From an uncultured Chitinophagales bacterium (GTDB lineage: Bacteria > Bacteroidota > Bacteroidia > Chitinophagales > JABDMM01): a stretch of DNA of 51,068 nucleotides. Made by a program: the position numbers and the translations under genes. The stretch covers positions 1-51,068 of the forward strand of contig CAXDOZ010000003.1 of assembly GCA_963991145.1 (NCBI GenBank), given 5' to 3'. The stretch's first letter is position 1; each line of letters begins with the position of its first letter. Below, one piece after another: positions 1 through 51,068 of the stretch. Under the pieces are notes generated by a model. That model made no database searches, was not told where the DNA came from, and saw only the letters and a program-made list of their open reading frames with translations.

Positions 1-484
1 AGTCCTCTGGAATCGTTACGATAAGCGTATCGATGATTCCGTTTGGTCCACCACCTGGGCCACAAGTATCACATGTTGGACAGGTGTCGCCAATACAAGG
101 TGGATCGTTGACAGGTGTCACATCGACGATGTAAACTTGAGTATCACATAAGCCGCCTGTATCACAAGCAGTAAAGACAAATACATCTCTTCCGATCCAG
201 TTCAGATCTGGCTGATAGTACACACAAGGTGTGTCATTTGCTGTGATGCCGATCGGACCAGGAGTCGTGAAGTAGCCCATACCGTTATCGAAGCTGTCAA
301 GAACAGCAATCACAACGCTATCATATGGGTTACCGAAGTCTACATCCGTGATCGGGAAGCAAGCTGTTACGTTTGAGTCCTCTGGAATCGTTACGATAAG
401 CGTATCGATGATTCCGTTTGGTCCACCACCAGGGCCGCAAGTATCACATGTTGGACAGGTGTCGCCAATACATGGTGGATCGTT
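1..484. repeat. Intragenic tandem repeat, 375-nt (125-aa) period; 1-109 nearly identical to 376-484
   Basis: Direct comparison shows 3 mismatches in 109 nt, all at synonymous third positions. Diverged copies of the same unit lie near 1676-2035 and 2321-2685. Confidence 0.9.
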
Positions 485-3400
485 TTCCGGTGTGATAACA
501 ACATAAACAGTTGCTGTATCGCAACATTGAGTACCAATAACCGGAGGAATTACAGTGTCACAAACAATATAGCTGAATGTGTCAAATCCAAAGAAGTTGA
601 GATTTGGAGTATAGTTTATTGTTCCGCTATCCGTAGCAGTAGCAGTTCCATTTGCAGGAAGCATAAGTACTTCTACAGACTCAGGATTTAGATTAGAGTC
701 AACATCGATATCATTTGCAAGAACATCAATATTCACTGTGATATCCTCTCTTGTTGTATCGAAATCATCAACCGCTATTGGACAATCATTGATTTGGATC
801 ACAGCGATAAAGACGTCTGCTGTATCGCACTCAGCAGGCATAAACTGATCGCAAACGTAGTAGGTGAATGTATCAAAGCCTACGAAGTTCAGATTAGGCG
901 TATAAAGAACCTCTCCGTTTGTTGTGTCAAGGTTTGCAGTTCCATTACTTGGTCCTGAAATGATCACTACGCTCGTCGTATCAAGGAATCCTTCAGGGTC
1001 GAAATCATTCGCCAGGATAATGATCAATGTTGAATCATTAACATCAACTGTATCAAAATCATCATTAGCAACAGGTGGCTGGTTCAGAGCCGCACAGAAT
1101 GGAGTTGCAGGTGGATAAGCAACGGTATCCGGCGAACTTGTTGGGTTTACTGATGCATAAACTACAATTGGTCGGTACTCAGGACCAGGATAGGTCTTAA
1201 TACCATTACTATCAACCGAGAAACCTGGCCAGAAAACTACATTATTTAGTGACTGATTCGCCAACACTGTAGTGTCTCCGGCAGTATCAATTATATAGAT
1301 AGTAGCAAGAGTGTCTGTGGTTCCAGTGACAAAGATGTTCCATCTCAATAGTGGATTATCATCGATACAAGCACTGTCAAAGTTGACAATTAAAGACTGA
1401 AGAACAGTGATGTATACGTTGGCGGTATCAAACCCTCCATTACTATCTGTAATGGCATATTGGAAGGTGTCAATACCTGAGAATGTGATATTCGGAACGT
1501 ATTTAACCAGATTATTAGAATCAATAGTGGCCACTCCATTATTCGGAGTAGATACGTAGATCACAGTTAAGGTATCACCATCTAGATCCGAATCATTATC
1601 AAGAACGGAGACATAGACTGAATCTCCCGCTACCACTGTGTCGAAGTCATCAACTGCAAGCGGTGGATCATTTACTGGAGTAATAATTACAATCAATACC
1701 TGGGTATCGCATAATCCTCCGGTATCACATGCAATGAATACAAAGGTGTCTGTTCCAATGTAATTAGTGTCAGGCTCATAGAATACACAAGCCGTATCCT
1801 GCATGGTAAATGAGTAAGGTGCTGGTCCTGTAAAGAAGCCATTACCATTATCGAATGAGTCGTATACAAAGTAGGTTACACTATCGAATGGATTGTTAAA
1901 GTCTACATCGTTGATAATGAAGCAAACTGTGGTATCACTATCCTCAGGAATAGTTACAATAAGTGTATCTGTAACACCTGGTTCTACATGTGGATCACAA
2001 GTATCAAGTAGACAGATCTTAGGCGTATCGTTTACTGGTGTGATCTCAATGAACACTGTCGCAGTATCACAAAGAACAGGGATTCCAGTATCACATACGA
2101 AGTAGACAAAGGTGTCATTTCCATTGTAATCAAGGATACTGTTATAATCTACCGTTCCATCTCCCAAAGGAATAGCCGTTCCAAATGAAGGACCACTAAT
2201 GATGGTAACTGAAGCACTGTCAAGAGGACCATCAACATCGAAATCATTTTCGATCACATTGAGGATGGTATTGTCCTCAAGCGTGGTGTAGAAGTCATCA
2301 TTAGCTACCGGAGGATCATTCACCGGAGTAACAATTACAATATAGACTTGAGTATCACAAAGTCCGCCGGTATCACAGGCAGTGAACACGAAAGTGTCCT
2401 GACCAGTCCAGTTTGTATCAGGTCTGTAGAACACACATAATGTGTCATTCATCGTGATTCCGATAGAACCCGGAACTGTGAAATAACCCATTCCATTGTC
2501 GAAGCTGTCAAGTACAGTAATCACTACACTATCGTATGGATTATTGAAATCAGGGTCCTCAATAATGAAGCATACAGTTGTATCCGTATCCTCAGGGATG
2601 GTTACAATAGTAGTATCAGTCTCCCCATTCTCATTTCTATCACATGTATCAACAACATATCTCAAACAAGGAGTATCATTTACTGGAGTCACTGTAACAA
2701 AGACTGTAGCAGTATCACAGTAAATTGGAATACCTAGATCACAAATTGAATATTGGAATGAATCTGTTCCATTGAAATCAAGATCCGGTGAATAGAGGAT
2801 CTGGAAGCCGGATGTAACTGCTGTTCCATTATTAGCATTTGTGATAGGCATTACAGTTGAGGAATCAATGTTATTATCCGGATCAGTATCGTTTGCCAGA
2901 ACATTGATAAGAATTGGAGTTTCCTCTGGTGTAGAACGTGTATCGTTTACTGCAACAGGAGGATTATTACAGAACTCAACCAGGTAACTATTACAAAGCT
3001 GAGGTCCTTCCCCACAAGAGTTTACTGCACTTACACAGATATTATGCAGGCCAGTATCTACTCCATTCCAATTGATGACGATAAAGGTGTCAGCTGCAGT
3101 ACCTCCTACTTGAAGTGCTCCGGTTGGAATCGTCCAATTGTAGCTAGTAGCTCCAGGAACAGCATTTATATGGAAGGTGTCAATACCAGAGTTAAAGCAG
3201 ATCGTATCTGCAATTGGAGCAATTAGATAGGTATACTGTTCGAATGCTTCATTTCCACAGAAATCGGTAACAGTAACTGTTGTTGTACAACGAATCACAT
3301 TACCAAGTGTGTCAGCACCAACTACATTTGAAAGGCTATCATTTGGATTGGAGAAATCAACCCCATTACAAGTAGTCTCCCACTGATAAGTGAATGGTGG

Positions 3401-4615
3401 ACGACCGCCAGTAGAAACAACAACCTCCGCCTGGTTTTCTGATCCAGCTCCAATTTGAACCGGGAAAGAAGTTGACAGGGTCATTCCTTTCTCGATTGCG
3501 GCGGTCATCAGGAAGTTGAATAACGAAGCCTGTGCTGCGATTTGTGATTGGTTAGTACCAGTTGGGTTGTGACCAGCCAGATAGAATACTAGGCCATAGT
3601 TTGGATTACCAAAAGCACGTCCGAAAACGAACTTTGCACCCTTACGAGGAGCAGCTCCATCAGAGGTTCCATACATCACGGTAGTGGTAGGTCTCCATCT
3701 TCCATTTGTCAATGGGATATACCATTCCTCTGAACCGTTCTCTGTTGCTGAAGTTGGATCCCCTAGAAACTGAGTAAGTGGGTCATCTGCAAGAGAGGAA
3801 TCAAATGTATACGGTAGTGTTGGATTATCAGGGTGATCTTCTGTAATTAAAGATCCACATTTATTATTGTCATAACACTGCAAACCATTTGTAGAAAGGA
3901 AATTCATTCTAAGCGAAGTATCACCAGGTGCATTGATACCTTCCATGATACTTACCGCTCGACAAGAAGCCCAGAAATAACCTTTATTGTCTCTATCCCA
4001 ATCCCTTACATTGCTATGTGTTGCCCAAGTTGGATCTGCGTGAGGCATGATGAAGATATCATCACAGTTATCCAATTGAGTTGGCAACTTAAGGTTATAG
4101 GCTGATGAGGGAATATCGGCATTCTGATAATAGTCAATAGCAATTGAAGAGGACTGTTGATCAAGAGTTGCTATTGGCCAATAAACAATGCTTCCGAAAA
4201 TATAGGCAGTGAAGTCAGACACTGCTGTATCGATCTCGACCCCCTCACTCATCCATTCGGCAATAACCGAATCAACTTGAGGAGTTCTGTATTCTGGTGG
4301 GATGATGAATGGCCCACCGATATAATCTTTCCCATTGTGAGAGAAGTCGATCCCTCCTACCCCTTTACCGGGTAAAATTGACCAGTTTACGTATACATTG
4401 TAGTTATTCAGGAGTTCATAGATCATCCCGTAGGGCTTTAATGCATTCCCTACAGTTACAGGTGTGACACCCATATCTACGATCAATGATCCCGAGTCAA
4501 CTACCTCGTATTTTCCATTGAACTGAATTACTGCTCCGGCCTCTTTCTGCGTAGCAAACAGACCCAGGAATATTCCCAGTATCTGAAGTAAAACAAGTGA
4601 TTTAAAATTTCTCAT
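1..4615 (-). CDS. Giant secreted Ig-like/cadherin-like (Big_9/tandem-95-type) repeat surface protein, probable T9SS adhesin; 3' end beyond window
   Basis: Translated by hand; absent from the ORF track because no stop lies in the window. ATG at 4615 gives MRNFKSLVLLQILGIFLGLFATQKEAGA (signal peptide), then GSLIVDMG..NALKPYGMIYELL, a PKD-like unit (GATSYNWTIPTGA..ICVSAVNSCG) and many PVAxDD..VLAND..YTPNxNFxGxDTFxYxVCD repeats. The same frame holds at every point checked down to position 2 (..IVTIPED). Confidence 0.9.
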   Translation of the reverse strand, partial: MRNFKSLVLLQILGIFLGLFATQKEAGAVIQFNGKYEVVDSGSLIVDMGVTPVTVGNALKPYGMIYELLNNYNVYVNWSILPGKGVGGIDFSHNGKDYIGGPFIIPPEYRTPQVDSVIAEWMSEGVEIDTAVSDFTAYIFGSIVYWPIATLDQQSSSIAIDYYQNADIPSSAYNLKLPTQLDNCDDIFIMPHADPTWATHSNVRDWDRDNKGYFWASCRAVSIMEGINAPGDTSLRMNFLSTNGLQCYDNNKCGSLITEDHPDNPTLPYTFDSSLADDPLTQFLGDPTSATENGSEEWYIPLTNGRWRPTTTVMYGTSDGAAPRKGAKFVFGRAFGNPNYGLVFYLAGHNPTGTNQSQIAAQASLFNFLMTAAIEKGMTLSTSFPVQIGAGSENQAEVVVSTGGRPPFTYQWETTCNGVDFSNPNDSLSNVVGADTLGNVIRCTTTVTVTDFCGNEAFEQYTYLIAPIADTICFNSGIDTFHINAVPGATSYNWTIPTGALQVGGTAADTFIVINWNGVDTGLHNICVSAVNSCGEGPQLCNSYLVEFCNNPPVAVNDTRSTPEETPILINVLANDTDPDNNIDSSTVMPITNANNGTAVTSGFQILYSPDLDFNGTDSFQYSICDLGIPIYCDTATVFVTVTPVNDTPCLRYVVDTCDRNENGETDTTIVTIPEDTDTTVCFIIEDPDFNNPYDSVVITVLDSFDNGMGYFTVPGSIGITMNDTLCVFYRPDTNWTGQDTFVFTACDTGGLCDTQVYIVIVTPVNDPPVANDDFYTTLEDNTILNVIENDFDVDGPLDSASVTIISGPSFGTAIPLGDGTVDYNSILDYNGNDTFVYFVCDTGIPVLCDTATVFIEITPVNDTPKICLLDTCDPHVEPGVTDTLIVTIPEDSDTTVCFIINDVDFNNPFDSVTYFVYDSFDNGNGFFTGPAPYSFTMQDTACVFYEPDTNYIGTDTFVFIACDTGGLCDTQVLIVIITPVNDPPLAVDDFDTVVAGDSVYVSVLDNDSDLDGDTLTVIYVSTPNNGVATIDSNNLVKYVPNITFSGIDTFQYAITDSNGGFDTANVYITVLQSLIVNFDSACIDDNPLLRWNIFVTGTTDTLATIYIIDTAGDTTVLANQSLNNVVFWPGFSVDSNGIKTYPGPEYRPIVVYASVNPTSSPDTVAYPPATPFCAALNQPPVANDDFDTVDVNDSTLIIILANDFDPEGFLDTTSVVIISGPSNGTANLDTTNGEVLYTPNLNFVGFDTFTYYVCDQFMPAECDTADVFIAVIQINDCPIAVDDFDTTREDITVNIDVLANDIDVDSNLNPESVEVLMLPANGTATATDSGTINYTPNLNFFGFDTFSYIVCDTVIPPVIGTQCCDTATVYVVITPENDPPCIGDTCPTCDTCGPGGGPNGIIDTLIVTIPEDSNVTACFPITDVDFGNPYDSVVIAVLDSFDNGMGYFTTPGPIGITANDTPCVYYQPDLNWIGRDVFVFTACDTGGLCDTQVYIVDVTPVNDPPCIGDTCPTCDTCGPGGGPNGIIDTLIVTIPED

Positions 4616-4641
4616 GACTATATCTTGATTTCCGGGGAAGA

Positions 4642-7092
4642 TTATTTTCTAAATATTTGAGCAGGTGAACCTGGTATGCTGCTTGGAATAACTGGTCTAC
4701 AAACGGTGTTGGTTTCACAACCCACAGAGGTGAATCCTTTGACACATACATCACCTGATGCAAAACCAGTGATAACGGTTATTGAGCCTGCTGGTCCGAA
4801 ATAAGTACTGTTTCCGCCACTTTCAATAATCTGATGGGTTGCAGGGACAGTCCACTGGAAGTTTGCAATTACATCACTTGTAACAGCTGAATAGGTAACT
4901 GTATCTCCAGCACAAGGCACAGGAATCGTAGCGTTGATTGTATCAATGGTTGGATCACATTCCTCAGTTACAATTACAATAATTGTAGTATCACAAATTG
5001 GGAAATTGTCACATGTAATTGTGCAGAAGGTATCAGCACCCAAGAAATTTGAGTCAGGAGTGTAAGTGACTCTATAATTAGGACTCGACGAGAACGTATC
5101 TCCTGGCAGAACAAAGTCAATAGTAAGCTCAATTTCTGCGTCAGCGGTACACCCGCCGCCTGGGGTGAAGTTCACCTGACTGCCAATAAATAAGTTAAAG
5201 TTTACTGATGTGTTGCCTTGAAGTTGGCTTGTAATATCAATGTTTGAAGATCCAACTGAGGCGAAGGTACATCCATCTACACCTGTAGAAAGGTTGGTAG
5301 CAACATTTGAACCGTTAATACCAAAGTTTGCAAACTCGTTACCTCCTGGGCCATTACTAAAGTCACCTCGGAGTCTAATGTTTAGAGTAGCGGATACAAT
5401 ATCACCGCCATTAGGCACAGAATATGGAGTTGAAACCGTACCCCCAGTATTGTTACTGGTCATATTTGTTACCGAAGTAACAGAAGGTCCTGAGAAAACA
5501 ACCGCCATATCACCAGTTCCGCAGGTATCGCTGTATACAACAACTCCACTATCTGGGTCCTGGCAGGAGTTTAAAGTATAAGGCCCATAACTAGAATAAA
5601 CAGAACCCTCAATGCACGAATCGTAAACAGTGTTTACAATGATTGTATCGATGATTGTATCTGTAGTTGGTCTACTTACAATGTATACTCGAGCAGTATC
5701 ATAAAAAACAGGGAATGCAATATTCCCAATTACATAATCAAAAGAATCCAAGCCCTGGAATCCAGGATTTGGAGTATAAGTGAATGTTCCATCCCCATTG
5801 TTAACCAATCCTCCATTTGAAGGGCTTGTAAATGCTGAAGTTAAACTTGTATCAAGGTTATTTGCAGGAATAAGATCATTTCCAAGAACGGTAGTTAATA
5901 CAGGTACTCCTGGGTTTGTGTAGAAAGTGTCATCAATTGCTGTAATTGGGCAATCATTTCCACAAGTAGCAGAAATTCTGATTGAACCAATAATAATTGA
6001 CTGACCAGAAGGAGAAACAGGAGAAATTACTCTAACCTGAGCAACATCAGCAGATCCAGGCACATTATTCAAGGTAAGATTTGAGATGGTTAATGAAGCC
6101 CCATCTCTTTCAGTGGATACTGTATCATACGCTACCTGCCCTGCACAAGTGAACTCTACAATAAGAATACGTCCGTCCAGGCTGATCTCAGAACAAGGAA
6201 CAACAGCATTTACTGTCTTGGTTTCCTGAGTTACCGGAATATTGGCATATCGAACAATTGTAGATCTAAATCCATATCCTGGAAGAAGTGATGCGCCAGC
6301 ACCTTCACAGTCAAGGCTGTTTTTTCTAAGAATATATAACATCATCGACTGAGCAATAGAAGGATCAGAAGGCTGAACCGTTACTTCTGTTGCTGGATCA
6401 AGGTAAGTTCTAAATACAGCTCTTGAAGAGCTACCATTTTCAATAGGTGTAAAGGAGGTTATATTCTTGGTTTCATTTGGAGTGCTGAAAACAACGTTTG
6501 ACATCGTTCCTCCCTTGTAAGTAACCTCTGCTAGAATAGAGTCGATATTTCCCGTATCTGAAACCGGAAGAGTGAAACTAGATTGGTTAAGTATACCGCT
6601 TCCATAAACATCAAAGAATTTCTTATCCTCACATGCAATATCAACCTCATTGATACAATCGGGATCGACAGCATCTGCTAGTCCGTCTCCATCATCATCA
6701 AATCCATTTCCACAGATCTCAACAACAACAGAAATATTTGCAGTAGCCTGATCACAATTTCCGCCGCTGCAGATTTCATAATCAAGAGCATCTGCACCGG
6801 CATATCCATTATCTGACAAATAGATAATATCTCCCGAGGCTAGCAACTTTGCTTGTCCATTTGAAGGACCACTTACGATTGTCACCGTAAAGGGACCTGG
6901 AGGATAGGTGTCATTGTCATACACATCGAGCCACTTTTTGCGCTCGGAGTTAACAGTATAGCTATCATTAACAGCAGAAACCTGAGCATCTGCCGAAAAT
7001 GCAAATGAGCCAATCACTGTTAAAATGATACTGGCACGAAGAATCACGGGACTATTTAAAGTCCTTTCAACTAAATAGGATAAGGTTCTCAT
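4642..7092 (-). CDS. Secreted multidomain surface protein with Big_9-like repeats, an Asp-rich putative Ca-binding motif and a C-terminal PKD-like domain
   Basis: The ORF track starts at 7266, but ATG 7092 (MRTLSYL..FAFSADA-Q) gives a signal peptide. Motifs: SAVNDSY..YAGADALDYEIC, EICGNGFDDDGDGLADAVDPDC, YTPNPGFQGLDSFDY, FQWTVP..GDVCVKG. Confidence 0.8.
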   Translation of the reverse strand: MRTLSYLVERTLNSPVILRASIILTVIGSFAFSADAQVSAVNDSYTVNSERKKWLDVYDNDTYPPGPFTVTIVSGPSNGQAKLLASGDIIYLSDNGYAGADALDYEICSGGNCDQATANISVVVEICGNGFDDDGDGLADAVDPDCINEVDIACEDKKFFDVYGSGILNQSSFTLPVSDTGNIDSILAEVTYKGGTMSNVVFSTPNETKNITSFTPIENGSSSRAVFRTYLDPATEVTVQPSDPSIAQSMMLYILRKNSLDCEGAGASLLPGYGFRSTIVRYANIPVTQETKTVNAVVPCSEISLDGRILIVEFTCAGQVAYDTVSTERDGASLTISNLTLNNVPGSADVAQVRVISPVSPSGQSIIIGSIRISATCGNDCPITAIDDTFYTNPGVPVLTTVLGNDLIPANNLDTSLTSAFTSPSNGGLVNNGDGTFTYTPNPGFQGLDSFDYVIGNIAFPVFYDTARVYIVSRPTTDTIIDTIIVNTVYDSCIEGSVYSSYGPYTLNSCQDPDSGVVVYSDTCGTGDMAVVFSGPSVTSVTNMTSNNTGGTVSTPYSVPNGGDIVSATLNIRLRGDFSNGPGGNEFANFGINGSNVATNLSTGVDGCTFASVGSSNIDITSQLQGNTSVNFNLFIGSQVNFTPGGGCTADAEIELTIDFVLPGDTFSSSPNYRVTYTPDSNFLGADTFCTITCDNFPICDTTIIVIVTEECDPTIDTINATIPVPCAGDTVTYSAVTSDVIANFQWTVPATHQIIESGGNSTYFGPAGSITVITGFASGDVCVKGFTSVGCETNTVCRPVIPSSIPGSPAQIFRK

Positions 7093-7128
7093 GACCGGGG
7101 TCGATATTTTTCCTAAAAAAAATGAAAC

Positions 7129-7392
7129 CGTAATGGGAGACCTCTCGTATAAGAGACCATTACGAGTACAAGAATATGATGTAGCCCCCTCTAAGAGTGA
7201 GTCTTTTGGAGCGGGCTGATATGTGTTTGGAATACTATGGCAAGGAAAGGGGTAATTTTTCTCCATAGATAAAGGATTGTATCCTCTGCCTATATGTAGA
7301 TAAGTAGCTTATGTTCCAAGGGCATAGGGGGTTTAAATAATGCGTTGTCTCGTTAGTTAGCTCTCAGCGGTATAAACCGGACCCTAAATATA
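7129..7392 (-). promoter_or_regulatory. Long hairpin-rich leader of the adhesin operon, with a -7-like element (TATATTTA, 7392-7385) and a terminator-like hairpin (7129-7164)
   Basis: Six or more consecutive inverted repeats. On the minus strand the last hairpin is followed by GTTTCATTTTTTTT just before the start codon. Confidence 0.4.
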
Positions 7393-7620
7393 TAAAATGA
7401 ATCTCTGTATAATCGTATAAAAAAGAGTACAGTTGAGGGAAATCACCCTTCTAACCCTTGCCAAACGCGCGTTTCACCATCCACAAAAAGCTCCACTTTT
7501 TCCACATAAGACTTGAGCATCAAGACATTAAGATTTTTCTTAAATGGTAAATTGGAGAAATCCAACATTCTTCCTTGCGTCATGATCTAATTCAAAAAAA
7601 ATGGATTTCTTTGGGCGCTA

Positions 7621-8370
7621 ATGAGCATTCTAGACCAAAAGGTTATCGTAGTGTTACCTGCTTATAATGCAGCGCAAACTCTTGAGGCAACATATAGGGA
7701 GATCCCTTTCGACATTGTTGATGATGTTGTTCTTGTAGATGATGCCAGTACGGATAGCACTGTGGAGGTTGCTAATTCATTAGGCATTAAGCATGTCTTG
7801 AAGCACGAAAAAAACAAGGGCTATGGTGGGAATCAAAAGTCCTGCTACAAAAAAGCCCTTAGCCTTGGTGCTGATATCATAATCATGCTTCATCCGGATT
7901 ATCAATACACGCCTAAACTTATCCCTTCAATGGTAGGTCTAATTTCACAGGACCTCTACCCTGTTGTGTTGGGTTCGCGAATTCTTGGAAATGGAGCCTT
8001 GAAAGGTGGAATGCCCATCTATAAATACATCGCAAATCGATTCCTTACATTTTTTCAGAACCTCTTTCAGGGGCAAAAACTCTCGGAATACCACACGGGA
8101 TATCGGGCATTTTCAAGCAAGGTGTTTGATCAGATAAATATTGAAGCAAACTCAGATGACTTCATCTTCGACAATCAGATGTTAGCTCAGATCATCTATA
8201 AAGATTTTAAGATCGGAGAAGTGACATGTCCAACGAAATACTTCCCTGAGGCAAGCAGTATCAATTTTAGGCGGAGTATGAAATACGGACTTGGATGTCT
8301 CTTAGTTAGCGTTCAATTCCGCCTTGCAAAATGGGGAATTTACAAGGCAAAGACCTTTAAGGGTATCTAA
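7621..8370 (+). CDS. Glycosyltransferase family 2 (polyprenol-phosphate glycosyltransferase, DPM1/ArnC-like)
   Basis: VVLPAYNAA, VLVDDASTD, NKGYGG, HPDYQY, LSEYHTGYRAF motifs. Confidence 0.9.
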   Translation: MSILDQKVIVVLPAYNAAQTLEATYREIPFDIVDDVVLVDDASTDSTVEVANSLGIKHVLKHEKNKGYGGNQKSCYKKALSLGADIIIMLHPDYQYTPKLIPSMVGLISQDLYPVVLGSRILGNGALKGGMPIYKYIANRFLTFFQNLFQGQKLSEYHTGYRAFSSKVFDQINIEANSDDFIFDNQMLAQIIYKDFKIGEVTCPTKYFPEASSINFRRSMKYGLGCLLVSVQFRLAKWGIYKAKTFKGI

Positions 8371-10024
8371 CCAGGAACACAAAACCACCCTTGCGATAAA
8401 GCTCTTCCAGATCATCGACATCTGAGTACTTTTCAATCCTGTCGACTTTACTTACAAAGTATACCGGAGCATCAAGCTCACCTTTTAGGTAACTCTCTTC
8501 CGTTAGCTTATCATCCAGGTTTCCTGGCATCTTTCTCGTATAAAAGAGATGAGCATAGCTCTTAAATCCTAAAACCCTGACCTCCGTATCGGTGCCCTGG
8601 AATTGCTCGTAAAATTCAATAGCCGGTCCCTGGGCGTACTCTTCAATTCTAGGAGCAAATGCATAAAGGGATGTCTGGATGTATATCACTGTTGTGGCAA
8701 ACAGGACAAAAGATCCCGCATACCTCTTTCCAAAATGCCAAAGCACAAATACAGATGACCATGCTAATAAGATCAACAGCCCGTAGGTCGCTTCCCAATC
8801 TGCCCATACAATGCCACGCTCTATGCTAGCTCTGGCAAATAGATCCTTCTCACTGATGATGGCAAATAGAAACTCCTTATCCCCTGCCACGATCGGAAGA
8901 GCTATCATTGCAGTGGAGAGCAATATCAGCACAAAGCCTAAAGCCAGCTTAAATACCAATCTCAAGGACACTTTATCCTTACTCCAGTTCCAAATGGTTT
9001 GAGCCGCAAGGAAGGTTAATGGGAAATAGGCAAGTGATGAGTAATGAAGAATTTTCGTTTTCACAATTGAGAATATCAGCAAGACTACGAACAGCAATGC
9101 CATCATCCATTTCTTAAAATCAATTGCTAAAACCTTATCCTCTGCCCTGGTAAAAACTGCTTTTAAAGCAAAGAAGGAGGCTGGAAAACATCCAATCAAC
9201 AGGACAATAAAATGATAATAAAACGGTCCCCCATGGCCGGCATCCTCTGTTTGGAATAAGCGGATCTGATACTCGATAAATCGCTTTATAAAGAATGGCC
9301 CGTTCTCTATGGTCTCAAATCCATACCAGAAGAAAGTCACGATCAAAATAACGATCATGCCAACAATGATCTCAAAGATCGAGATGATCTTTTTCGCTCT
9401 ATTCCAAAGGAAGAAAACAAGCAGTGTAAGACCTATCAGTAAAATTGCAACTGGTCCTTTTGTAAGAATCGCGAGGCCTGCAAACAAGCCTGAAAGCAAT
9501 ACATATCTAAATCGTAGTCGTTTGGCTTTCTTCTTATTTAAGAACTCTTCGTCATTGGCCAGGAGTGAGAGAAAGTAGATCGAAAGGAAGATGAAGAGAT
9601 TGAACCAGGGGTCAATGATCCCAGATTTGAAATAGAAATGAGGGAGCAGTGAGCCAACGTAAGCCATCACCCAGATCACTGCAAATTCTCTATCGTATAA
9701 TCGCTTTCCAATTAAATAAAGAACCAGGATCGTAATCAGGCCACAGACAGCATTTGGGAATCTTGCTCCATACTCTCCAACTCCAAAGAATTTCATGGAT
9801 AAAGCCTGCATCCAAATGAACAGTGGCGGCTTTTCCCAGAAAGGTTTATAGTCGATCTGGACTTGCCAGTAGTTATTCGTAACCAGCATTTCACGGGCTG
9901 ATTCAGCAAAGTTTATCTCATCCCAATCGAAGAGATGCACCAGGTCGATATTCGGGAAGAACATAACCGCACCAATGCAAAGCAGAAGTAAGGAGGCCGG
10001 TATCTTTCTAATTTGCTCTATCAC
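8357..10024 (-). CDS. ArnT/PMT-like GT-C membrane glycosyltransferase
   Basis: LFDWDEINFAESAREM, EKPPLFIW and LTKGPVA motifs; many transmembrane segments; GTG start. Confidence 0.85.
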   Translation of the reverse strand: MIEQIRKIPASLLLLCIGAVMFFPNIDLVHLFDWDEINFAESAREMLVTNNYWQVQIDYKPFWEKPPLFIWMQALSMKFFGVGEYGARFPNAVCGLITILVLYLIGKRLYDREFAVIWVMAYVGSLLPHFYFKSGIIDPWFNLFIFLSIYFLSLLANDEEFLNKKKAKRLRFRYVLLSGLFAGLAILTKGPVAILLIGLTLLVFFLWNRAKKIISIFEIIVGMIVILIVTFFWYGFETIENGPFFIKRFIEYQIRLFQTEDAGHGGPFYYHFIVLLIGCFPASFFALKAVFTRAEDKVLAIDFKKWMMALLFVVLLIFSIVKTKILHYSSLAYFPLTFLAAQTIWNWSKDKVSLRLVFKLALGFVLILLSTAMIALPIVAGDKEFLFAIISEKDLFARASIERGIVWADWEATYGLLILLAWSSVFVLWHFGKRYAGSFVLFATTVIYIQTSLYAFAPRIEEYAQGPAIEFYEQFQGTDTEVRVLGFKSYAHLFYTRKMPGNLDDKLTEESYLKGELDAPVYFVSKVDRIEKYSDVDDLEELYRKGGFVFLVRYP

Positions 10025-10679
10025 CTAAAAGCTTCGATCGAAGTGAAAAATTCAACCAATCTGCAGTAAATCTACCCTGTAACCATTGAGATGTCTTCCA
10101 GGCAATAACTGCAGAAAATACTCCCACAAAACTGCCGAAGTATGCATCAACAAAGAAATGCTGATTTAGATAAATCCGGGCGAAGCCCGCCCCTATGGCC
10201 AAAATAATAGCCAGCAGATTCCACCATTTATTCTTTACCAGTAAGCAGCTAATACTGAACATGCAAAAAGCAAGGGCTGTGTGTCCGCTTGGGAAACTAA
10301 AGCTTTCAAGCATTCTCTCCCCGCCAACCTGCTGAAGCTCAATAATACCCTCAAGGTATTTGGATGGTCTTGGCATGGGTCCAAACACGATCCGTTTCAG
10401 TGCCTGAGTCAAAACAGAGTTAAGCAAAATAGCCAGGCCAATGGAAATGAAATTCCCCAGTCTATAACTGATCAGTAGGAGTGATAACAAGATCACAAAT
10501 AGAGGCTCTCCAAGCTTGTTCAGGAAAAGGAAAAGACCGTCAAAGGTTTGGTTTCGATACACTTCAATCAATTCGAATTCCCATCCTCTGTAATACCCCA
10601 GCAATATGAATGCTCCAAGCACCAGGAATATCAGGTAAGCTTTAAAGAATAAAGGGCTATTTAAGGAAAGACCCTTCAT
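10008..10679 (-). CDS. PAP2-family membrane phosphatase
   Basis: KRIVFGPMPRP, SFPSGH and RIYLNQHFFVD catalytic motifs. Confidence 0.9.
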   Translation of the reverse strand: MKGLSLNSPLFFKAYLIFLVLGAFILLGYYRGWEFELIEVYRNQTFDGLFLFLNKLGEPLFVILLSLLLISYRLGNFISIGLAILLNSVLTQALKRIVFGPMPRPSKYLEGIIELQQVGGERMLESFSFPSGHTALAFCMFSISCLLVKNKWWNLLAIILAIGAGFARIYLNQHFFVDAYFGSFVGVFSAVIAWKTSQWLQGRFTADWLNFSLRSKLLGDRAN

Positions 10680-12124
10680 CGCTTTTGAAGCCTTGACCTA
10701 ATTTTCTTAAAGAATTGGGTGTAAGTCTCTGGATTGAATATTACAGAGTCATTCTTTGCCTTAATGGTAAGAAACAATCCAATTGGCAGAAGAATCGCAG
10801 AAGAGATCCACATCCCAAAGAATGGGTCCAGAGCCTGTTGCTGAGCCATTTTCTCACCAATCATTGAGGATACGTGATAGATCACAAAGAAGATCACAGA
10901 GAGAAATAAAGGCCAGCCCAGACCACCTCTTTTTGTGATCGCCCCTAAAGGGGCTCCGATGAAGAAGAGGATCAGGCAGGCAGCAGAAAGAGTATACTTC
11001 CTGTACAGTTCAATTTTGTAATCTGCCAAACGCTGGAACTGCATTCTCTTGTAATCAATGTTTGGCTTAATCACCTGATCTTTCAAAAAGGAGGCTTTAT
11101 TCTTTGCTCTGATTTTGATATCTGCCACCTCTCCAGGACTAAGTCTGTCGAGCATTGTGTTTACTGCTAGAAATTCGATGCTGTCTTTTTCAGGATTTCC
11201 AAACTTAAACTCGTCCTCTTCTGACTTATTCCGAAAGGCGAAGAATGGACCAATAGAGCCAGGAATAGCAAGCATTCTTCTGTCCAGTTCTATTTGGAAG
11301 GTGTCGATCTTGCCTTGAAGCTGCCTTACGTTTAGCATCTTGCTCAGTTCCTTATAGTAATCCTGATTTGACTCAGTAAGGTTGAATTGGGTTAGGTCAA
11401 AGCGCTTCTCCCAGGTTGAGAAAGTTGTCTTAAAGTGCTCGTAGGTTTTGTTCTCCGATTTTTCAGGCGGTACCTCCCGATAGCTGATTCCATCATATAG
11501 CTTGAGGATCAACAGACTGTCATTGTCTGATTGATATAACTCCCCTTTCTCTGAAAGTAGAATACTCTCAACCGCAGCATGAGATGAATAATCGTAGATA
11601 ATGATATTGCTTAATGATTTACCATCTTCTCCCTTCTCCTCAAACCAAATAGCAAAGCCATCGATATCACGATTAAAAACCCGCTCTTCAAGGCTAAGCG
11701 TTGGCTTTTGATTTCGGATATCTGAAAGAAGGACCTTGAACTCCAGATTAGCTTTTGGCAAAACACTATTCGAGAAATAGAAGGCAACTCCACTGATGAA
11801 GATCACAAAGATGATCAGTGATCTCATGAATCTAAGAAGTGAAATCCCCGAAGACTTTATAGCGGTTAACTCAAAGTGCTCTCCCAGGCTTCCAAAAGTC
11901 ATAATGGAGGAAAGCAGAACTGCCAGAGGTAATGCTAAAGGAACAAATGCTGCAGAGGCGAAAAAGAATAGTCGAAAAATGATCTCCCAGTCGAGACCCT
12001 TTCCTACAAGATCATCGATGTACTTCCACAGAAACTGCATGATCAGCACGAACTGAACAATGAAGAATGTAAGTACAAAAGGACCTAGAAATCGCTTGAC
12101 CAGAAAGAGGTCTATCTTCTTCAA
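10676..12124 (-). CDS. LptF/LptG family LPS export permease
   Basis: QFLWKYIDDLVGKGL, GEHFELTAIKSSGISL, FFIGAPLGAITKRGGLG; TTG start. Confidence 0.9.
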   Translation of the reverse strand: MKKIDLFLVKRFLGPFVLTFFIVQFVLIMQFLWKYIDDLVGKGLDWEIIFRLFFFASAAFVPLALPLAVLLSSIMTFGSLGEHFELTAIKSSGISLLRFMRSLIIFVIFISGVAFYFSNSVLPKANLEFKVLLSDIRNQKPTLSLEERVFNRDIDGFAIWFEEKGEDGKSLSNIIIYDYSSHAAVESILLSEKGELYQSDNDSLLILKLYDGISYREVPPEKSENKTYEHFKTTFSTWEKRFDLTQFNLTESNQDYYKELSKMLNVRQLQGKIDTFQIELDRRMLAIPGSIGPFFAFRNKSEEDEFKFGNPEKDSIEFLAVNTMLDRLSPGEVADIKIRAKNKASFLKDQVIKPNIDYKRMQFQRLADYKIELYRKYTLSAACLILFFIGAPLGAITKRGGLGWPLFLSVIFFVIYHVSSMIGEKMAQQQALDPFFGMWISSAILLPIGLFLTIKAKNDSVIFNPETYTQFFKKIRSRLQKR

Positions 12125-12168
12125 GCTTATAATTTTCCCTAAAGGTATTTAGAATTGGAGGATTGGAC

Positions 12169-12546
12169 TTAGCCTCCGATCTGCTGAACAAGCATCTTTA
12201 TCTGATTGTCCCAAAGAAGCTTCTGATCATCTACATCGTAGTCTTCGGCAAAATCAGTGATAAAAAGAACTGTATCATTTGAGACTTCAGACTTCTGGAT
12301 CTTGAATTCGAAGAATTCATCATCTCCTGATTCTACCCAGCGATATCGAACTAATTCATTCTCAATATTGTCAATAAGCTCAGCATCTTCAATTGCTCCA
12401 TCCCATCCAAAACTGTATACATCGTCATTTACGTCGCAAGTGTCCGAGAACCATTGGGCCAATCCATTGGGTGAGACAAGGAAGTTGTGAAGAATCGACG
12501 GTGACGATCTAATTATATACTCAAGTTCAAATTGTTGTTTTGCCAT
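12169..12546 (-). CDS. START-like domain protein
   Basis: FELEYIIRSSP..GLAQWF..ITDFAE..LW pattern; position upstream of lptF is typical of Bacteroidota. Confidence 0.8.
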   Translation of the reverse strand: MAKQQFELEYIIRSSPSILHNFLVSPNGLAQWFSDTCDVNDDVYSFGWDGAIEDAELIDNIENELVRYRWVESGDDEFFEFKIQKSEVSNDTVLFITDFAEDYDVDDQKLLWDNQIKMLVQQIGG

Positions 12547-12674
12547 TCAAACAAATTACAGAGCCTCCAATCTGCTCTATTTAATAAGAGCGAGTCTAAA
12601 ATCCCATCTTAAATTCAGCTTGCCATGCGGCCTTAAAATAAAGAGTAGCGGACTCGCTATTTCTACGATTTGAG

Positions 12675-12704
12675 CAAGTATAAACAAAAAATCATGTTTG
12701 CAAA
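12675..12704 (-). promoter_or_regulatory. Bacteroidota primary-sigma promoter for the START-lptF operon
   Basis: Minus strand TTTG-N18-TATACTTG versus consensus TTTG-N19-21-TAnnTTTG. Confidence 0.45.
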
Positions 12705-12811
12705 ATTTTAGTCTTTCAGCTTTCCACAGAAGATGACTCAGTTTTATTGAAAAATCACCTACAACTGCAATGCATTAGCCCTTAGAATTCTCTTGTTTCA
12801 CTATATTTTAA

Positions 12812-12819
12812 GACCTTTG
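12812..12819 (+). promoter_or_regulatory. -7-like element for ffh
   Basis: GACCTTTG, one mismatch to TAnnTTTG, 23 nt before the ATG. Confidence 0.35.
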
Positions 12820-12842
12820 CAGCCACAAAATTCAGTGCTTGA

Positions 12843-14174
12843 ATGTTTGAGAATTTATCGGAAAAACTAGAATCGGCCTTTAAGACCCTTAAAGGCCAGG
12901 GCCAAATCACAGAAGTAAACGTTGCTTCAACGGTCAAAGAGATTCGGAGAGCCTTAGTAGACGCAGATGTAAATTATAAGATCGCCAAGGAGTTCACTGC
13001 AAATGTGAAAGAGAAAGCTCTTGGGGACAATGTTCTTACAGCTGTTTCACCTGGTCAGTTAATGGTAAAGGTGGTTCAGGATGAGCTAACCAGTTTAATG
13101 GGTGGTTCAGCTGCAGAATTCAACATCAAAGGTTCTCCGGCAGTAATCCTTATCGCAGGATTGCAGGGTTCGGGTAAAACAACCTTCACCCACAAACTTG
13201 CCCATTACCTTAAGACGAAGAAAGGAAAGCAGCCTTTGATGGTAGCAGGTGATGTTTATCGTCCGGCAGCGATAGATCAGCTTACAATTCTTGGAGAAGG
13301 AATTGACGTTCCGGTTTTCTCAGATAAAGAGAGTAAAGATCCAGTTGACATTGCAAAGAGAGCAATTGATCACGCAAAGGTCAATGGAAATAATGTAGTC
13401 ATCATTGATACGGCAGGGCGTCTTGCAGTGGACGAGGAGATGATGAAAGAGATCGAGCAGGTTAAGAAGGCTACCAATCCAAATGAGATCCTCTTCGTAG
13501 TGGACAGTATGACTGGTCAGGATGCCGTGAATACTGCGAAGGCATTCAATGACAGATTGGATTTCAACGGTGTGGTTCTTACCAAGCTCGATGGTGATAC
13601 AAGAGGTGGTGCTGCCCTATCGATCAAGTACACAGTTGATAAACCGATCAAGTTTGTAAGTACTGGAGAGAAGGTTGATACGCTTGATGTTTTCCATCCA
13701 GACAGGATGGCTAACAGGATTTTGGGAATGGGTGATATAGTATCATTCGTTGAGAAAGCCCAGGAGCAGTTTGACCAAAAGAAAGCTGCTGAACTTCAAA
13801 AGAAGATCTCCAAGAACAAGTTTGACTTCAACGATTTCCTATCCCAATTGGCTCAGATCAAGAAGATGGGTAACGTAAAAGATCTACTTGGGATGATCCC
13901 TGGAATGGGCAAAGCAATGAAGGACGTAGATATCGATAATGATTCCTTCAAAAAGATCGAAGCCATCATTCTATCAATGACCCCAAATGAGCGAGCTAAT
14001 CCTGAATTGCTGGATGGTAAGCGTAGAAAAAGAATTGCAGATGGAAGTGGAAATACCATTCAGGATGTAAACCAGTTTGTGAAGCAATTCGACCAAATGA
14101 AGAAAATGATGCGTCAGATGCAAGGCATGTCCAAAATGGGCAAACTCGGTCGTCGCATGCCGATGAAAAGATAA
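12843..14174 (+). CDS. ffh: Signal recognition particle protein Ffh
   Basis: [14 protein letters not shown] and [14 protein letters not shown] motifs; Met-rich M domain. Confidence 0.98.
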
Positions 14175-15358
14175 TGTCCGATACAAAGACCACAGATCAA
14201 TCGAGATATGCAGCAAGAGGAGTTTCTGCTGCTAAAGAAGATGTTCATGCAGCGGTAAAAGACCTGGAGAAAGGCCTTTACCCAAATACCTTTTGCAAGG
14301 TTTTCCCCGACTTGCTCGCCGGAGACGATTCTCAGTGTAATCTTATGAGTTCAGATGGCTCAGGAACCAAGTCAGCAATTGCTTACTTGTATTGGAAAGA
14401 GACTGGAGATGTAAGTGTTTGGGAAGGAATTTCAGAAGATGTGATCGTCATGAATCTGGATGATCTCCTGTGCACAGGCGCTACGAATAACTTCATCTTT
14501 ACTTCTGTAATCAATCGAAATAAGCACCTTATCCCGGGAGAAGTGATCTCAGCTCTTATCAGAGGCTCTGCTAACTTCTTTGATAGAATGAATGATCTGG
14601 GCATTTCCATCAAGTATGTTGGAGGTGAGACAGCAGATCTTGGAGATCTTGTACGTACAATTACTGTAGACGGCTCCATGACAGTTAGAATGCCACGTAC
14701 AAATGTGGTTAAGAACGAGATTCGTCCTGGCCAGGTGATCGTTGGACTAGCAAGCAATGGCAAGGCTAGCTATGAATCTGAATACAATTCAGGAATTGGC
14801 TCAAATGGGCTCACTTCTGCCCGCCACGATGTTCTTTCAAAGCATTACGCTACTCATTATCCTGAAAGCTTTGATCCAAACACAGATCAGCAATTCGTCT
14901 ACAGCGGGAAGCACCGTTTGACAGATCCTCTTGAAGGAACACCCCTAAACATTGGAAAAGCACTTCTTTCCCCAACAAGAAGCTTTGCTCCGGTTGTAAA
15001 GAATGTTCTCGATGAGCTTCCAGGGAAAATTCAGGGAATGGTTCATTGCACTGGCGGTGCACAAACCAAGGTTCTTCACTTCATGGACAGGTACCATGTG
15101 ATCAAGGATAATCTCTTCGCTACTCCTGCCCTATTCGAATTGATTCAAACTGATACTCAGACAGATTGGAGCGAGATGTATAAAGTCTTTAACATGGGAA
15201 ACAGACTTGAATTCTATGTGGATGAGGAATATGCACAAACCATCATTGACATTGCAAAAGGATTCAATATTGAATCTCAGATAATCGGAAGGGTTGAAGA
15301 CTCTGAAAAAGCAAAGGTCTCAGTAGTAACTGAGCACGGCACCTTCGAATACGAATAG
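14174..15358 (+). CDS. purM: Phosphoribosylformylglycinamidine cyclo-ligase (AIR synthase, Bacteroidota type)
   Basis: RYAARGVSAAKEDVH, DGSGTK, MNLDDL, GGETAD, SNGLTSARH, HCTGG, VFNMG; TAATG overlap with the ffh stop. Confidence 0.88.
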   Translation: MSDTKTTDQSRYAARGVSAAKEDVHAAVKDLEKGLYPNTFCKVFPDLLAGDDSQCNLMSSDGSGTKSAIAYLYWKETGDVSVWEGISEDVIVMNLDDLLCTGATNNFIFTSVINRNKHLIPGEVISALIRGSANFFDRMNDLGISIKYVGGETADLGDLVRTITVDGSMTVRMPRTNVVKNEIRPGQVIVGLASNGKASYESEYNSGIGSNGLTSARHDVLSKHYATHYPESFDPNTDQQFVYSGKHRLTDPLEGTPLNIGKALLSPTRSFAPVVKNVLDELPGKIQGMVHCTGGAQTKVLHFMDRYHVIKDNLFATPALFELIQTDTQTDWSEMYKVFNMGNRLEFYVDEEYAQTIIDIAKGFNIESQIIGRVEDSEKAKVSVVTEHGTFEYE

Positions 15359-15362
15359 CATT

Positions 15363-15391
15363 GCAACCTATTCGAAACTACTTCAGTCTAT
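15363..15391 (+). promoter_or_regulatory. Putative ECF-sigma promoter GCAACC-N17-GTCTAT
   Basis: The same bipartite motif occurs at 33711 and 44092; the AAC / TCT arrangement is ECF-like. Confidence 0.5.
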
Positions 15392-15395
15392 AAAA

Positions 15396-15476
15396 GCATT
15401 AAGGGATTAAGGGGTTTATCACCTCCTGTTTGATACGGATTTATTTAAAAGGCTCCTCTGCCAGGGGGGCTTTTTT
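15396..15476 (+). ncRNA. Candidate ~80-nt small RNA in the purM 3' region
   Basis: Lies between an ECF-like promoter and an intrinsic terminator with no credible ORF. G-rich 5' segment ATTAAGGGATTAAGGGGTTTA; internal hairpin TATCA/TGATA. The 5' end is approximate. Confidence 0.45.
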
Positions 15477-15815
15477 CATTTTATTCACTTTCTCTTTGCC
15501 TGATACGAAAAGGCTTATCCCTAAACCTATTACACCATACACGTACTTCATAGCGGCTTCCTTTACTCCTGAGATCAAGCGATCCCAGAAACTCAATTCA
15601 CTGTATTCATAATAGTCAGGGAGGTAAAATGGATCGGGTTGTACAGGTAGTTTTAAAGGGATCTGCTCAAACTCATACCAACAAAAGATCAAAGCTGCGA
15701 TCAATGGTAAGGAGATGCTCAATATCCAAACCAGGCGCATTCTAAAAATGGGAATAACCTTTACAATTAGCTTCCCGAGAACTAAGCCTGCCAATAACCA
15801 TAGGAACTGATTCAT
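15441..15815 (-). CDS. Small membrane protein of unknown function
   Basis: Three hydrophobic segments; start overlaps the stop of the upstream hydrolase gene. Confidence 0.65.
   Translation of the reverse strand: MNQFLWLLAGLVLGKLIVKVIPIFRMRLVWILSISLPLIAALIFCWYEFEQIPLKLPVQPDPFYLPDYYEYSELSFWDRLISGVKEAAMKYVYGVIGLGISLFVSGKEKVNKMKKAPLAEEPFK
15447..15476 (+). terminator. Intrinsic terminator for ffh-purM and/or the candidate sRNA
   Basis: AAAAG-GCTCCTCT-GCC-AGGGGGGC-TTTTTT; the G.U pairs form only on the plus strand. Confidence 0.75.
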
Positions 15816-16471
15816 TAGTCTGTGAGGGCTTTATCCAGAAGTTCTTTGATCTTCTTTCTCTGAAACATAACTACAAGATGTGATCCTCCTGAAACAGGAA
15901 TGGCGTTTTTGATGCGCCTAATTGGGAACAGTAGATCTCTTGTCCCATGAATATGAGAATACGATCCTGCCTCTCCCTTAAAGTTCCATTTCACAACCCG
16001 ATTAGTCACCCATGAGATGAAATGTGGCTTAGTTTTCTGAGCCATATCAATCATAATAGTAAATCGGTCCTTGGCTTTTGATAGGTTTCGGAGTCTCTTA
16101 AACCTCCATACATGAATATCTATAAGCCATTGTCCGGGTATAAGCTTGTGTAATGGCAGGTACCTTCCCAGCCTAATAAACCATGGCTTTTCAGACGAAT
16201 TCTTTATGGTAGATATATAGACCACTTTCTCTGGAGAACATCGCTGAGACAGCTCCGAACAGATTATCCCGCCAAAGGAAATCCCTACTAAAGAGAAGTC
16301 CTGATCCTGGTCGATTCTATTGAGGTACAATTGTATGTATTCCTCCCAATCGGTTTCATTGTTGGCATCAATCAGCTCTATGACCTCTGAATCATAGCCC
16401 TCAACGGGCAGATATGGATCGTAGATCCTCTTATCGCTACCTAAACCGGGTATTAAATACAGCTTCTTCAT
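15815..16471 (-). CDS. Alpha/beta hydrolase
   Basis: LIPGLGSD, GISFGG nucleophile elbow, HIHGTRDLLFP, GGSH. Confidence 0.85.
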   Translation of the reverse strand: MKKLYLIPGLGSDKRIYDPYLPVEGYDSEVIELIDANNETDWEEYIQLYLNRIDQDQDFSLVGISFGGIICSELSQRCSPEKVVYISTIKNSSEKPWFIRLGRYLPLHKLIPGQWLIDIHVWRFKRLRNLSKAKDRFTIMIDMAQKTKPHFISWVTNRVVKWNFKGEAGSYSHIHGTRDLLFPIRRIKNAIPVSGGSHLVVMFQRKKIKELLDKALTD

Positions 16472-17112
16472 TGGGGTTTATAAAAGCCAAGTTCAATATT
16501 TAAGGAATCCTGAACTGCCAACCAAAACTGATCGATAAACTGCTCTTTCAGGTAGATCCGCCTGGCCTTATCAGTATTCAGAGTAGTAGGAATATCCATA
16601 TTGGCTGTATCATAAAAGGCCAGCGTACCCATACATAGCCAATCGCTTCCACTCCAAACCCCATACCTTCCCGATACTACTCCCGGGAAAAAGCCATCTT
16701 CCATTAAAAATGGTAGAAGTTTCCCCTCTTCACCGAAGTCAAAAAGAAGAATCTGGTCATTATCAGCTTCAACATTAGAATTCATCCAACTCCAGTCTTG
16801 CCAATAGGCTTCCAGGCCTTCAGCATCGGCACCCTTTGCAATATAATTGATCAAGGTAAGGTCAATTGAGCCCTTCGGGCTGATATCGCCTGAGCAGAAA
16901 TTGTCTGCAGTAGGAATAGAATCCGGAAGGGAAACAAACTGTCTGAAAAATTCGATCTCAACACCCTCTTCCATTTCTACAGATGGCAGAACAGCGGTCT
17001 CTTGCTCCGAATTAGATTGGCAGTAGATCAGGAAAAAACAAACAAATAAGAAACTAAGCTTCGCGCTCGTAGAGAGCTTTGGAAAGACCGAGGAGTGGTT
17101 TCTTTTTAACAT
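16468..17112 (-). CDS. Hypothetical protein, possible lipoprotein
   Basis: In-operon ORF with a hydrophobic stretch ending FFLIYC; start uncertain (ATG 17112 or TTG 17118) and overlapping the upstream gene. Confidence 0.55.
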   Translation of the reverse strand: MLKRNHSSVFPKLSTSAKLSFLFVCFFLIYCQSNSEQETAVLPSVEMEEGVEIEFFRQFVSLPDSIPTADNFCSGDISPKGSIDLTLINYIAKGADAEGLEAYWQDWSWMNSNVEADNDQILLFDFGEEGKLLPFLMEDGFFPGVVSGRYGVWSGSDWLCMGTLAFYDTANMDIPTTLNTDKARRIYLKEQFIDQFWLAVQDSLNIELGFYKPQ

Positions 17113-18025
17113 CGTCAACTGGAAGCTCTTTCAATAAGCTTGAAGCATTAAGATAATAGCTTTCCATTTCCTCTTCGATAAAGCTTTTTGCACCTGTGCT
17201 CTCAATGATTTCAAGTATTTCGTCTACTTTTTCCTGAGAGTCAGTTTCTTGAGAGAACCAAAAGCTAATTCGATCTCTCTGCTCTTGATTAGCGAGTTCC
17301 CAGGCTTTGATTATCAGGCCTGTTTTCTTATTTCTAAGAATATCACCACCTACTTTCTTACCGATCTTTTCACCATTTCCAAAGGCATCCAGCCAATCAT
17401 CCTTTAACTGAAAACTAACGCCTAATAGCTCTCCAAATCGATACATGGTTTCCTGAGAATCAGGTGAAGCATCGCCTGAACTGGCTCCGATCTGCAAGCT
17501 AACTCCAAGAAGTACAGCCGTTTTAAGACGGATCATTTCAAGGTATTCAGGGTAATTTACGATTGCCTCTTCCTCGAAATCCATATCCATTTGCTGTCCC
17601 TCACAAATTTGCCTTGCAGCAACATTGAAGGTTCCAATGATCTTCGGATCCATCTCAGATTGAAGAATGTATTGATATGAAAGGACCATTGTTAGGTCTC
17701 CGGAAAGGATCCCGGCATTGAGTCCATAAGTTTTATGCACAGTTGGCTTGCCTCTGCGCTGATCCGCATGATCCATTATATCGTCATGGATCAGGGTGTA
17801 ATTATGAAATAGCTCAATTCCGTAAGCTGCAGGAAGAGCTTTTTCTAACACTCCATCAAAGAGATCACAAGCCATAAGAACGAATACTGGTCGGATCCGC
17901 TTTCCACCAATGGACATCATGTATTCAACTGGTTGGTAGAGGCCTGCGGGCTCGGCGGGGAAGAACTGCTGTTCTGAGTATTGATCAAAGATTCTTCTTA
18001 GATACGCATAATCCCCTGCGGTCAT
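17054..18025 (-). CDS. Polyprenyl diphosphate synthase (IspA/GGPP synthase family)
   Basis: GGKRIRP, LIHDDIMD..RRG, GQQMDM, KTA, FQLKDD, GKKVGGD; start 18025 preferred over 18094. Confidence 0.92.
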   Translation of the reverse strand: MTAGDYAYLRRIFDQYSEQQFFPAEPAGLYQPVEYMMSIGGKRIRPVFVLMACDLFDGVLEKALPAAYGIELFHNYTLIHDDIMDHADQRRGKPTVHKTYGLNAGILSGDLTMVLSYQYILQSEMDPKIIGTFNVAARQICEGQQMDMDFEEEAIVNYPEYLEMIRLKTAVLLGVSLQIGASSGDASPDSQETMYRFGELLGVSFQLKDDWLDAFGNGEKIGKKVGGDILRNKKTGLIIKAWELANQEQRDRISFWFSQETDSQEKVDEILEIIESTGAKSFIEEEMESYYLNASSLLKELPVDDVKKKPLLGLSKALYEREA

Positions 18026-18193
18026 ACTGGATGGGTTTGCTCTTTTTATTGATAATTGAATGTTGGAGGCCACTTTTACTGTCTTTCGGTTCATGTATAA
18101 CCTATGTCTAACTCTTCCGTATAAACATAGACTTCAAATTGACAACAGCTAATTAGCGATTCGGTTTGAAGTCACGTTAAAAATTCAACAAAA

Positions 18194-20836
18194 TTGACCT
18201 CCGACAACCAACATTTCTTCCACTTAAATAATAATCCTTATCAGGAAAGTAAAAGCTCTGTTGATTCCTATATTAAGTCAATGTATGACAAATTAGATAA
18301 TCTCAAAAGCAACATTGATACATCTGAGGAGATTGCCAAACTGAAAGCCGAATTAAACCAACTGAGAAGGATTGTGGAGTCTCCAAATCCCGGAAATCCA
18401 TTCTATCAGGAACTTCTAAATAGTCTGGAAGAAGGCTTTAGTCTTTTGGATCCAGATGGTAAGATTGAGTTTGTAAACGAACAATTCCTGGAAATTCTGG
18501 GATACACCGCCGATGAAGTAATCGGAATGCGTCCAGAAGAGATGATCTGGGAACTGGAAAATCAAGAATTCTTCCTTGAGAAGCATAAGAAAAGAAAGGA
18601 GGGTGTCGCAGATAGCTATGAAATTCAGGTAAAGCATAAAAGTGGTCATCCGATCTGGATGATGGTTAAAGCGAAGCCGCTTTTCAATTCTGATGGGAGC
18701 TACCGAGGCATTATGACACTCCATTATGATATCTCAAGAGAACTAGAGACTCGTGAGAGACTTAGGAAAAGTAAGGAGCAAATGGAGGCCAGGGTTCTAA
18801 ACAGAACTGCGGAGTTAAGAGAGACAAACCATCTCCTTCAAAACCAGATGAAGGAGAGAAAGCTTGCACAGCTGGAACTTCATAAGAGCAAGAAAAGAAT
18901 AGAGGAAATCTTCAATAATAGCCCGGATGGGATATTTGTAGAAGACCTCGATGGAAAGATCCTCCAGGCAAATGATGCAGCCGTAAAACTCCATCAGCTT
19001 AATTCTAAAGAAGACCTTATTGGGATGAGTGTATTCGATCTCACTCCAAAGTCTTTTGAAAATGAAGTGGCAGACAAATTCGAGCAAATTCTCAAAGAGA
19101 AAGTCCAATCATTTGAGAGCTATAGCCTGCTATCAAATGGGGAGATCATTCCAGTTGAAATTACTGCCAGATTGATTGAATATGATCAAAAGCCTGCAGT
19201 CCTTCTGAACGTCAGAGATATTACTGAAAGGAGAGCTTCTGAGGAACTACTTAAACGCTCTTTTGAAGAACTCGAGGAAAGAGTAGCAAATCGTACTAAA
19301 GAGCTAAGTGAGCTTAATGAGCAGCTCAAATCTGAGATTGAAGAAAGGAAGAGGTTTGAGAAGGAGCTGAAAAAGCAGGAATCGTACCTGAGGACCATAA
19401 TCGATACTGATCCGAGCATGATCTTCGTAAAGGATAGCAGGGGTAGATTTGTCATGGCAAATCAGGCAGTCGCCGATACTTATGGCACAACCGTTAATGA
19501 TCTAATCGGGAAGGACAATTCACATTTCAATCATATTTCTGATGAACTGAATTCATTCCACGATCAGGATAGGAAGGTTTTTGAATCAGGAAATCCAGTA
19601 GTGATCGCTAATGACAAGGTGACTAATCCAAAGACAGGAGAAACCAGAATCTTCCAGACAATCAAGGTCCCGATCAGCTTTGATGATGATGGGTCAAATA
19701 CTCATATTCTTGGAGTATCGACCGATATCACTGACCTAACCAAGGCCCGCTTAGACGTCGATAAACACAAAGATCTGTACAGAGAGATCGCTCATAGTAT
19801 TCCAAACTCTGCGATCTACCTGTTCAATGAGAATCTTGAATATGTTCTTGCAGATGGTCCGGAGGTAGAGTTCTTTGGTTATCCTAAGGAGTTCCTCGAA
19901 GGAAGACATATTCATGAAGCAATTACTGCTGAGACTCTACAGTGGATCGAGCCAATGTATCGAAGAGTATTTGCTGGTGAATCCAGTGAAAAAGGATTCA
20001 CCCATAAAGACAGGCACTACAACCTGTCTGTGATCCCGATCTATAACAATCAGGGAGAGGTACAATTTGGAATGGCTCTGGCGACCAATGTTACCGATCT
20101 AAAGAAATCTGAATCCGCTCTTGAAAAGAGAGCAGCTCAACTGGCAAGGTCTAATGAAGACCTCGAGAAATTCGCCTACGTAGCTTCTCACGACCTTCAG
20201 GAGCCTTTAAGATCTGTAGCATCATATGTTCAATTGCTGAAGAACAGGTACTCCGGCGAGTTAGATGAAGAGGCAGAAGAATTCATCTCTTTTGCAATAG
20301 ACGGCGTGAAAAGAATGCAGGCCCTGATCCAGGATCTCCTATCCTATTCAAGACTCACTTTCAAGGATCAACCTTACCAGGAAACCGATCTCAATGCACT
20401 TTTAGAAGGAGTTCAAAAGAACCTTGAAGAGACTATTGTTAAGCGAGAAGCAAGAATTGAAGTTCAAGGTTTGCCTACTCTAGCCGTAGACCCTTCTCAG
20501 ATCATTCAGCTATTCCAGAATTTATTGGAGAATGCAATGAAGTTCTGCCAGGAGACGAAGCCTGAAATTAAGGTCTACGCCGAGGAACTTGACAATCACT
20601 GGAAAATAAGTGTGCAGGATAATGGGATCGGTATTCCAAAGCAATTCGTCAATAAGATCTTTGTGATCTTCCAAAGACTACACAGTAGAAGTGATTACAA
20701 AGGAACTGGAATAGGCTTAGCTATTTGTAAGAAGATTACCGAAAGGCACGGAGGAGAAATTTGGGTCGAGTCTGAAGAGGGAAATGGAACTACATTCCAT
20801 TTAACAATTAGCAAGAGGCTTGAAAACTCCTATTGA
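18194..20836 (+). CDS. Cytoplasmic multi-PAS sensor histidine kinase
   Basis: Four PAS-like domains, two signalling helices (EARVLNRTAEL, EERVANRTKEL), ASHDLQEPLR H-box and N/G1/F/G2 boxes; no TM segment; alternative start ATG 18281. Confidence 0.92.
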   Translation: MTSDNQHFFHLNNNPYQESKSSVDSYIKSMYDKLDNLKSNIDTSEEIAKLKAELNQLRRIVESPNPGNPFYQELLNSLEEGFSLLDPDGKIEFVNEQFLEILGYTADEVIGMRPEEMIWELENQEFFLEKHKKRKEGVADSYEIQVKHKSGHPIWMMVKAKPLFNSDGSYRGIMTLHYDISRELETRERLRKSKEQMEARVLNRTAELRETNHLLQNQMKERKLAQLELHKSKKRIEEIFNNSPDGIFVEDLDGKILQANDAAVKLHQLNSKEDLIGMSVFDLTPKSFENEVADKFEQILKEKVQSFESYSLLSNGEIIPVEITARLIEYDQKPAVLLNVRDITERRASEELLKRSFEELEERVANRTKELSELNEQLKSEIEERKRFEKELKKQESYLRTIIDTDPSMIFVKDSRGRFVMANQAVADTYGTTVNDLIGKDNSHFNHISDELNSFHDQDRKVFESGNPVVIANDKVTNPKTGETRIFQTIKVPISFDDDGSNTHILGVSTDITDLTKARLDVDKHKDLYREIAHSIPNSAIYLFNENLEYVLADGPEVEFFGYPKEFLEGRHIHEAITAETLQWIEPMYRRVFAGESSEKGFTHKDRHYNLSVIPIYNNQGEVQFGMALATNVTDLKKSESALEKRAAQLARSNEDLEKFAYVASHDLQEPLRSVASYVQLLKNRYSGELDEEAEEFISFAIDGVKRMQALIQDLLSYSRLTFKDQPYQETDLNALLEGVQKNLEETIVKREARIEVQGLPTLAVDPSQIIQLFQNLLENAMKFCQETKPEIKVYAEELDNHWKISVQDNGIGIPKQFVNKIFVIFQRLHSRSDYKGTGIGLAICKKITERHGGEIWVESEEGNGTTFHLTISKRLENSY

Positions 20837-23010
20837 TCATCTTCATCATCATCTAAGTCAACAATCCCAAGATCGACCTTACGGTCAGGGATATTTGTTT
20901 CCTCAATAACCACTCTCAACTTATCTCCCATTCGGTAGATATGACCGGTTCGCAAACCTGTTAGCGTAAGCGATACATCATCAAAAGCGAAAGGCTCATC
21001 AGCCATTTCTCGTATGGCGACAAAACCTTCGCATTTGTTCTCAACCATCTCTACGAAAAAGCCATGAGCGGTGATCCAGGTAATGATGCCGTCGAACTCT
21101 TCGCCAATTTTATCGGATAGATATTCGACCTGTTTGTATTTGATCGCCTCTCTCTCAGCTTCAAGAGCTGAGCGTTCGCCATCTGAAGATTTCTGGCAAA
21201 GGACCTCCAGCTCATCCTTTGGGTAAATGATGTGCCTTCGATCTTTCAGTGCAGCCTCAAGGATCCTATGTACTAGCACATCCGGGTATCGTCGAATTGG
21301 CGAAGTGAAGTGGGTATAGTATTCAAATGCCAATCCGAAGTGGCCAATATTTTCAGTCGTATATTTTGCTTTAGACATTGATCTAATGGCCATCTTCTCT
21401 AGAATAGCCTGTTCTGGTTTGCCATGGATCTTTTTTATCAGATCATTCATAATGGCTGCCACATGTGACTCATCATCAAACTTCAATAAGTGCCCAAAAC
21501 GACGAGCCAAGAGGGAAAAGCTGTCCAGTTTTTCGGGATTAGGTCCATCGTGAACCCTGTAAACCATTGGAATTGGGTTGGACTCTGGATTAAGCATTGA
21601 AACATACTTGGCTACCAAAATATTAGCTAGAAGCATAAACTCCTCGACCAACTGATTGGACTCGTGCTTATCCTTTGTGTAAATCCCAATCGGATATCCC
21701 TCCTCATTGAGTTCGAATCGAACTTCCTCTGATTCAAAGTTTATTGAACCATTCTTAAATCGATTCTTCCTAAGATTTCTGGAAACAGTGATCAGTGTAT
21801 TGACTTCACTTGTAAACTCACTTTCTGCTCCATCAATGATATCCTGAACCTCTCCGTAAGTGAATCTTTTGTTGGAGTGAATAACGCTCTTTGTGAAAGC
21901 AGAACTAACTACTTTATGATTGGAATCAAACTCTACAAGTACCGAGAAAGCTAATCGATCCTCATTTGGACGAAGGCTACAGAGATTATTAGAAAGTCGC
22001 TCTGGAAGCATTGGGCAAACCCTGTCGGGTAGATAAACCGAAGTAGTTCTGTTAATTGCCTCCTTATCTAGAGCTGAATCCTGCTTCACGTAGTGAGATA
22101 CATCAGCAATGTGGATTCCTATCTCGAAGTTTCCATTTTCGAGTTCTCTAACAGATAAAGCATCATCAAAGTCCTTGGCATCAACTGGGTCGATTGTAAA
22201 TGTCACAACCTCTCTATGGTCGTGACGCTTTGAGATCTCTTTAGCGGAAATCTCTTCGGGCATTGAATCCGCTTCTTCCAGCGCTTTTGGAGGGAATTCA
22301 ATATCGAAGCCAGCCGAAAGAAGCACATTGTTCATTTCCAGCTCATTGCGGTTGAAGCCGGTCAGGATCTGTTCAACTTTTGCAGTAGGATTTTTATCCT
22401 CCAATTTCCATTCAACGATCTTTGCAATGACCTTATCGCCATCCTGAGCGCCACCCATCATGTTCTTTGGAACAAAGAGATCATAGCGCATTTTTCGATC
22501 ATCAGGTACAACGAATGCAAATTCACGGGACATTTGGAATGTGCCCATAAATCGGTCTTGCTTACGCTTAACGATATCTACAACGATCCCCTCTAGTCTT
22601 GATCTTCTGCTTGCAAAGAGCTTAATAGCAACGGTATCTCCCTGAAGGGCATTCATTCCGTTTTTTCGGGATACAAAAACATCTTTATTCAAAGACTGGC
22701 AGACTACGTATAGATCTCCACGAGCAGTTAGGTCAACTGTTCCTTCAATGGTCTCGATGGTTAATGGTGCACTCTCAATGGCCCCGGCAATCTTGACCTT
22801 ATTCGCACGAGTCTTTGTAAGCTTCCCGGAATCCAACAGACCCTCAAGGGTTCGCTTTACTTTCTCTGTGCTGTAGCTTTTTGAAAACTTACGATGAAGC
22901 TGAGAAAAGGTGCACTGCTTCTTTTGGTTGCCGGCGAGATAATTCAGGATTGCCTTCTCTACTGAGGTAGACTTAGGTTTGTTACTACGCTTCTTTCTTT
23001 TTTTAGCCAT
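20830..23010 (-). CDS. rnr: Ribonuclease R
   Basis: TIDPVDAKDFDDALS, HFTSPIRRYPD; cold-shock and S1 domains. Confidence 0.95.
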   Translation of the reverse strand: MAKKRKKRSNKPKSTSVEKAILNYLAGNQKKQCTFSQLHRKFSKSYSTEKVKRTLEGLLDSGKLTKTRANKVKIAGAIESAPLTIETIEGTVDLTARGDLYVVCQSLNKDVFVSRKNGMNALQGDTVAIKLFASRRSRLEGIVVDIVKRKQDRFMGTFQMSREFAFVVPDDRKMRYDLFVPKNMMGGAQDGDKVIAKIVEWKLEDKNPTAKVEQILTGFNRNELEMNNVLLSAGFDIEFPPKALEEADSMPEEISAKEISKRHDHREVVTFTIDPVDAKDFDDALSVRELENGNFEIGIHIADVSHYVKQDSALDKEAINRTTSVYLPDRVCPMLPERLSNNLCSLRPNEDRLAFSVLVEFDSNHKVVSSAFTKSVIHSNKRFTYGEVQDIIDGAESEFTSEVNTLITVSRNLRKNRFKNGSINFESEEVRFELNEEGYPIGIYTKDKHESNQLVEEFMLLANILVAKYVSMLNPESNPIPMVYRVHDGPNPEKLDSFSLLARRFGHLLKFDDESHVAAIMNDLIKKIHGKPEQAILEKMAIRSMSKAKYTTENIGHFGLAFEYYTHFTSPIRRYPDVLVHRILEAALKDRRHIIYPKDELEVLCQKSSDGERSALEAEREAIKYKQVEYLSDKIGEEFDGIITWITAHGFFVEMVENKCEGFVAIREMADEPFAFDDVSLTLTGLRTGHIYRMGDKLRVVIEETNIPDRKVDLGIVDLDDDEDDQ

Positions 23011-23034
23011 GTTTGGCTATATCGTTTTCACTCG

Positions 23035-24825
23035 TTAAGAGGCTGATTGTGCATCCATTCTGGCCTGGATATCTTTTAGCTCACCTTTAGGAATAGCAGA
23101 GATCAATTTCTGTGTGTATTCCTTTTGCGGGTGCTCATAGATCTCATCTGCCTGGCCCATTTCTTCAATCTCTCCTTTATTCATAACAACCATACGGTCA
23201 CTCATGAATTTAACCACTGAAAGGTCATGGGAGATAAAGATGTAGGTAAAATCGTAATCCTTTCTAAGCTTGATTAAGAGGTTCAGCACCTGCGCCTGAA
23301 CTGACACGTCAAGAGCTGAAACCGACTCATCACAAATGATGAAGCGAGGATTCAATGAAAGCGCTCTTGCAATACAGATACGCTGTCTTTGCCCTCCAGA
23401 AAATTCATGTGGGTAGCGATTGAAATGCTCCGCTCCAAGGCTTACGGTCTCAAGCAGGTCAACTACTTTCTCTTTTCTTGCCTTGTCGTTTCCATACAAG
23501 CCATGAACCTGCATCGGCTCAAGTATTGCATTTCCGATCGTCATTCTAGGATTCAAACTTGAATAAGGATCCTGGAAGATGATCTGCATATCCTCGCGAA
23601 GGTCGGTAAGCTCCTTGTCTGAAAGATTAAGAATGTTACGTCCTTCAAAAAGAACCTCTCCATCATAAGCAGGAGTCAATCTAAGGATGGTTCTTCCCAA
23701 TGTTGTTTTACCACAACCTGACTCACCTACCAATCCTAAAGTCTCTCCGGGATAAACATCGAAACTTACATCATCAACTGCCTTGACGTAGTCAAGAGTT
23801 TTACCGAAGAAATTGCTCTTCGATGGGAAGTAAGTCTTCAAATTCTTCACCTCAAGGATCGGCTTTTTAACCATTAGATCCTTGAGTCTTTGATCTGTTT
23901 CATCACGAGTAACGATCACCTTCTTGATCATATCCTCTACTGAGGATTCAAGCTCAATGATCTCTCCGTTTTCAACTTTCATGAAGTCGGAAACAGTAGG
24001 AAGCTTGCTAAGTCTTTTACCTAGTGGTGGACGACAGGCAAGAAGCCCTTTTGTATATGGATGCTGAGGGTTTTTAAAGATATCGAGAACAGGACCCTGC
24101 TCAACGATCTTACCCTTGTACATCACAATAACTCTATCGGCGATCTCAGCGATCACACCAAGGTCATGCGTAATGAAAACGATTGATGCTTCAACCTCTC
24201 TTTTAAGGTCGTTCATCAAATCGAGAATGGTCTTTTGAACTGTTACATCCAGAGCTGTTGTAGGCTCATCTGCAATAAGAATAGAAGGATTACATGACAT
24301 CGCCATGGCGATCATCACCCTTTGCTTCTGCCCTCCTGAAAGCTCGTGAGGATAGCTTCTGTAGATCCTGTCTGGAGTAGGAAGCTGAACCTTCTCGAAC
24401 ATTTGGATGGTTCTTTTCTTCGCCTCAGATTTGCTAACCTTTTGGTGCAATTGAATCGCTTCAACTACCTGATCCCCACAGGTAAATACAGGATTCAATG
24501 ATGTCATTGGCTCCTGAAAGATCATTGAGATATCATTACCTCGATATCTTCTCATTTCAGCTTCAGAGATGTCTAGAAGATTTACTTCACCTCGCTCTTT
24601 GTCGTGGAAGATGATCTCACCACCTGTGATCTTTCCAGGAGGGTCTGGGATCAATTGCATGATCGATAATGAAGTAACAGATTTTCCGGAGCCTGACTCT
24701 CCTACAATTCCAACTGTCTCACCTTTATTCAGGTGAAAACTTACATCATTAACGGCCTTAACTACTCTATCCTCAGTGTGGAATTCGGTTACCAGTCCTT
24801 TTACTTCCAGAAGCTTTTCTGACAT
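23035..24825 (-). CDS. Fused dual-domain peptide/nickel-type ABC transporter ATPase
   Basis: Two Walker A motifs (GESGSGKS, GESGCGKT), LSGGQ/FSGGQ, HPYT; no permease gene in the window. Confidence 0.92.
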   Translation of the reverse strand: MSEKLLEVKGLVTEFHTEDRVVKAVNDVSFHLNKGETVGIVGESGSGKSVTSLSIMQLIPDPPGKITGGEIIFHDKERGEVNLLDISEAEMRRYRGNDISMIFQEPMTSLNPVFTCGDQVVEAIQLHQKVSKSEAKKRTIQMFEKVQLPTPDRIYRSYPHELSGGQKQRVMIAMAMSCNPSILIADEPTTALDVTVQKTILDLMNDLKREVEASIVFITHDLGVIAEIADRVIVMYKGKIVEQGPVLDIFKNPQHPYTKGLLACRPPLGKRLSKLPTVSDFMKVENGEIIELESSVEDMIKKVIVTRDETDQRLKDLMVKKPILEVKNLKTYFPSKSNFFGKTLDYVKAVDDVSFDVYPGETLGLVGESGCGKTTLGRTILRLTPAYDGEVLFEGRNILNLSDKELTDLREDMQIIFQDPYSSLNPRMTIGNAILEPMQVHGLYGNDKARKEKVVDLLETVSLGAEHFNRYPHEFSGGQRQRICIARALSLNPRFIICDESVSALDVSVQAQVLNLLIKLRKDYDFTYIFISHDLSVVKFMSDRMVVMNKGEIEEMGQADEIYEHPQKEYTQKLISAIPKGELKDIQARMDAQSAS

Positions 24826-24848
24826 TCTATTCTTTATTGTTCAGCCCG

Positions 24849-24880
24849 CTAATTTAGACCTTTAAACAAGGATTCCCAAA
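24849..24880 (-). promoter_or_regulatory. Bacteroidota primary-sigma promoter for the ABC ATPase-rnr genes
   Basis: Minus strand TTTG-N20-TAAATTAG. Confidence 0.5.
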
Positions 24881-24896
24881 GAGCTATTCAACAGCT

Positions 24897-25943
24897 CTAA
24901 ATATTGATGTCGGCGGCATTCAACATCTTTTCCATATGAGCATCTAAACTTAGTTCATCTTTAAGTTTAAAATCGACTTTGAAACTGATTTCACCATTTA
25001 GGATCTGTTCAATTTTTTGTGCCCAATCTCCAGTCTCAAGGGTGTCAATTACAAGTCCCTGCCCCTCACTTATTATCTCCTTTCCTCCAGTCCATTTAGA
25101 GACTATGGCCGGTGTCCCGGCCGATAGGCTTTCTGAAACAATCTGCCCGAAGGGCTCATAAAAAGCTGGGTGCAAATGAAGATCTGCAATGTTGTAGAGA
25201 TCATTAGGAGCTTGCAGGAAACCCAAAGAGCGAAGATTAGTTAGGCTCGATCTAAATGGAGTCCCTGCTACAAGGAACAGGACTCTATCTCCGAAATATC
25301 TTGCCAGTGATTCAATTGTAGAAAGACCTTTTCGCCTATGGCTTGTAGATACAAAGGAGCAAACGAATTGGTCTTCCCTGACACCGTATTTCTTTCTCAG
25401 TGATTCCTTTTCTTCTGCGCTTAATTCGTAGAAGTTTTCTGTATTCAATGGTGGATATAGAACCTGGATCTTTGAATCACTCTCACCATAATAATCTACT
25501 ATCTCTTGAGACACCATTTGAGAGCATGCAAAGACAATTTTTGAATTGCTAAATGCCTTTCTATCCATTTTTAACTGAACCCAATCATCAGGCTTTTTGA
25601 ATAATGGTTTCTTACGATGAAGGAATCCGGCATGCGTATTAGGGGCAAGAACGAAATCCTGAGCCGAGGTCCTTTCCAGAGAGAGTGAAAAATCATAGTC
25701 CTTTCCGGAAAGAAAGCGCTTCAGTTTTGAATCAAATGCAAGAGGCCTGAGCAATCTGGGATAAGCAGAAACATCGAGATGAACGAAGTTGACATTTTTT
25801 GGAATTGGAGTTTCATCCAGGACCTTCCCACAGATCACCGTGACTTCATCTCCGTGTTTTAGGAAATACCTGATATAGTTTTGAAGGCGGGTCTCAAGTC
25901 CACCTTTCAGTCCATAACGAATATGTATCAGTGCGACTTTCAC
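24897..25943 (-). CDS. Glycosyltransferase family 4 (WaaG-like)
   Basis: GGLE near the N-terminus, RRKGL, EPFGQIVSESL; GTG start. Confidence 0.85.
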   Translation of the reverse strand: MKVALIHIRYGLKGGLETRLQNYIRYFLKHGDEVTVICGKVLDETPIPKNVNFVHLDVSAYPRLLRPLAFDSKLKRFLSGKDYDFSLSLERTSAQDFVLAPNTHAGFLHRKKPLFKKPDDWVQLKMDRKAFSNSKIVFACSQMVSQEIVDYYGESDSKIQVLYPPLNTENFYELSAEEKESLRKKYGVREDQFVCSFVSTSHRRKGLSTIESLARYFGDRVLFLVAGTPFRSSLTNLRSLGFLQAPNDLYNIADLHLHPAFYEPFGQIVSESLSAGTPAIVSKWTGGKEIISEGQGLVIDTLETGDWAQKIEQILNGEISFKVDFKLKDELSLDAHMEKMLNAADINI

Positions 25944-26665
25944 TAAAGATTAGAGCTGCTGCTGATCTGGTCACTTTCGATCAAAGGCAAACCAAGTAGT
26001 TTGAGCAATACCTGTGCACTTGTGACCACATCTTTCTCGCAGTAGACCGCAATTCTGTTCAGGTCTTTTTCTTCCCAGTAGACCTTCCCTACCATGCTAC
26101 CGTCAATATCATCTTTAGGTGTTGGGATATCGAAAACTGCTGCAAGAAGATTCAAACTGGTATAGGCTTTAAAATCTCCAAACTTCCACATCTGCATAGT
26201 GTCCAGTTGATTGATCTCCCAGGGTTTCTTTCCCTGGATCTGGAGGATCTTTGGAAGTTTTAATCCATTGATCAGCATTCTTCTACACAGGTAGGGCACA
26301 TCAAACTCCCTAATATTATGGCCACATAAGACCTTGTTGGCCTGATAAAAACTCTTATTCAACATCTCTGAGAAATCAGAAAGAAGCTTCTTCTCATCAT
26401 CTCCGTAAAAGGATTTGGTTCGTAAAGAGTATTTGCCTCCATTGGGGATGAATATCCCTGCTGAAATACAGACTACTTTGCCAAACTCAGCATAGATGCC
26501 GGCTCTTTCATAACTATCGGGAGACTCCTCATCCTCTTTACCAATTCTCTCATGCTTTAGATCCCACAATTTTTGGATCCTTTCTGATGTACTTGAGTAT
26601 TCAGCTTCCTGAGATACGGTCTCAATGTCGAAAACCAGGATGTTTGAAAGATCGTATTCAGCCAT
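25943..26665 (-). CDS. Stand-alone 3'-5' exonuclease (PolB exonuclease-like)
   Basis: VFDIETV, GHNIREFDVP, YCEKDV (DEDDy motifs). Confidence 0.88.
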   Translation of the reverse strand: MAEYDLSNILVFDIETVSQEAEYSSTSERIQKLWDLKHERIGKEDEESPDSYERAGIYAEFGKVVCISAGIFIPNGGKYSLRTKSFYGDDEKKLLSDFSEMLNKSFYQANKVLCGHNIREFDVPYLCRRMLINGLKLPKILQIQGKKPWEINQLDTMQMWKFGDFKAYTSLNLLAAVFDIPTPKDDIDGSMVGKVYWEEKDLNRIAVYCEKDVVTSAQVLLKLLGLPLIESDQISSSSNL

Positions 26666-26666
26666 T

Positions 26667-27275
26667 TTAGTCTCTTTTCTTTAATTCGATGAACAACTCC
26701 CTGCCTGCTCTTGGAGCAATGCTATTTTCAGCACGATCCATGTGAAGGATATCAAAATACGGCTCAAACAGGTTGGTATATTCCTCCTTGCTTCCTCCAA
26801 ATGGTGGCCCTTCTTCTGTCAATGGAAAGTCGAAGAGCAGTCCTGCCAATCGGCCCGAAGGGCTAAGAAGTTCAGAAGCTTTCTTTGCATAGTCTTTACG
26901 CATGGCAGGTGGCAAGGCACAAAAGAATGTTTGCTCAAGGATAATATCAAACTCTCCTTCTATTCCAAAAAAGTCAGAATTAATAAGGAACTCATCCTTA
27001 AATTCTGGATATCTGAACTTAACCGCACGTAAAGCTTCTTTTGCCCAGTCTACGATGAAAACATTCTCAAAACCCAGTTTTCTCAGGGCCTCAGCTTCGT
27101 AGGCTCTTCCAGCTCCAGGAATTAAAACTTTAACACTCACATTGCGTATACTTCCCATATATTGCATGAGTGCAGGAGATGGCATTCCAAGATCCCATCC
27201 GGTTTGATCATTCAAGTAGCGATCATTCCAATAATCGGGTGAGAAAATTTCTTTGCCTTCTTTCTGTTTGTCCAT
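26667..27275 (-). CDS. TPMT-family SAM-dependent methyltransferase
   Basis: YWNDRY..TGWDLG, VLIPGAG, EQTFFCAL, GPPFG. Confidence 0.85.
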   Translation of the reverse strand: MDKQKEGKEIFSPDYWNDRYLNDQTGWDLGMPSPALMQYMGSIRNVSVKVLIPGAGRAYEAEALRKLGFENVFIVDWAKEALRAVKFRYPEFKDEFLINSDFFGIEGEFDIILEQTFFCALPPAMRKDYAKKASELLSPSGRLAGLLFDFPLTEEGPPFGGSKEEYTNLFEPYFDILHMDRAENSIAPRAGRELFIELKKRD

Positions 27276-27295
27276 ATTTGTGAAAAATCTAGATC

Positions 27296-28234
27296 ATGAT
27301 CATTCCTGAGGATAATAATAGCAAAAGCAGGATTTACATTATTCTAATTGTACTGCTGCTAATTTCCTTCGTTGTCAGCCTTTACTTTCTGCAGCAGAAA
27401 TCAAAGGAGATTGAAGTTCTTAAATCAGAGCTTGTAGAGCAAGAAAATACTAGTAATGAGGAACAGGAGTTCTTGCTTTGGCAATACGACAATATCGTTG
27501 ACATGTACGATAGTTTGGGAATTGAGTATCAGAGCCTGATGGGGAAGAATGAAATGCTTGATAGCATCCTGATCGAGAGAGGAAACGAGAATTATCTTTT
27601 GCGCACTGAAATTGACCAGTTGAAAGCAAAGGGTGATCTGAATGAAGAAGAGATCGCCAAACTGAAAGCGCTTATCGATCAGTACGAAGTACAGAACAAA
27701 GAGTACCTGGCTCAAATCGAGCAGTTAGTTTCAGAGAATGAAGAGCTTGTTGTTGCTCTTGAGGAATCAAAAGCAGAGAACGAATTGCTTCAGGCTTCAA
27801 ATGAGTACCTGGGTAATAAGTATGTTCAGGGTTCTCTCTTAGAGACCAAAGCGCTAGAGATAACCGGAGTCAAATTCAAGAACAACGGTAAAGAGTCAAC
27901 TACAAATAAGATCAACAAACTGGAGCAGCTTAGAATCTGCTTTGAAACAGGTGACAACAATGTGATCGAGCCCGGACCGGTGAATATGTTGATTAGAATT
28001 GTAAAGCCTTCAGGTGTGACAATTGCGGTAGATGCAATGGGATCAGGTGTCTTTGAAAATGCCGATTCTGAGGAAGAAATGCTCTACACAAAGTCCATCG
28101 ATTTCGACTATGAAAATGTAAACAAGCGCATTTGTGTTTACTGGTCTGAGAATCTATATGAGGCTGGTGAATACACTATCGAAGTTTATCAGGCCGGTTA
28201 CAGAATCGGGTCTGGAGTAGTTACCCTTAAGTAG
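27296..28234 (+). CDS. Membrane-anchored coiled-coil protein of unknown function
   Basis: Single N-terminal TM helix, long heptad region, beta-rich C-terminal domain (GEYTIEVY). Confidence 0.75.
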   Translation: MIIPEDNNSKSRIYIILIVLLLISFVVSLYFLQQKSKEIEVLKSELVEQENTSNEEQEFLLWQYDNIVDMYDSLGIEYQSLMGKNEMLDSILIERGNENYLLRTEIDQLKAKGDLNEEEIAKLKALIDQYEVQNKEYLAQIEQLVSENEELVVALEESKAENELLQASNEYLGNKYVQGSLLETKALEITGVKFKNNGKESTTNKINKLEQLRICFETGDNNVIEPGPVNMLIRIVKPSGVTIAVDAMGSGVFENADSEEEMLYTKSIDFDYENVNKRICVYWSENLYEAGEYTIEVYQAGYRIGSGVVTLK

Positions 28235-28243
28235 AAAAGCCAT

Positions 28244-29179
28244 TTGGATCCTAAGGCCCATGATCGCACTCTGTTTCTTAAGAGGGTAGCGCATGATCTT
28301 GGATTTGAGGCTTGTGGGGTATCAAAAGCCGAATTGCTGTCAGAAGAGGCAAAACGTCTCGAATCCTGGCTAAATCAGGGTATGCATGGCAGCATGGATT
28401 ACATGCAAAATCATTTTGATTTTAGAATTGATCCAGGGAAACTTGTTCCGGGCGCTAAGAGTGTGGTTAGCCTTCTTTTCAATTACTTCCCTGGTGATGA
28501 TGTTGGGAACCAAAACTTTAAAGTCAGCAAGTACTCTTATGGTAGAGACTATCATAAGGTCATTAAGAAGAAGCTTCAAAAGTTACTTCAGTCTTTGAAT
28601 GATGAAATTGGAGTTTCTGTTCAGGGTCGGTGCTTTGTTGATTCAGCGCCAATTTTAGAGAGAGCCTGGGCAGCGAGATCAGGTCTAGGCTGGGTCGGTA
28701 AGAATGGGAATCTATTACGAAAGGGTTCCGGCAGCTGGTATTTCCTTGCTGAGCTAATTATTGATCTCGAGCTTGTACCGGATGGGCCAGTCAAAGATTA
28801 TTGTGGCAGCTGCACCAAGTGTATTGATGCCTGTCCTACCGATGCCATTTACGAACCCTACAAGGTTGATGGAAGCAAGTGCATAAGCTATTTCACTATC
28901 GAACAAAAAGGCGAATCGATCCCCGATGAATTTATTGGAAAGTTTGAACACTGGGCTTTTGGCTGTGATATCTGCCAGGATGTTTGCCCAATAAATGCCA
29001 GAGCGAAAAAACACACTGAACCTGACTTTGAGCCTCGATCACCCTGGCCTGAATTAAGTAATCAGGAATGGGTTGAGATGACAGAAGAAGTGTTTAACAA
29101 GTTATTCGAAGGTTCACCAGTAAAGAGAACTGGTCTTTCTGGTATTAAGAGGAATGTAAAATTCCTTCTAAAGGATTAG
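28244..29179 (+). CDS. queG: Epoxyqueuosine reductase
   Basis: [37 protein letters not shown]; TTG start. Confidence 0.95.
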
Positions 29180-29757
29180 TGCATCCTATCTCCTCTTATT
29201 TCTATTTCATCCATGACTTTCGCTTCATAGTCAAGATACTCCTGCCACCTTTCAAGGACCTGTTCTTTTGGAAAATAAGTAAAAGCCAGATCCAGGAACA
29301 ATCGATAATGTCCTGCTTCAGAATCCATCAACTTTCGATAGAATACTCTTAACTCTTCGTCTTCAAGACCTTTTGATAATAATCGGAAACGCTCACATGA
29401 ACGGGCTTCTATCAATGCAGCTACTAACAGCCTTTCGAGCAGTTGTTTTTCCTTGCCCCCACCCTTTTGCATAAAACTCATAATCGCAGAAACGTATTCA
29501 TCTTTTCTTTGAGCACCTAACTGAAGACCACGCTTTTTAAGAAGGTCTAAAACCATTCTAAAATGTCCCCACTCTTCAGCAACCACTGGAACAAGGGATT
29601 CTACCAGGTCCTCTTTCTCTGGATATCCCTGAATCAATGAGATCCCGGTGCTTGCTGCCTTCTGCTCACAGTAAGCATGGTCGGTTAAGATCTCTTCTAA
29701 GCTTTTCTGTGTCAAATCAACCCACCTTGGGTCTGTTGGAAGTTTCAATCCGTACAT
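29176..29757 (-). CDS. miaE: tRNA-(ms2io6A37) hydroxylase, ferritin-like diiron enzyme
   Basis: [31 protein letters not shown]. Confidence 0.9.
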
Positions 29758-29764
29758 ATGTTCA

Positions 29765-29772
29765 CAAAATTA
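29765..29772 (-). promoter_or_regulatory. -7 element for miaE, implying a near-leaderless transcript
   Basis: Perfect TAATTTTG on the minus strand ending 7 nt before the ATG. Confidence 0.45.
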
Positions 29773-29821
29773 GAAAGCCTTTGAGCTTTTAACACAGCAA
29801 TTTCCTTTAATTTGATATATA

Positions 29822-30916
29822 ATGAAAACCAGGCTCTTAGTCCCCTTTTTGGTTTTCGCATTAACTACTGCGAATAGTCAGATCTGCCACGACTTAAATC
29901 TTGAGGAAAAGCTACTGGCATCTCCTTACCAGGAAAATACTCAGGGGCAGCTTTATCTTCTGGGTGAAACCCATGGTTTTGCAGAAAACTTTGATATCCA
30001 GCTATGGCATATCAAACAATTACATGCCATGGACAGCCTCAGGCAGGTTATTCTGGAGATCCCTGCCGGTTTTGAGTTCTATATAGAGAAATACCTTAAA
30101 GACGGTAAGATCGATGCCTTTAAAGAAATTGTCTTTCAAAAGAGGCAGGGCAGCGTTTTCTCATCTGAAGAATTCATCCAATTCATGCAGGATTTTAGAA
30201 AGTGGAACAAGTCCTTGCCAGCCAATCAGAAAGTAAAGCTTATTCCGGTAGACGCAGAATCCGACCCCTCCACAACTTTGAGAGCCATGCTGCAAATGAT
30301 TCCAAATGGCTCAATCCCAAAAGAGATCAATGTGACCGTAGATATGATGGTACGCTTTAGGAATGACGGGGTGTTTACGAGTGAGAAAATGACCATTCTT
30401 GCAAATCAGCTTGAAGGGAACTTTCTAAGTTTTCAGGGGACTTATTATGAGCTGTTGGGAGACTACTACCCCATGTACTACAGGAGTTTAATGAGCCTCA
30501 TTAACTCTGCATACAGACCTCGAGAAATAGCGATGTACTTCAACATTGTTCAGTATTTCACTAATGCTGAGACTCATGGAAACAGTTTTGGTCAGTTTGG
30601 TGCCCTCCATTGTAGATCTGGGAAAAGTGATAAGACAGGCTATTTTCTAGGCCAAATGCTCAATGCAGAAAAATTGTCTCCTTTTAAGGGAGCGGTTCAC
30701 TCAGGCTTGATCGTATACGCTGGTGAGGAATCTGAGGAAGGGCTGCCAGTAGCTCCGGTCTTACCATTTATACAATCTCAAATTGAGCGATACTGTGAAG
30801 GTGATAACGCATTGATTGACCTCAATGTAAAGAAGCCAGCTTTCGAAGAAGAGGCAAAGCAATTCAATTTCATTCTTCTAGTCGATGGAGTGACTGATAT
30901 TACTCCTCTTGATTAA
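29822..30916 (+). CDS. Secreted protein, EreA/ChaN-like (erythromycin esterase-like) fold candidate
   Basis: Signal peptide (TANS-Q); LYLLGETHG, VILEIP and FGALH motifs. Confidence 0.55.
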   Translation: MKTRLLVPFLVFALTTANSQICHDLNLEEKLLASPYQENTQGQLYLLGETHGFAENFDIQLWHIKQLHAMDSLRQVILEIPAGFEFYIEKYLKDGKIDAFKEIVFQKRQGSVFSSEEFIQFMQDFRKWNKSLPANQKVKLIPVDAESDPSTTLRAMLQMIPNGSIPKEINVTVDMMVRFRNDGVFTSEKMTILANQLEGNFLSFQGTYYELLGDYYPMYYRSLMSLINSAYRPREIAMYFNIVQYFTNAETHGNSFGQFGALHCRSGKSDKTGYFLGQMLNAEKLSPFKGAVHSGLIVYAGEESEEGLPVAPVLPFIQSQIERYCEGDNALIDLNVKKPAFEEEAKQFNFILLVDGVTDITPLD

Positions 30917-30996
30917 TTATTTCTGATACCCTGCATTTAGTAAGTTCGTGTTGATTGATGTTCAAAAAAGTCGCACGAGGTCAAGTTTCTTTTAAA

Positions 30997-32118
30997 ATGC
31001 GGATATTTCTTGTTTTCTGTTTTACGATTGCCTGTCTAATCCTCCTTTGGATCTTAGATGCCAGATCTGAAATGAATGCTGATGGTCCTGAGATTGAAGT
31101 ACCGGCAAATTTTGAGATAACTGTTTGGGCAGATGATGTGCCTAATGCCAGGGCAATGGCGATGGGAGAAGATGGAACAATTTATATAGGGAGTAGGTCT
31201 GCAGGCAATGTATATGCAATTCCAGATGCTAATGGCGATAACAAAGCTGATGAGGTAATCCTAATTGCAGAAAAGTTGAAGCTTCCTGTAGGGGTATCCT
31301 ATCTGGATGGTGATCTATATATATCTGCTGTAAGTAAGATTTATAAGATCTCTTCCATTAAAGAGAATCTCAGAAACGAACCAGAATTGGAGAAAATTAC
31401 TGATGCATTCCCAACTGAAACGCATCACGGCTGGAAGTTTATAGATGTTGGTCCGGATGGAAAACTTTACGTCCCGGTTGGAGCGCCTTGTAACATCTGT
31501 GAAGAAGATCCTGATCAGTATGCCAACATTATGAGAATGGATCTGGATGGTTCTAATTTGGAGACCTATGCCAGAGGTGTGAGGAATACTGTCGGTTTTG
31601 ATTGGCATCCAGAAACCGGAGAATTATGGTTTACAGATAATGGAAGAGACTGGATGGGCGATGACCTTCCTCCTTGTGAGTTGAATCATGCCCCAAATCC
31701 CGACATGCATTTTGGATATCCATATTGCCATGGCACCGATATTCCAGACCCAGAGTTTGGAGAGGGAAAAAATTGCGAAGATTACATCCCACCAAAATTC
31801 AACTTTGGAGCACATACAGCTCCTTTGGGTATTTGCTTTTATGATGGCGATCAATTTCCTGATCGCTATACGAATGACATCTTTGTTGCACTGCATGGAT
31901 CATGGAATAGGTCAACTAAAGTTGGTTATAAGGTTTTGCATCTGGACTTAGATGAAAACGGGAATGTACTTGGTTCGAAAGATTTTCTGATTGGAATGGA
32001 AGTTCGTGGTGAAGTTATCGGGAGGCCTGTTGATGTATTAGTTTATAAGGATGGAAGCTTATTGGTTTCCGATGATCATGCTGGAAAGATCTATCAGATA
32101 AAGTATACAGGACAATGA
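30997..32118 (+). CDS. PQQ-dependent sugar/sorbosone dehydrogenase family protein
   Basis: NARAMA, HHGWK, VGAPCNIC, RNTVGFDW, DNGRD, HGSWNR, GRPVDV; start 30997 gives a signal peptide (track start 30955). Confidence 0.88.
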   Translation: MRIFLVFCFTIACLILLWILDARSEMNADGPEIEVPANFEITVWADDVPNARAMAMGEDGTIYIGSRSAGNVYAIPDANGDNKADEVILIAEKLKLPVGVSYLDGDLYISAVSKIYKISSIKENLRNEPELEKITDAFPTETHHGWKFIDVGPDGKLYVPVGAPCNICEEDPDQYANIMRMDLDGSNLETYARGVRNTVGFDWHPETGELWFTDNGRDWMGDDLPPCELNHAPNPDMHFGYPYCHGTDIPDPEFGEGKNCEDYIPPKFNFGAHTAPLGICFYDGDQFPDRYTNDIFVALHGSWNRSTKVGYKVLHLDLDENGNVLGSKDFLIGMEVRGEVIGRPVDVLVYKDGSLLVSDDHAGKIYQIKYTGQ

Positions 32119-32621
32119 GTTACCTAAAAGAACAGAAAGAGAAAGTCAATATTGATTCTAGCTGCTTCATTGCAGAGGGAGCCAGATTGATTGGAAATGT
32201 GAGCCTGGAGAAGAACTCCTCAGTTTGGTACAATGCTGTCCTTCGGGCAGATTACGATCAGATCACCATTGGTGAAGGAAGTAATGTTCAGGATTGCGCG
32301 GTGATACATATAGATGAAGGTGTACCATGCCGCATTGGAAAGAATTGCACGATAGGTCATCAGGCGATGGTACATGGCTGTGAAGTAGGCGATGGTTCTT
32401 TAATAGGAATAGGTGCTATTGTACTTAACCATGTCAAAATTGGAAAGTCCTGCTTAATCGGCGCGAATGCGCTGGTAACTGAAGGAACAGTTATTCCAGA
32501 TGGTTCTCTTGTTCTGGGCTCTCCTGCAAAAGTCATTAGAGCCCTTCGGGCAGATGAGATCGAAGGAATCCAAAATGGAGTTAGAATCTATCAGGAGCAG
32601 GCAAAAAAATACTTAGACTAG
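32115..32621 (+). CDS. Gamma carbonic anhydrase family protein
   Basis: Hexapeptide repeats; VLRAD, SNVQD..IH, IGH..VHG. Confidence 0.9.
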   Translation: MSYLKEQKEKVNIDSSCFIAEGARLIGNVSLEKNSSVWYNAVLRADYDQITIGEGSNVQDCAVIHIDEGVPCRIGKNCTIGHQAMVHGCEVGDGSLIGIGAIVLNHVKIGKSCLIGANALVTEGTVIPDGSLVLGSPAKVIRALRADEIEGIQNGVRIYQEQAKKYLD

Positions 32622-32624
32622 AAA

Positions 32625-33605
32625 TTGAAGCGCGTTCTATTCATACGATTCAGTTCAATTGGAGATATCGTCCTGTGTTCTGCGGCTACCAGATGCTTTA
32701 AGTCTCAATATCCAGAATTAGAGCTCCACTTTCTAACAAAACCAGTCTTCTCTGAGCTTTGCTCTACCCTTCCCGGGGTTGATCATGTGCACGATTTAGA
32801 TGATTCAATATCTGCTACTATCAAAAAGATGAAGAGTCTTGATTTTGATCTGGTAGTTGACCTCCATAATAATATCAGGAGTAAAAGAGTAAGCTCAGCA
32901 CTCAAGAAAAAAACCCTTCGGGTTGATAAGAGGAATATTGATAAGTGGCTAATGGTCCAATTTAAAGCCAAAAAGGAAATACCCCATATCGCTTTGAGAT
33001 ATATCCAAACAATGGAAAGTATTGGTGTTGGATATGACGATCTTGGTCTTGAGCTGGACATCCCTGCAAGGACAGAAAAAGAGGTTTCCGACACCAGGAC
33101 ACTTGCTGTAGCGGTTGGTGCAAAGTTTGGGACTAAAAAGATCCCTGCTTCAATGCTGAAAGAGATTGTAAGATGGTTTCAGGGTGATGTAATACTGCTT
33201 GGAGGAAAAGAAGATATAAAGACAGCTGAATCTCTTTTAGTCCCAGGTCGGAACTTTAGGACTGAAAACTTATGCGGCAAACTAAGTATAGTTGAATCTG
33301 CTCAGGCACTTCAATCAGCAGATGTTTTACTAAGTGGCGATACCGGACTAATGCATATTGGCGCAGCATTTAAAATTCCGATAGTAAGTGTTTGGGGCAA
33401 TACCGTACCTGAGTTTGGAATGTTTCCTTTTTTTCGAAAAGATGAAAATTTTAAATGGTCGGCTTTGCAGGCAAAGAAATTAGATTGCAGACCTTGCTCA
33501 AAGATTGGATTTGACCAATGTCCGAAGGGACATTTTAATTGCATGGTCTCCATAAATCCCGAAACTATTAAGGAAGCAATCGTAGAAAAGCTTCAATTCA
33601 CCTGA
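32625..33605 (+). CDS. Glycosyltransferase family 9 (heptosyltransferase-like)
   Basis: IRFSSIGDIV, DLH, GDTGLMHIGAA, CRPCSK..CP..C; TTG start. Confidence 0.9.
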   Translation: MKRVLFIRFSSIGDIVLCSAATRCFKSQYPELELHFLTKPVFSELCSTLPGVDHVHDLDDSISATIKKMKSLDFDLVVDLHNNIRSKRVSSALKKKTLRVDKRNIDKWLMVQFKAKKEIPHIALRYIQTMESIGVGYDDLGLELDIPARTEKEVSDTRTLAVAVGAKFGTKKIPASMLKEIVRWFQGDVILLGGKEDIKTAESLLVPGRNFRTENLCGKLSIVESAQALQSADVLLSGDTGLMHIGAAFKIPIVSVWGNTVPEFGMFPFFRKDENFKWSALQAKKLDCRPCSKIGFDQCPKGHFNCMVSINPETIKEAIVEKLQFT

Positions 33606-33710
33606 CTCCAATTTTTATCTAAAAAGCTGATGCTGAGCGATTATAAAGCATACATCAGTCACTCCTCAGTCCTTTGGCAATCGAAAAATTTAAAATTTAG
33701 TGTGGGTAGC

Positions 33711-33740
33711 GCAACCAAATTGTCATTTTACTCTATCTAT
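33711..33740 (+). promoter_or_regulatory. Putative ECF-sigma promoter GCAACC-N18-ATCTAT
   Basis: Intergenic, oriented toward the T9SS cargo-porP-porE operon. Confidence 0.4.
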
Positions 33741-33926
33741 ACTATCGTATAAGGTCATTACCTGAAATCTGTCTTGTCGAATGTGGTGATTTGGTGGAAA
33801 ACTGTTAGTTAAAACTCAATTCACCTGCTTTTAGACCTTCAGATGATTGTAATACCTCTTTTAAAATCATTATTTTAGTTCGTTCGAGAACAATTGAAAA
33901 CCCTTTTCTAACATATAACCAATTCT

Positions 33927-36900
33927 ATGAGGAGAATATTTACGCTCGCATTACTCTTCACCGGCATATTAACCTTCCTGACTACCAAGCAACTAAAGGC
34001 TTCGCACATTGCAGGTATGGATTTAACGTATCAATGTTTGGGTACAAACAACCCGAATGGGCCGGATACCATGTTATTCTTCCTGAATATCTATCGTGAC
34101 TGTAGCGGTATTACAGTTTCACAATTTCAGAATCTGGTTATTTCATCCCCTACTTGTGGAATCCAGCAGACATTACAGCTGAATTTTGACTCAGTAACTG
34201 AAGTAACTCCTATTTGTAATACAGGTGTTATAAGTACTTGTAATGGGGGTAATGTTCCTGGGGTTCAGCAGTATGCCTTCAGTTTGCAGGTTGTGCTACC
34301 ACGTTGTCCGGATTGGACGATAAGTTGGAGCACTTGTTGTCGTAACCCGGCAATCACCAACCTTCAAAACCCTGGTGGTCAAGGATCATATATTCAAACA
34401 ACTTTAAACAACCAGGCTTTCCCTTGTAATAGCTCACCGAGATTTACAACTCTTCCTGTACCATATATATGTATTAATACTCCGATTAACTACAACCACG
34501 GTACTATTGACTTGGATGGTGATTCACTTGTTTATTGCCCAATTGACCCTCAAAGTGCAGCAAACACTAACATTCCTCACGTTCCTCCATTCTCTGCATC
34601 TCAGCCTTTGACTGGTACTTATTCTGTGGATTCTACGAATGGTCAGATTTTTATTAATGCTACAGCCCTTCAGGTAATCACAATTGCGATCCTTGTTAAA
34701 GAATACCGAAATGGAGTGCTTGTCGGTACTGTTAGACGTGATATTCAGTTTAGGGTAATTGCCAATATTAATGGGGTACCGTGTAACACTGCCATCCCAC
34801 CTATTACCCTGGACACTGTGATTGGTGCCGTGCAGGTTGATTCGGTCACAGTAGAAGCCTGTCCGGGAACACCTATGTCTTTAGTGGTAAGTGCCAATAG
34901 CTTATTTGGTGATACCCTTACAATGACATCCAATGCTACTATCGCATTCCCAGGTTCATCCTTTAATACTGTTGGAACCGATTCGGTAACGGGTACATTC
35001 AACTGGGTTCCTACAAATGCAAATGTGGGACGTAATACCTTGCTGATATTTGTAAAATTCTGTTCTCCATCTGGTCTTGAATTCCAGCAGATCTATCCTA
35101 TTACAATTATTGTTTTAGAAGGAACAGACGCTGGGCCCGACATAATTTATTGTGCCGGAGGTGGTCCCAGGACAATTAATGTAGCCGGCGGTACTCAGTT
35201 TAGTTGGAGTCCTACTACTGGAATTATTTCAGCTTCACCGGATTCATCCACTGTTCAGGTTCTCCCACCAATACCTGTAGGAGATTCAATTACTTACATT
35301 GTAACAAGTGATCTCGATACAAACTTCTGTCGATACAGAGATACAGTTACAGTATATCACAGGTTAGACTTCACATGGACAGTTGGTGCGCAACCAGATA
35401 CAATTTGTGCTTTTGGGTCTACAGTTCTGTTTGCACTTCCAGATGCGAACTTTGGTCCATATGTATACGCTTGGGCTCCAAATTCAGCTCTTACGGATGA
35501 TAGTATCCCGAATCCTGGAGCAAGACCGCTTCAAACTACTGATTATCAGATAACAATGACATCTAACACAGGATGTACCACAAAAGATACTGTTCGAGTA
35601 AACGTTGATGGGATTGCACCTAAGATCAATTTGACTTCAGATAAGAATGATGTTTGCCCAGGGGATACCGTTCAGATATTTACCCAGGTAAGTGCTGTTC
35701 CTTGTGGGTTGAGCACGCAATTCCTTCCTGGCTGTAGCTTTGTTTCTGGAGTAATTGGAAATCAACCTACAAATACAAACATCGTCACCCCTTACCGCGG
35801 CCAGTTCAGATACCATAGAATGCAGATCATCTACAGAGCTTCTGAGCTCCAGGCTGCTGGTATGACTTCTGGAAGTATTTTCGCATTGACCTTTGACGTA
35901 CTTGCTGCACCTGGTGGTGTTAATAGTACTCAGTACAATGACTTCACCATCAGAATGGGTTGTACTGAATTAACTGAACTTTCAGGTTTTGAAGGAGGTT
36001 TGACAACGGTTCTACCTGCATCTACCTACACTGTAGTTCCAGGTCAAAACACACATAACTTACCAACTTCATTTGATTGGGACGGAAGATCAAACCTTAT
36101 TGTAGAGGTATGTTATTCAGCTGCATCTAACTCAGGATCTGATTTTGTAAACTATACACCTGCATTTAATGGAGCTGTTGCTTACCAGAGTACAGGTTTT
36201 GGATCTACTCCAGGTTGTTTGCTGAACACTTTTGTAACTCTTTCTGATCTCAGACCAAATACTACGTTTGTTACTTGTAATGCAGCAACAACAAACCTTA
36301 CTTATACCTGGACTCCTACTGTTAATCTTGATGATCCTGCTATTGCTGAGCCATCTGCATTAGTTAATCAGGATATCACTTATCAACTTGTTGTAGATGA
36401 TGGTAACTGTACAGGTGATACTACTATCGAACTAAGAGTTGATAGCTCATACTATGTTTCTACAAACCCAGACACTGGAGTTTGTGCAGGTGATACAGTT
36501 CAGCTTTACACTAACTTAATTGGAGACCTTCCTCCTGCAGTTCTTGCTTGTGGTTCTAATCCGAATGGTTGTGGCTCATTTAACTTCCAAATTGGAGATG
36601 TAGGTACTGCAACAACTACAGTGACAGTTCCTAACCCATTCTATGCAACATGGGAGGATCAAAGAGTTCAATACTTATATCTGGCTTCGGAATTACAAGC
36701 TCTTGGTTTTGGCCCAGGTAGTATAACGGATATCGCCCTTGATGTGGCTACCATTTCTGGTACTGATGCCGGAGACTTTGAAGTTAAGATCGGATGTACA
36801 AATGCCAACCAATTAACCGCTTGGCAAACAGGACTTACCAGTGTTTACACCGTAAGTAACTGGATACCGATTGTTGGTTTCAACACATTCAACTTCAACC

Positions 36901-38927
36901 AGGTCTATGACTGGGATGGAGTATCAAATGTTGTTGTTGAATTCTGCTACAACAAGCCTGATTGGGGTGGAACAGCAAGTATTAGATATACAACAGGTCC
37001 ACTAAATTCTGTGTACTATGAGTACCAGGATGGAGCTACTCAAATCTGTAACATTCCTAACCCGGTTAACGGAAACCGTCAGGATAATCGAAGAGCAAAC
37101 ACAAGATTCATTATTTGTGATGCTCCACCTGCAACAGTTAGCTATGAGTGGTTCCCTAAGGTTGCAATTGATAGTCCATTCTCTGCAAACCCTCAGGTTT
37201 ACCCAAGCACAGGCACACAATATATTGTTGCAGCCTCTTTCGTAAACGGATGTACTCGATACGATACTGTAAATGTTAACATTGGAGGTTTCAACTATAC
37301 ATTAGCAGCAAATCCAGATACTATTTGTGTTGGTGATACATCAATTCTAACTATTACTGGAGGTGACTTCTATCACTGGACACCACTAGCAAGCGTTACA
37401 GATCCAACATCAGCTACCACCGGAGCCTTCCCTACTTCTACTACTACTTATTCTGTAATAGCTACAGACTCTGCAGGTTGTAGAATCCAGGATACTATTG
37501 CAGTAGCTGTTGATCAACAGTTCTCTCCTAGTATTGGAAATGATACTACTGTTTGTCCAAGTGCAGCGGTAACTCTTGATGCTGGTCCAGGATATGCTTC
37601 CTATTTCTGGAACGCTCCTGGTAACCCAACTACTCAAATAATTACGGTTACAGACCCAGGTCAATACAGTGTTATTGTCAATAATGGAATTTGTGATTAC
37701 TTATCAAACACAGTTACTGTATCAAACTTTGGAATTGCTCAACTACCGCTTAATGATGAGATCCTTTGTGATGGTCAAACAACTACTTTGACTGCACCAG
37801 CAGGATATAGCAGTTACTTATGGTCAACTGGAGCTACAACTCAAAGCATCATCGTTTCAAGTAACCCAACTAACCCTTACTACTATCAGGTAGTTGATCA
37901 GAACTCTTGTAATGCCTTCTCAGATACAATCATCGTATCAGTGGGTCAAACTCCTGTTCTGGTTCTTGGAAACGATACCACGATTTGTAACGGCGCCTCA
38001 GTTACAGTAACAGCGGGTCCTTCTACAGGTATCAACTACGTATGGTCTGATGGTCAAACTGGGCCAACAGCTACATTCAGCACAAGTGGAATCTTCACTG
38101 TTCTTGCTGACAATAATGGATGCGAGGCTAGAGATTCTATTCAGGTTGGTATTAGTAATGGTCCAGCTATCAATATCGGTCCAGACGAGATCAACATCTG
38201 TTGCGATCAAAGTGTAGTTCTTTCACCAGGTCCTGCTGCTTCTTACTCATGGCAAGATGGTTCTAGAGCTTCAACAATCATAGTTAACAAGAACTCAGGT
38301 AGTGGAATGTATACTGTTGCTGCTACAGATGCTCTTGGTTGTGTATCAAACGATACGACTTACATCACAATCAACTGTTTAGATCCAATTGCTACTTACA
38401 CTCCTGAGCCATTACCACAGGGTGATACAGCTCAATTAGCAGTAAGTAGTGCCGCTACTCAGCCTGTTTATAGTTGGACTCCTACTACGGGATTAAATGA
38501 TCCAACTAATGCAAGACCATTAGCTGCAATTGATTCTACTACAACATATGTTGTTGGAGTTACCGACCAAGGATTCATTAATTCAAATGGAGATTACTGT
38601 ACTGAGTATGATACAATCACTGTAATTGTAATTCCTCCTACAGGATACAATTCTGCGAATGCATTCACCCCGAATGGTGATGGGTTGAATGATGATTTCT
38701 ACCCACTACTTAGTGGAGAAACAACTGTACAGTCATTCAAGATTTATGATCGCTGGGGTCAACTACTCCACAATGATCCAAACAATCCATGGGATGGAAC
38801 CACAGGAGGACAAGCTCAGCCATCTGGCACTTATGTCTTCTATATGGAATTATTGGTAAATGATCCAACACAGATTGATGTTAAGATCGTTCAGCCAAGT
38901 ACTGGAACCGTTGAACTAATTAGATAA
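33927..38927 (+). CDS. Large T9SS cargo with type B (gliding motility-associated) C-terminal domain
   Basis: Signal peptide then ASHIAGMDLTYQCLG..YRDC; many CxGxxVxL..YxW Ig-like repeats; C-terminal NAFTPNGDGLNDDF..IYDRWG..WDG..GTYVF..LIR. Confidence 0.93.
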   Translation: MRRIFTLALLFTGILTFLTTKQLKASHIAGMDLTYQCLGTNNPNGPDTMLFFLNIYRDCSGITVSQFQNLVISSPTCGIQQTLQLNFDSVTEVTPICNTGVISTCNGGNVPGVQQYAFSLQVVLPRCPDWTISWSTCCRNPAITNLQNPGGQGSYIQTTLNNQAFPCNSSPRFTTLPVPYICINTPINYNHGTIDLDGDSLVYCPIDPQSAANTNIPHVPPFSASQPLTGTYSVDSTNGQIFINATALQVITIAILVKEYRNGVLVGTVRRDIQFRVIANINGVPCNTAIPPITLDTVIGAVQVDSVTVEACPGTPMSLVVSANSLFGDTLTMTSNATIAFPGSSFNTVGTDSVTGTFNWVPTNANVGRNTLLIFVKFCSPSGLEFQQIYPITIIVLEGTDAGPDIIYCAGGGPRTINVAGGTQFSWSPTTGIISASPDSSTVQVLPPIPVGDSITYIVTSDLDTNFCRYRDTVTVYHRLDFTWTVGAQPDTICAFGSTVLFALPDANFGPYVYAWAPNSALTDDSIPNPGARPLQTTDYQITMTSNTGCTTKDTVRVNVDGIAPKINLTSDKNDVCPGDTVQIFTQVSAVPCGLSTQFLPGCSFVSGVIGNQPTNTNIVTPYRGQFRYHRMQIIYRASELQAAGMTSGSIFALTFDVLAAPGGVNSTQYNDFTIRMGCTELTELSGFEGGLTTVLPASTYTVVPGQNTHNLPTSFDWDGRSNLIVEVCYSAASNSGSDFVNYTPAFNGAVAYQSTGFGSTPGCLLNTFVTLSDLRPNTTFVTCNAATTNLTYTWTPTVNLDDPAIAEPSALVNQDITYQLVVDDGNCTGDTTIELRVDSSYYVSTNPDTGVCAGDTVQLYTNLIGDLPPAVLACGSNPNGCGSFNFQIGDVGTATTTVTVPNPFYATWEDQRVQYLYLASELQALGFGPGSITDIALDVATISGTDAGDFEVKIGCTNANQLTAWQTGLTSVYTVSNWIPIVGFNTFNFNQVYDWDGVSNVVVEFCYNKPDWGGTASIRYTTGPLNSVYYEYQDGATQICNIPNPVNGNRQDNRRANTRFIICDAPPATVSYEWFPKVAIDSPFSANPQVYPSTGTQYIVAASFVNGCTRYDTVNVNIGGFNYTLAANPDTICVGDTSILTITGGDFYHWTPLASVTDPTSATTGAFPTSTTTYSVIATDSAGCRIQDTIAVAVDQQFSPSIGNDTTVCPSAAVTLDAGPGYASYFWNAPGNPTTQIITVTDPGQYSVIVNNGICDYLSNTVTVSNFGIAQLPLNDEILCDGQTTTLTAPAGYSSYLWSTGATTQSIIVSSNPTNPYYYQVVDQNSCNAFSDTIIVSVGQTPVLVLGNDTTICNGASVTVTAGPSTGINYVWSDGQTGPTATFSTSGIFTVLADNNGCEARDSIQVGISNGPAINIGPDEINICCDQSVVLSPGPAASYSWQDGSRASTIIVNKNSGSGMYTVAATDALGCVSNDTTYITINCLDPIATYTPEPLPQGDTAQLAVSSAATQPVYSWTPTTGLNDPTNARPLAAIDSTTTYVVGVTDQGFINSNGDYCTEYDTITVIVIPPTGYNSANAFTPNGDGLNDDFYPLLSGETTVQSFKIYDRWGQLLHNDPNNPWDGTTGGQAQPSGTYVFYMELLVNDPTQIDVKIVQPSTGTVELIR

Positions 38928-38946
38928 ACCTAAACCCCTATATAAA

Positions 38947-40029
38947 ATGCGCTTTTTATCACGTTGCTCATTAATTGCAGTTTTGCTGATCGTAGCATCA
39001 AGCATATCTGCTATCGGACAGGATTTACACTTTAGTCAGTATTACGCCTCTCCTCTTACATTAAACCCGGCTTTAACAGGTCGCTTTGATGGAGAGTATA
39101 GGGTAACTGCAATCTATCGTAACCAGTGGAGTCAGGTTAACAGACCTCTTTGGAGTACTCCATCTGCATCAGTAGACTTCTCTCTTTTTAAGGAAAAGTT
39201 GAAAAAGGATGCCTTCGGACTTGGATTAGTCTTTGTCAATGACCAGGCTAATAGTGCTCGATTCAATACCTATAAAATAGCAGCCAACTTCGCTTACCAC
39301 AAGGGTTTTGGTAAAAACGGTAAGACACAGGCTTCACTGGGTATTGGTGTTTCTTGGACTCAGAAAAACTTCGATTTCAACGACCTGAGATTTGAAGATG
39401 GCTTTGATCCATTTGACATCACCTCTTATGGCACTAGCGCTGAGCAATTAGCTGGAGATAACAATTCATACATTGATGTTAATGCTGGATTGCTTATTAA
39501 TAGCCAGATCACTGAATCAACTGTTATCTATGGGGGTTATTCTCTATTCCATTTAACTACACCAAACGAAGTGTTCTTAACACTGCAAGGTGGTGGGACA
39601 ACTACAGACAACAACATTCCAATGCGTCATGTGATTCATATGGGTGCAGAGATTGACCTATCTGATAAGTTTACTCTTATCCCTGGATTGTTAGGTCAAT
39701 TCATGGCTAAATCAAAAGAGATCAATTTTGGATTAACTGCAGGATACCATTTCCTTGAAAAGTCTGATAATGAAAATGCTACTCCAAAAAGAGTTGCGAG
39801 TATTTATGGAGGACTATGGCATAGATGGGGTCGCTCTGTTATCCTAAAAGCGGGTCTAGATTGGAAGAGTTTCCGTCTTGGAGTAGCTTATGATGTGAAC
39901 GTAAGTAGCTTAAAAGACATCAAAAACACTGGAGCAAATCATCCAACTGCATTTGAAATTTCACTTGCTTACATTGGACGAATTACTCCTCCAAAAGATC
40001 GAGTATATCTGTTTAACCCAAGATTCTAG
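38947..40029 (+). CDS. PorP/SprF family T9SS outer-membrane beta-barrel
   Basis: QDLHFSQYYASPLTLNPALTG, YRNQW, AYDVN, AFEISL; directly follows the type-B cargo gene. Confidence 0.93.
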   Translation: MRFLSRCSLIAVLLIVASSISAIGQDLHFSQYYASPLTLNPALTGRFDGEYRVTAIYRNQWSQVNRPLWSTPSASVDFSLFKEKLKKDAFGLGLVFVNDQANSARFNTYKIAANFAYHKGFGKNGKTQASLGIGVSWTQKNFDFNDLRFEDGFDPFDITSYGTSAEQLAGDNNSYIDVNAGLLINSQITESTVIYGGYSLFHLTTPNEVFLTLQGGGTTTDNNIPMRHVIHMGAEIDLSDKFTLIPGLLGQFMAKSKEINFGLTAGYHFLEKSDNENATPKRVASIYGGLWHRWGRSVILKAGLDWKSFRLGVAYDVNVSSLKDIKNTGANHPTAFEISLAYIGRITPPKDRVYLFNPRF

Positions 40030-40082
40030 ATATACCCGAAGTACCCAAACCCTTACCCTTAAACAACCTTAAATAACTCAGT

Positions 40083-42164
40083 ATGAAATACATAGTACTC
40101 CTATTACTTCCCCTGTTGATAGGTATGAGTACAGAGGTGGAGGCTCAAGCCACCTATGAAGCCAATAAAGACCTTAAAGTCAGGAAGAAGAAAAAAATGG
40201 CTAACCGCCTGCGTAAAAATGGCAGTTATTACAATGCGGTTAACTATTATGAAGATGTTCATGTTGCTAAACCTGAGAAAAGTAGAATCATCTACTACTT
40301 AGGGGAGCTTAACTATGAATTAAGAGATTACGAAGAAGCAGCCAAATACTTTACTCAACTAATGGAATTAGATGAGAATGGTAAAGGATATCCTATGGCT
40401 CCACTTCATTATGCAAAATCTCTTAAAGCCCTTGAAAAGTATAAGGAAGCAATCATTATCCTCGAAAGCTTTAAAGAGACTTATAACGATAAGAAGACAA
40501 GGGAGAAATTTCATGCTTTAGCTGACAAAGAGATCGAAGGTTGTAAATACGCTCTTCAACAAATGGAAGAGGGAAGCTTGGGTGAAGTAACTCCAATGGC
40601 AGCAGGATTTAATGAGGCTCTGCAAGACTATGCACCTCTTCCAACAGAAGAAGGTATGTTGTATTCACGCCTCTATTCAGATACTGCAATCGCTCTCAAT
40701 TCTATTAGAGGAGGAAACGTAGGTCCTAACAATGCTACTGGCTACTACAGCCGTATACTTTCAGTTAAGGGATCAGGAGATTCATGGGAAAAACCTGAAC
40801 CGCTTTCTAAAGGCGTAAATGCCGAGGATGCTCACGTGGGTAACCCTGCTATTTCTCTTGATGGAAATACCATCTATTACACTCAGTGTTACGAGACTAA
40901 AACCCTTACGATGGAGTGTAACCTTTACTCTGCAAAGAAATCAGGGGATTCCTGGGGTGAAGGTGAAGAAATGGAAGAACTGAATGCCAAGAAAGCTACT
41001 ACAACTCACCCTGCCGTAGGGGTTGATGTAAATGGAAATGAGGTTCTATACTTCTCTTCTAACCGTGAAGGTGGAATTGGTGGTATGGATATCTGGTATG
41101 CAGTTAAAAACTCAAAAGGAAACTTCTCTGAGCCTAAAAATCTAGGTAAAGTCATCAATACTGTTGGTGATGAGGTAACTCCTTTCTACGATGAACTATT
41201 TGAAGTTCTTTACTTCAGCTCTGATGGACATAAGAACATTGGAATGCTGGATGTATTTAAGATTGAAGGAAATGTTGGAGAATGGGATACAGTTGCAAAC
41301 CTTGGAATGCCTGTTAACTCTCCTGTTGATGATATCTATCTAAAACTTGGAGATAATGGTGAGGACGGATACATGGTTTCTAACCGTATTGGTACTACTT
41401 CTCCTCGAGGTAAGACTTGCTGCGACGATATCTGGAATGTTTCTGTTCTTAAGCCTAGAAATCTTGTTCTTAAAGGATACTTCGCTGAAAAAGGAGATCC
41501 ACAGAAAAAACCTCTTGCAGGCGTAGATGCATCACTATACGAAGTAGATGGGAACAACTTCCTATTCGTAGATAATGTGACTACAAATGCTGAAGACATG
41601 TTCTTATTCGATCTTACTCCAGGAGTAGATTATAAGATGAATGGTTCCAAAGAAGGCTACTGGCCGAGCGTAGATAACATTGAAACTCCGGATGAGATCC
41701 TTAGAAACGATACTATCTTCCAGATCTTCTACATAGAGAAGATCGTACGTCCGGTTATTCCTGTTAAAAGAGTATACTTCGCTTTCGACAAGTCTGATGT
41801 TAGAGAGATCTACAAAGACAGACTTGATTCACTTACACTTGCTCTTCAGGACAATGAAGAATTCTTCCTAAGAATCGAAGGTCACACAGATAGCAAGGGT
41901 ACAGAATCATATAACCAAAAGCTTTCTGAAAGAAGAGCTGAAGCTGCAAAAGGCTATTTGGTTGAAGAGAAAGGAATTGACGAAGGTCGAATTGAAACTG
42001 AAGGTAGAGGCGAGAATGAGCCTATCGCTGAGAACGCTTTCCCTGATGGAAGAGATAATCCTGTTGGTAGAGCTAAAAACCGTCGTGTAGAATTTGAATT
42101 GATCTCAGATGATGAGTCAATTGAAATCGAATACATCGATGACGATCCAACTGTAATCGAATAA
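40083..42164 (+). CDS. PorE-like TPR-PD40-carboxypeptidase regulatory-like-OmpA protein
   Basis: TPR region; YFSSNREGGIGGMDIW and YFSSDGH PD40 repeats; YFAFDKS, GHTDSKG..YNQKLSERRA and NRRVEF OmpA motifs. Confidence 0.88.
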   Translation: MKYIVLLLLPLLIGMSTEVEAQATYEANKDLKVRKKKKMANRLRKNGSYYNAVNYYEDVHVAKPEKSRIIYYLGELNYELRDYEEAAKYFTQLMELDENGKGYPMAPLHYAKSLKALEKYKEAIIILESFKETYNDKKTREKFHALADKEIEGCKYALQQMEEGSLGEVTPMAAGFNEALQDYAPLPTEEGMLYSRLYSDTAIALNSIRGGNVGPNNATGYYSRILSVKGSGDSWEKPEPLSKGVNAEDAHVGNPAISLDGNTIYYTQCYETKTLTMECNLYSAKKSGDSWGEGEEMEELNAKKATTTHPAVGVDVNGNEVLYFSSNREGGIGGMDIWYAVKNSKGNFSEPKNLGKVINTVGDEVTPFYDELFEVLYFSSDGHKNIGMLDVFKIEGNVGEWDTVANLGMPVNSPVDDIYLKLGDNGEDGYMVSNRIGTTSPRGKTCCDDIWNVSVLKPRNLVLKGYFAEKGDPQKKPLAGVDASLYEVDGNNFLFVDNVTTNAEDMFLFDLTPGVDYKMNGSKEGYWPSVDNIETPDEILRNDTIFQIFYIEKIVRPVIPVKRVYFAFDKSDVREIYKDRLDSLTLALQDNEEFFLRIEGHTDSKGTESYNQKLSERRAEAAKGYLVEEKGIDEGRIETEGRGENEPIAENAFPDGRDNPVGRAKNRRVEFELISDDESIEIEYIDDDPTVIE

Positions 42165-42184
42165 TCTTTTTGGTAAGAAGTTTG

Positions 42185-42218
42185 AAAGGAGAGGCATATT
42201 GTCTCTCCTTTTTATTTT
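42185..42218 (+). terminator. Intrinsic terminator of the T9SS operon
   Basis: AAAGGAGAGGC-ATATT-GTCTCTCCTTT followed by TTATTTT. Confidence 0.85.
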
Positions 42219-42224
42219 CATAGT

Positions 42225-43310
42225 ATGAAGCAACACATTCTGATATTGACCTTAGGACTGCTCCCCTCCTTTCTGTTTGGTCAAAGACTGGCAGCATTTG
42301 AGGATGATCAACGATTCTTCTTCGTATACGACGAAGGGGTTGTTACCAGATTGGAGACTCTGCCTGTAGCAAGTTTTCATGTTGGAGGGAAGTATGTAGC
42401 TTATATCAATACCAATAGCATGCTTCATATCTACCACAAAGGCGAAGTATTCAAACCAGATCAGGGGATTCCAGATAGAATCATCCCCACAGATCATTTA
42501 ATGGTTTTTCGCTTTGGTTCACAAATCCAGATCCTGGAAGGTTTAAGGTTTGAAACAGTTGAATCCTGGGCCGTTGGCCCGATGGTAGCAGGGGATTCCA
42601 TGATTGCTTTTCACAATAATGTAAACTCTTTTAAATGCTGGTACAATGACTCATTGTATCAACTTGAGGAGTGGGAAGTACAGCAATTTGAATGTTCAGA
42701 CAACCTGCTTGCCTACGTAGATAGATTCGGATACCTGAAGGTATTCTACAGAGGAGAAGTGATTCAAATCGAGGATTTCCCACCGATGTATATGGTGCCT
42801 GGAAGAGAAATGCTTGCCTACGTTGACAACCTTGGGAACTTCAAGATCTTCGATCATGGGGAAGTGTATGAGCTCACAGCTTATCCCTTAATGGAGAAGC
42901 ATATTTACATGCCGGATGGAATGGTTGTTTTTAAGGATGACATCAACAGAACAATGCTCTTTAAAGATGGCGAGGTATCAGAGCTTTTTGACCAGGAACC
43001 AAGACAAATCTGGGCTAATGAGAACATGATCACCTTCCTTGATCAATCTGAAAGGATTTACACCTATTACAATGATGAGTTGATCTATGTGGACAGATTA
43101 ACTCCAGTAATGGTAGACATGGATAATGACATAATGGTCTATACCGATTTTGACATGCGGCTTAGAGGTCTGGTATTCGGAGAAAAAAGAATAATTTCTG
43201 AGGATATACCGAAAGCCTGGAAAATTTACAATCAGGTGGTGGCATTTACTGCATTGAAAGGAATGATAAAATTTTATGATAATGGTGAGACCGTCACATT
43301 CAGCTTTTAA
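42225..43310 (+). CDS. Secreted protein of ~10 tandem 35-aa beta-rich repeats
   Basis: Signal peptide (LFG-Q); repeats such as LAYVDRFGYLKVFYRGEV and LAYVDNLGNFKIFDHGEV. Confidence 0.75.
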   Translation: MKQHILILTLGLLPSFLFGQRLAAFEDDQRFFFVYDEGVVTRLETLPVASFHVGGKYVAYINTNSMLHIYHKGEVFKPDQGIPDRIIPTDHLMVFRFGSQIQILEGLRFETVESWAVGPMVAGDSMIAFHNNVNSFKCWYNDSLYQLEEWEVQQFECSDNLLAYVDRFGYLKVFYRGEVIQIEDFPPMYMVPGREMLAYVDNLGNFKIFDHGEVYELTAYPLMEKHIYMPDGMVVFKDDINRTMLFKDGEVSELFDQEPRQIWANENMITFLDQSERIYTYYNDELIYVDRLTPVMVDMDNDIMVYTDFDMRLRGLVFGEKRIISEDIPKAWKIYNQVVAFTALKGMIKFYDNGETVTFSF

Positions 43311-44082
43311 AGTCCTTAGCTATCTATTTCTTACACTACTTCTCTCCTCTTCCATATATTTAAACGCCCAGACTAGTATTGACAATGATCTGATACAGAA
43401 GATTGAAGCTCAATTCGTGAGCTCTTTTGAAGCAATCATTGAATCTGATATAATGACAAGGCAGGACAGTCTCATCCCTGCCTTTAGAAATGATTTATCT
43501 GGTTTCTTAAAGAATAAAGAAACATTCAACTACCCATTTGAGGAACTTGGTAAATATGTCAAGATCACTCAGGTGCCCGGAGTAAACTTTAGGATTTTCG
43601 GCTTTGATGAACTAACCGGAGGAAGATTTCATGAAATGTGTAATATCATCCAGGTCAAACTACCCAATGACCAGACAAGCGTTTCATTTCTCAATAATTC
43701 AAACTCTTTGAGTTTTGGAAATTATAATGATATAATCGTTTACAAGATCATTGATTGGGGTGATGAAGAAAGCAATTCATTCCTACTATTTGGATGGGGT
43801 AGCAATGGCACAGGGAAAAAGTTTGAAACGGTGAGAATGGTAGAGTTTGATGGTGCAAATATGATAGAAAAGGAGAACATTTATTTCGACGGAGCACTTT
43901 ATCATAATTACATCTTCACAGAAGCCCCAAGATCAGGTGAAATCGGACTCACAGCCAAACCACAGGATAATACTGTTTCATTGACACTCTTCCACGAGAC
44001 AGAATCAGGTTGGATACAAACAAACAAACCTGTAACCTTTTCATGGGATGGTAACGTATTTACAAGGAATGTTTCAGAATAA
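43276..44082 (+). CDS. Secreted hypothetical protein
   Basis: Signal peptide ending YLNA-Q; start uncertain and overlapping the upstream gene. Confidence 0.65.
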   Translation: MIMVRPSHSAFKVLSYLFLTLLLSSSIYLNAQTSIDNDLIQKIEAQFVSSFEAIIESDIMTRQDSLIPAFRNDLSGFLKNKETFNYPFEELGKYVKITQVPGVNFRIFGFDELTGGRFHEMCNIIQVKLPNDQTSVSFLNNSNSLSFGNYNDIIVYKIIDWGDEESNSFLLFGWGSNGTGKKFETVRMVEFDGANMIEKENIYFDGALYHNYIFTEAPRSGEIGLTAKPQDNTVSLTLFHETESGWIQTNKPVTFSWDGNVFTRNVSE

Positions 44083-44091
44083 GGAATTCAG

Positions 44092-44121
44092 GCAACCTGA
44101 GCTTTACTCCGCCTTGTCTAT
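44092..44121 (+). promoter_or_regulatory. Putative ECF-sigma promoter GCAACC-N18-GTCTAT
   Basis: In a 60-nt gap, ending 21 nt before the ATG of the type-A T9SS cargo. Confidence 0.5.
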
Positions 44122-44142
44122 CTTTTATATCAAATCAAAAAC

Positions 44143-46203
44143 ATGAGGATTTTTCTACTCCTGACAGTTCTATTCACTCAATTCTTAATTGGGAATTCAA
44201 GAACACTCTATGTTGATCCTGTAAATGGTAACAGCGCATATGATGGTAGTTCGCCCACTTTTCTGGGTGGAAATATAGGCCCCAAGCAAACACCACAACA
44301 AGCTATCAACCTCTTTCAGGCAGGCGATACTATAAGGCTTGCCAATGGAACTTATAATAATGGCTCCCCTTCTATCATTGATATCAAAAATCAGGATGGA
44401 TTGGTCATAATTGGGGAAAACCGCGATAGCGTTATTATCGACGGCACCAATAAGCAATTTGCTGTTTCCATAAGCACATCAACAACAAATCCAAATGTAG
44501 ATGTACAATTACACAACTTAACCGTCATCAACACCAATGGAGGCACCTCACCGGCTCATATTCTCATCTGGGAGGCAGAAAGAATTAGCCTCGGCAACAT
44601 CACAATTGAGGGTCCTGGTCAATTCAATGCACCGGGAGATATGTCTACTGGAATCAAGATCATGGAAACTGACAGCGTTTCTTTGCGCAATGTTACAGTT
44701 CGATCATGCGAAGGAAATGGAATTGAAGTTGGAGGCGGATCCAGTAACCTAATGCTTCACAATATTGAAGTATTCGCTTCATCATCTGATCTTGGAACTG
44801 GAGGGATTCTGTTAAGGACACCAAGTGCAGGAATCTTCCCTTCAGGAGACATCAGCATTCCTACATGGACAGGAAATCTTGAGCTTGATTCATGCTATAT
44901 AGGGATTTATTTTGATACTCAAAGCGGTACTATTTCTCTAGACTTCTCAGGAAACTCTGTAATTGAAGACAACTTCCTATTAGATGCAGCTCTTTTTGGC
45001 TCATCTACTATACCTATCCAGGAACTGAAAGAGTTGGGCTTTAATTTCATTGGTACTCTAGGGATTTTGCCAGGGGTCGAAACTTACTTTGCAGCAAGAG
45101 ATGATCTATTAGCACTTACAACAAACCCAACTTATGTAGCTTCCTCTATCGCCTCTGATATAGACAGAACCATTTGGTTTGTGGAAGGTGCCATGAAGAC
45201 AAACCTGCCGGTTAACAATGCGAGCTCTGGAGATACCATCGCTTTTATTGGAGAGGATTTTAGCACTGTAGAATTTCTCTCAAACAATGAACTCTACATC
45301 ATGGCTGAGGATGGACTTGTAAGATTTAAATCCTTCAATGTGAATGGAACCCCAGCCTTTGCCAAATTGATCAACAACTTTGAGGTCATTGAGGAATTGA
45401 TCTTAACCAAGGGAAATATTGAAACAGACAATTTCAATCGCCTTACGCTCGAACCAGGTTGTCTGATCATCGGAGGAAGTGACATTAGCCATGTTGATGG
45501 ACCTTTGAATTTCAAACTTGCATCCTCAGGCAACAGTGTTCTTAGCTTTCCACTTGGGAACTCAGGAAAATATAGAAGAGTAGATCTGAATATTGATCAA
45601 AGCAATTCAGATACTTCAGTTTACTCAATGGACATGTTGAATGGAGCTCCGGCTGCTAATCAGTTGCCAGCAAGCCTGGATAGGCTTTTAAGTGACCACC
45701 ATTGGACTTTTAGTGTTAATGGAAACAATTTCAACAATGCAATTCCAACTTTAGCCTACAACAACCCTGACGGAGTTAATGACACAAGCAGTTTAAGAGT
45801 AGCATTTTCAGATGATCAAACGAATCTAAATGACCTTGGGGGAAGCGGAAATCAGGTTGTTACAGGATCTATAACAGCAACCTCTTTTTCAGGACCTGGA
45901 GAGCTTGTTCTAGCAAACTCTTCTGGTGGGGGTAATTTTACTGGAATTGACAGACCTCAGGATAGAACCGATATTCTTCTATATCCAAATCCAGCCAGAA
46001 ACACAGTTTTCATTCAAATTGACAAACCCGAACTGTTTAGTTCGATGGTGATCATTGACATGCTCGGTAGAGCAGTTCTAGAAAAGCCTATTCCTGATTC
46101 CGGAATGGCTGAGATTACTGTTGATAACCTGCCAAATGGTTATTATCAGTTGCTTTTCACAGGATCAGAGGCGGCAATTAAGAATTTAATCATTGCCAGG
46201 TAG
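44143..46203 (+). CDS. T9SS type A cargo with N-terminal right-handed beta-helix
   Basis: TLYVDPVNG..QQAI..GDTIRLANGTY; parallel beta-helix repeats; C-terminal LYPNPA..IIDMLGR..LPNGYY. Confidence 0.88.
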   Translation: MRIFLLLTVLFTQFLIGNSRTLYVDPVNGNSAYDGSSPTFLGGNIGPKQTPQQAINLFQAGDTIRLANGTYNNGSPSIIDIKNQDGLVIIGENRDSVIIDGTNKQFAVSISTSTTNPNVDVQLHNLTVINTNGGTSPAHILIWEAERISLGNITIEGPGQFNAPGDMSTGIKIMETDSVSLRNVTVRSCEGNGIEVGGGSSNLMLHNIEVFASSSDLGTGGILLRTPSAGIFPSGDISIPTWTGNLELDSCYIGIYFDTQSGTISLDFSGNSVIEDNFLLDAALFGSSTIPIQELKELGFNFIGTLGILPGVETYFAARDDLLALTTNPTYVASSIASDIDRTIWFVEGAMKTNLPVNNASSGDTIAFIGEDFSTVEFLSNNELYIMAEDGLVRFKSFNVNGTPAFAKLINNFEVIEELILTKGNIETDNFNRLTLEPGCLIIGGSDISHVDGPLNFKLASSGNSVLSFPLGNSGKYRRVDLNIDQSNSDTSVYSMDMLNGAPAANQLPASLDRLLSDHHWTFSVNGNNFNNAIPTLAYNNPDGVNDTSSLRVAFSDDQTNLNDLGGSGNQVVTGSITATSFSGPGELVLANSSGGGNFTGIDRPQDRTDILLYPNPARNTVFIQIDKPELFSSMVIIDMLGRAVLEKPIPDSGMAEITVDNLPNGYYQLLFTGSEAAIKNLIIAR

Positions 46204-46282
46204 CTTCAATAACGTCCTATTCTGTACATATCTTAAAAATTCCTTGTGCAAAAGGAACCGTACTAAGGGAGTCACTTGAGTT

Positions 46283-46290
46283 TAGCTTTG
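46283..46290 (+). promoter_or_regulatory. -7 element for the response regulator
   Basis: Perfect TAGCTTTG; no clear -33 element. Confidence 0.35.
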
Positions 46291-46303
46291 TGTAGCTAAC
46301 AAA

Positions 46304-46786
46304 GTGCTCATGTCAGATCAACCTTATCGCTTATTGCTCATTGAAGATAGCTACGCTGAGATTCGTCTCATTGAAGAAGCTATCAAAGAAGCGGGAATCA
46401 AGGATACTGTCGAGCTCAAACCACTGCAAAACCCTGAACTGGTAATGGAAACACTTCAGGAGCAATTTGAGATCGGTCAATTGCCAGACCTTGTTCTACT
46501 AGACTTGAATATGCCACGAATGCATGGCCTCGAAGTATTGAAGATGGTCAAGTCTGAGAAAGAATTTGTTGAGATTCCAGTTTACATCCTCACTAATTCC
46601 GATAATAAGATGGATATGGCTGAGTGCTATGAGGCAAAGGCTGATGGATACGTACAAAAGCCTACTGATTTTCACCAGTTTGTAGCATTCTTCACCGCCT
46701 TGAAAAAATCGATCGAGCTTAAGGATAGGATATCAGTTCTATATCTGGACAAGTTCTACCAGGAAGCTCTTAAAATGGCCATGTAA
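46304..46786 (+). CDS. Single-domain response regulator (Rcp1-like)
   Basis: LLIEDS, PDLVLLDLNMP, ILTNS, YVQKP. Confidence 0.88.
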   Translation: MLMSDQPYRLLLIEDSYAEIRLIEEAIKEAGIKDTVELKPLQNPELVMETLQEQFEIGQLPDLVLLDLNMPRMHGLEVLKMVKSEKEFVEIPVYILTNSDNKMDMAECYEAKADGYVQKPTDFHQFVAFFTALKKSIELKDRISVLYLDKFYQEALKMAM

Positions 46787-48409
46787 TTAATTTGCCGGCC
46801 AGGTAAAGTGTACTGTGGTTCCCTGATCTTCCTCAGATTCAATCCAAATTTCACCTCCATTTCCTTCTACAATTGCCTTGCAAATCGTAAGACCTAATCC
46901 TGCACCTTCCGGTCCTGCACTATTTTCAAGCCTGCTCGTAATATCAAATATCTTCTCGAGGTACTCCTCAGGAATCCCCCTCCCATTATCCTTTACACTG
47001 AACAAGTAGAAATCTCCGAGCTCTTTTACAGTAAGCCTAACAACCCCCTCATTTTTACTGCTGTTCGCAGCATTTGAAAGCAGATTGCTAAATAGTAAAT
47101 GAGCTTCCTTGGCATCAGCATTGATGGTTGGAAGGTCTTTCGCGATCTTAAAATTCACATGAGCATACCTCAATTTAAGATCTGTAACAATGGACGGAAC
47201 CAGGTCTTTCAAACTGCAATCACCCTCAGCCTTACTCTTACCCATCCGAACCAGGTACTGAAGTTGGCGTAAATAAGCATCAATCTTCCCTCCTGCCTCT
47301 TTGATGTAGTTAAGAAACTCCTCCTGCTCGGAGCTAGGATCTTCCTGAATTCGCTCAAGAAGCTGACTATAGTTTAAAATAATCCTCACGGGCTCCTTGA
47401 GATCGTGAGAAGTGAGATGAATCAGATCATCCACACTTAAGCCGGCCTCTGTGCTCACTTTTACGCCCTTCGGGCGGATTAAGATTGTGCGACCATTCCT
47501 GTTAAAGATGCTCGCTGGAAGTTCTGTGATCTCGATCTTAGGACCGGATTTTAACTTGATTGAATGAACTCCGACAATAGGTTTCTTCCAATCAAAACTG
47601 TCACTACTATCAAAGACTTTACTTAGCGTCCTTTCAGTGTCAGATGACTTGATCAATTTGAAAAATGAGCTACTTGTTTCTGAAATTAACCCGTGCTCTA
47701 CTATTGCCCATTCCCAGCCTAAACGATGAGCGAAGATCTCAGACTTTGGCTTCTCAGGCTCTTCAACGTACTCAATCAGAACCTTGAACTTACTGTTCAA
47801 ACTCTCAGAAAATGGGTGAATGCTGATTCTAAAAAAACCCGACTGATCCCAGGCAAACTCAGCCCTTTTTAATCCTTGTTTGACTAATGATTGTACCTGA
47901 GCCAATAATTCAGGATTTCCCGTTGGATCAAGTCTATGATCATCTACCTCATTAGCATAAAGGATCTCTGCAGATTCAGACATCAACCAAACAGCTAATG
48001 GCAGCTTGTCTAACAAAGCTAATGATTGGGTTACCTCGCCTTGTGAACGGGCATTTAACTCAGACCAGTCCTCCTGTACTTTTCTAGAAGAAATTAGCTC
48101 TCTGATCAGGCTGTTAAGCCTACCACTTAAAAGATCTTCCGGTGAGGGGTCTTTAAGATCAAGGTCTGGATCTTCTGCCAGATAGATCAGCTTTAGATCT
48201 AGCTTCTCGGCCTGGGTCTTTAAGAGATTTAGCTTTTCCTCATCTTCAGAGAAGCTGCTTAGGATAATCAGGTCTGGATTGGTGTGATTCAGGGTAAAGA
48301 TCGCTGCAGGTAGATCGGGACGAGTAAGAAACTCTATTCCATCGATCTCAAGCCCTTTTTGAGAGGAAACGCGATCATCTACAAGTAAAACCTGAATTGC
48401 TTCGGACAC
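46787..48409 (-). CDS. Sensor histidine kinase with degenerate N-terminal receiver-like domain
   Basis: TSHDLKEPVR, NLLSNA, DNGRGI, GAGLGL; N-terminal VLLVDD..PDLIILSS. Confidence 0.82.
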   Translation of the reverse strand: MSEAIQVLLVDDRVSSQKGLEIDGIEFLTRPDLPAAIFTLNHTNPDLIILSSFSEDEEKLNLLKTQAEKLDLKLIYLAEDPDLDLKDPSPEDLLSGRLNSLIRELISSRKVQEDWSELNARSQGEVTQSLALLDKLPLAVWLMSESAEILYANEVDDHRLDPTGNPELLAQVQSLVKQGLKRAEFAWDQSGFFRISIHPFSESLNSKFKVLIEYVEEPEKPKSEIFAHRLGWEWAIVEHGLISETSSSFFKLIKSSDTERTLSKVFDSSDSFDWKKPIVGVHSIKLKSGPKIEITELPASIFNRNGRTILIRPKGVKVSTEAGLSVDDLIHLTSHDLKEPVRIILNYSQLLERIQEDPSSEQEEFLNYIKEAGGKIDAYLRQLQYLVRMGKSKAEGDCSLKDLVPSIVTDLKLRYAHVNFKIAKDLPTINADAKEAHLLFSNLLSNAANSSKNEGVVRLTVKELGDFYLFSVKDNGRGIPEEYLEKIFDITSRLENSAGPEGAGLGLTICKAIVEGNGGEIWIESEEDQGTTVHFTWPAN

Positions 48410-48473
48410 ATACCGAATTTAGGCTTTGATCTTCTAACAAGCCTTTGAATAATCTTCAGGATACTAACAATTT

Positions 48474-48893
48474 TTAACGGCAATTAGGGCAGGTACCCTG
48501 AACAAGGATATCCATCTCATTCACTCTGTAACCCTCCGGGAAAGTTAAACCAGGAACAGTAACCTCTTCAAGGCAGGTCGTTTGTTTACATGAGTTACAC
48601 TTGAAATGAACGTGGTTGTGATGGTGCTCTTCTGACTCACATTCATCCGGACAAAGAGCAAACTTTGAAACTCCACTATCATCAAGGATCTTATGCAAGA
48701 TTCCCTTATCCAGAAATGTGTTGAGAGTTCGATATAGGGTAACACGATCGTAATCCTGACTCAGATTAGTCTCAAGATCACTGTGGTTTAAAGCAAACTC
48801 ATTACCAAGAAAAACATCAAGAACGTCAGATCTACATTCTGTTCTCCTAAGGTTATGTTGCTTTAAGATATCCCATGCTACTCTCGTTTCCAT
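48474..48893 (-). CDS. Fur-family transcriptional regulator
   Basis: DRVTLYRTL, HHHNHVHFKCNSC, CPNC; start 48893 preferred over 48926. Confidence 0.9.
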   Translation of the reverse strand: METRVAWDILKQHNLRRTECRSDVLDVFLGNEFALNHSDLETNLSQDYDRVTLYRTLNTFLDKGILHKILDDSGVSKFALCPDECESEEHHHNHVHFKCNSCKQTTCLEEVTVPGLTFPEGYRVNEMDILVQGTCPNCR

Positions 48894-49052
48894 TCTGCAA
48901 ATTTTTAGAAAATAACGCTGCTTCAAAAATCTGAAATGCCATTATTTCTCAGATACAAAGAAAAAACGGTCAGTAATCTAAACAGTTCATTTTCTAAAAA
49001 GAGAGCTCATAAGCCCCCAAGGTTGCCTAAGAAGCCATAGATTGTATGCCCT

Positions 49053-49508
49053 ATGAACCTTATAGAGCTAAGACAGGAAAACTCAGAAAAACTCCTACTT
49101 GACGCAAAAGAGATTCTAGAATCTCAATACAGCTATCTCGAAGATTCTAAGGAAAGAATCGATGCATTAAGCTTTTTAAAAACTGCAGTTTCAGAGCACA
49201 ATCCTGCGAGGATCTTTCTTTTCCAGAAATCAAATGGAGAAAGTGTTGGTCTGGCCCTGGTTAATTTGGCCTGGGGCTATGAAACTGGGGGTTCTTATTT
49301 GTGGGTCAATGAATTGATCATACACAAAAAGCACCGCAAAAAGGGATATGGAAAGCTATTCAGTGCTGGAATCCTGGAATGGTGTAAAAAGAATAAGATC
49401 AAGGCACTTTATGCTGTCACTTCATCAATCAATGATGCATCGCAAAGAATGATGCTACAATCTGGATTAAATCTTCGTAGCACGACCTGGTGTGAAAAGA
49501 TCTTCTAA
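49053..49508 (+). CDS. GNAT family N-acetyltransferase
   Basis: WVNELII..HRKKGYG acetyl-CoA motif, NDASQ. Confidence 0.8.
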   Translation: MNLIELRQENSEKLLLDAKEILESQYSYLEDSKERIDALSFLKTAVSEHNPARIFLFQKSNGESVGLALVNLAWGYETGGSYLWVNELIIHKKHRKKGYGKLFSAGILEWCKKNKIKALYAVTSSINDASQRMMLQSGLNLRSTTWCEKIF

Positions 49509-49509
49509 C

Positions 49510-49540
49510 AAAAAAGGCCGCATAAGCGGCCTTTTCTTTT
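49510..49540. terminator. Bidirectional intrinsic terminator between the GNAT and gdh genes
   Basis: AAAAAAGGCCGC-ATAA-GCGGCCTTTTCTTTT between convergent genes. Confidence 0.88.
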
Positions 49541-49553
49541 GAGTTTATATCCA

Positions 49554-50981
49554 TTATGGGAAGATCCCCATTGAAAAGTAAGCCTGTGCAATTTTATTGA
49601 TCGCAACAATGAAGGCTGCAGTTCTAAGGTCTTCACAACCTTTATGACGCTTCCATACTTCGCGAATATCGCGATATGCTCCAACCATAGTCTCTTCAAG
49701 ACCAGAGTTTACGATATCGATCTCATCAGCACCATGAATAATGCTGCTTCTCTCTTTTAAGGCGATCTTCTTACCGGTTTGACGCTCAATAAGGTCCAGG
49801 ATCTTCGCTTGAGTATCTTCCTCAAATCGCTTCTGCATTCTCCCGAATCTTACGTGAGAAAGGTTCTTCAACCACTCGAAGTAAGAAACGGTAACACCTC
49901 CTGCATTGCAGTAGATATCAGGGATGATCAAAACATTATTCTTGAGAAGGATCTGCTCAGCTTCCGGGGTAACAGGACCATTTGCAGCCTCTGCAATGAT
50001 CTTAGCCTTTACATTTGGTGCATTCTCAGCAGTGATCTGATTTTCTAGTGCAGCTGGAATTAGGATATCACATTCTAGTTCAAGAGCGTCAGAGTTCTTT
50101 TTCAAGTTCTTAGCACCTGGAAAATCAAGGATACTACCTGTTTGCTTTCTGTGCTTAAGAACTTTTTCAATATCAAGACCATCCTTGTTTAGGATAGCTC
50201 CTTCATATTCTGAGATAGAAATAACTTTTGCACCGTATTTTTTAATGATTCTACCTGCATGGAAACCTACGTTTCCAATACCCTGAATCACAACTGTTTT
50301 GCCGTCCAATCCAGTCGTAAGACCAAGATCTTTCATATCATCAGCATAGCTACATACTTCATTCAAAGAGTAAACCACTCCTCTACCAGTAGCTTCTGTT
50401 CTTCCTCGAATACCATTTTGAGTAACCGGCTTACCTGTAACACATGCGTAACCATCGATCGAACCAGGGTTCATGGTCATATATGTATCAAGGATCCAGG
50501 CCATCTCTCTTTCACCTGTTCCATAATCAGGAGCAGGTACATCAATACCAGGACCGATGAAATTTTTCTTGATAAGCTCAGAAGTGTATCTACGAGTGAT
50601 CTTCTCAAGAACAGCTGGCGAAGTTGCTCTAGGATCGATCTTAATACCACCTTTGGCTCCTCCAAAAGGAACATCTACAATGGCACACTTATAGGTCATA
50701 AGCGCAGCAAGTCCCATCACCTCATCCTGATTAACATGGGTTGAATAGCGGATCCCGCCTTTTGTTGGTGTTCTATGATGACTGTGCTGAACGCGGTAAG
50801 CTTCAACTACCTCGTAAGTATTCTTTCCGGTCTTCACCGGGAACTTCATTTGATAAACACTATTACACTGATTGATCTGGTTAAGTAACCCTTCTGGGTG
50901 TCGAGTCAGCGCAGCAGCTTTGTCAAAGTAATTTTGAGCGGCTTCGTAAAGACTGAAAGCCTGTTCATTTTTAGATGCCAT
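49554..50981 (-). CDS. gdhA: Glutamate dehydrogenase (Glu/Leu/Phe/Val family), animal-GDH-like
   Basis: [48 protein letters not shown]. Confidence 0.92.
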
Positions 50982-51068
50982 ACAGCTATTTAATAATAGA
51001 GATCAGGAATTGATATCGTTTTCTTTTTCCAATTTATTCAGTCGCTTGTCAAGTCGACGGAGAAACAA

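Follow-up and report, generated by a model that had tools for sequence, protein, structure and literature searches.

What is transcribed from a promoter-like element that starts 4 nt past a stop codon and faces a convergent gene? We examined this question at the 3′ end of purM in an uncultured Chitinophagales bacterium, using the window, a stretch of 51,068 nt, in the context of the 2.75-Mb genome (89% complete). We put the probability at roughly 0.6 that positions 15363-15481 are the gene of a small non-coding RNA that lies within the purM 3′ UTR and carries an ECF-type promoter belonging to a T9SS-linked regulon.

Anatomy of the purM 3′ UTR unit

The hexamers, the G-rich seed, the hairpin, the terminator and the convergent gene all lie where the initial annotation of this DNA had placed them:

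14174-15358, plus strand: purM (context; Pfam AIRS and AIRS_C, TIGR00878; stop codon at 15356-15358)
15363-15368, plus strand: GCAACC, −35-like hexamer, starting 4 nt past the purM stop
15386-15391, plus strand: GTCTAT, −10-like hexamer, separated from the −35-like hexamer by a 17-nt spacer
15397-15481, plus strand: predicted sRNA, copy 1, ~80-85 nt as judged from its anatomy
15398-15418, plus strand: G-rich, mostly unpaired 5′ region, ATTAAGGGATTAAGGGGTTTA
15411-15425, plus strand: weak 5-pair hairpin from fold prediction, partly covering the second G run if formed
15447-15475, plus strand: intrinsic terminator, a 13-pair stem-loop followed by a T run
15441-15815, minus strand: convergent 124-aa membrane-like ORF (context; no Pfam match)

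The putative RNA would start about 6-8 nt past the −10-like hexamer and end in the T run. The hairpin at 15411-15425 shrinks to 3 pairs in the centroid fold, and compared with shuffled sequences the fold of the region has no extra stability (z = −0.76). The terminator stem does not form on the minus strand, and the last ~12 codons of the convergent ORF overlap it. We rejected a 60-aa ORF with a TTG start (15430-15612) as a gene because it crosses the terminator and is absent from the second copy of the unit described below. The earlier proposal of an ECF-type promoter that has no mRNA to drive and is followed by a short, terminator-ended RNA is supported by this arrangement, the next ORF being convergent.

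MicL and DapZ are examples of sRNAs that are embedded in a 3′ UTR and have their own promoter. Copy 1 has the layout of this class, lying behind purM on the same strand with a terminator in common; purM and the predicted sRNA would share the stem-loop at 15447-15475 because it is the only terminator after purM.

The promoter motif recurs upstream of T9SS genes

A search for GCAACC-N16-18-GTCTAT returned exactly two sites in the genome, both intergenic and both within the window, where base composition alone would lead us to expect an estimated ~0.9 matches genome-wide. With up to one mismatch allowed, 8 of the 16 sites fall in intergenic DNA, which makes up 15.7% of the genome (binomial p = 0.0014); in shuffled-hexamer controls (n = 20) the intergenic sites averaged 3.25 and never exceeded 6. 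The GCAACC hexamer is exact in seven of the eight intergenic sites of this set. Six sites are gene-linked, and four of these precede T9SS genes: porQ (NF033711, E = 9e-99), two type-A cargo genes and a type-B cargo/porP/porE operon. Three of the six fall within a T9SS set defined beforehand (p = 0.0028), and the porQ site is the fourth. The sites in the window other than the one behind purM, with the genes that two of them precede, are:

44092-44121, plus strand: second exact motif, GCAACC-N18-GTCTAT, ending 21 nt before a cargo ATG
44143-46203: T9SS type-A cargo gene downstream of the second exact motif
33711-33740, plus strand: one-mismatch motif, GCAACC-N18-ATCTAT, 186 nt before the operon
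33927-42164: type-B cargo/porP/porE operon
48998-49026, minus strand: weaker motif, GCAACC-N17-CTCTTT, 104 nt before the ORF at 48474-48893

The last of these sites (18.4 bits) has the top intergenic PWM score outside the training set; in the scan beyond the eight training sites, scores fall into coding-region noise.

The motif is composed of AAC in the −35 element, which is the usual hallmark of ECF promoters, and GTC(T) in the −10 element, with a spacer of 16-18 nt. The usual −10 hallmark is a CGT box, according to the available text of PMC9723704; the −10 elements found here read GTCT(A/T)T, and CGTCT is present in only one of our eight sites. We conclude that the motif behaves like a promoter, and its composition points to the ECF type.

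A paralogous unit lies on another contig

A second orphan unit is located on contig C5 of the same genome:

C5:39487-39585, plus strand: copy 2, with GCAACC-N17-GTCTTT, then ATTAAGG...GGGGTTTAT and a terminator

The terminator of copy 2 has 8 pairs and a run of seven T. This unit is free-standing and intergenic, so that only copy 1 has the 3′ UTR-embedded layout; copy 2 is flanked by a minus-strand gene on each side, and therefore no other plus-strand transcript needs its terminator. A comparison of the copies shows conservation of the hexamers and of the G-rich blocks, with (C)ATTAAGG and GGGGTTTAT of the copy 1 5′ region recurring in copy 2, and divergence of the spacer and the terminator. 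A model built from the two copies (R1) finds only two places in the whole genome, with E-values of 1.6e-15 and 1.3e-12, the latter being copy 1 (49.1 bits). The recurrence of the putative sRNA promoter motif and of the predicted RNA itself exceeds chance.

These results bear on the simplest alternative, that the region is the purM 3′ UTR with its terminator and that the hexamers and the G-rich stretch are there by chance or are neutral. Sequences covering the region are present in five metatranscriptome runs, four of which were compared; all are assembled contigs, and starts, ends, strand and expression level are therefore not readable from them. One RNA contig (X1) extends unbroken from within the purM coding sequence as far as 15426, a continuity for which a plain purM 3′ UTR is an equally good explanation, and another (X2) spans 15419-15826. 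The contig breaks at 15382/15419 (X2) and 15426/15471 (X1) carry no evidential weight.

The plain 3′ UTR would also account for the presence of a sole terminator after purM and for the unexceptional fold z-score, and the ~0.9 exact motif matches expected by composition are in keeping with it. It is likewise compatible with the comparison of 102 purM loci from relatives and metagenomes (at most 62% amino-acid identity), none of which has similar downstream DNA, although this comparison is uninformative either way because the lineage has no close relative. Against it stand the unit on C5, which agrees in the −35 and −10 elements up to one letter and in both G-rich blocks and has a plus-strand terminator of its own between minus-strand genes, the enrichment of the motif in intergenic DNA and before T9SS genes, and the similar orphan units in other genera described below. 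We regard a plain 3′ UTR as unlikely, and copy 1 is probably a new ECF-type sRNA.

Comparable units in other Chitinophagales

As the initial annotation had proposed as a check, relatives were searched for the combination of promoter, seed and terminator, and comparable units were found in other Chitinophagales. Orphan units consisting of the promoter, a G/U-rich stretch and a terminator are present in genomes G002, G027, G015 and G089. We assembled a family of 17 sequences from other Chitinophagales (alignment A3, model R2), present in 14 of 151 genomes of the order. The units of relatives measure 60-75 nt; behind a GCAACC-N16-18-GTCT(A/T)T promoter they have a U/G-rich 5′ part that is unpaired and includes AAGGG(U)UA, and they end in an intrinsic terminator. 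The family has a conserved UUUAG-UUUUUAAGGGUUAAAC block and compensatory changes in four of five terminator pairs. Type-A cargo genes follow the motif in relatives as well.

The two copies in our genome have the same promoter directly upstream as the Chitinophagales UUUAAGGGUUAA units (A3/R2). Their match to R2 is not significant: copy 2 scores 14.8 bits (E = 0.56) and copy 1 12.3 bits (E = 1.7), the latter over the terminator part only, and the whole-genome R2 matches at E ≤ 10 (n = 9) are generic terminators with neither copy among them. Because these scores are weak, homology of the two copies to the family is not established. In sequence, copy 2 reads AAGGUUGUUUUUGGGGUUUA, which resembles UAGGUUUGUUUUUAAAGGGUUA in the units of genus g55. 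The setting differs: most UUUAAGGGUUAA family members adjoin a peroxiredoxin gene and lie upstream of a cargo gene, whereas our copies lie elsewhere and have no downstream gene. We describe the two copies as sharing promoter type and layout with the UUUAAGGGUUAA units and do not class them as members.

Searches anchored on our own sequences reached less far. Model R1 gave noise-level matches only in 100 relatives (best E = 0.006 per genome), one of which pointed to the G027 unit. A 221-nt DNA query, run to test conservation downstream of purM, matched itself and one 26-nt chance segment among 41 genomes, no unit was found in the only other genome of the same family, and exact-motif counts in five relatives were not above those of a reversed-pattern control.

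The gene order in relatives raises the possibility that the units belong to ECF-driven genes as leaders for premature termination (attenuators) or as remnants of such leaders, and would thus be cis-acting or inactive and not trans-acting. Among 18 family loci examined (one without a called downstream ORF and one without a called upstream ORF), a same-strand ORF begins 22-330 nt past the unit in 13 of the 16 with a called downstream ORF. This ORF is a type-A cargo adhesin in locus L230, and in genus g55 an EGF-like lipoprotein gene starts ~22 nt past the terminator; in G027 and G057 the promoter immediately precedes the same kind of EGF-like lipoprotein gene. An attenuator is hard to reconcile with both of our copies and the units of G002, G027, G015 and G089, which have no same-strand downstream gene, and with the family's most conserved part, which is an unpaired stretch and not an alternative structure. 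We judge attenuators or remnants to be distinctly unlikely and favor an independent sRNA at the purM locus.

Predicted pairing with mRNA leaders

The initial annotation had proposed that the seed of the RNA is tuned to the leaders of T9SS genes, citing four matches. These are present before porP (38931-38939), porE (40047-40062) and a cargo gene (33898-33905) and in an adhesin leader (7335-7328), and are mostly at chance level. The sequence TAAACCCCT occurs 17 times in the genome, with 22 occurrences expected. Among 2,135 leaders (−60 to +20, from crude gene models that take the first ATG of ORFs of at least 100 aa), pairing with copy 1 ranks porE 24th, porP 288th, the cargo gene 545th and the adhesin 659th, so that porE alone stands out and the last three are unremarkable, at 13-31% of the 2,135. 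The adhesin site lies at −62 to −69 and yields −22.3 kcal/mol only once the leader is extended to −90.

The 115 T9SS-linked leaders as a group pair no better than the rest. Their median energy with copy 1 is −10.3 kcal/mol versus −10.0 kcal/mol (Mann-Whitney p = 0.42), and 4 of the 115 are in the top 5%, where 5.75 are expected. Copy 2 shows a weak shift for T9SS leaders (p = 0.0057) that is equalled by 5 of 66 shuffled seeds, and in the copy 2 analysis the leaders of the regulon's own genes are spread over ranks from 8% to 99%. The four named targets have a summed energy of −64.7 kcal/mol, compared with a shuffle mean of −42.0 (sd 5.8), and none of 1,000 shuffles attained it; taken singly, the real seed is equalled by 217 shuffles for the cargo gene, 103 for porP, 13 for porE and 0 for the adhesin. 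We rejected this test as support for T9SS targeting because the sites were picked for matching this very seed. The predicted T9SS connection is one of shared promoter, not of seed complementarity.

Other features of the pairing analysis concern the genome at large. The minimum energy of the real seed is better than that of all 39 shuffles, and 29 leaders reach −17 kcal/mol or lower, a count attained by 3 of the 39. Two sites match the copy 2 seed closely:

40047-40071, plus strand: porE leader, in which the complements to the two RNA copies lie next to each other; top predicted target when both copies are considered
16472-16483, minus strand: perfect 12-nt complement of the copy 2 seed, directly before the ATG of the ORF at 15815-16471

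The porE leader, which belongs to a porE-like gene at 40083, has a predicted energy of −17.2 kcal/mol with copy 1 and of −21.8 kcal/mol with copy 2 (rank 5), including a perfect 12-nt match to the latter. The ORF at 15815-16471 has a weak alpha/beta-hydrolase match. Together these are the two perfect 12-nt complements of the copy 2 seed in the 2,135 leaders, against 0.12 expected.

There are 25 occurrences of the heptamer CCCTTAA in leaders (9.4 expected), 18 of them at −40 to −1. The 16 annotated genes with such leaders have no coherent function and include a methyltransferase, a class II aminoacyl-tRNA synthetase, ScpA, a TonB receptor and one cargo gene. In five g42 genomes the complement of the relatives' conserved block has 12 non-self matches, with no excess over a reversed control (18); only the position is biased, 7 of the 12 lying 2-19 nt before an ATG.

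The lack of a coherent function among predicted mRNA targets is one point for a different role, in which repeated (U)UAAGGG or UUAGG motifs would let the RNA sequester an RNA-binding protein, as a sponge or decoy, instead of base-pairing with mRNAs. The motif is present as a tandem pair in copy 1, and TTAGGTTTAG is found twice in the G015 unit. We identified no candidate for such a protein, and the concentration of conserved-block complements just before start codons, in g42 as for CCCTTAA here, speaks against this role; a sponge seems to us quite improbable. A guide for dCas12f-sigmaE RNA-guided transcription, with the matches near gene starts serving as DNA targets, has a negligible chance of being correct: such systems are known in Bacteroidetes, where the guide matches are 13-14 bp long and lie upstream of genes (PMC13472631, in its available text), and the complements here are close to gene starts, but this 89%-complete genome has no Cas12f/TnpB domain (PF07282, PF01385), neither copy has an rpoE-dcas12f neighbourhood, and the units have their own promoter hexamers, are 65-85 nt long and have their conserved part at the 5′ end.

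Relation to known systems and the cognate sigma factor

The enterobacterial RNAs MicA, RybB and MicL are short, terminator-ended RNAs made from an ECF-type promoter that form the repressing arm of the envelope regulon; they depend on Hfq and repress mRNAs of abundant outer-membrane proteins. MicL has its own promoter inside the upstream gene and that gene's terminator in common, a position paralleled by the copy 1 unit behind purM. Copy 1 has no sequence relation to the three (no Rfam match), and where they act on outer-membrane protein mRNAs, no enriched target class was found here.

Rfam (release 15) has no match at gathering score in the window, matches in 15200-15650 are at E ≥ 2.2 only, and five loci comprising copy 2 and units of relatives also gave none. 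A literature search for Chitinophagales sRNAs found no paper on them. The statement that no described family matches the unit held for Rfam and for the literature searched.

The closest precedent appears to be Rfp11 of Flavobacterium psychrophilum, a member of another order, the Flavobacteriales. In this species the ECF-type motif SM6 drives gldN, porU, a PG0189 homologue, an ECF/anti-sigma pair and the putative RNA Rfp11, which is reported to be structured and conserved in other species, with no demonstrated function in the available text (Guerin et al. 2021, PMC9723704). The likeness, as far as that text goes, is at the level of the regulon only: a non-coding RNA under an ECF-type promoter that also drives T9SS genes. 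The single Flavobacterium match of our pattern scan has no terminator and looks like chance. In Porphyromonas gingivalis, the ECF sigma regulon of SigP/PorXY includes T9SS component genes (PMC4800418, PMC8265659); the available text describes no sRNA arm, and the regulon here is one deduced from a DNA motif. No sigma-P promoter consensus was found in the accessible part of PMC8265659.

None of nine ECF sigma genes examined in the genome has the motif upstream, so no autoregulated sigma gene was found. The best candidate, C8:24230-24808, which also has no motif upstream, is 45% identical to an ECF gene of genus g34, where the motif precedes the ECF sigma gene by ~220 nt.

A proposed sRNA arm of a T9SS-linked regulon

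In the reading that we prefer, the ECF-type promoter GCAACC-N17-GTCTAT would start transcription near 15397, and the terminator at 15447-15475 with its T run would end an RNA of ~80 nt whose G-rich 5′ part is largely unpaired. The same promoter type is predicted to drive porQ, two type-A cargo genes, the type-B cargo/porP/porE operon and the paralogue on C5, with a common sigma factor presumed. Because the promoter type is common to these T9SS genes and to the C5 paralogue, the RNA would be an arm of a T9SS-linked sigma-factor regulon. Its G-rich 5′ region may pair with AACCCC and CCCTTAA, C-rich motifs clustered 10-40 nt upstream of start codons, and this pairing would alter the translation or stability of a set of mRNAs; the strongest single candidate target is the porE-like gene at 40083.

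A broader and doubtful version is that a T9SS-linked ECF regulon of the Chitinophagales has a conserved sRNA arm, which acts through AACCC(C)TTAA as a global post-transcriptional switch for initiation regions that lack a Shine-Dalgarno sequence, with two diverged paralogues in this genome. In this version AACCC(C)TTAA would be a short C-rich pairing site 10-40 nt ahead of the starts of many genes, among them porE here and gldL-like and ECF-sigma-like genes in relatives.

Knowledge of post-transcriptional control in Bacteroidota is scant beyond Bacteroides and Flavobacterium. Should the unit prove real, it would define the promoter motif of an alternative sigma regulon with a T9SS link in an uncultured lineage, and would place two paralogous sRNAs within that regulon. 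The original claim is corrected in one respect, the connection to T9SS being made via the promoter and not via seed complementarity. The finding would also bring with it a family whose members, at least 17 sequences, come from related genera; some of the genomes concerned have a marker-gene completeness of 100%, and the family in these relatives would permit functional tests and comparative target prediction. The design of a sigma factor plus an sRNA arm, as in enterobacterial sigmaE, would then extend to T9SS regulation.

A predicted small RNA unit behind purM

Between purM and its convergent neighbor, the plus strand carries the hexamers, G-rich seed, hairpin and terminator described in the initial annotation, each where it had been placed, and the next gene (15441-15815) indeed lies on the minus strand. 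The predicted unit (15363-15481, copy 1) and its neighbors are arranged as follows.

Elements of copy 1 and flanking genes
end at 15358, plus strand: purM (Pfam AIRS and AIRS_C, TIGR00878)
15363-15368, plus strand: GCAACC hexamer, 4 bases 3′ of the purM stop
17 nt, plus strand: spacer between the two hexamers
15386-15391, plus strand: GTCTAT hexamer
15398-15418, plus strand: ATTAAGGGATTAAGGGGTTTA, the G-rich seed region
15411-15425, plus strand: weak hairpin of 5 pairs
15447-15475, plus strand: strong terminator of 13 pairs and a T run
15441-15815, minus strand: convergent ORF of 124 aa without a Pfam match, its final ~12 codons overlapping the terminator

In the predicted fold of the copy-1 RNA the terminator is the sole stable element and the G-rich part is mainly unpaired; the stretch shows no excess stability over shuffled sequences (z = −0.76). 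The stem of 15447-15475 does not form when the minus strand is folded. Because the convergent ORF reaches into the terminator, the spacer from purM to the next ORF is just 82 nt, and purM has no other terminator than 15447-15475. A proposed Rfam search gave no match at gathering score in the whole window (locally E ≥ 2.2 only), and we found no such sRNA family in the literature searched (Bacteroidetes ECF sRNAs, Chitinophagales sRNAs, T9SS sRNAs), in agreement with the earlier view that no described family matches. The reading of copy 1 as an orphan ECF-type promoter followed by a predicted terminator-ended small RNA is well supported, with support extending beyond this single locus.

The membrane-like 124-aa ORF belongs to a tight minus-strand operon of three overlapping ORFs (15441-17118), convergent with purM, whose other members are a 218-aa ORF with a weak alpha/beta-hydrolase match and a 216-aa ORF with a signal-like N-terminus. 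Within copy 1, TCACCTCCTG (15419-15428) is similar to the anti-Shine-Dalgarno region at the 16S rRNA 3′ end; its pairing with the seed's second G run is weak, and it is absent from the paralogous unit, copy 2.

Metatranscriptome data on the locus come from four runs as assembled contigs, whose ends are not readable as transcript starts. In one run a contig extends from purM through to 15426 and the next begins at 15471; another run has a contig ending at 15382 and one that covers 15419-15826. These contigs show that the copy-1 region is present in RNA libraries, and their coverage is also compatible with read-through from purM.

The source genome (2.75 Mb in 256 contigs, 89% complete, 42.6% G+C), in which the window is contig C3, could be compared with one other genome of its family. 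No similar DNA was found downstream of purM at 102 loci, all of them at most 62% identical in PurM amino acid sequence and, in a lineage with no close relative, too distant to judge nucleotide conservation.

A paralogous unit on contig C5

A second whole orphan unit, copy 2, lies on the plus strand at C5:39487-39585 (L119:1488-1585) between two minus-strand genes of unknown function. It reads GCAACC-N17-GTCTTT, nine bases, ATTAAGG-TTGTTTTT-GGGGTTTAT, an 8-pair GC-rich hairpin and seven T (fold z = −2.17). Because both neighbors are on the minus strand, its terminator is needed by no other plus-strand transcript. A sequence model of the promoter-to-seed part built from both copies found these two alone in the whole genome (E = 1.3e-12 for copy 1 and 1.6e-15 for copy 2), and two of the three genome matches to ATTAAGG-N0-20-GGGTTTA are the same two units. 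The hexamers and two G-rich blocks are common to both copies, whereas the promoter spacer and terminator differ. This pattern fits selection on functional elements better than recent duplication, and it is the strongest single argument for a putative gene at 15363-15481.

A candidate promoter motif shared with T9SS genes

GCAACC-N16-18-GTCTA has exactly two matches in the genome, both intergenic and both within the window. Allowing up to one mismatch in the motif gave 16 matches, 8 of them intergenic, against an intergenic fraction of 15.7% (binomial p = 0.0014, crude gene model); 20 control motifs with shuffled hexamers averaged 25.4 matches, the intergenic ones averaging 3.25 and never exceeding 6.

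Intergenic sites of the motif
15363-15391, plus strand: copy 1, exact match
44092-44121: hexamers identical to copy 1, N18, ending 21 nt 5′ of the ATG of a type-A CTD cargo gene
33711-33740: 186 nt 5′ of the type-B cargo/porP/porE operon
C24:9778-9805: 67 nt 5′ of an M43-protease type-A cargo gene
C91:1373-1401: 29 nt 5′ of porQ (NF033711, E = 9e-99)
C10:13401-13430: 34 nt 5′ of a DUF6495 gene
C29:12171-12200: 5′ of an ORF of unknown function
C5:39487: start of copy 2, orphan

The T9SS set, fixed before the test as Pfam CTD-A, CTD-B and PorP hits, covers 115 of 2,135 leaders and includes three of the six gene-linked sites (p = 0.0028); porQ is a fourth T9SS gene behind the motif, beyond those three. 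A weight-matrix scan of the genome added just two intergenic candidates, both weaker, from which the regulon looks small. Small size is usual for ECF regulons. We propose the motif, GCAACC-N16-18-GTCT(A/T)T, as a candidate alternative-sigma promoter of a small regulon that includes porQ, two type-A cargo genes and the type-B cargo/porP/porE operon. The T9SS link holds up, but it resides in the promoter, through the proposed shared regulon, and not in a seed preference for T9SS leaders.

Two results count against an ECF reading: the motif precedes none of the nine ECF sigma genes examined in this genome, and in five relatives the exact motif is no commoner than a reversed control. Among relatives, type-A cargo genes of G113 and G186 have the motif 37-43 nt upstream, and an ECF sigma gene in genus g34 has it ~220 nt upstream. 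The best match to that g34 gene in the source genome (45% identity, E = 4e-52) is the minus-strand ECF sigma gene C8:24230-24808 (L115:1429-2007), which has recA downstream, no adjacent anti-sigma gene and no motif found upstream; because of this match it is a candidate cognate sigma factor.

The T9SS cargo load is large for a 2.75-Mb genome, with 80 type-A CTD matches over the Pfam cut-off, 27 type-B CTD matches and 18 PorP/SprF genes.

Comparable units in other Chitinophagales

A weak match to the two-copy model led to a unit in G027 that runs against the direction of both its neighboring genes and in which GCAACC-N17-GTCTTT is followed ~60 nt on by a terminator of 11 pairs. G002, of the same genus, carries this type with an identical 25-nt U/G-rich stretch and a different terminator, and G015 and G089 carry another variant. 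Order-wide, the motif with a T run 45-80 nt downstream occurs in 50 of 301 genomes, about double the yield of the reversed control by a count of rows.

Scanning all species genomes for the motif followed by N8-30 and AAGGGTTA gave 74 matches, of which 26 were inspected (22 Bacteroidota, 4 other phyla). Full units with terminators made up 18 of these, all from records whose titles name Chitinophagales, Chitinophaga, Chitinophagaceae, Bacteroidetes or Sphingobacteriales; the eight without a terminator were the four from other phyla, Maribacter, Flavobacterium and Cytophagia records and one Bacteroidota MAG. Leaving out exact duplicates and the G002/G027 and G015/G089 variants, 17 distinct sequences align; they share a UUUAG-UUUUUAAGGGUUAAAC block that is conserved and unpaired, and their hairpin varies, with four of five predicted pairs changed on both sides in at least one sequence. 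A model of this family (E ≤ 0.001) finds it in 14 of the order's 151 genomes, 9 of 11 in family f15 and the remainder in f18, f21, f25 and f26; one member (f25) has no recognizable motif upstream.

The proposed search of relatives did recover units of promoter, G/U-rich stretch and terminator, but their model scores our copies weakly: 14.8 bits for copy 2 (E = 0.56 in 70 kb), 12.3 bits for copy 1 through the terminator alone, and generic terminators only across the whole source genome, so that membership is not demonstrable by these scores. Both copies resemble the family in promoter, layout and G/U-rich 5′ part, and copy 2 is visibly near the form of genus g55. We therefore class them with the family as one kind of unit, perhaps as homologues that have diverged.

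Predicted targets of the seed

The initial annotation held that the seed prefers T9SS leaders, naming those of porP, porE, a cargo gene and an adhesin. Using a crude gene model (2,199 ORFs; 2,135 leaders from −60 to +20), we ranked pairing with the copy-1 seed: porE stood at 24, and the other three fell back to 288 (porP), 545 (cargo) and 659 (adhesin). The 115 T9SS-linked leaders, a set without five type-A hits below the Pfam cut-off and 10 hits unmappable to a leader, were unshifted for copy 1 (median −10.3 versus −10.0 kcal/mol, p = 0.42), with four in the top 5% versus 5.75 expected. For copy 2 they were slightly shifted (p = 0.0057), a shift matched by 5 of 66 shuffled seeds, with 20 of 66 giving p < 0.05; it reflects the slightly lower G content of these leaders. 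The general preference is not borne out. Nor does the genome hold an excess of TAAACCCCT and related words (17 versus 22 expected). Shuffling against the four named sites gave a striking result (0/1,000) that was rejected as support, being circular because the sites had been picked for matching the copy-1 seed.

The best energy of the real copy-1 seed was better than that of all 39 shuffles, and 29 leaders reached −17 kcal/mol or lower, a count attained by 3 of 39 shuffles. Taking both copies together, the porE leader ranks best (24 and 5 of 2,135), and its predicted duplex with copy 2, a perfect 12 nt, directly adjoins the copy-1 site; porE is still a reasonable single candidate target. Among all leaders there are two perfect 12-nt complements of the copy-2 seed versus 0.12 expected, the other at the start codon of the 218-aa middle ORF (15815-16471), ~1 kb from copy 1.

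Across the source genome and five g42 genomes (L273-L289), the word CCCTTAA, rich in C and replaced by TTAACCCTTWAA in relatives, is concentrated 10-40 nt ahead of start codons, often just behind a T-rich stretch. In source-genome leaders it occurs 25 times versus 9.4 expected, 18 of them at −40 to −1, and its reverse complement shows no such peak; the genes are functionally mixed. The g42 genomes hold 12 complements of the relatives' conserved block, self-matches aside; 7 of them fall 2-19 nt ahead of an ATG, among these, by eye, the starts of a gldL-like and an ECF-sigma-like ORF. In this lineage CCCTTAA may mark leaders or transcript 5′ ends in general, without any dependence on the sRNA.

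The best single copy-1 seed duplex in the genome (−25.1 kcal/mol) is with the msrB leader (C10:13367-13562, L120), and the same intergenic region holds the divergent motif copy 5′ of the DUF6495 gene. In the relatives' family, the RNA unit and a peroxiredoxin gene point away from each other. Some connection with oxidative stress may be hinted at by these neighborhoods.

Precedents and meaning

The closest precedent, as judged by its description, is Rfp11 of F. psychrophilum. In the portion of Guerin et al. 2021 (PMC9723704) that treats it, the ECF-type motif SM6 (CGT box in −10) is assigned to gldN, porU, a PG0189 homologue, an ECF/anti-sigma pair and Rfp11, a structured "putative regulatory RNA" conserved in other species, to which that portion gives no function. 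In P. gingivalis, SigP and PorXY are described as controlling T9SS genes (PMC4800418; PMC8265659, both as excerpted), and the excerpt of PMC8265659 yields no SigP promoter consensus for comparison with our motif. A dCas12f-sigmaE guide-RNA mechanism (PMC13472631, in excerpt) was set aside because no Cas12f/TnpB domain was found in the 89%-complete genome.

Copy 1 would be a sigma-factor-dependent sRNA of a known kind, in a lineage without any described; we infer its mode of action and sigma factor. The earlier explanation of its connection to T9SS, seed choice of T9SS leaders, fails as stated, and the connection would instead lie in promoter-level sharing of a regulon.
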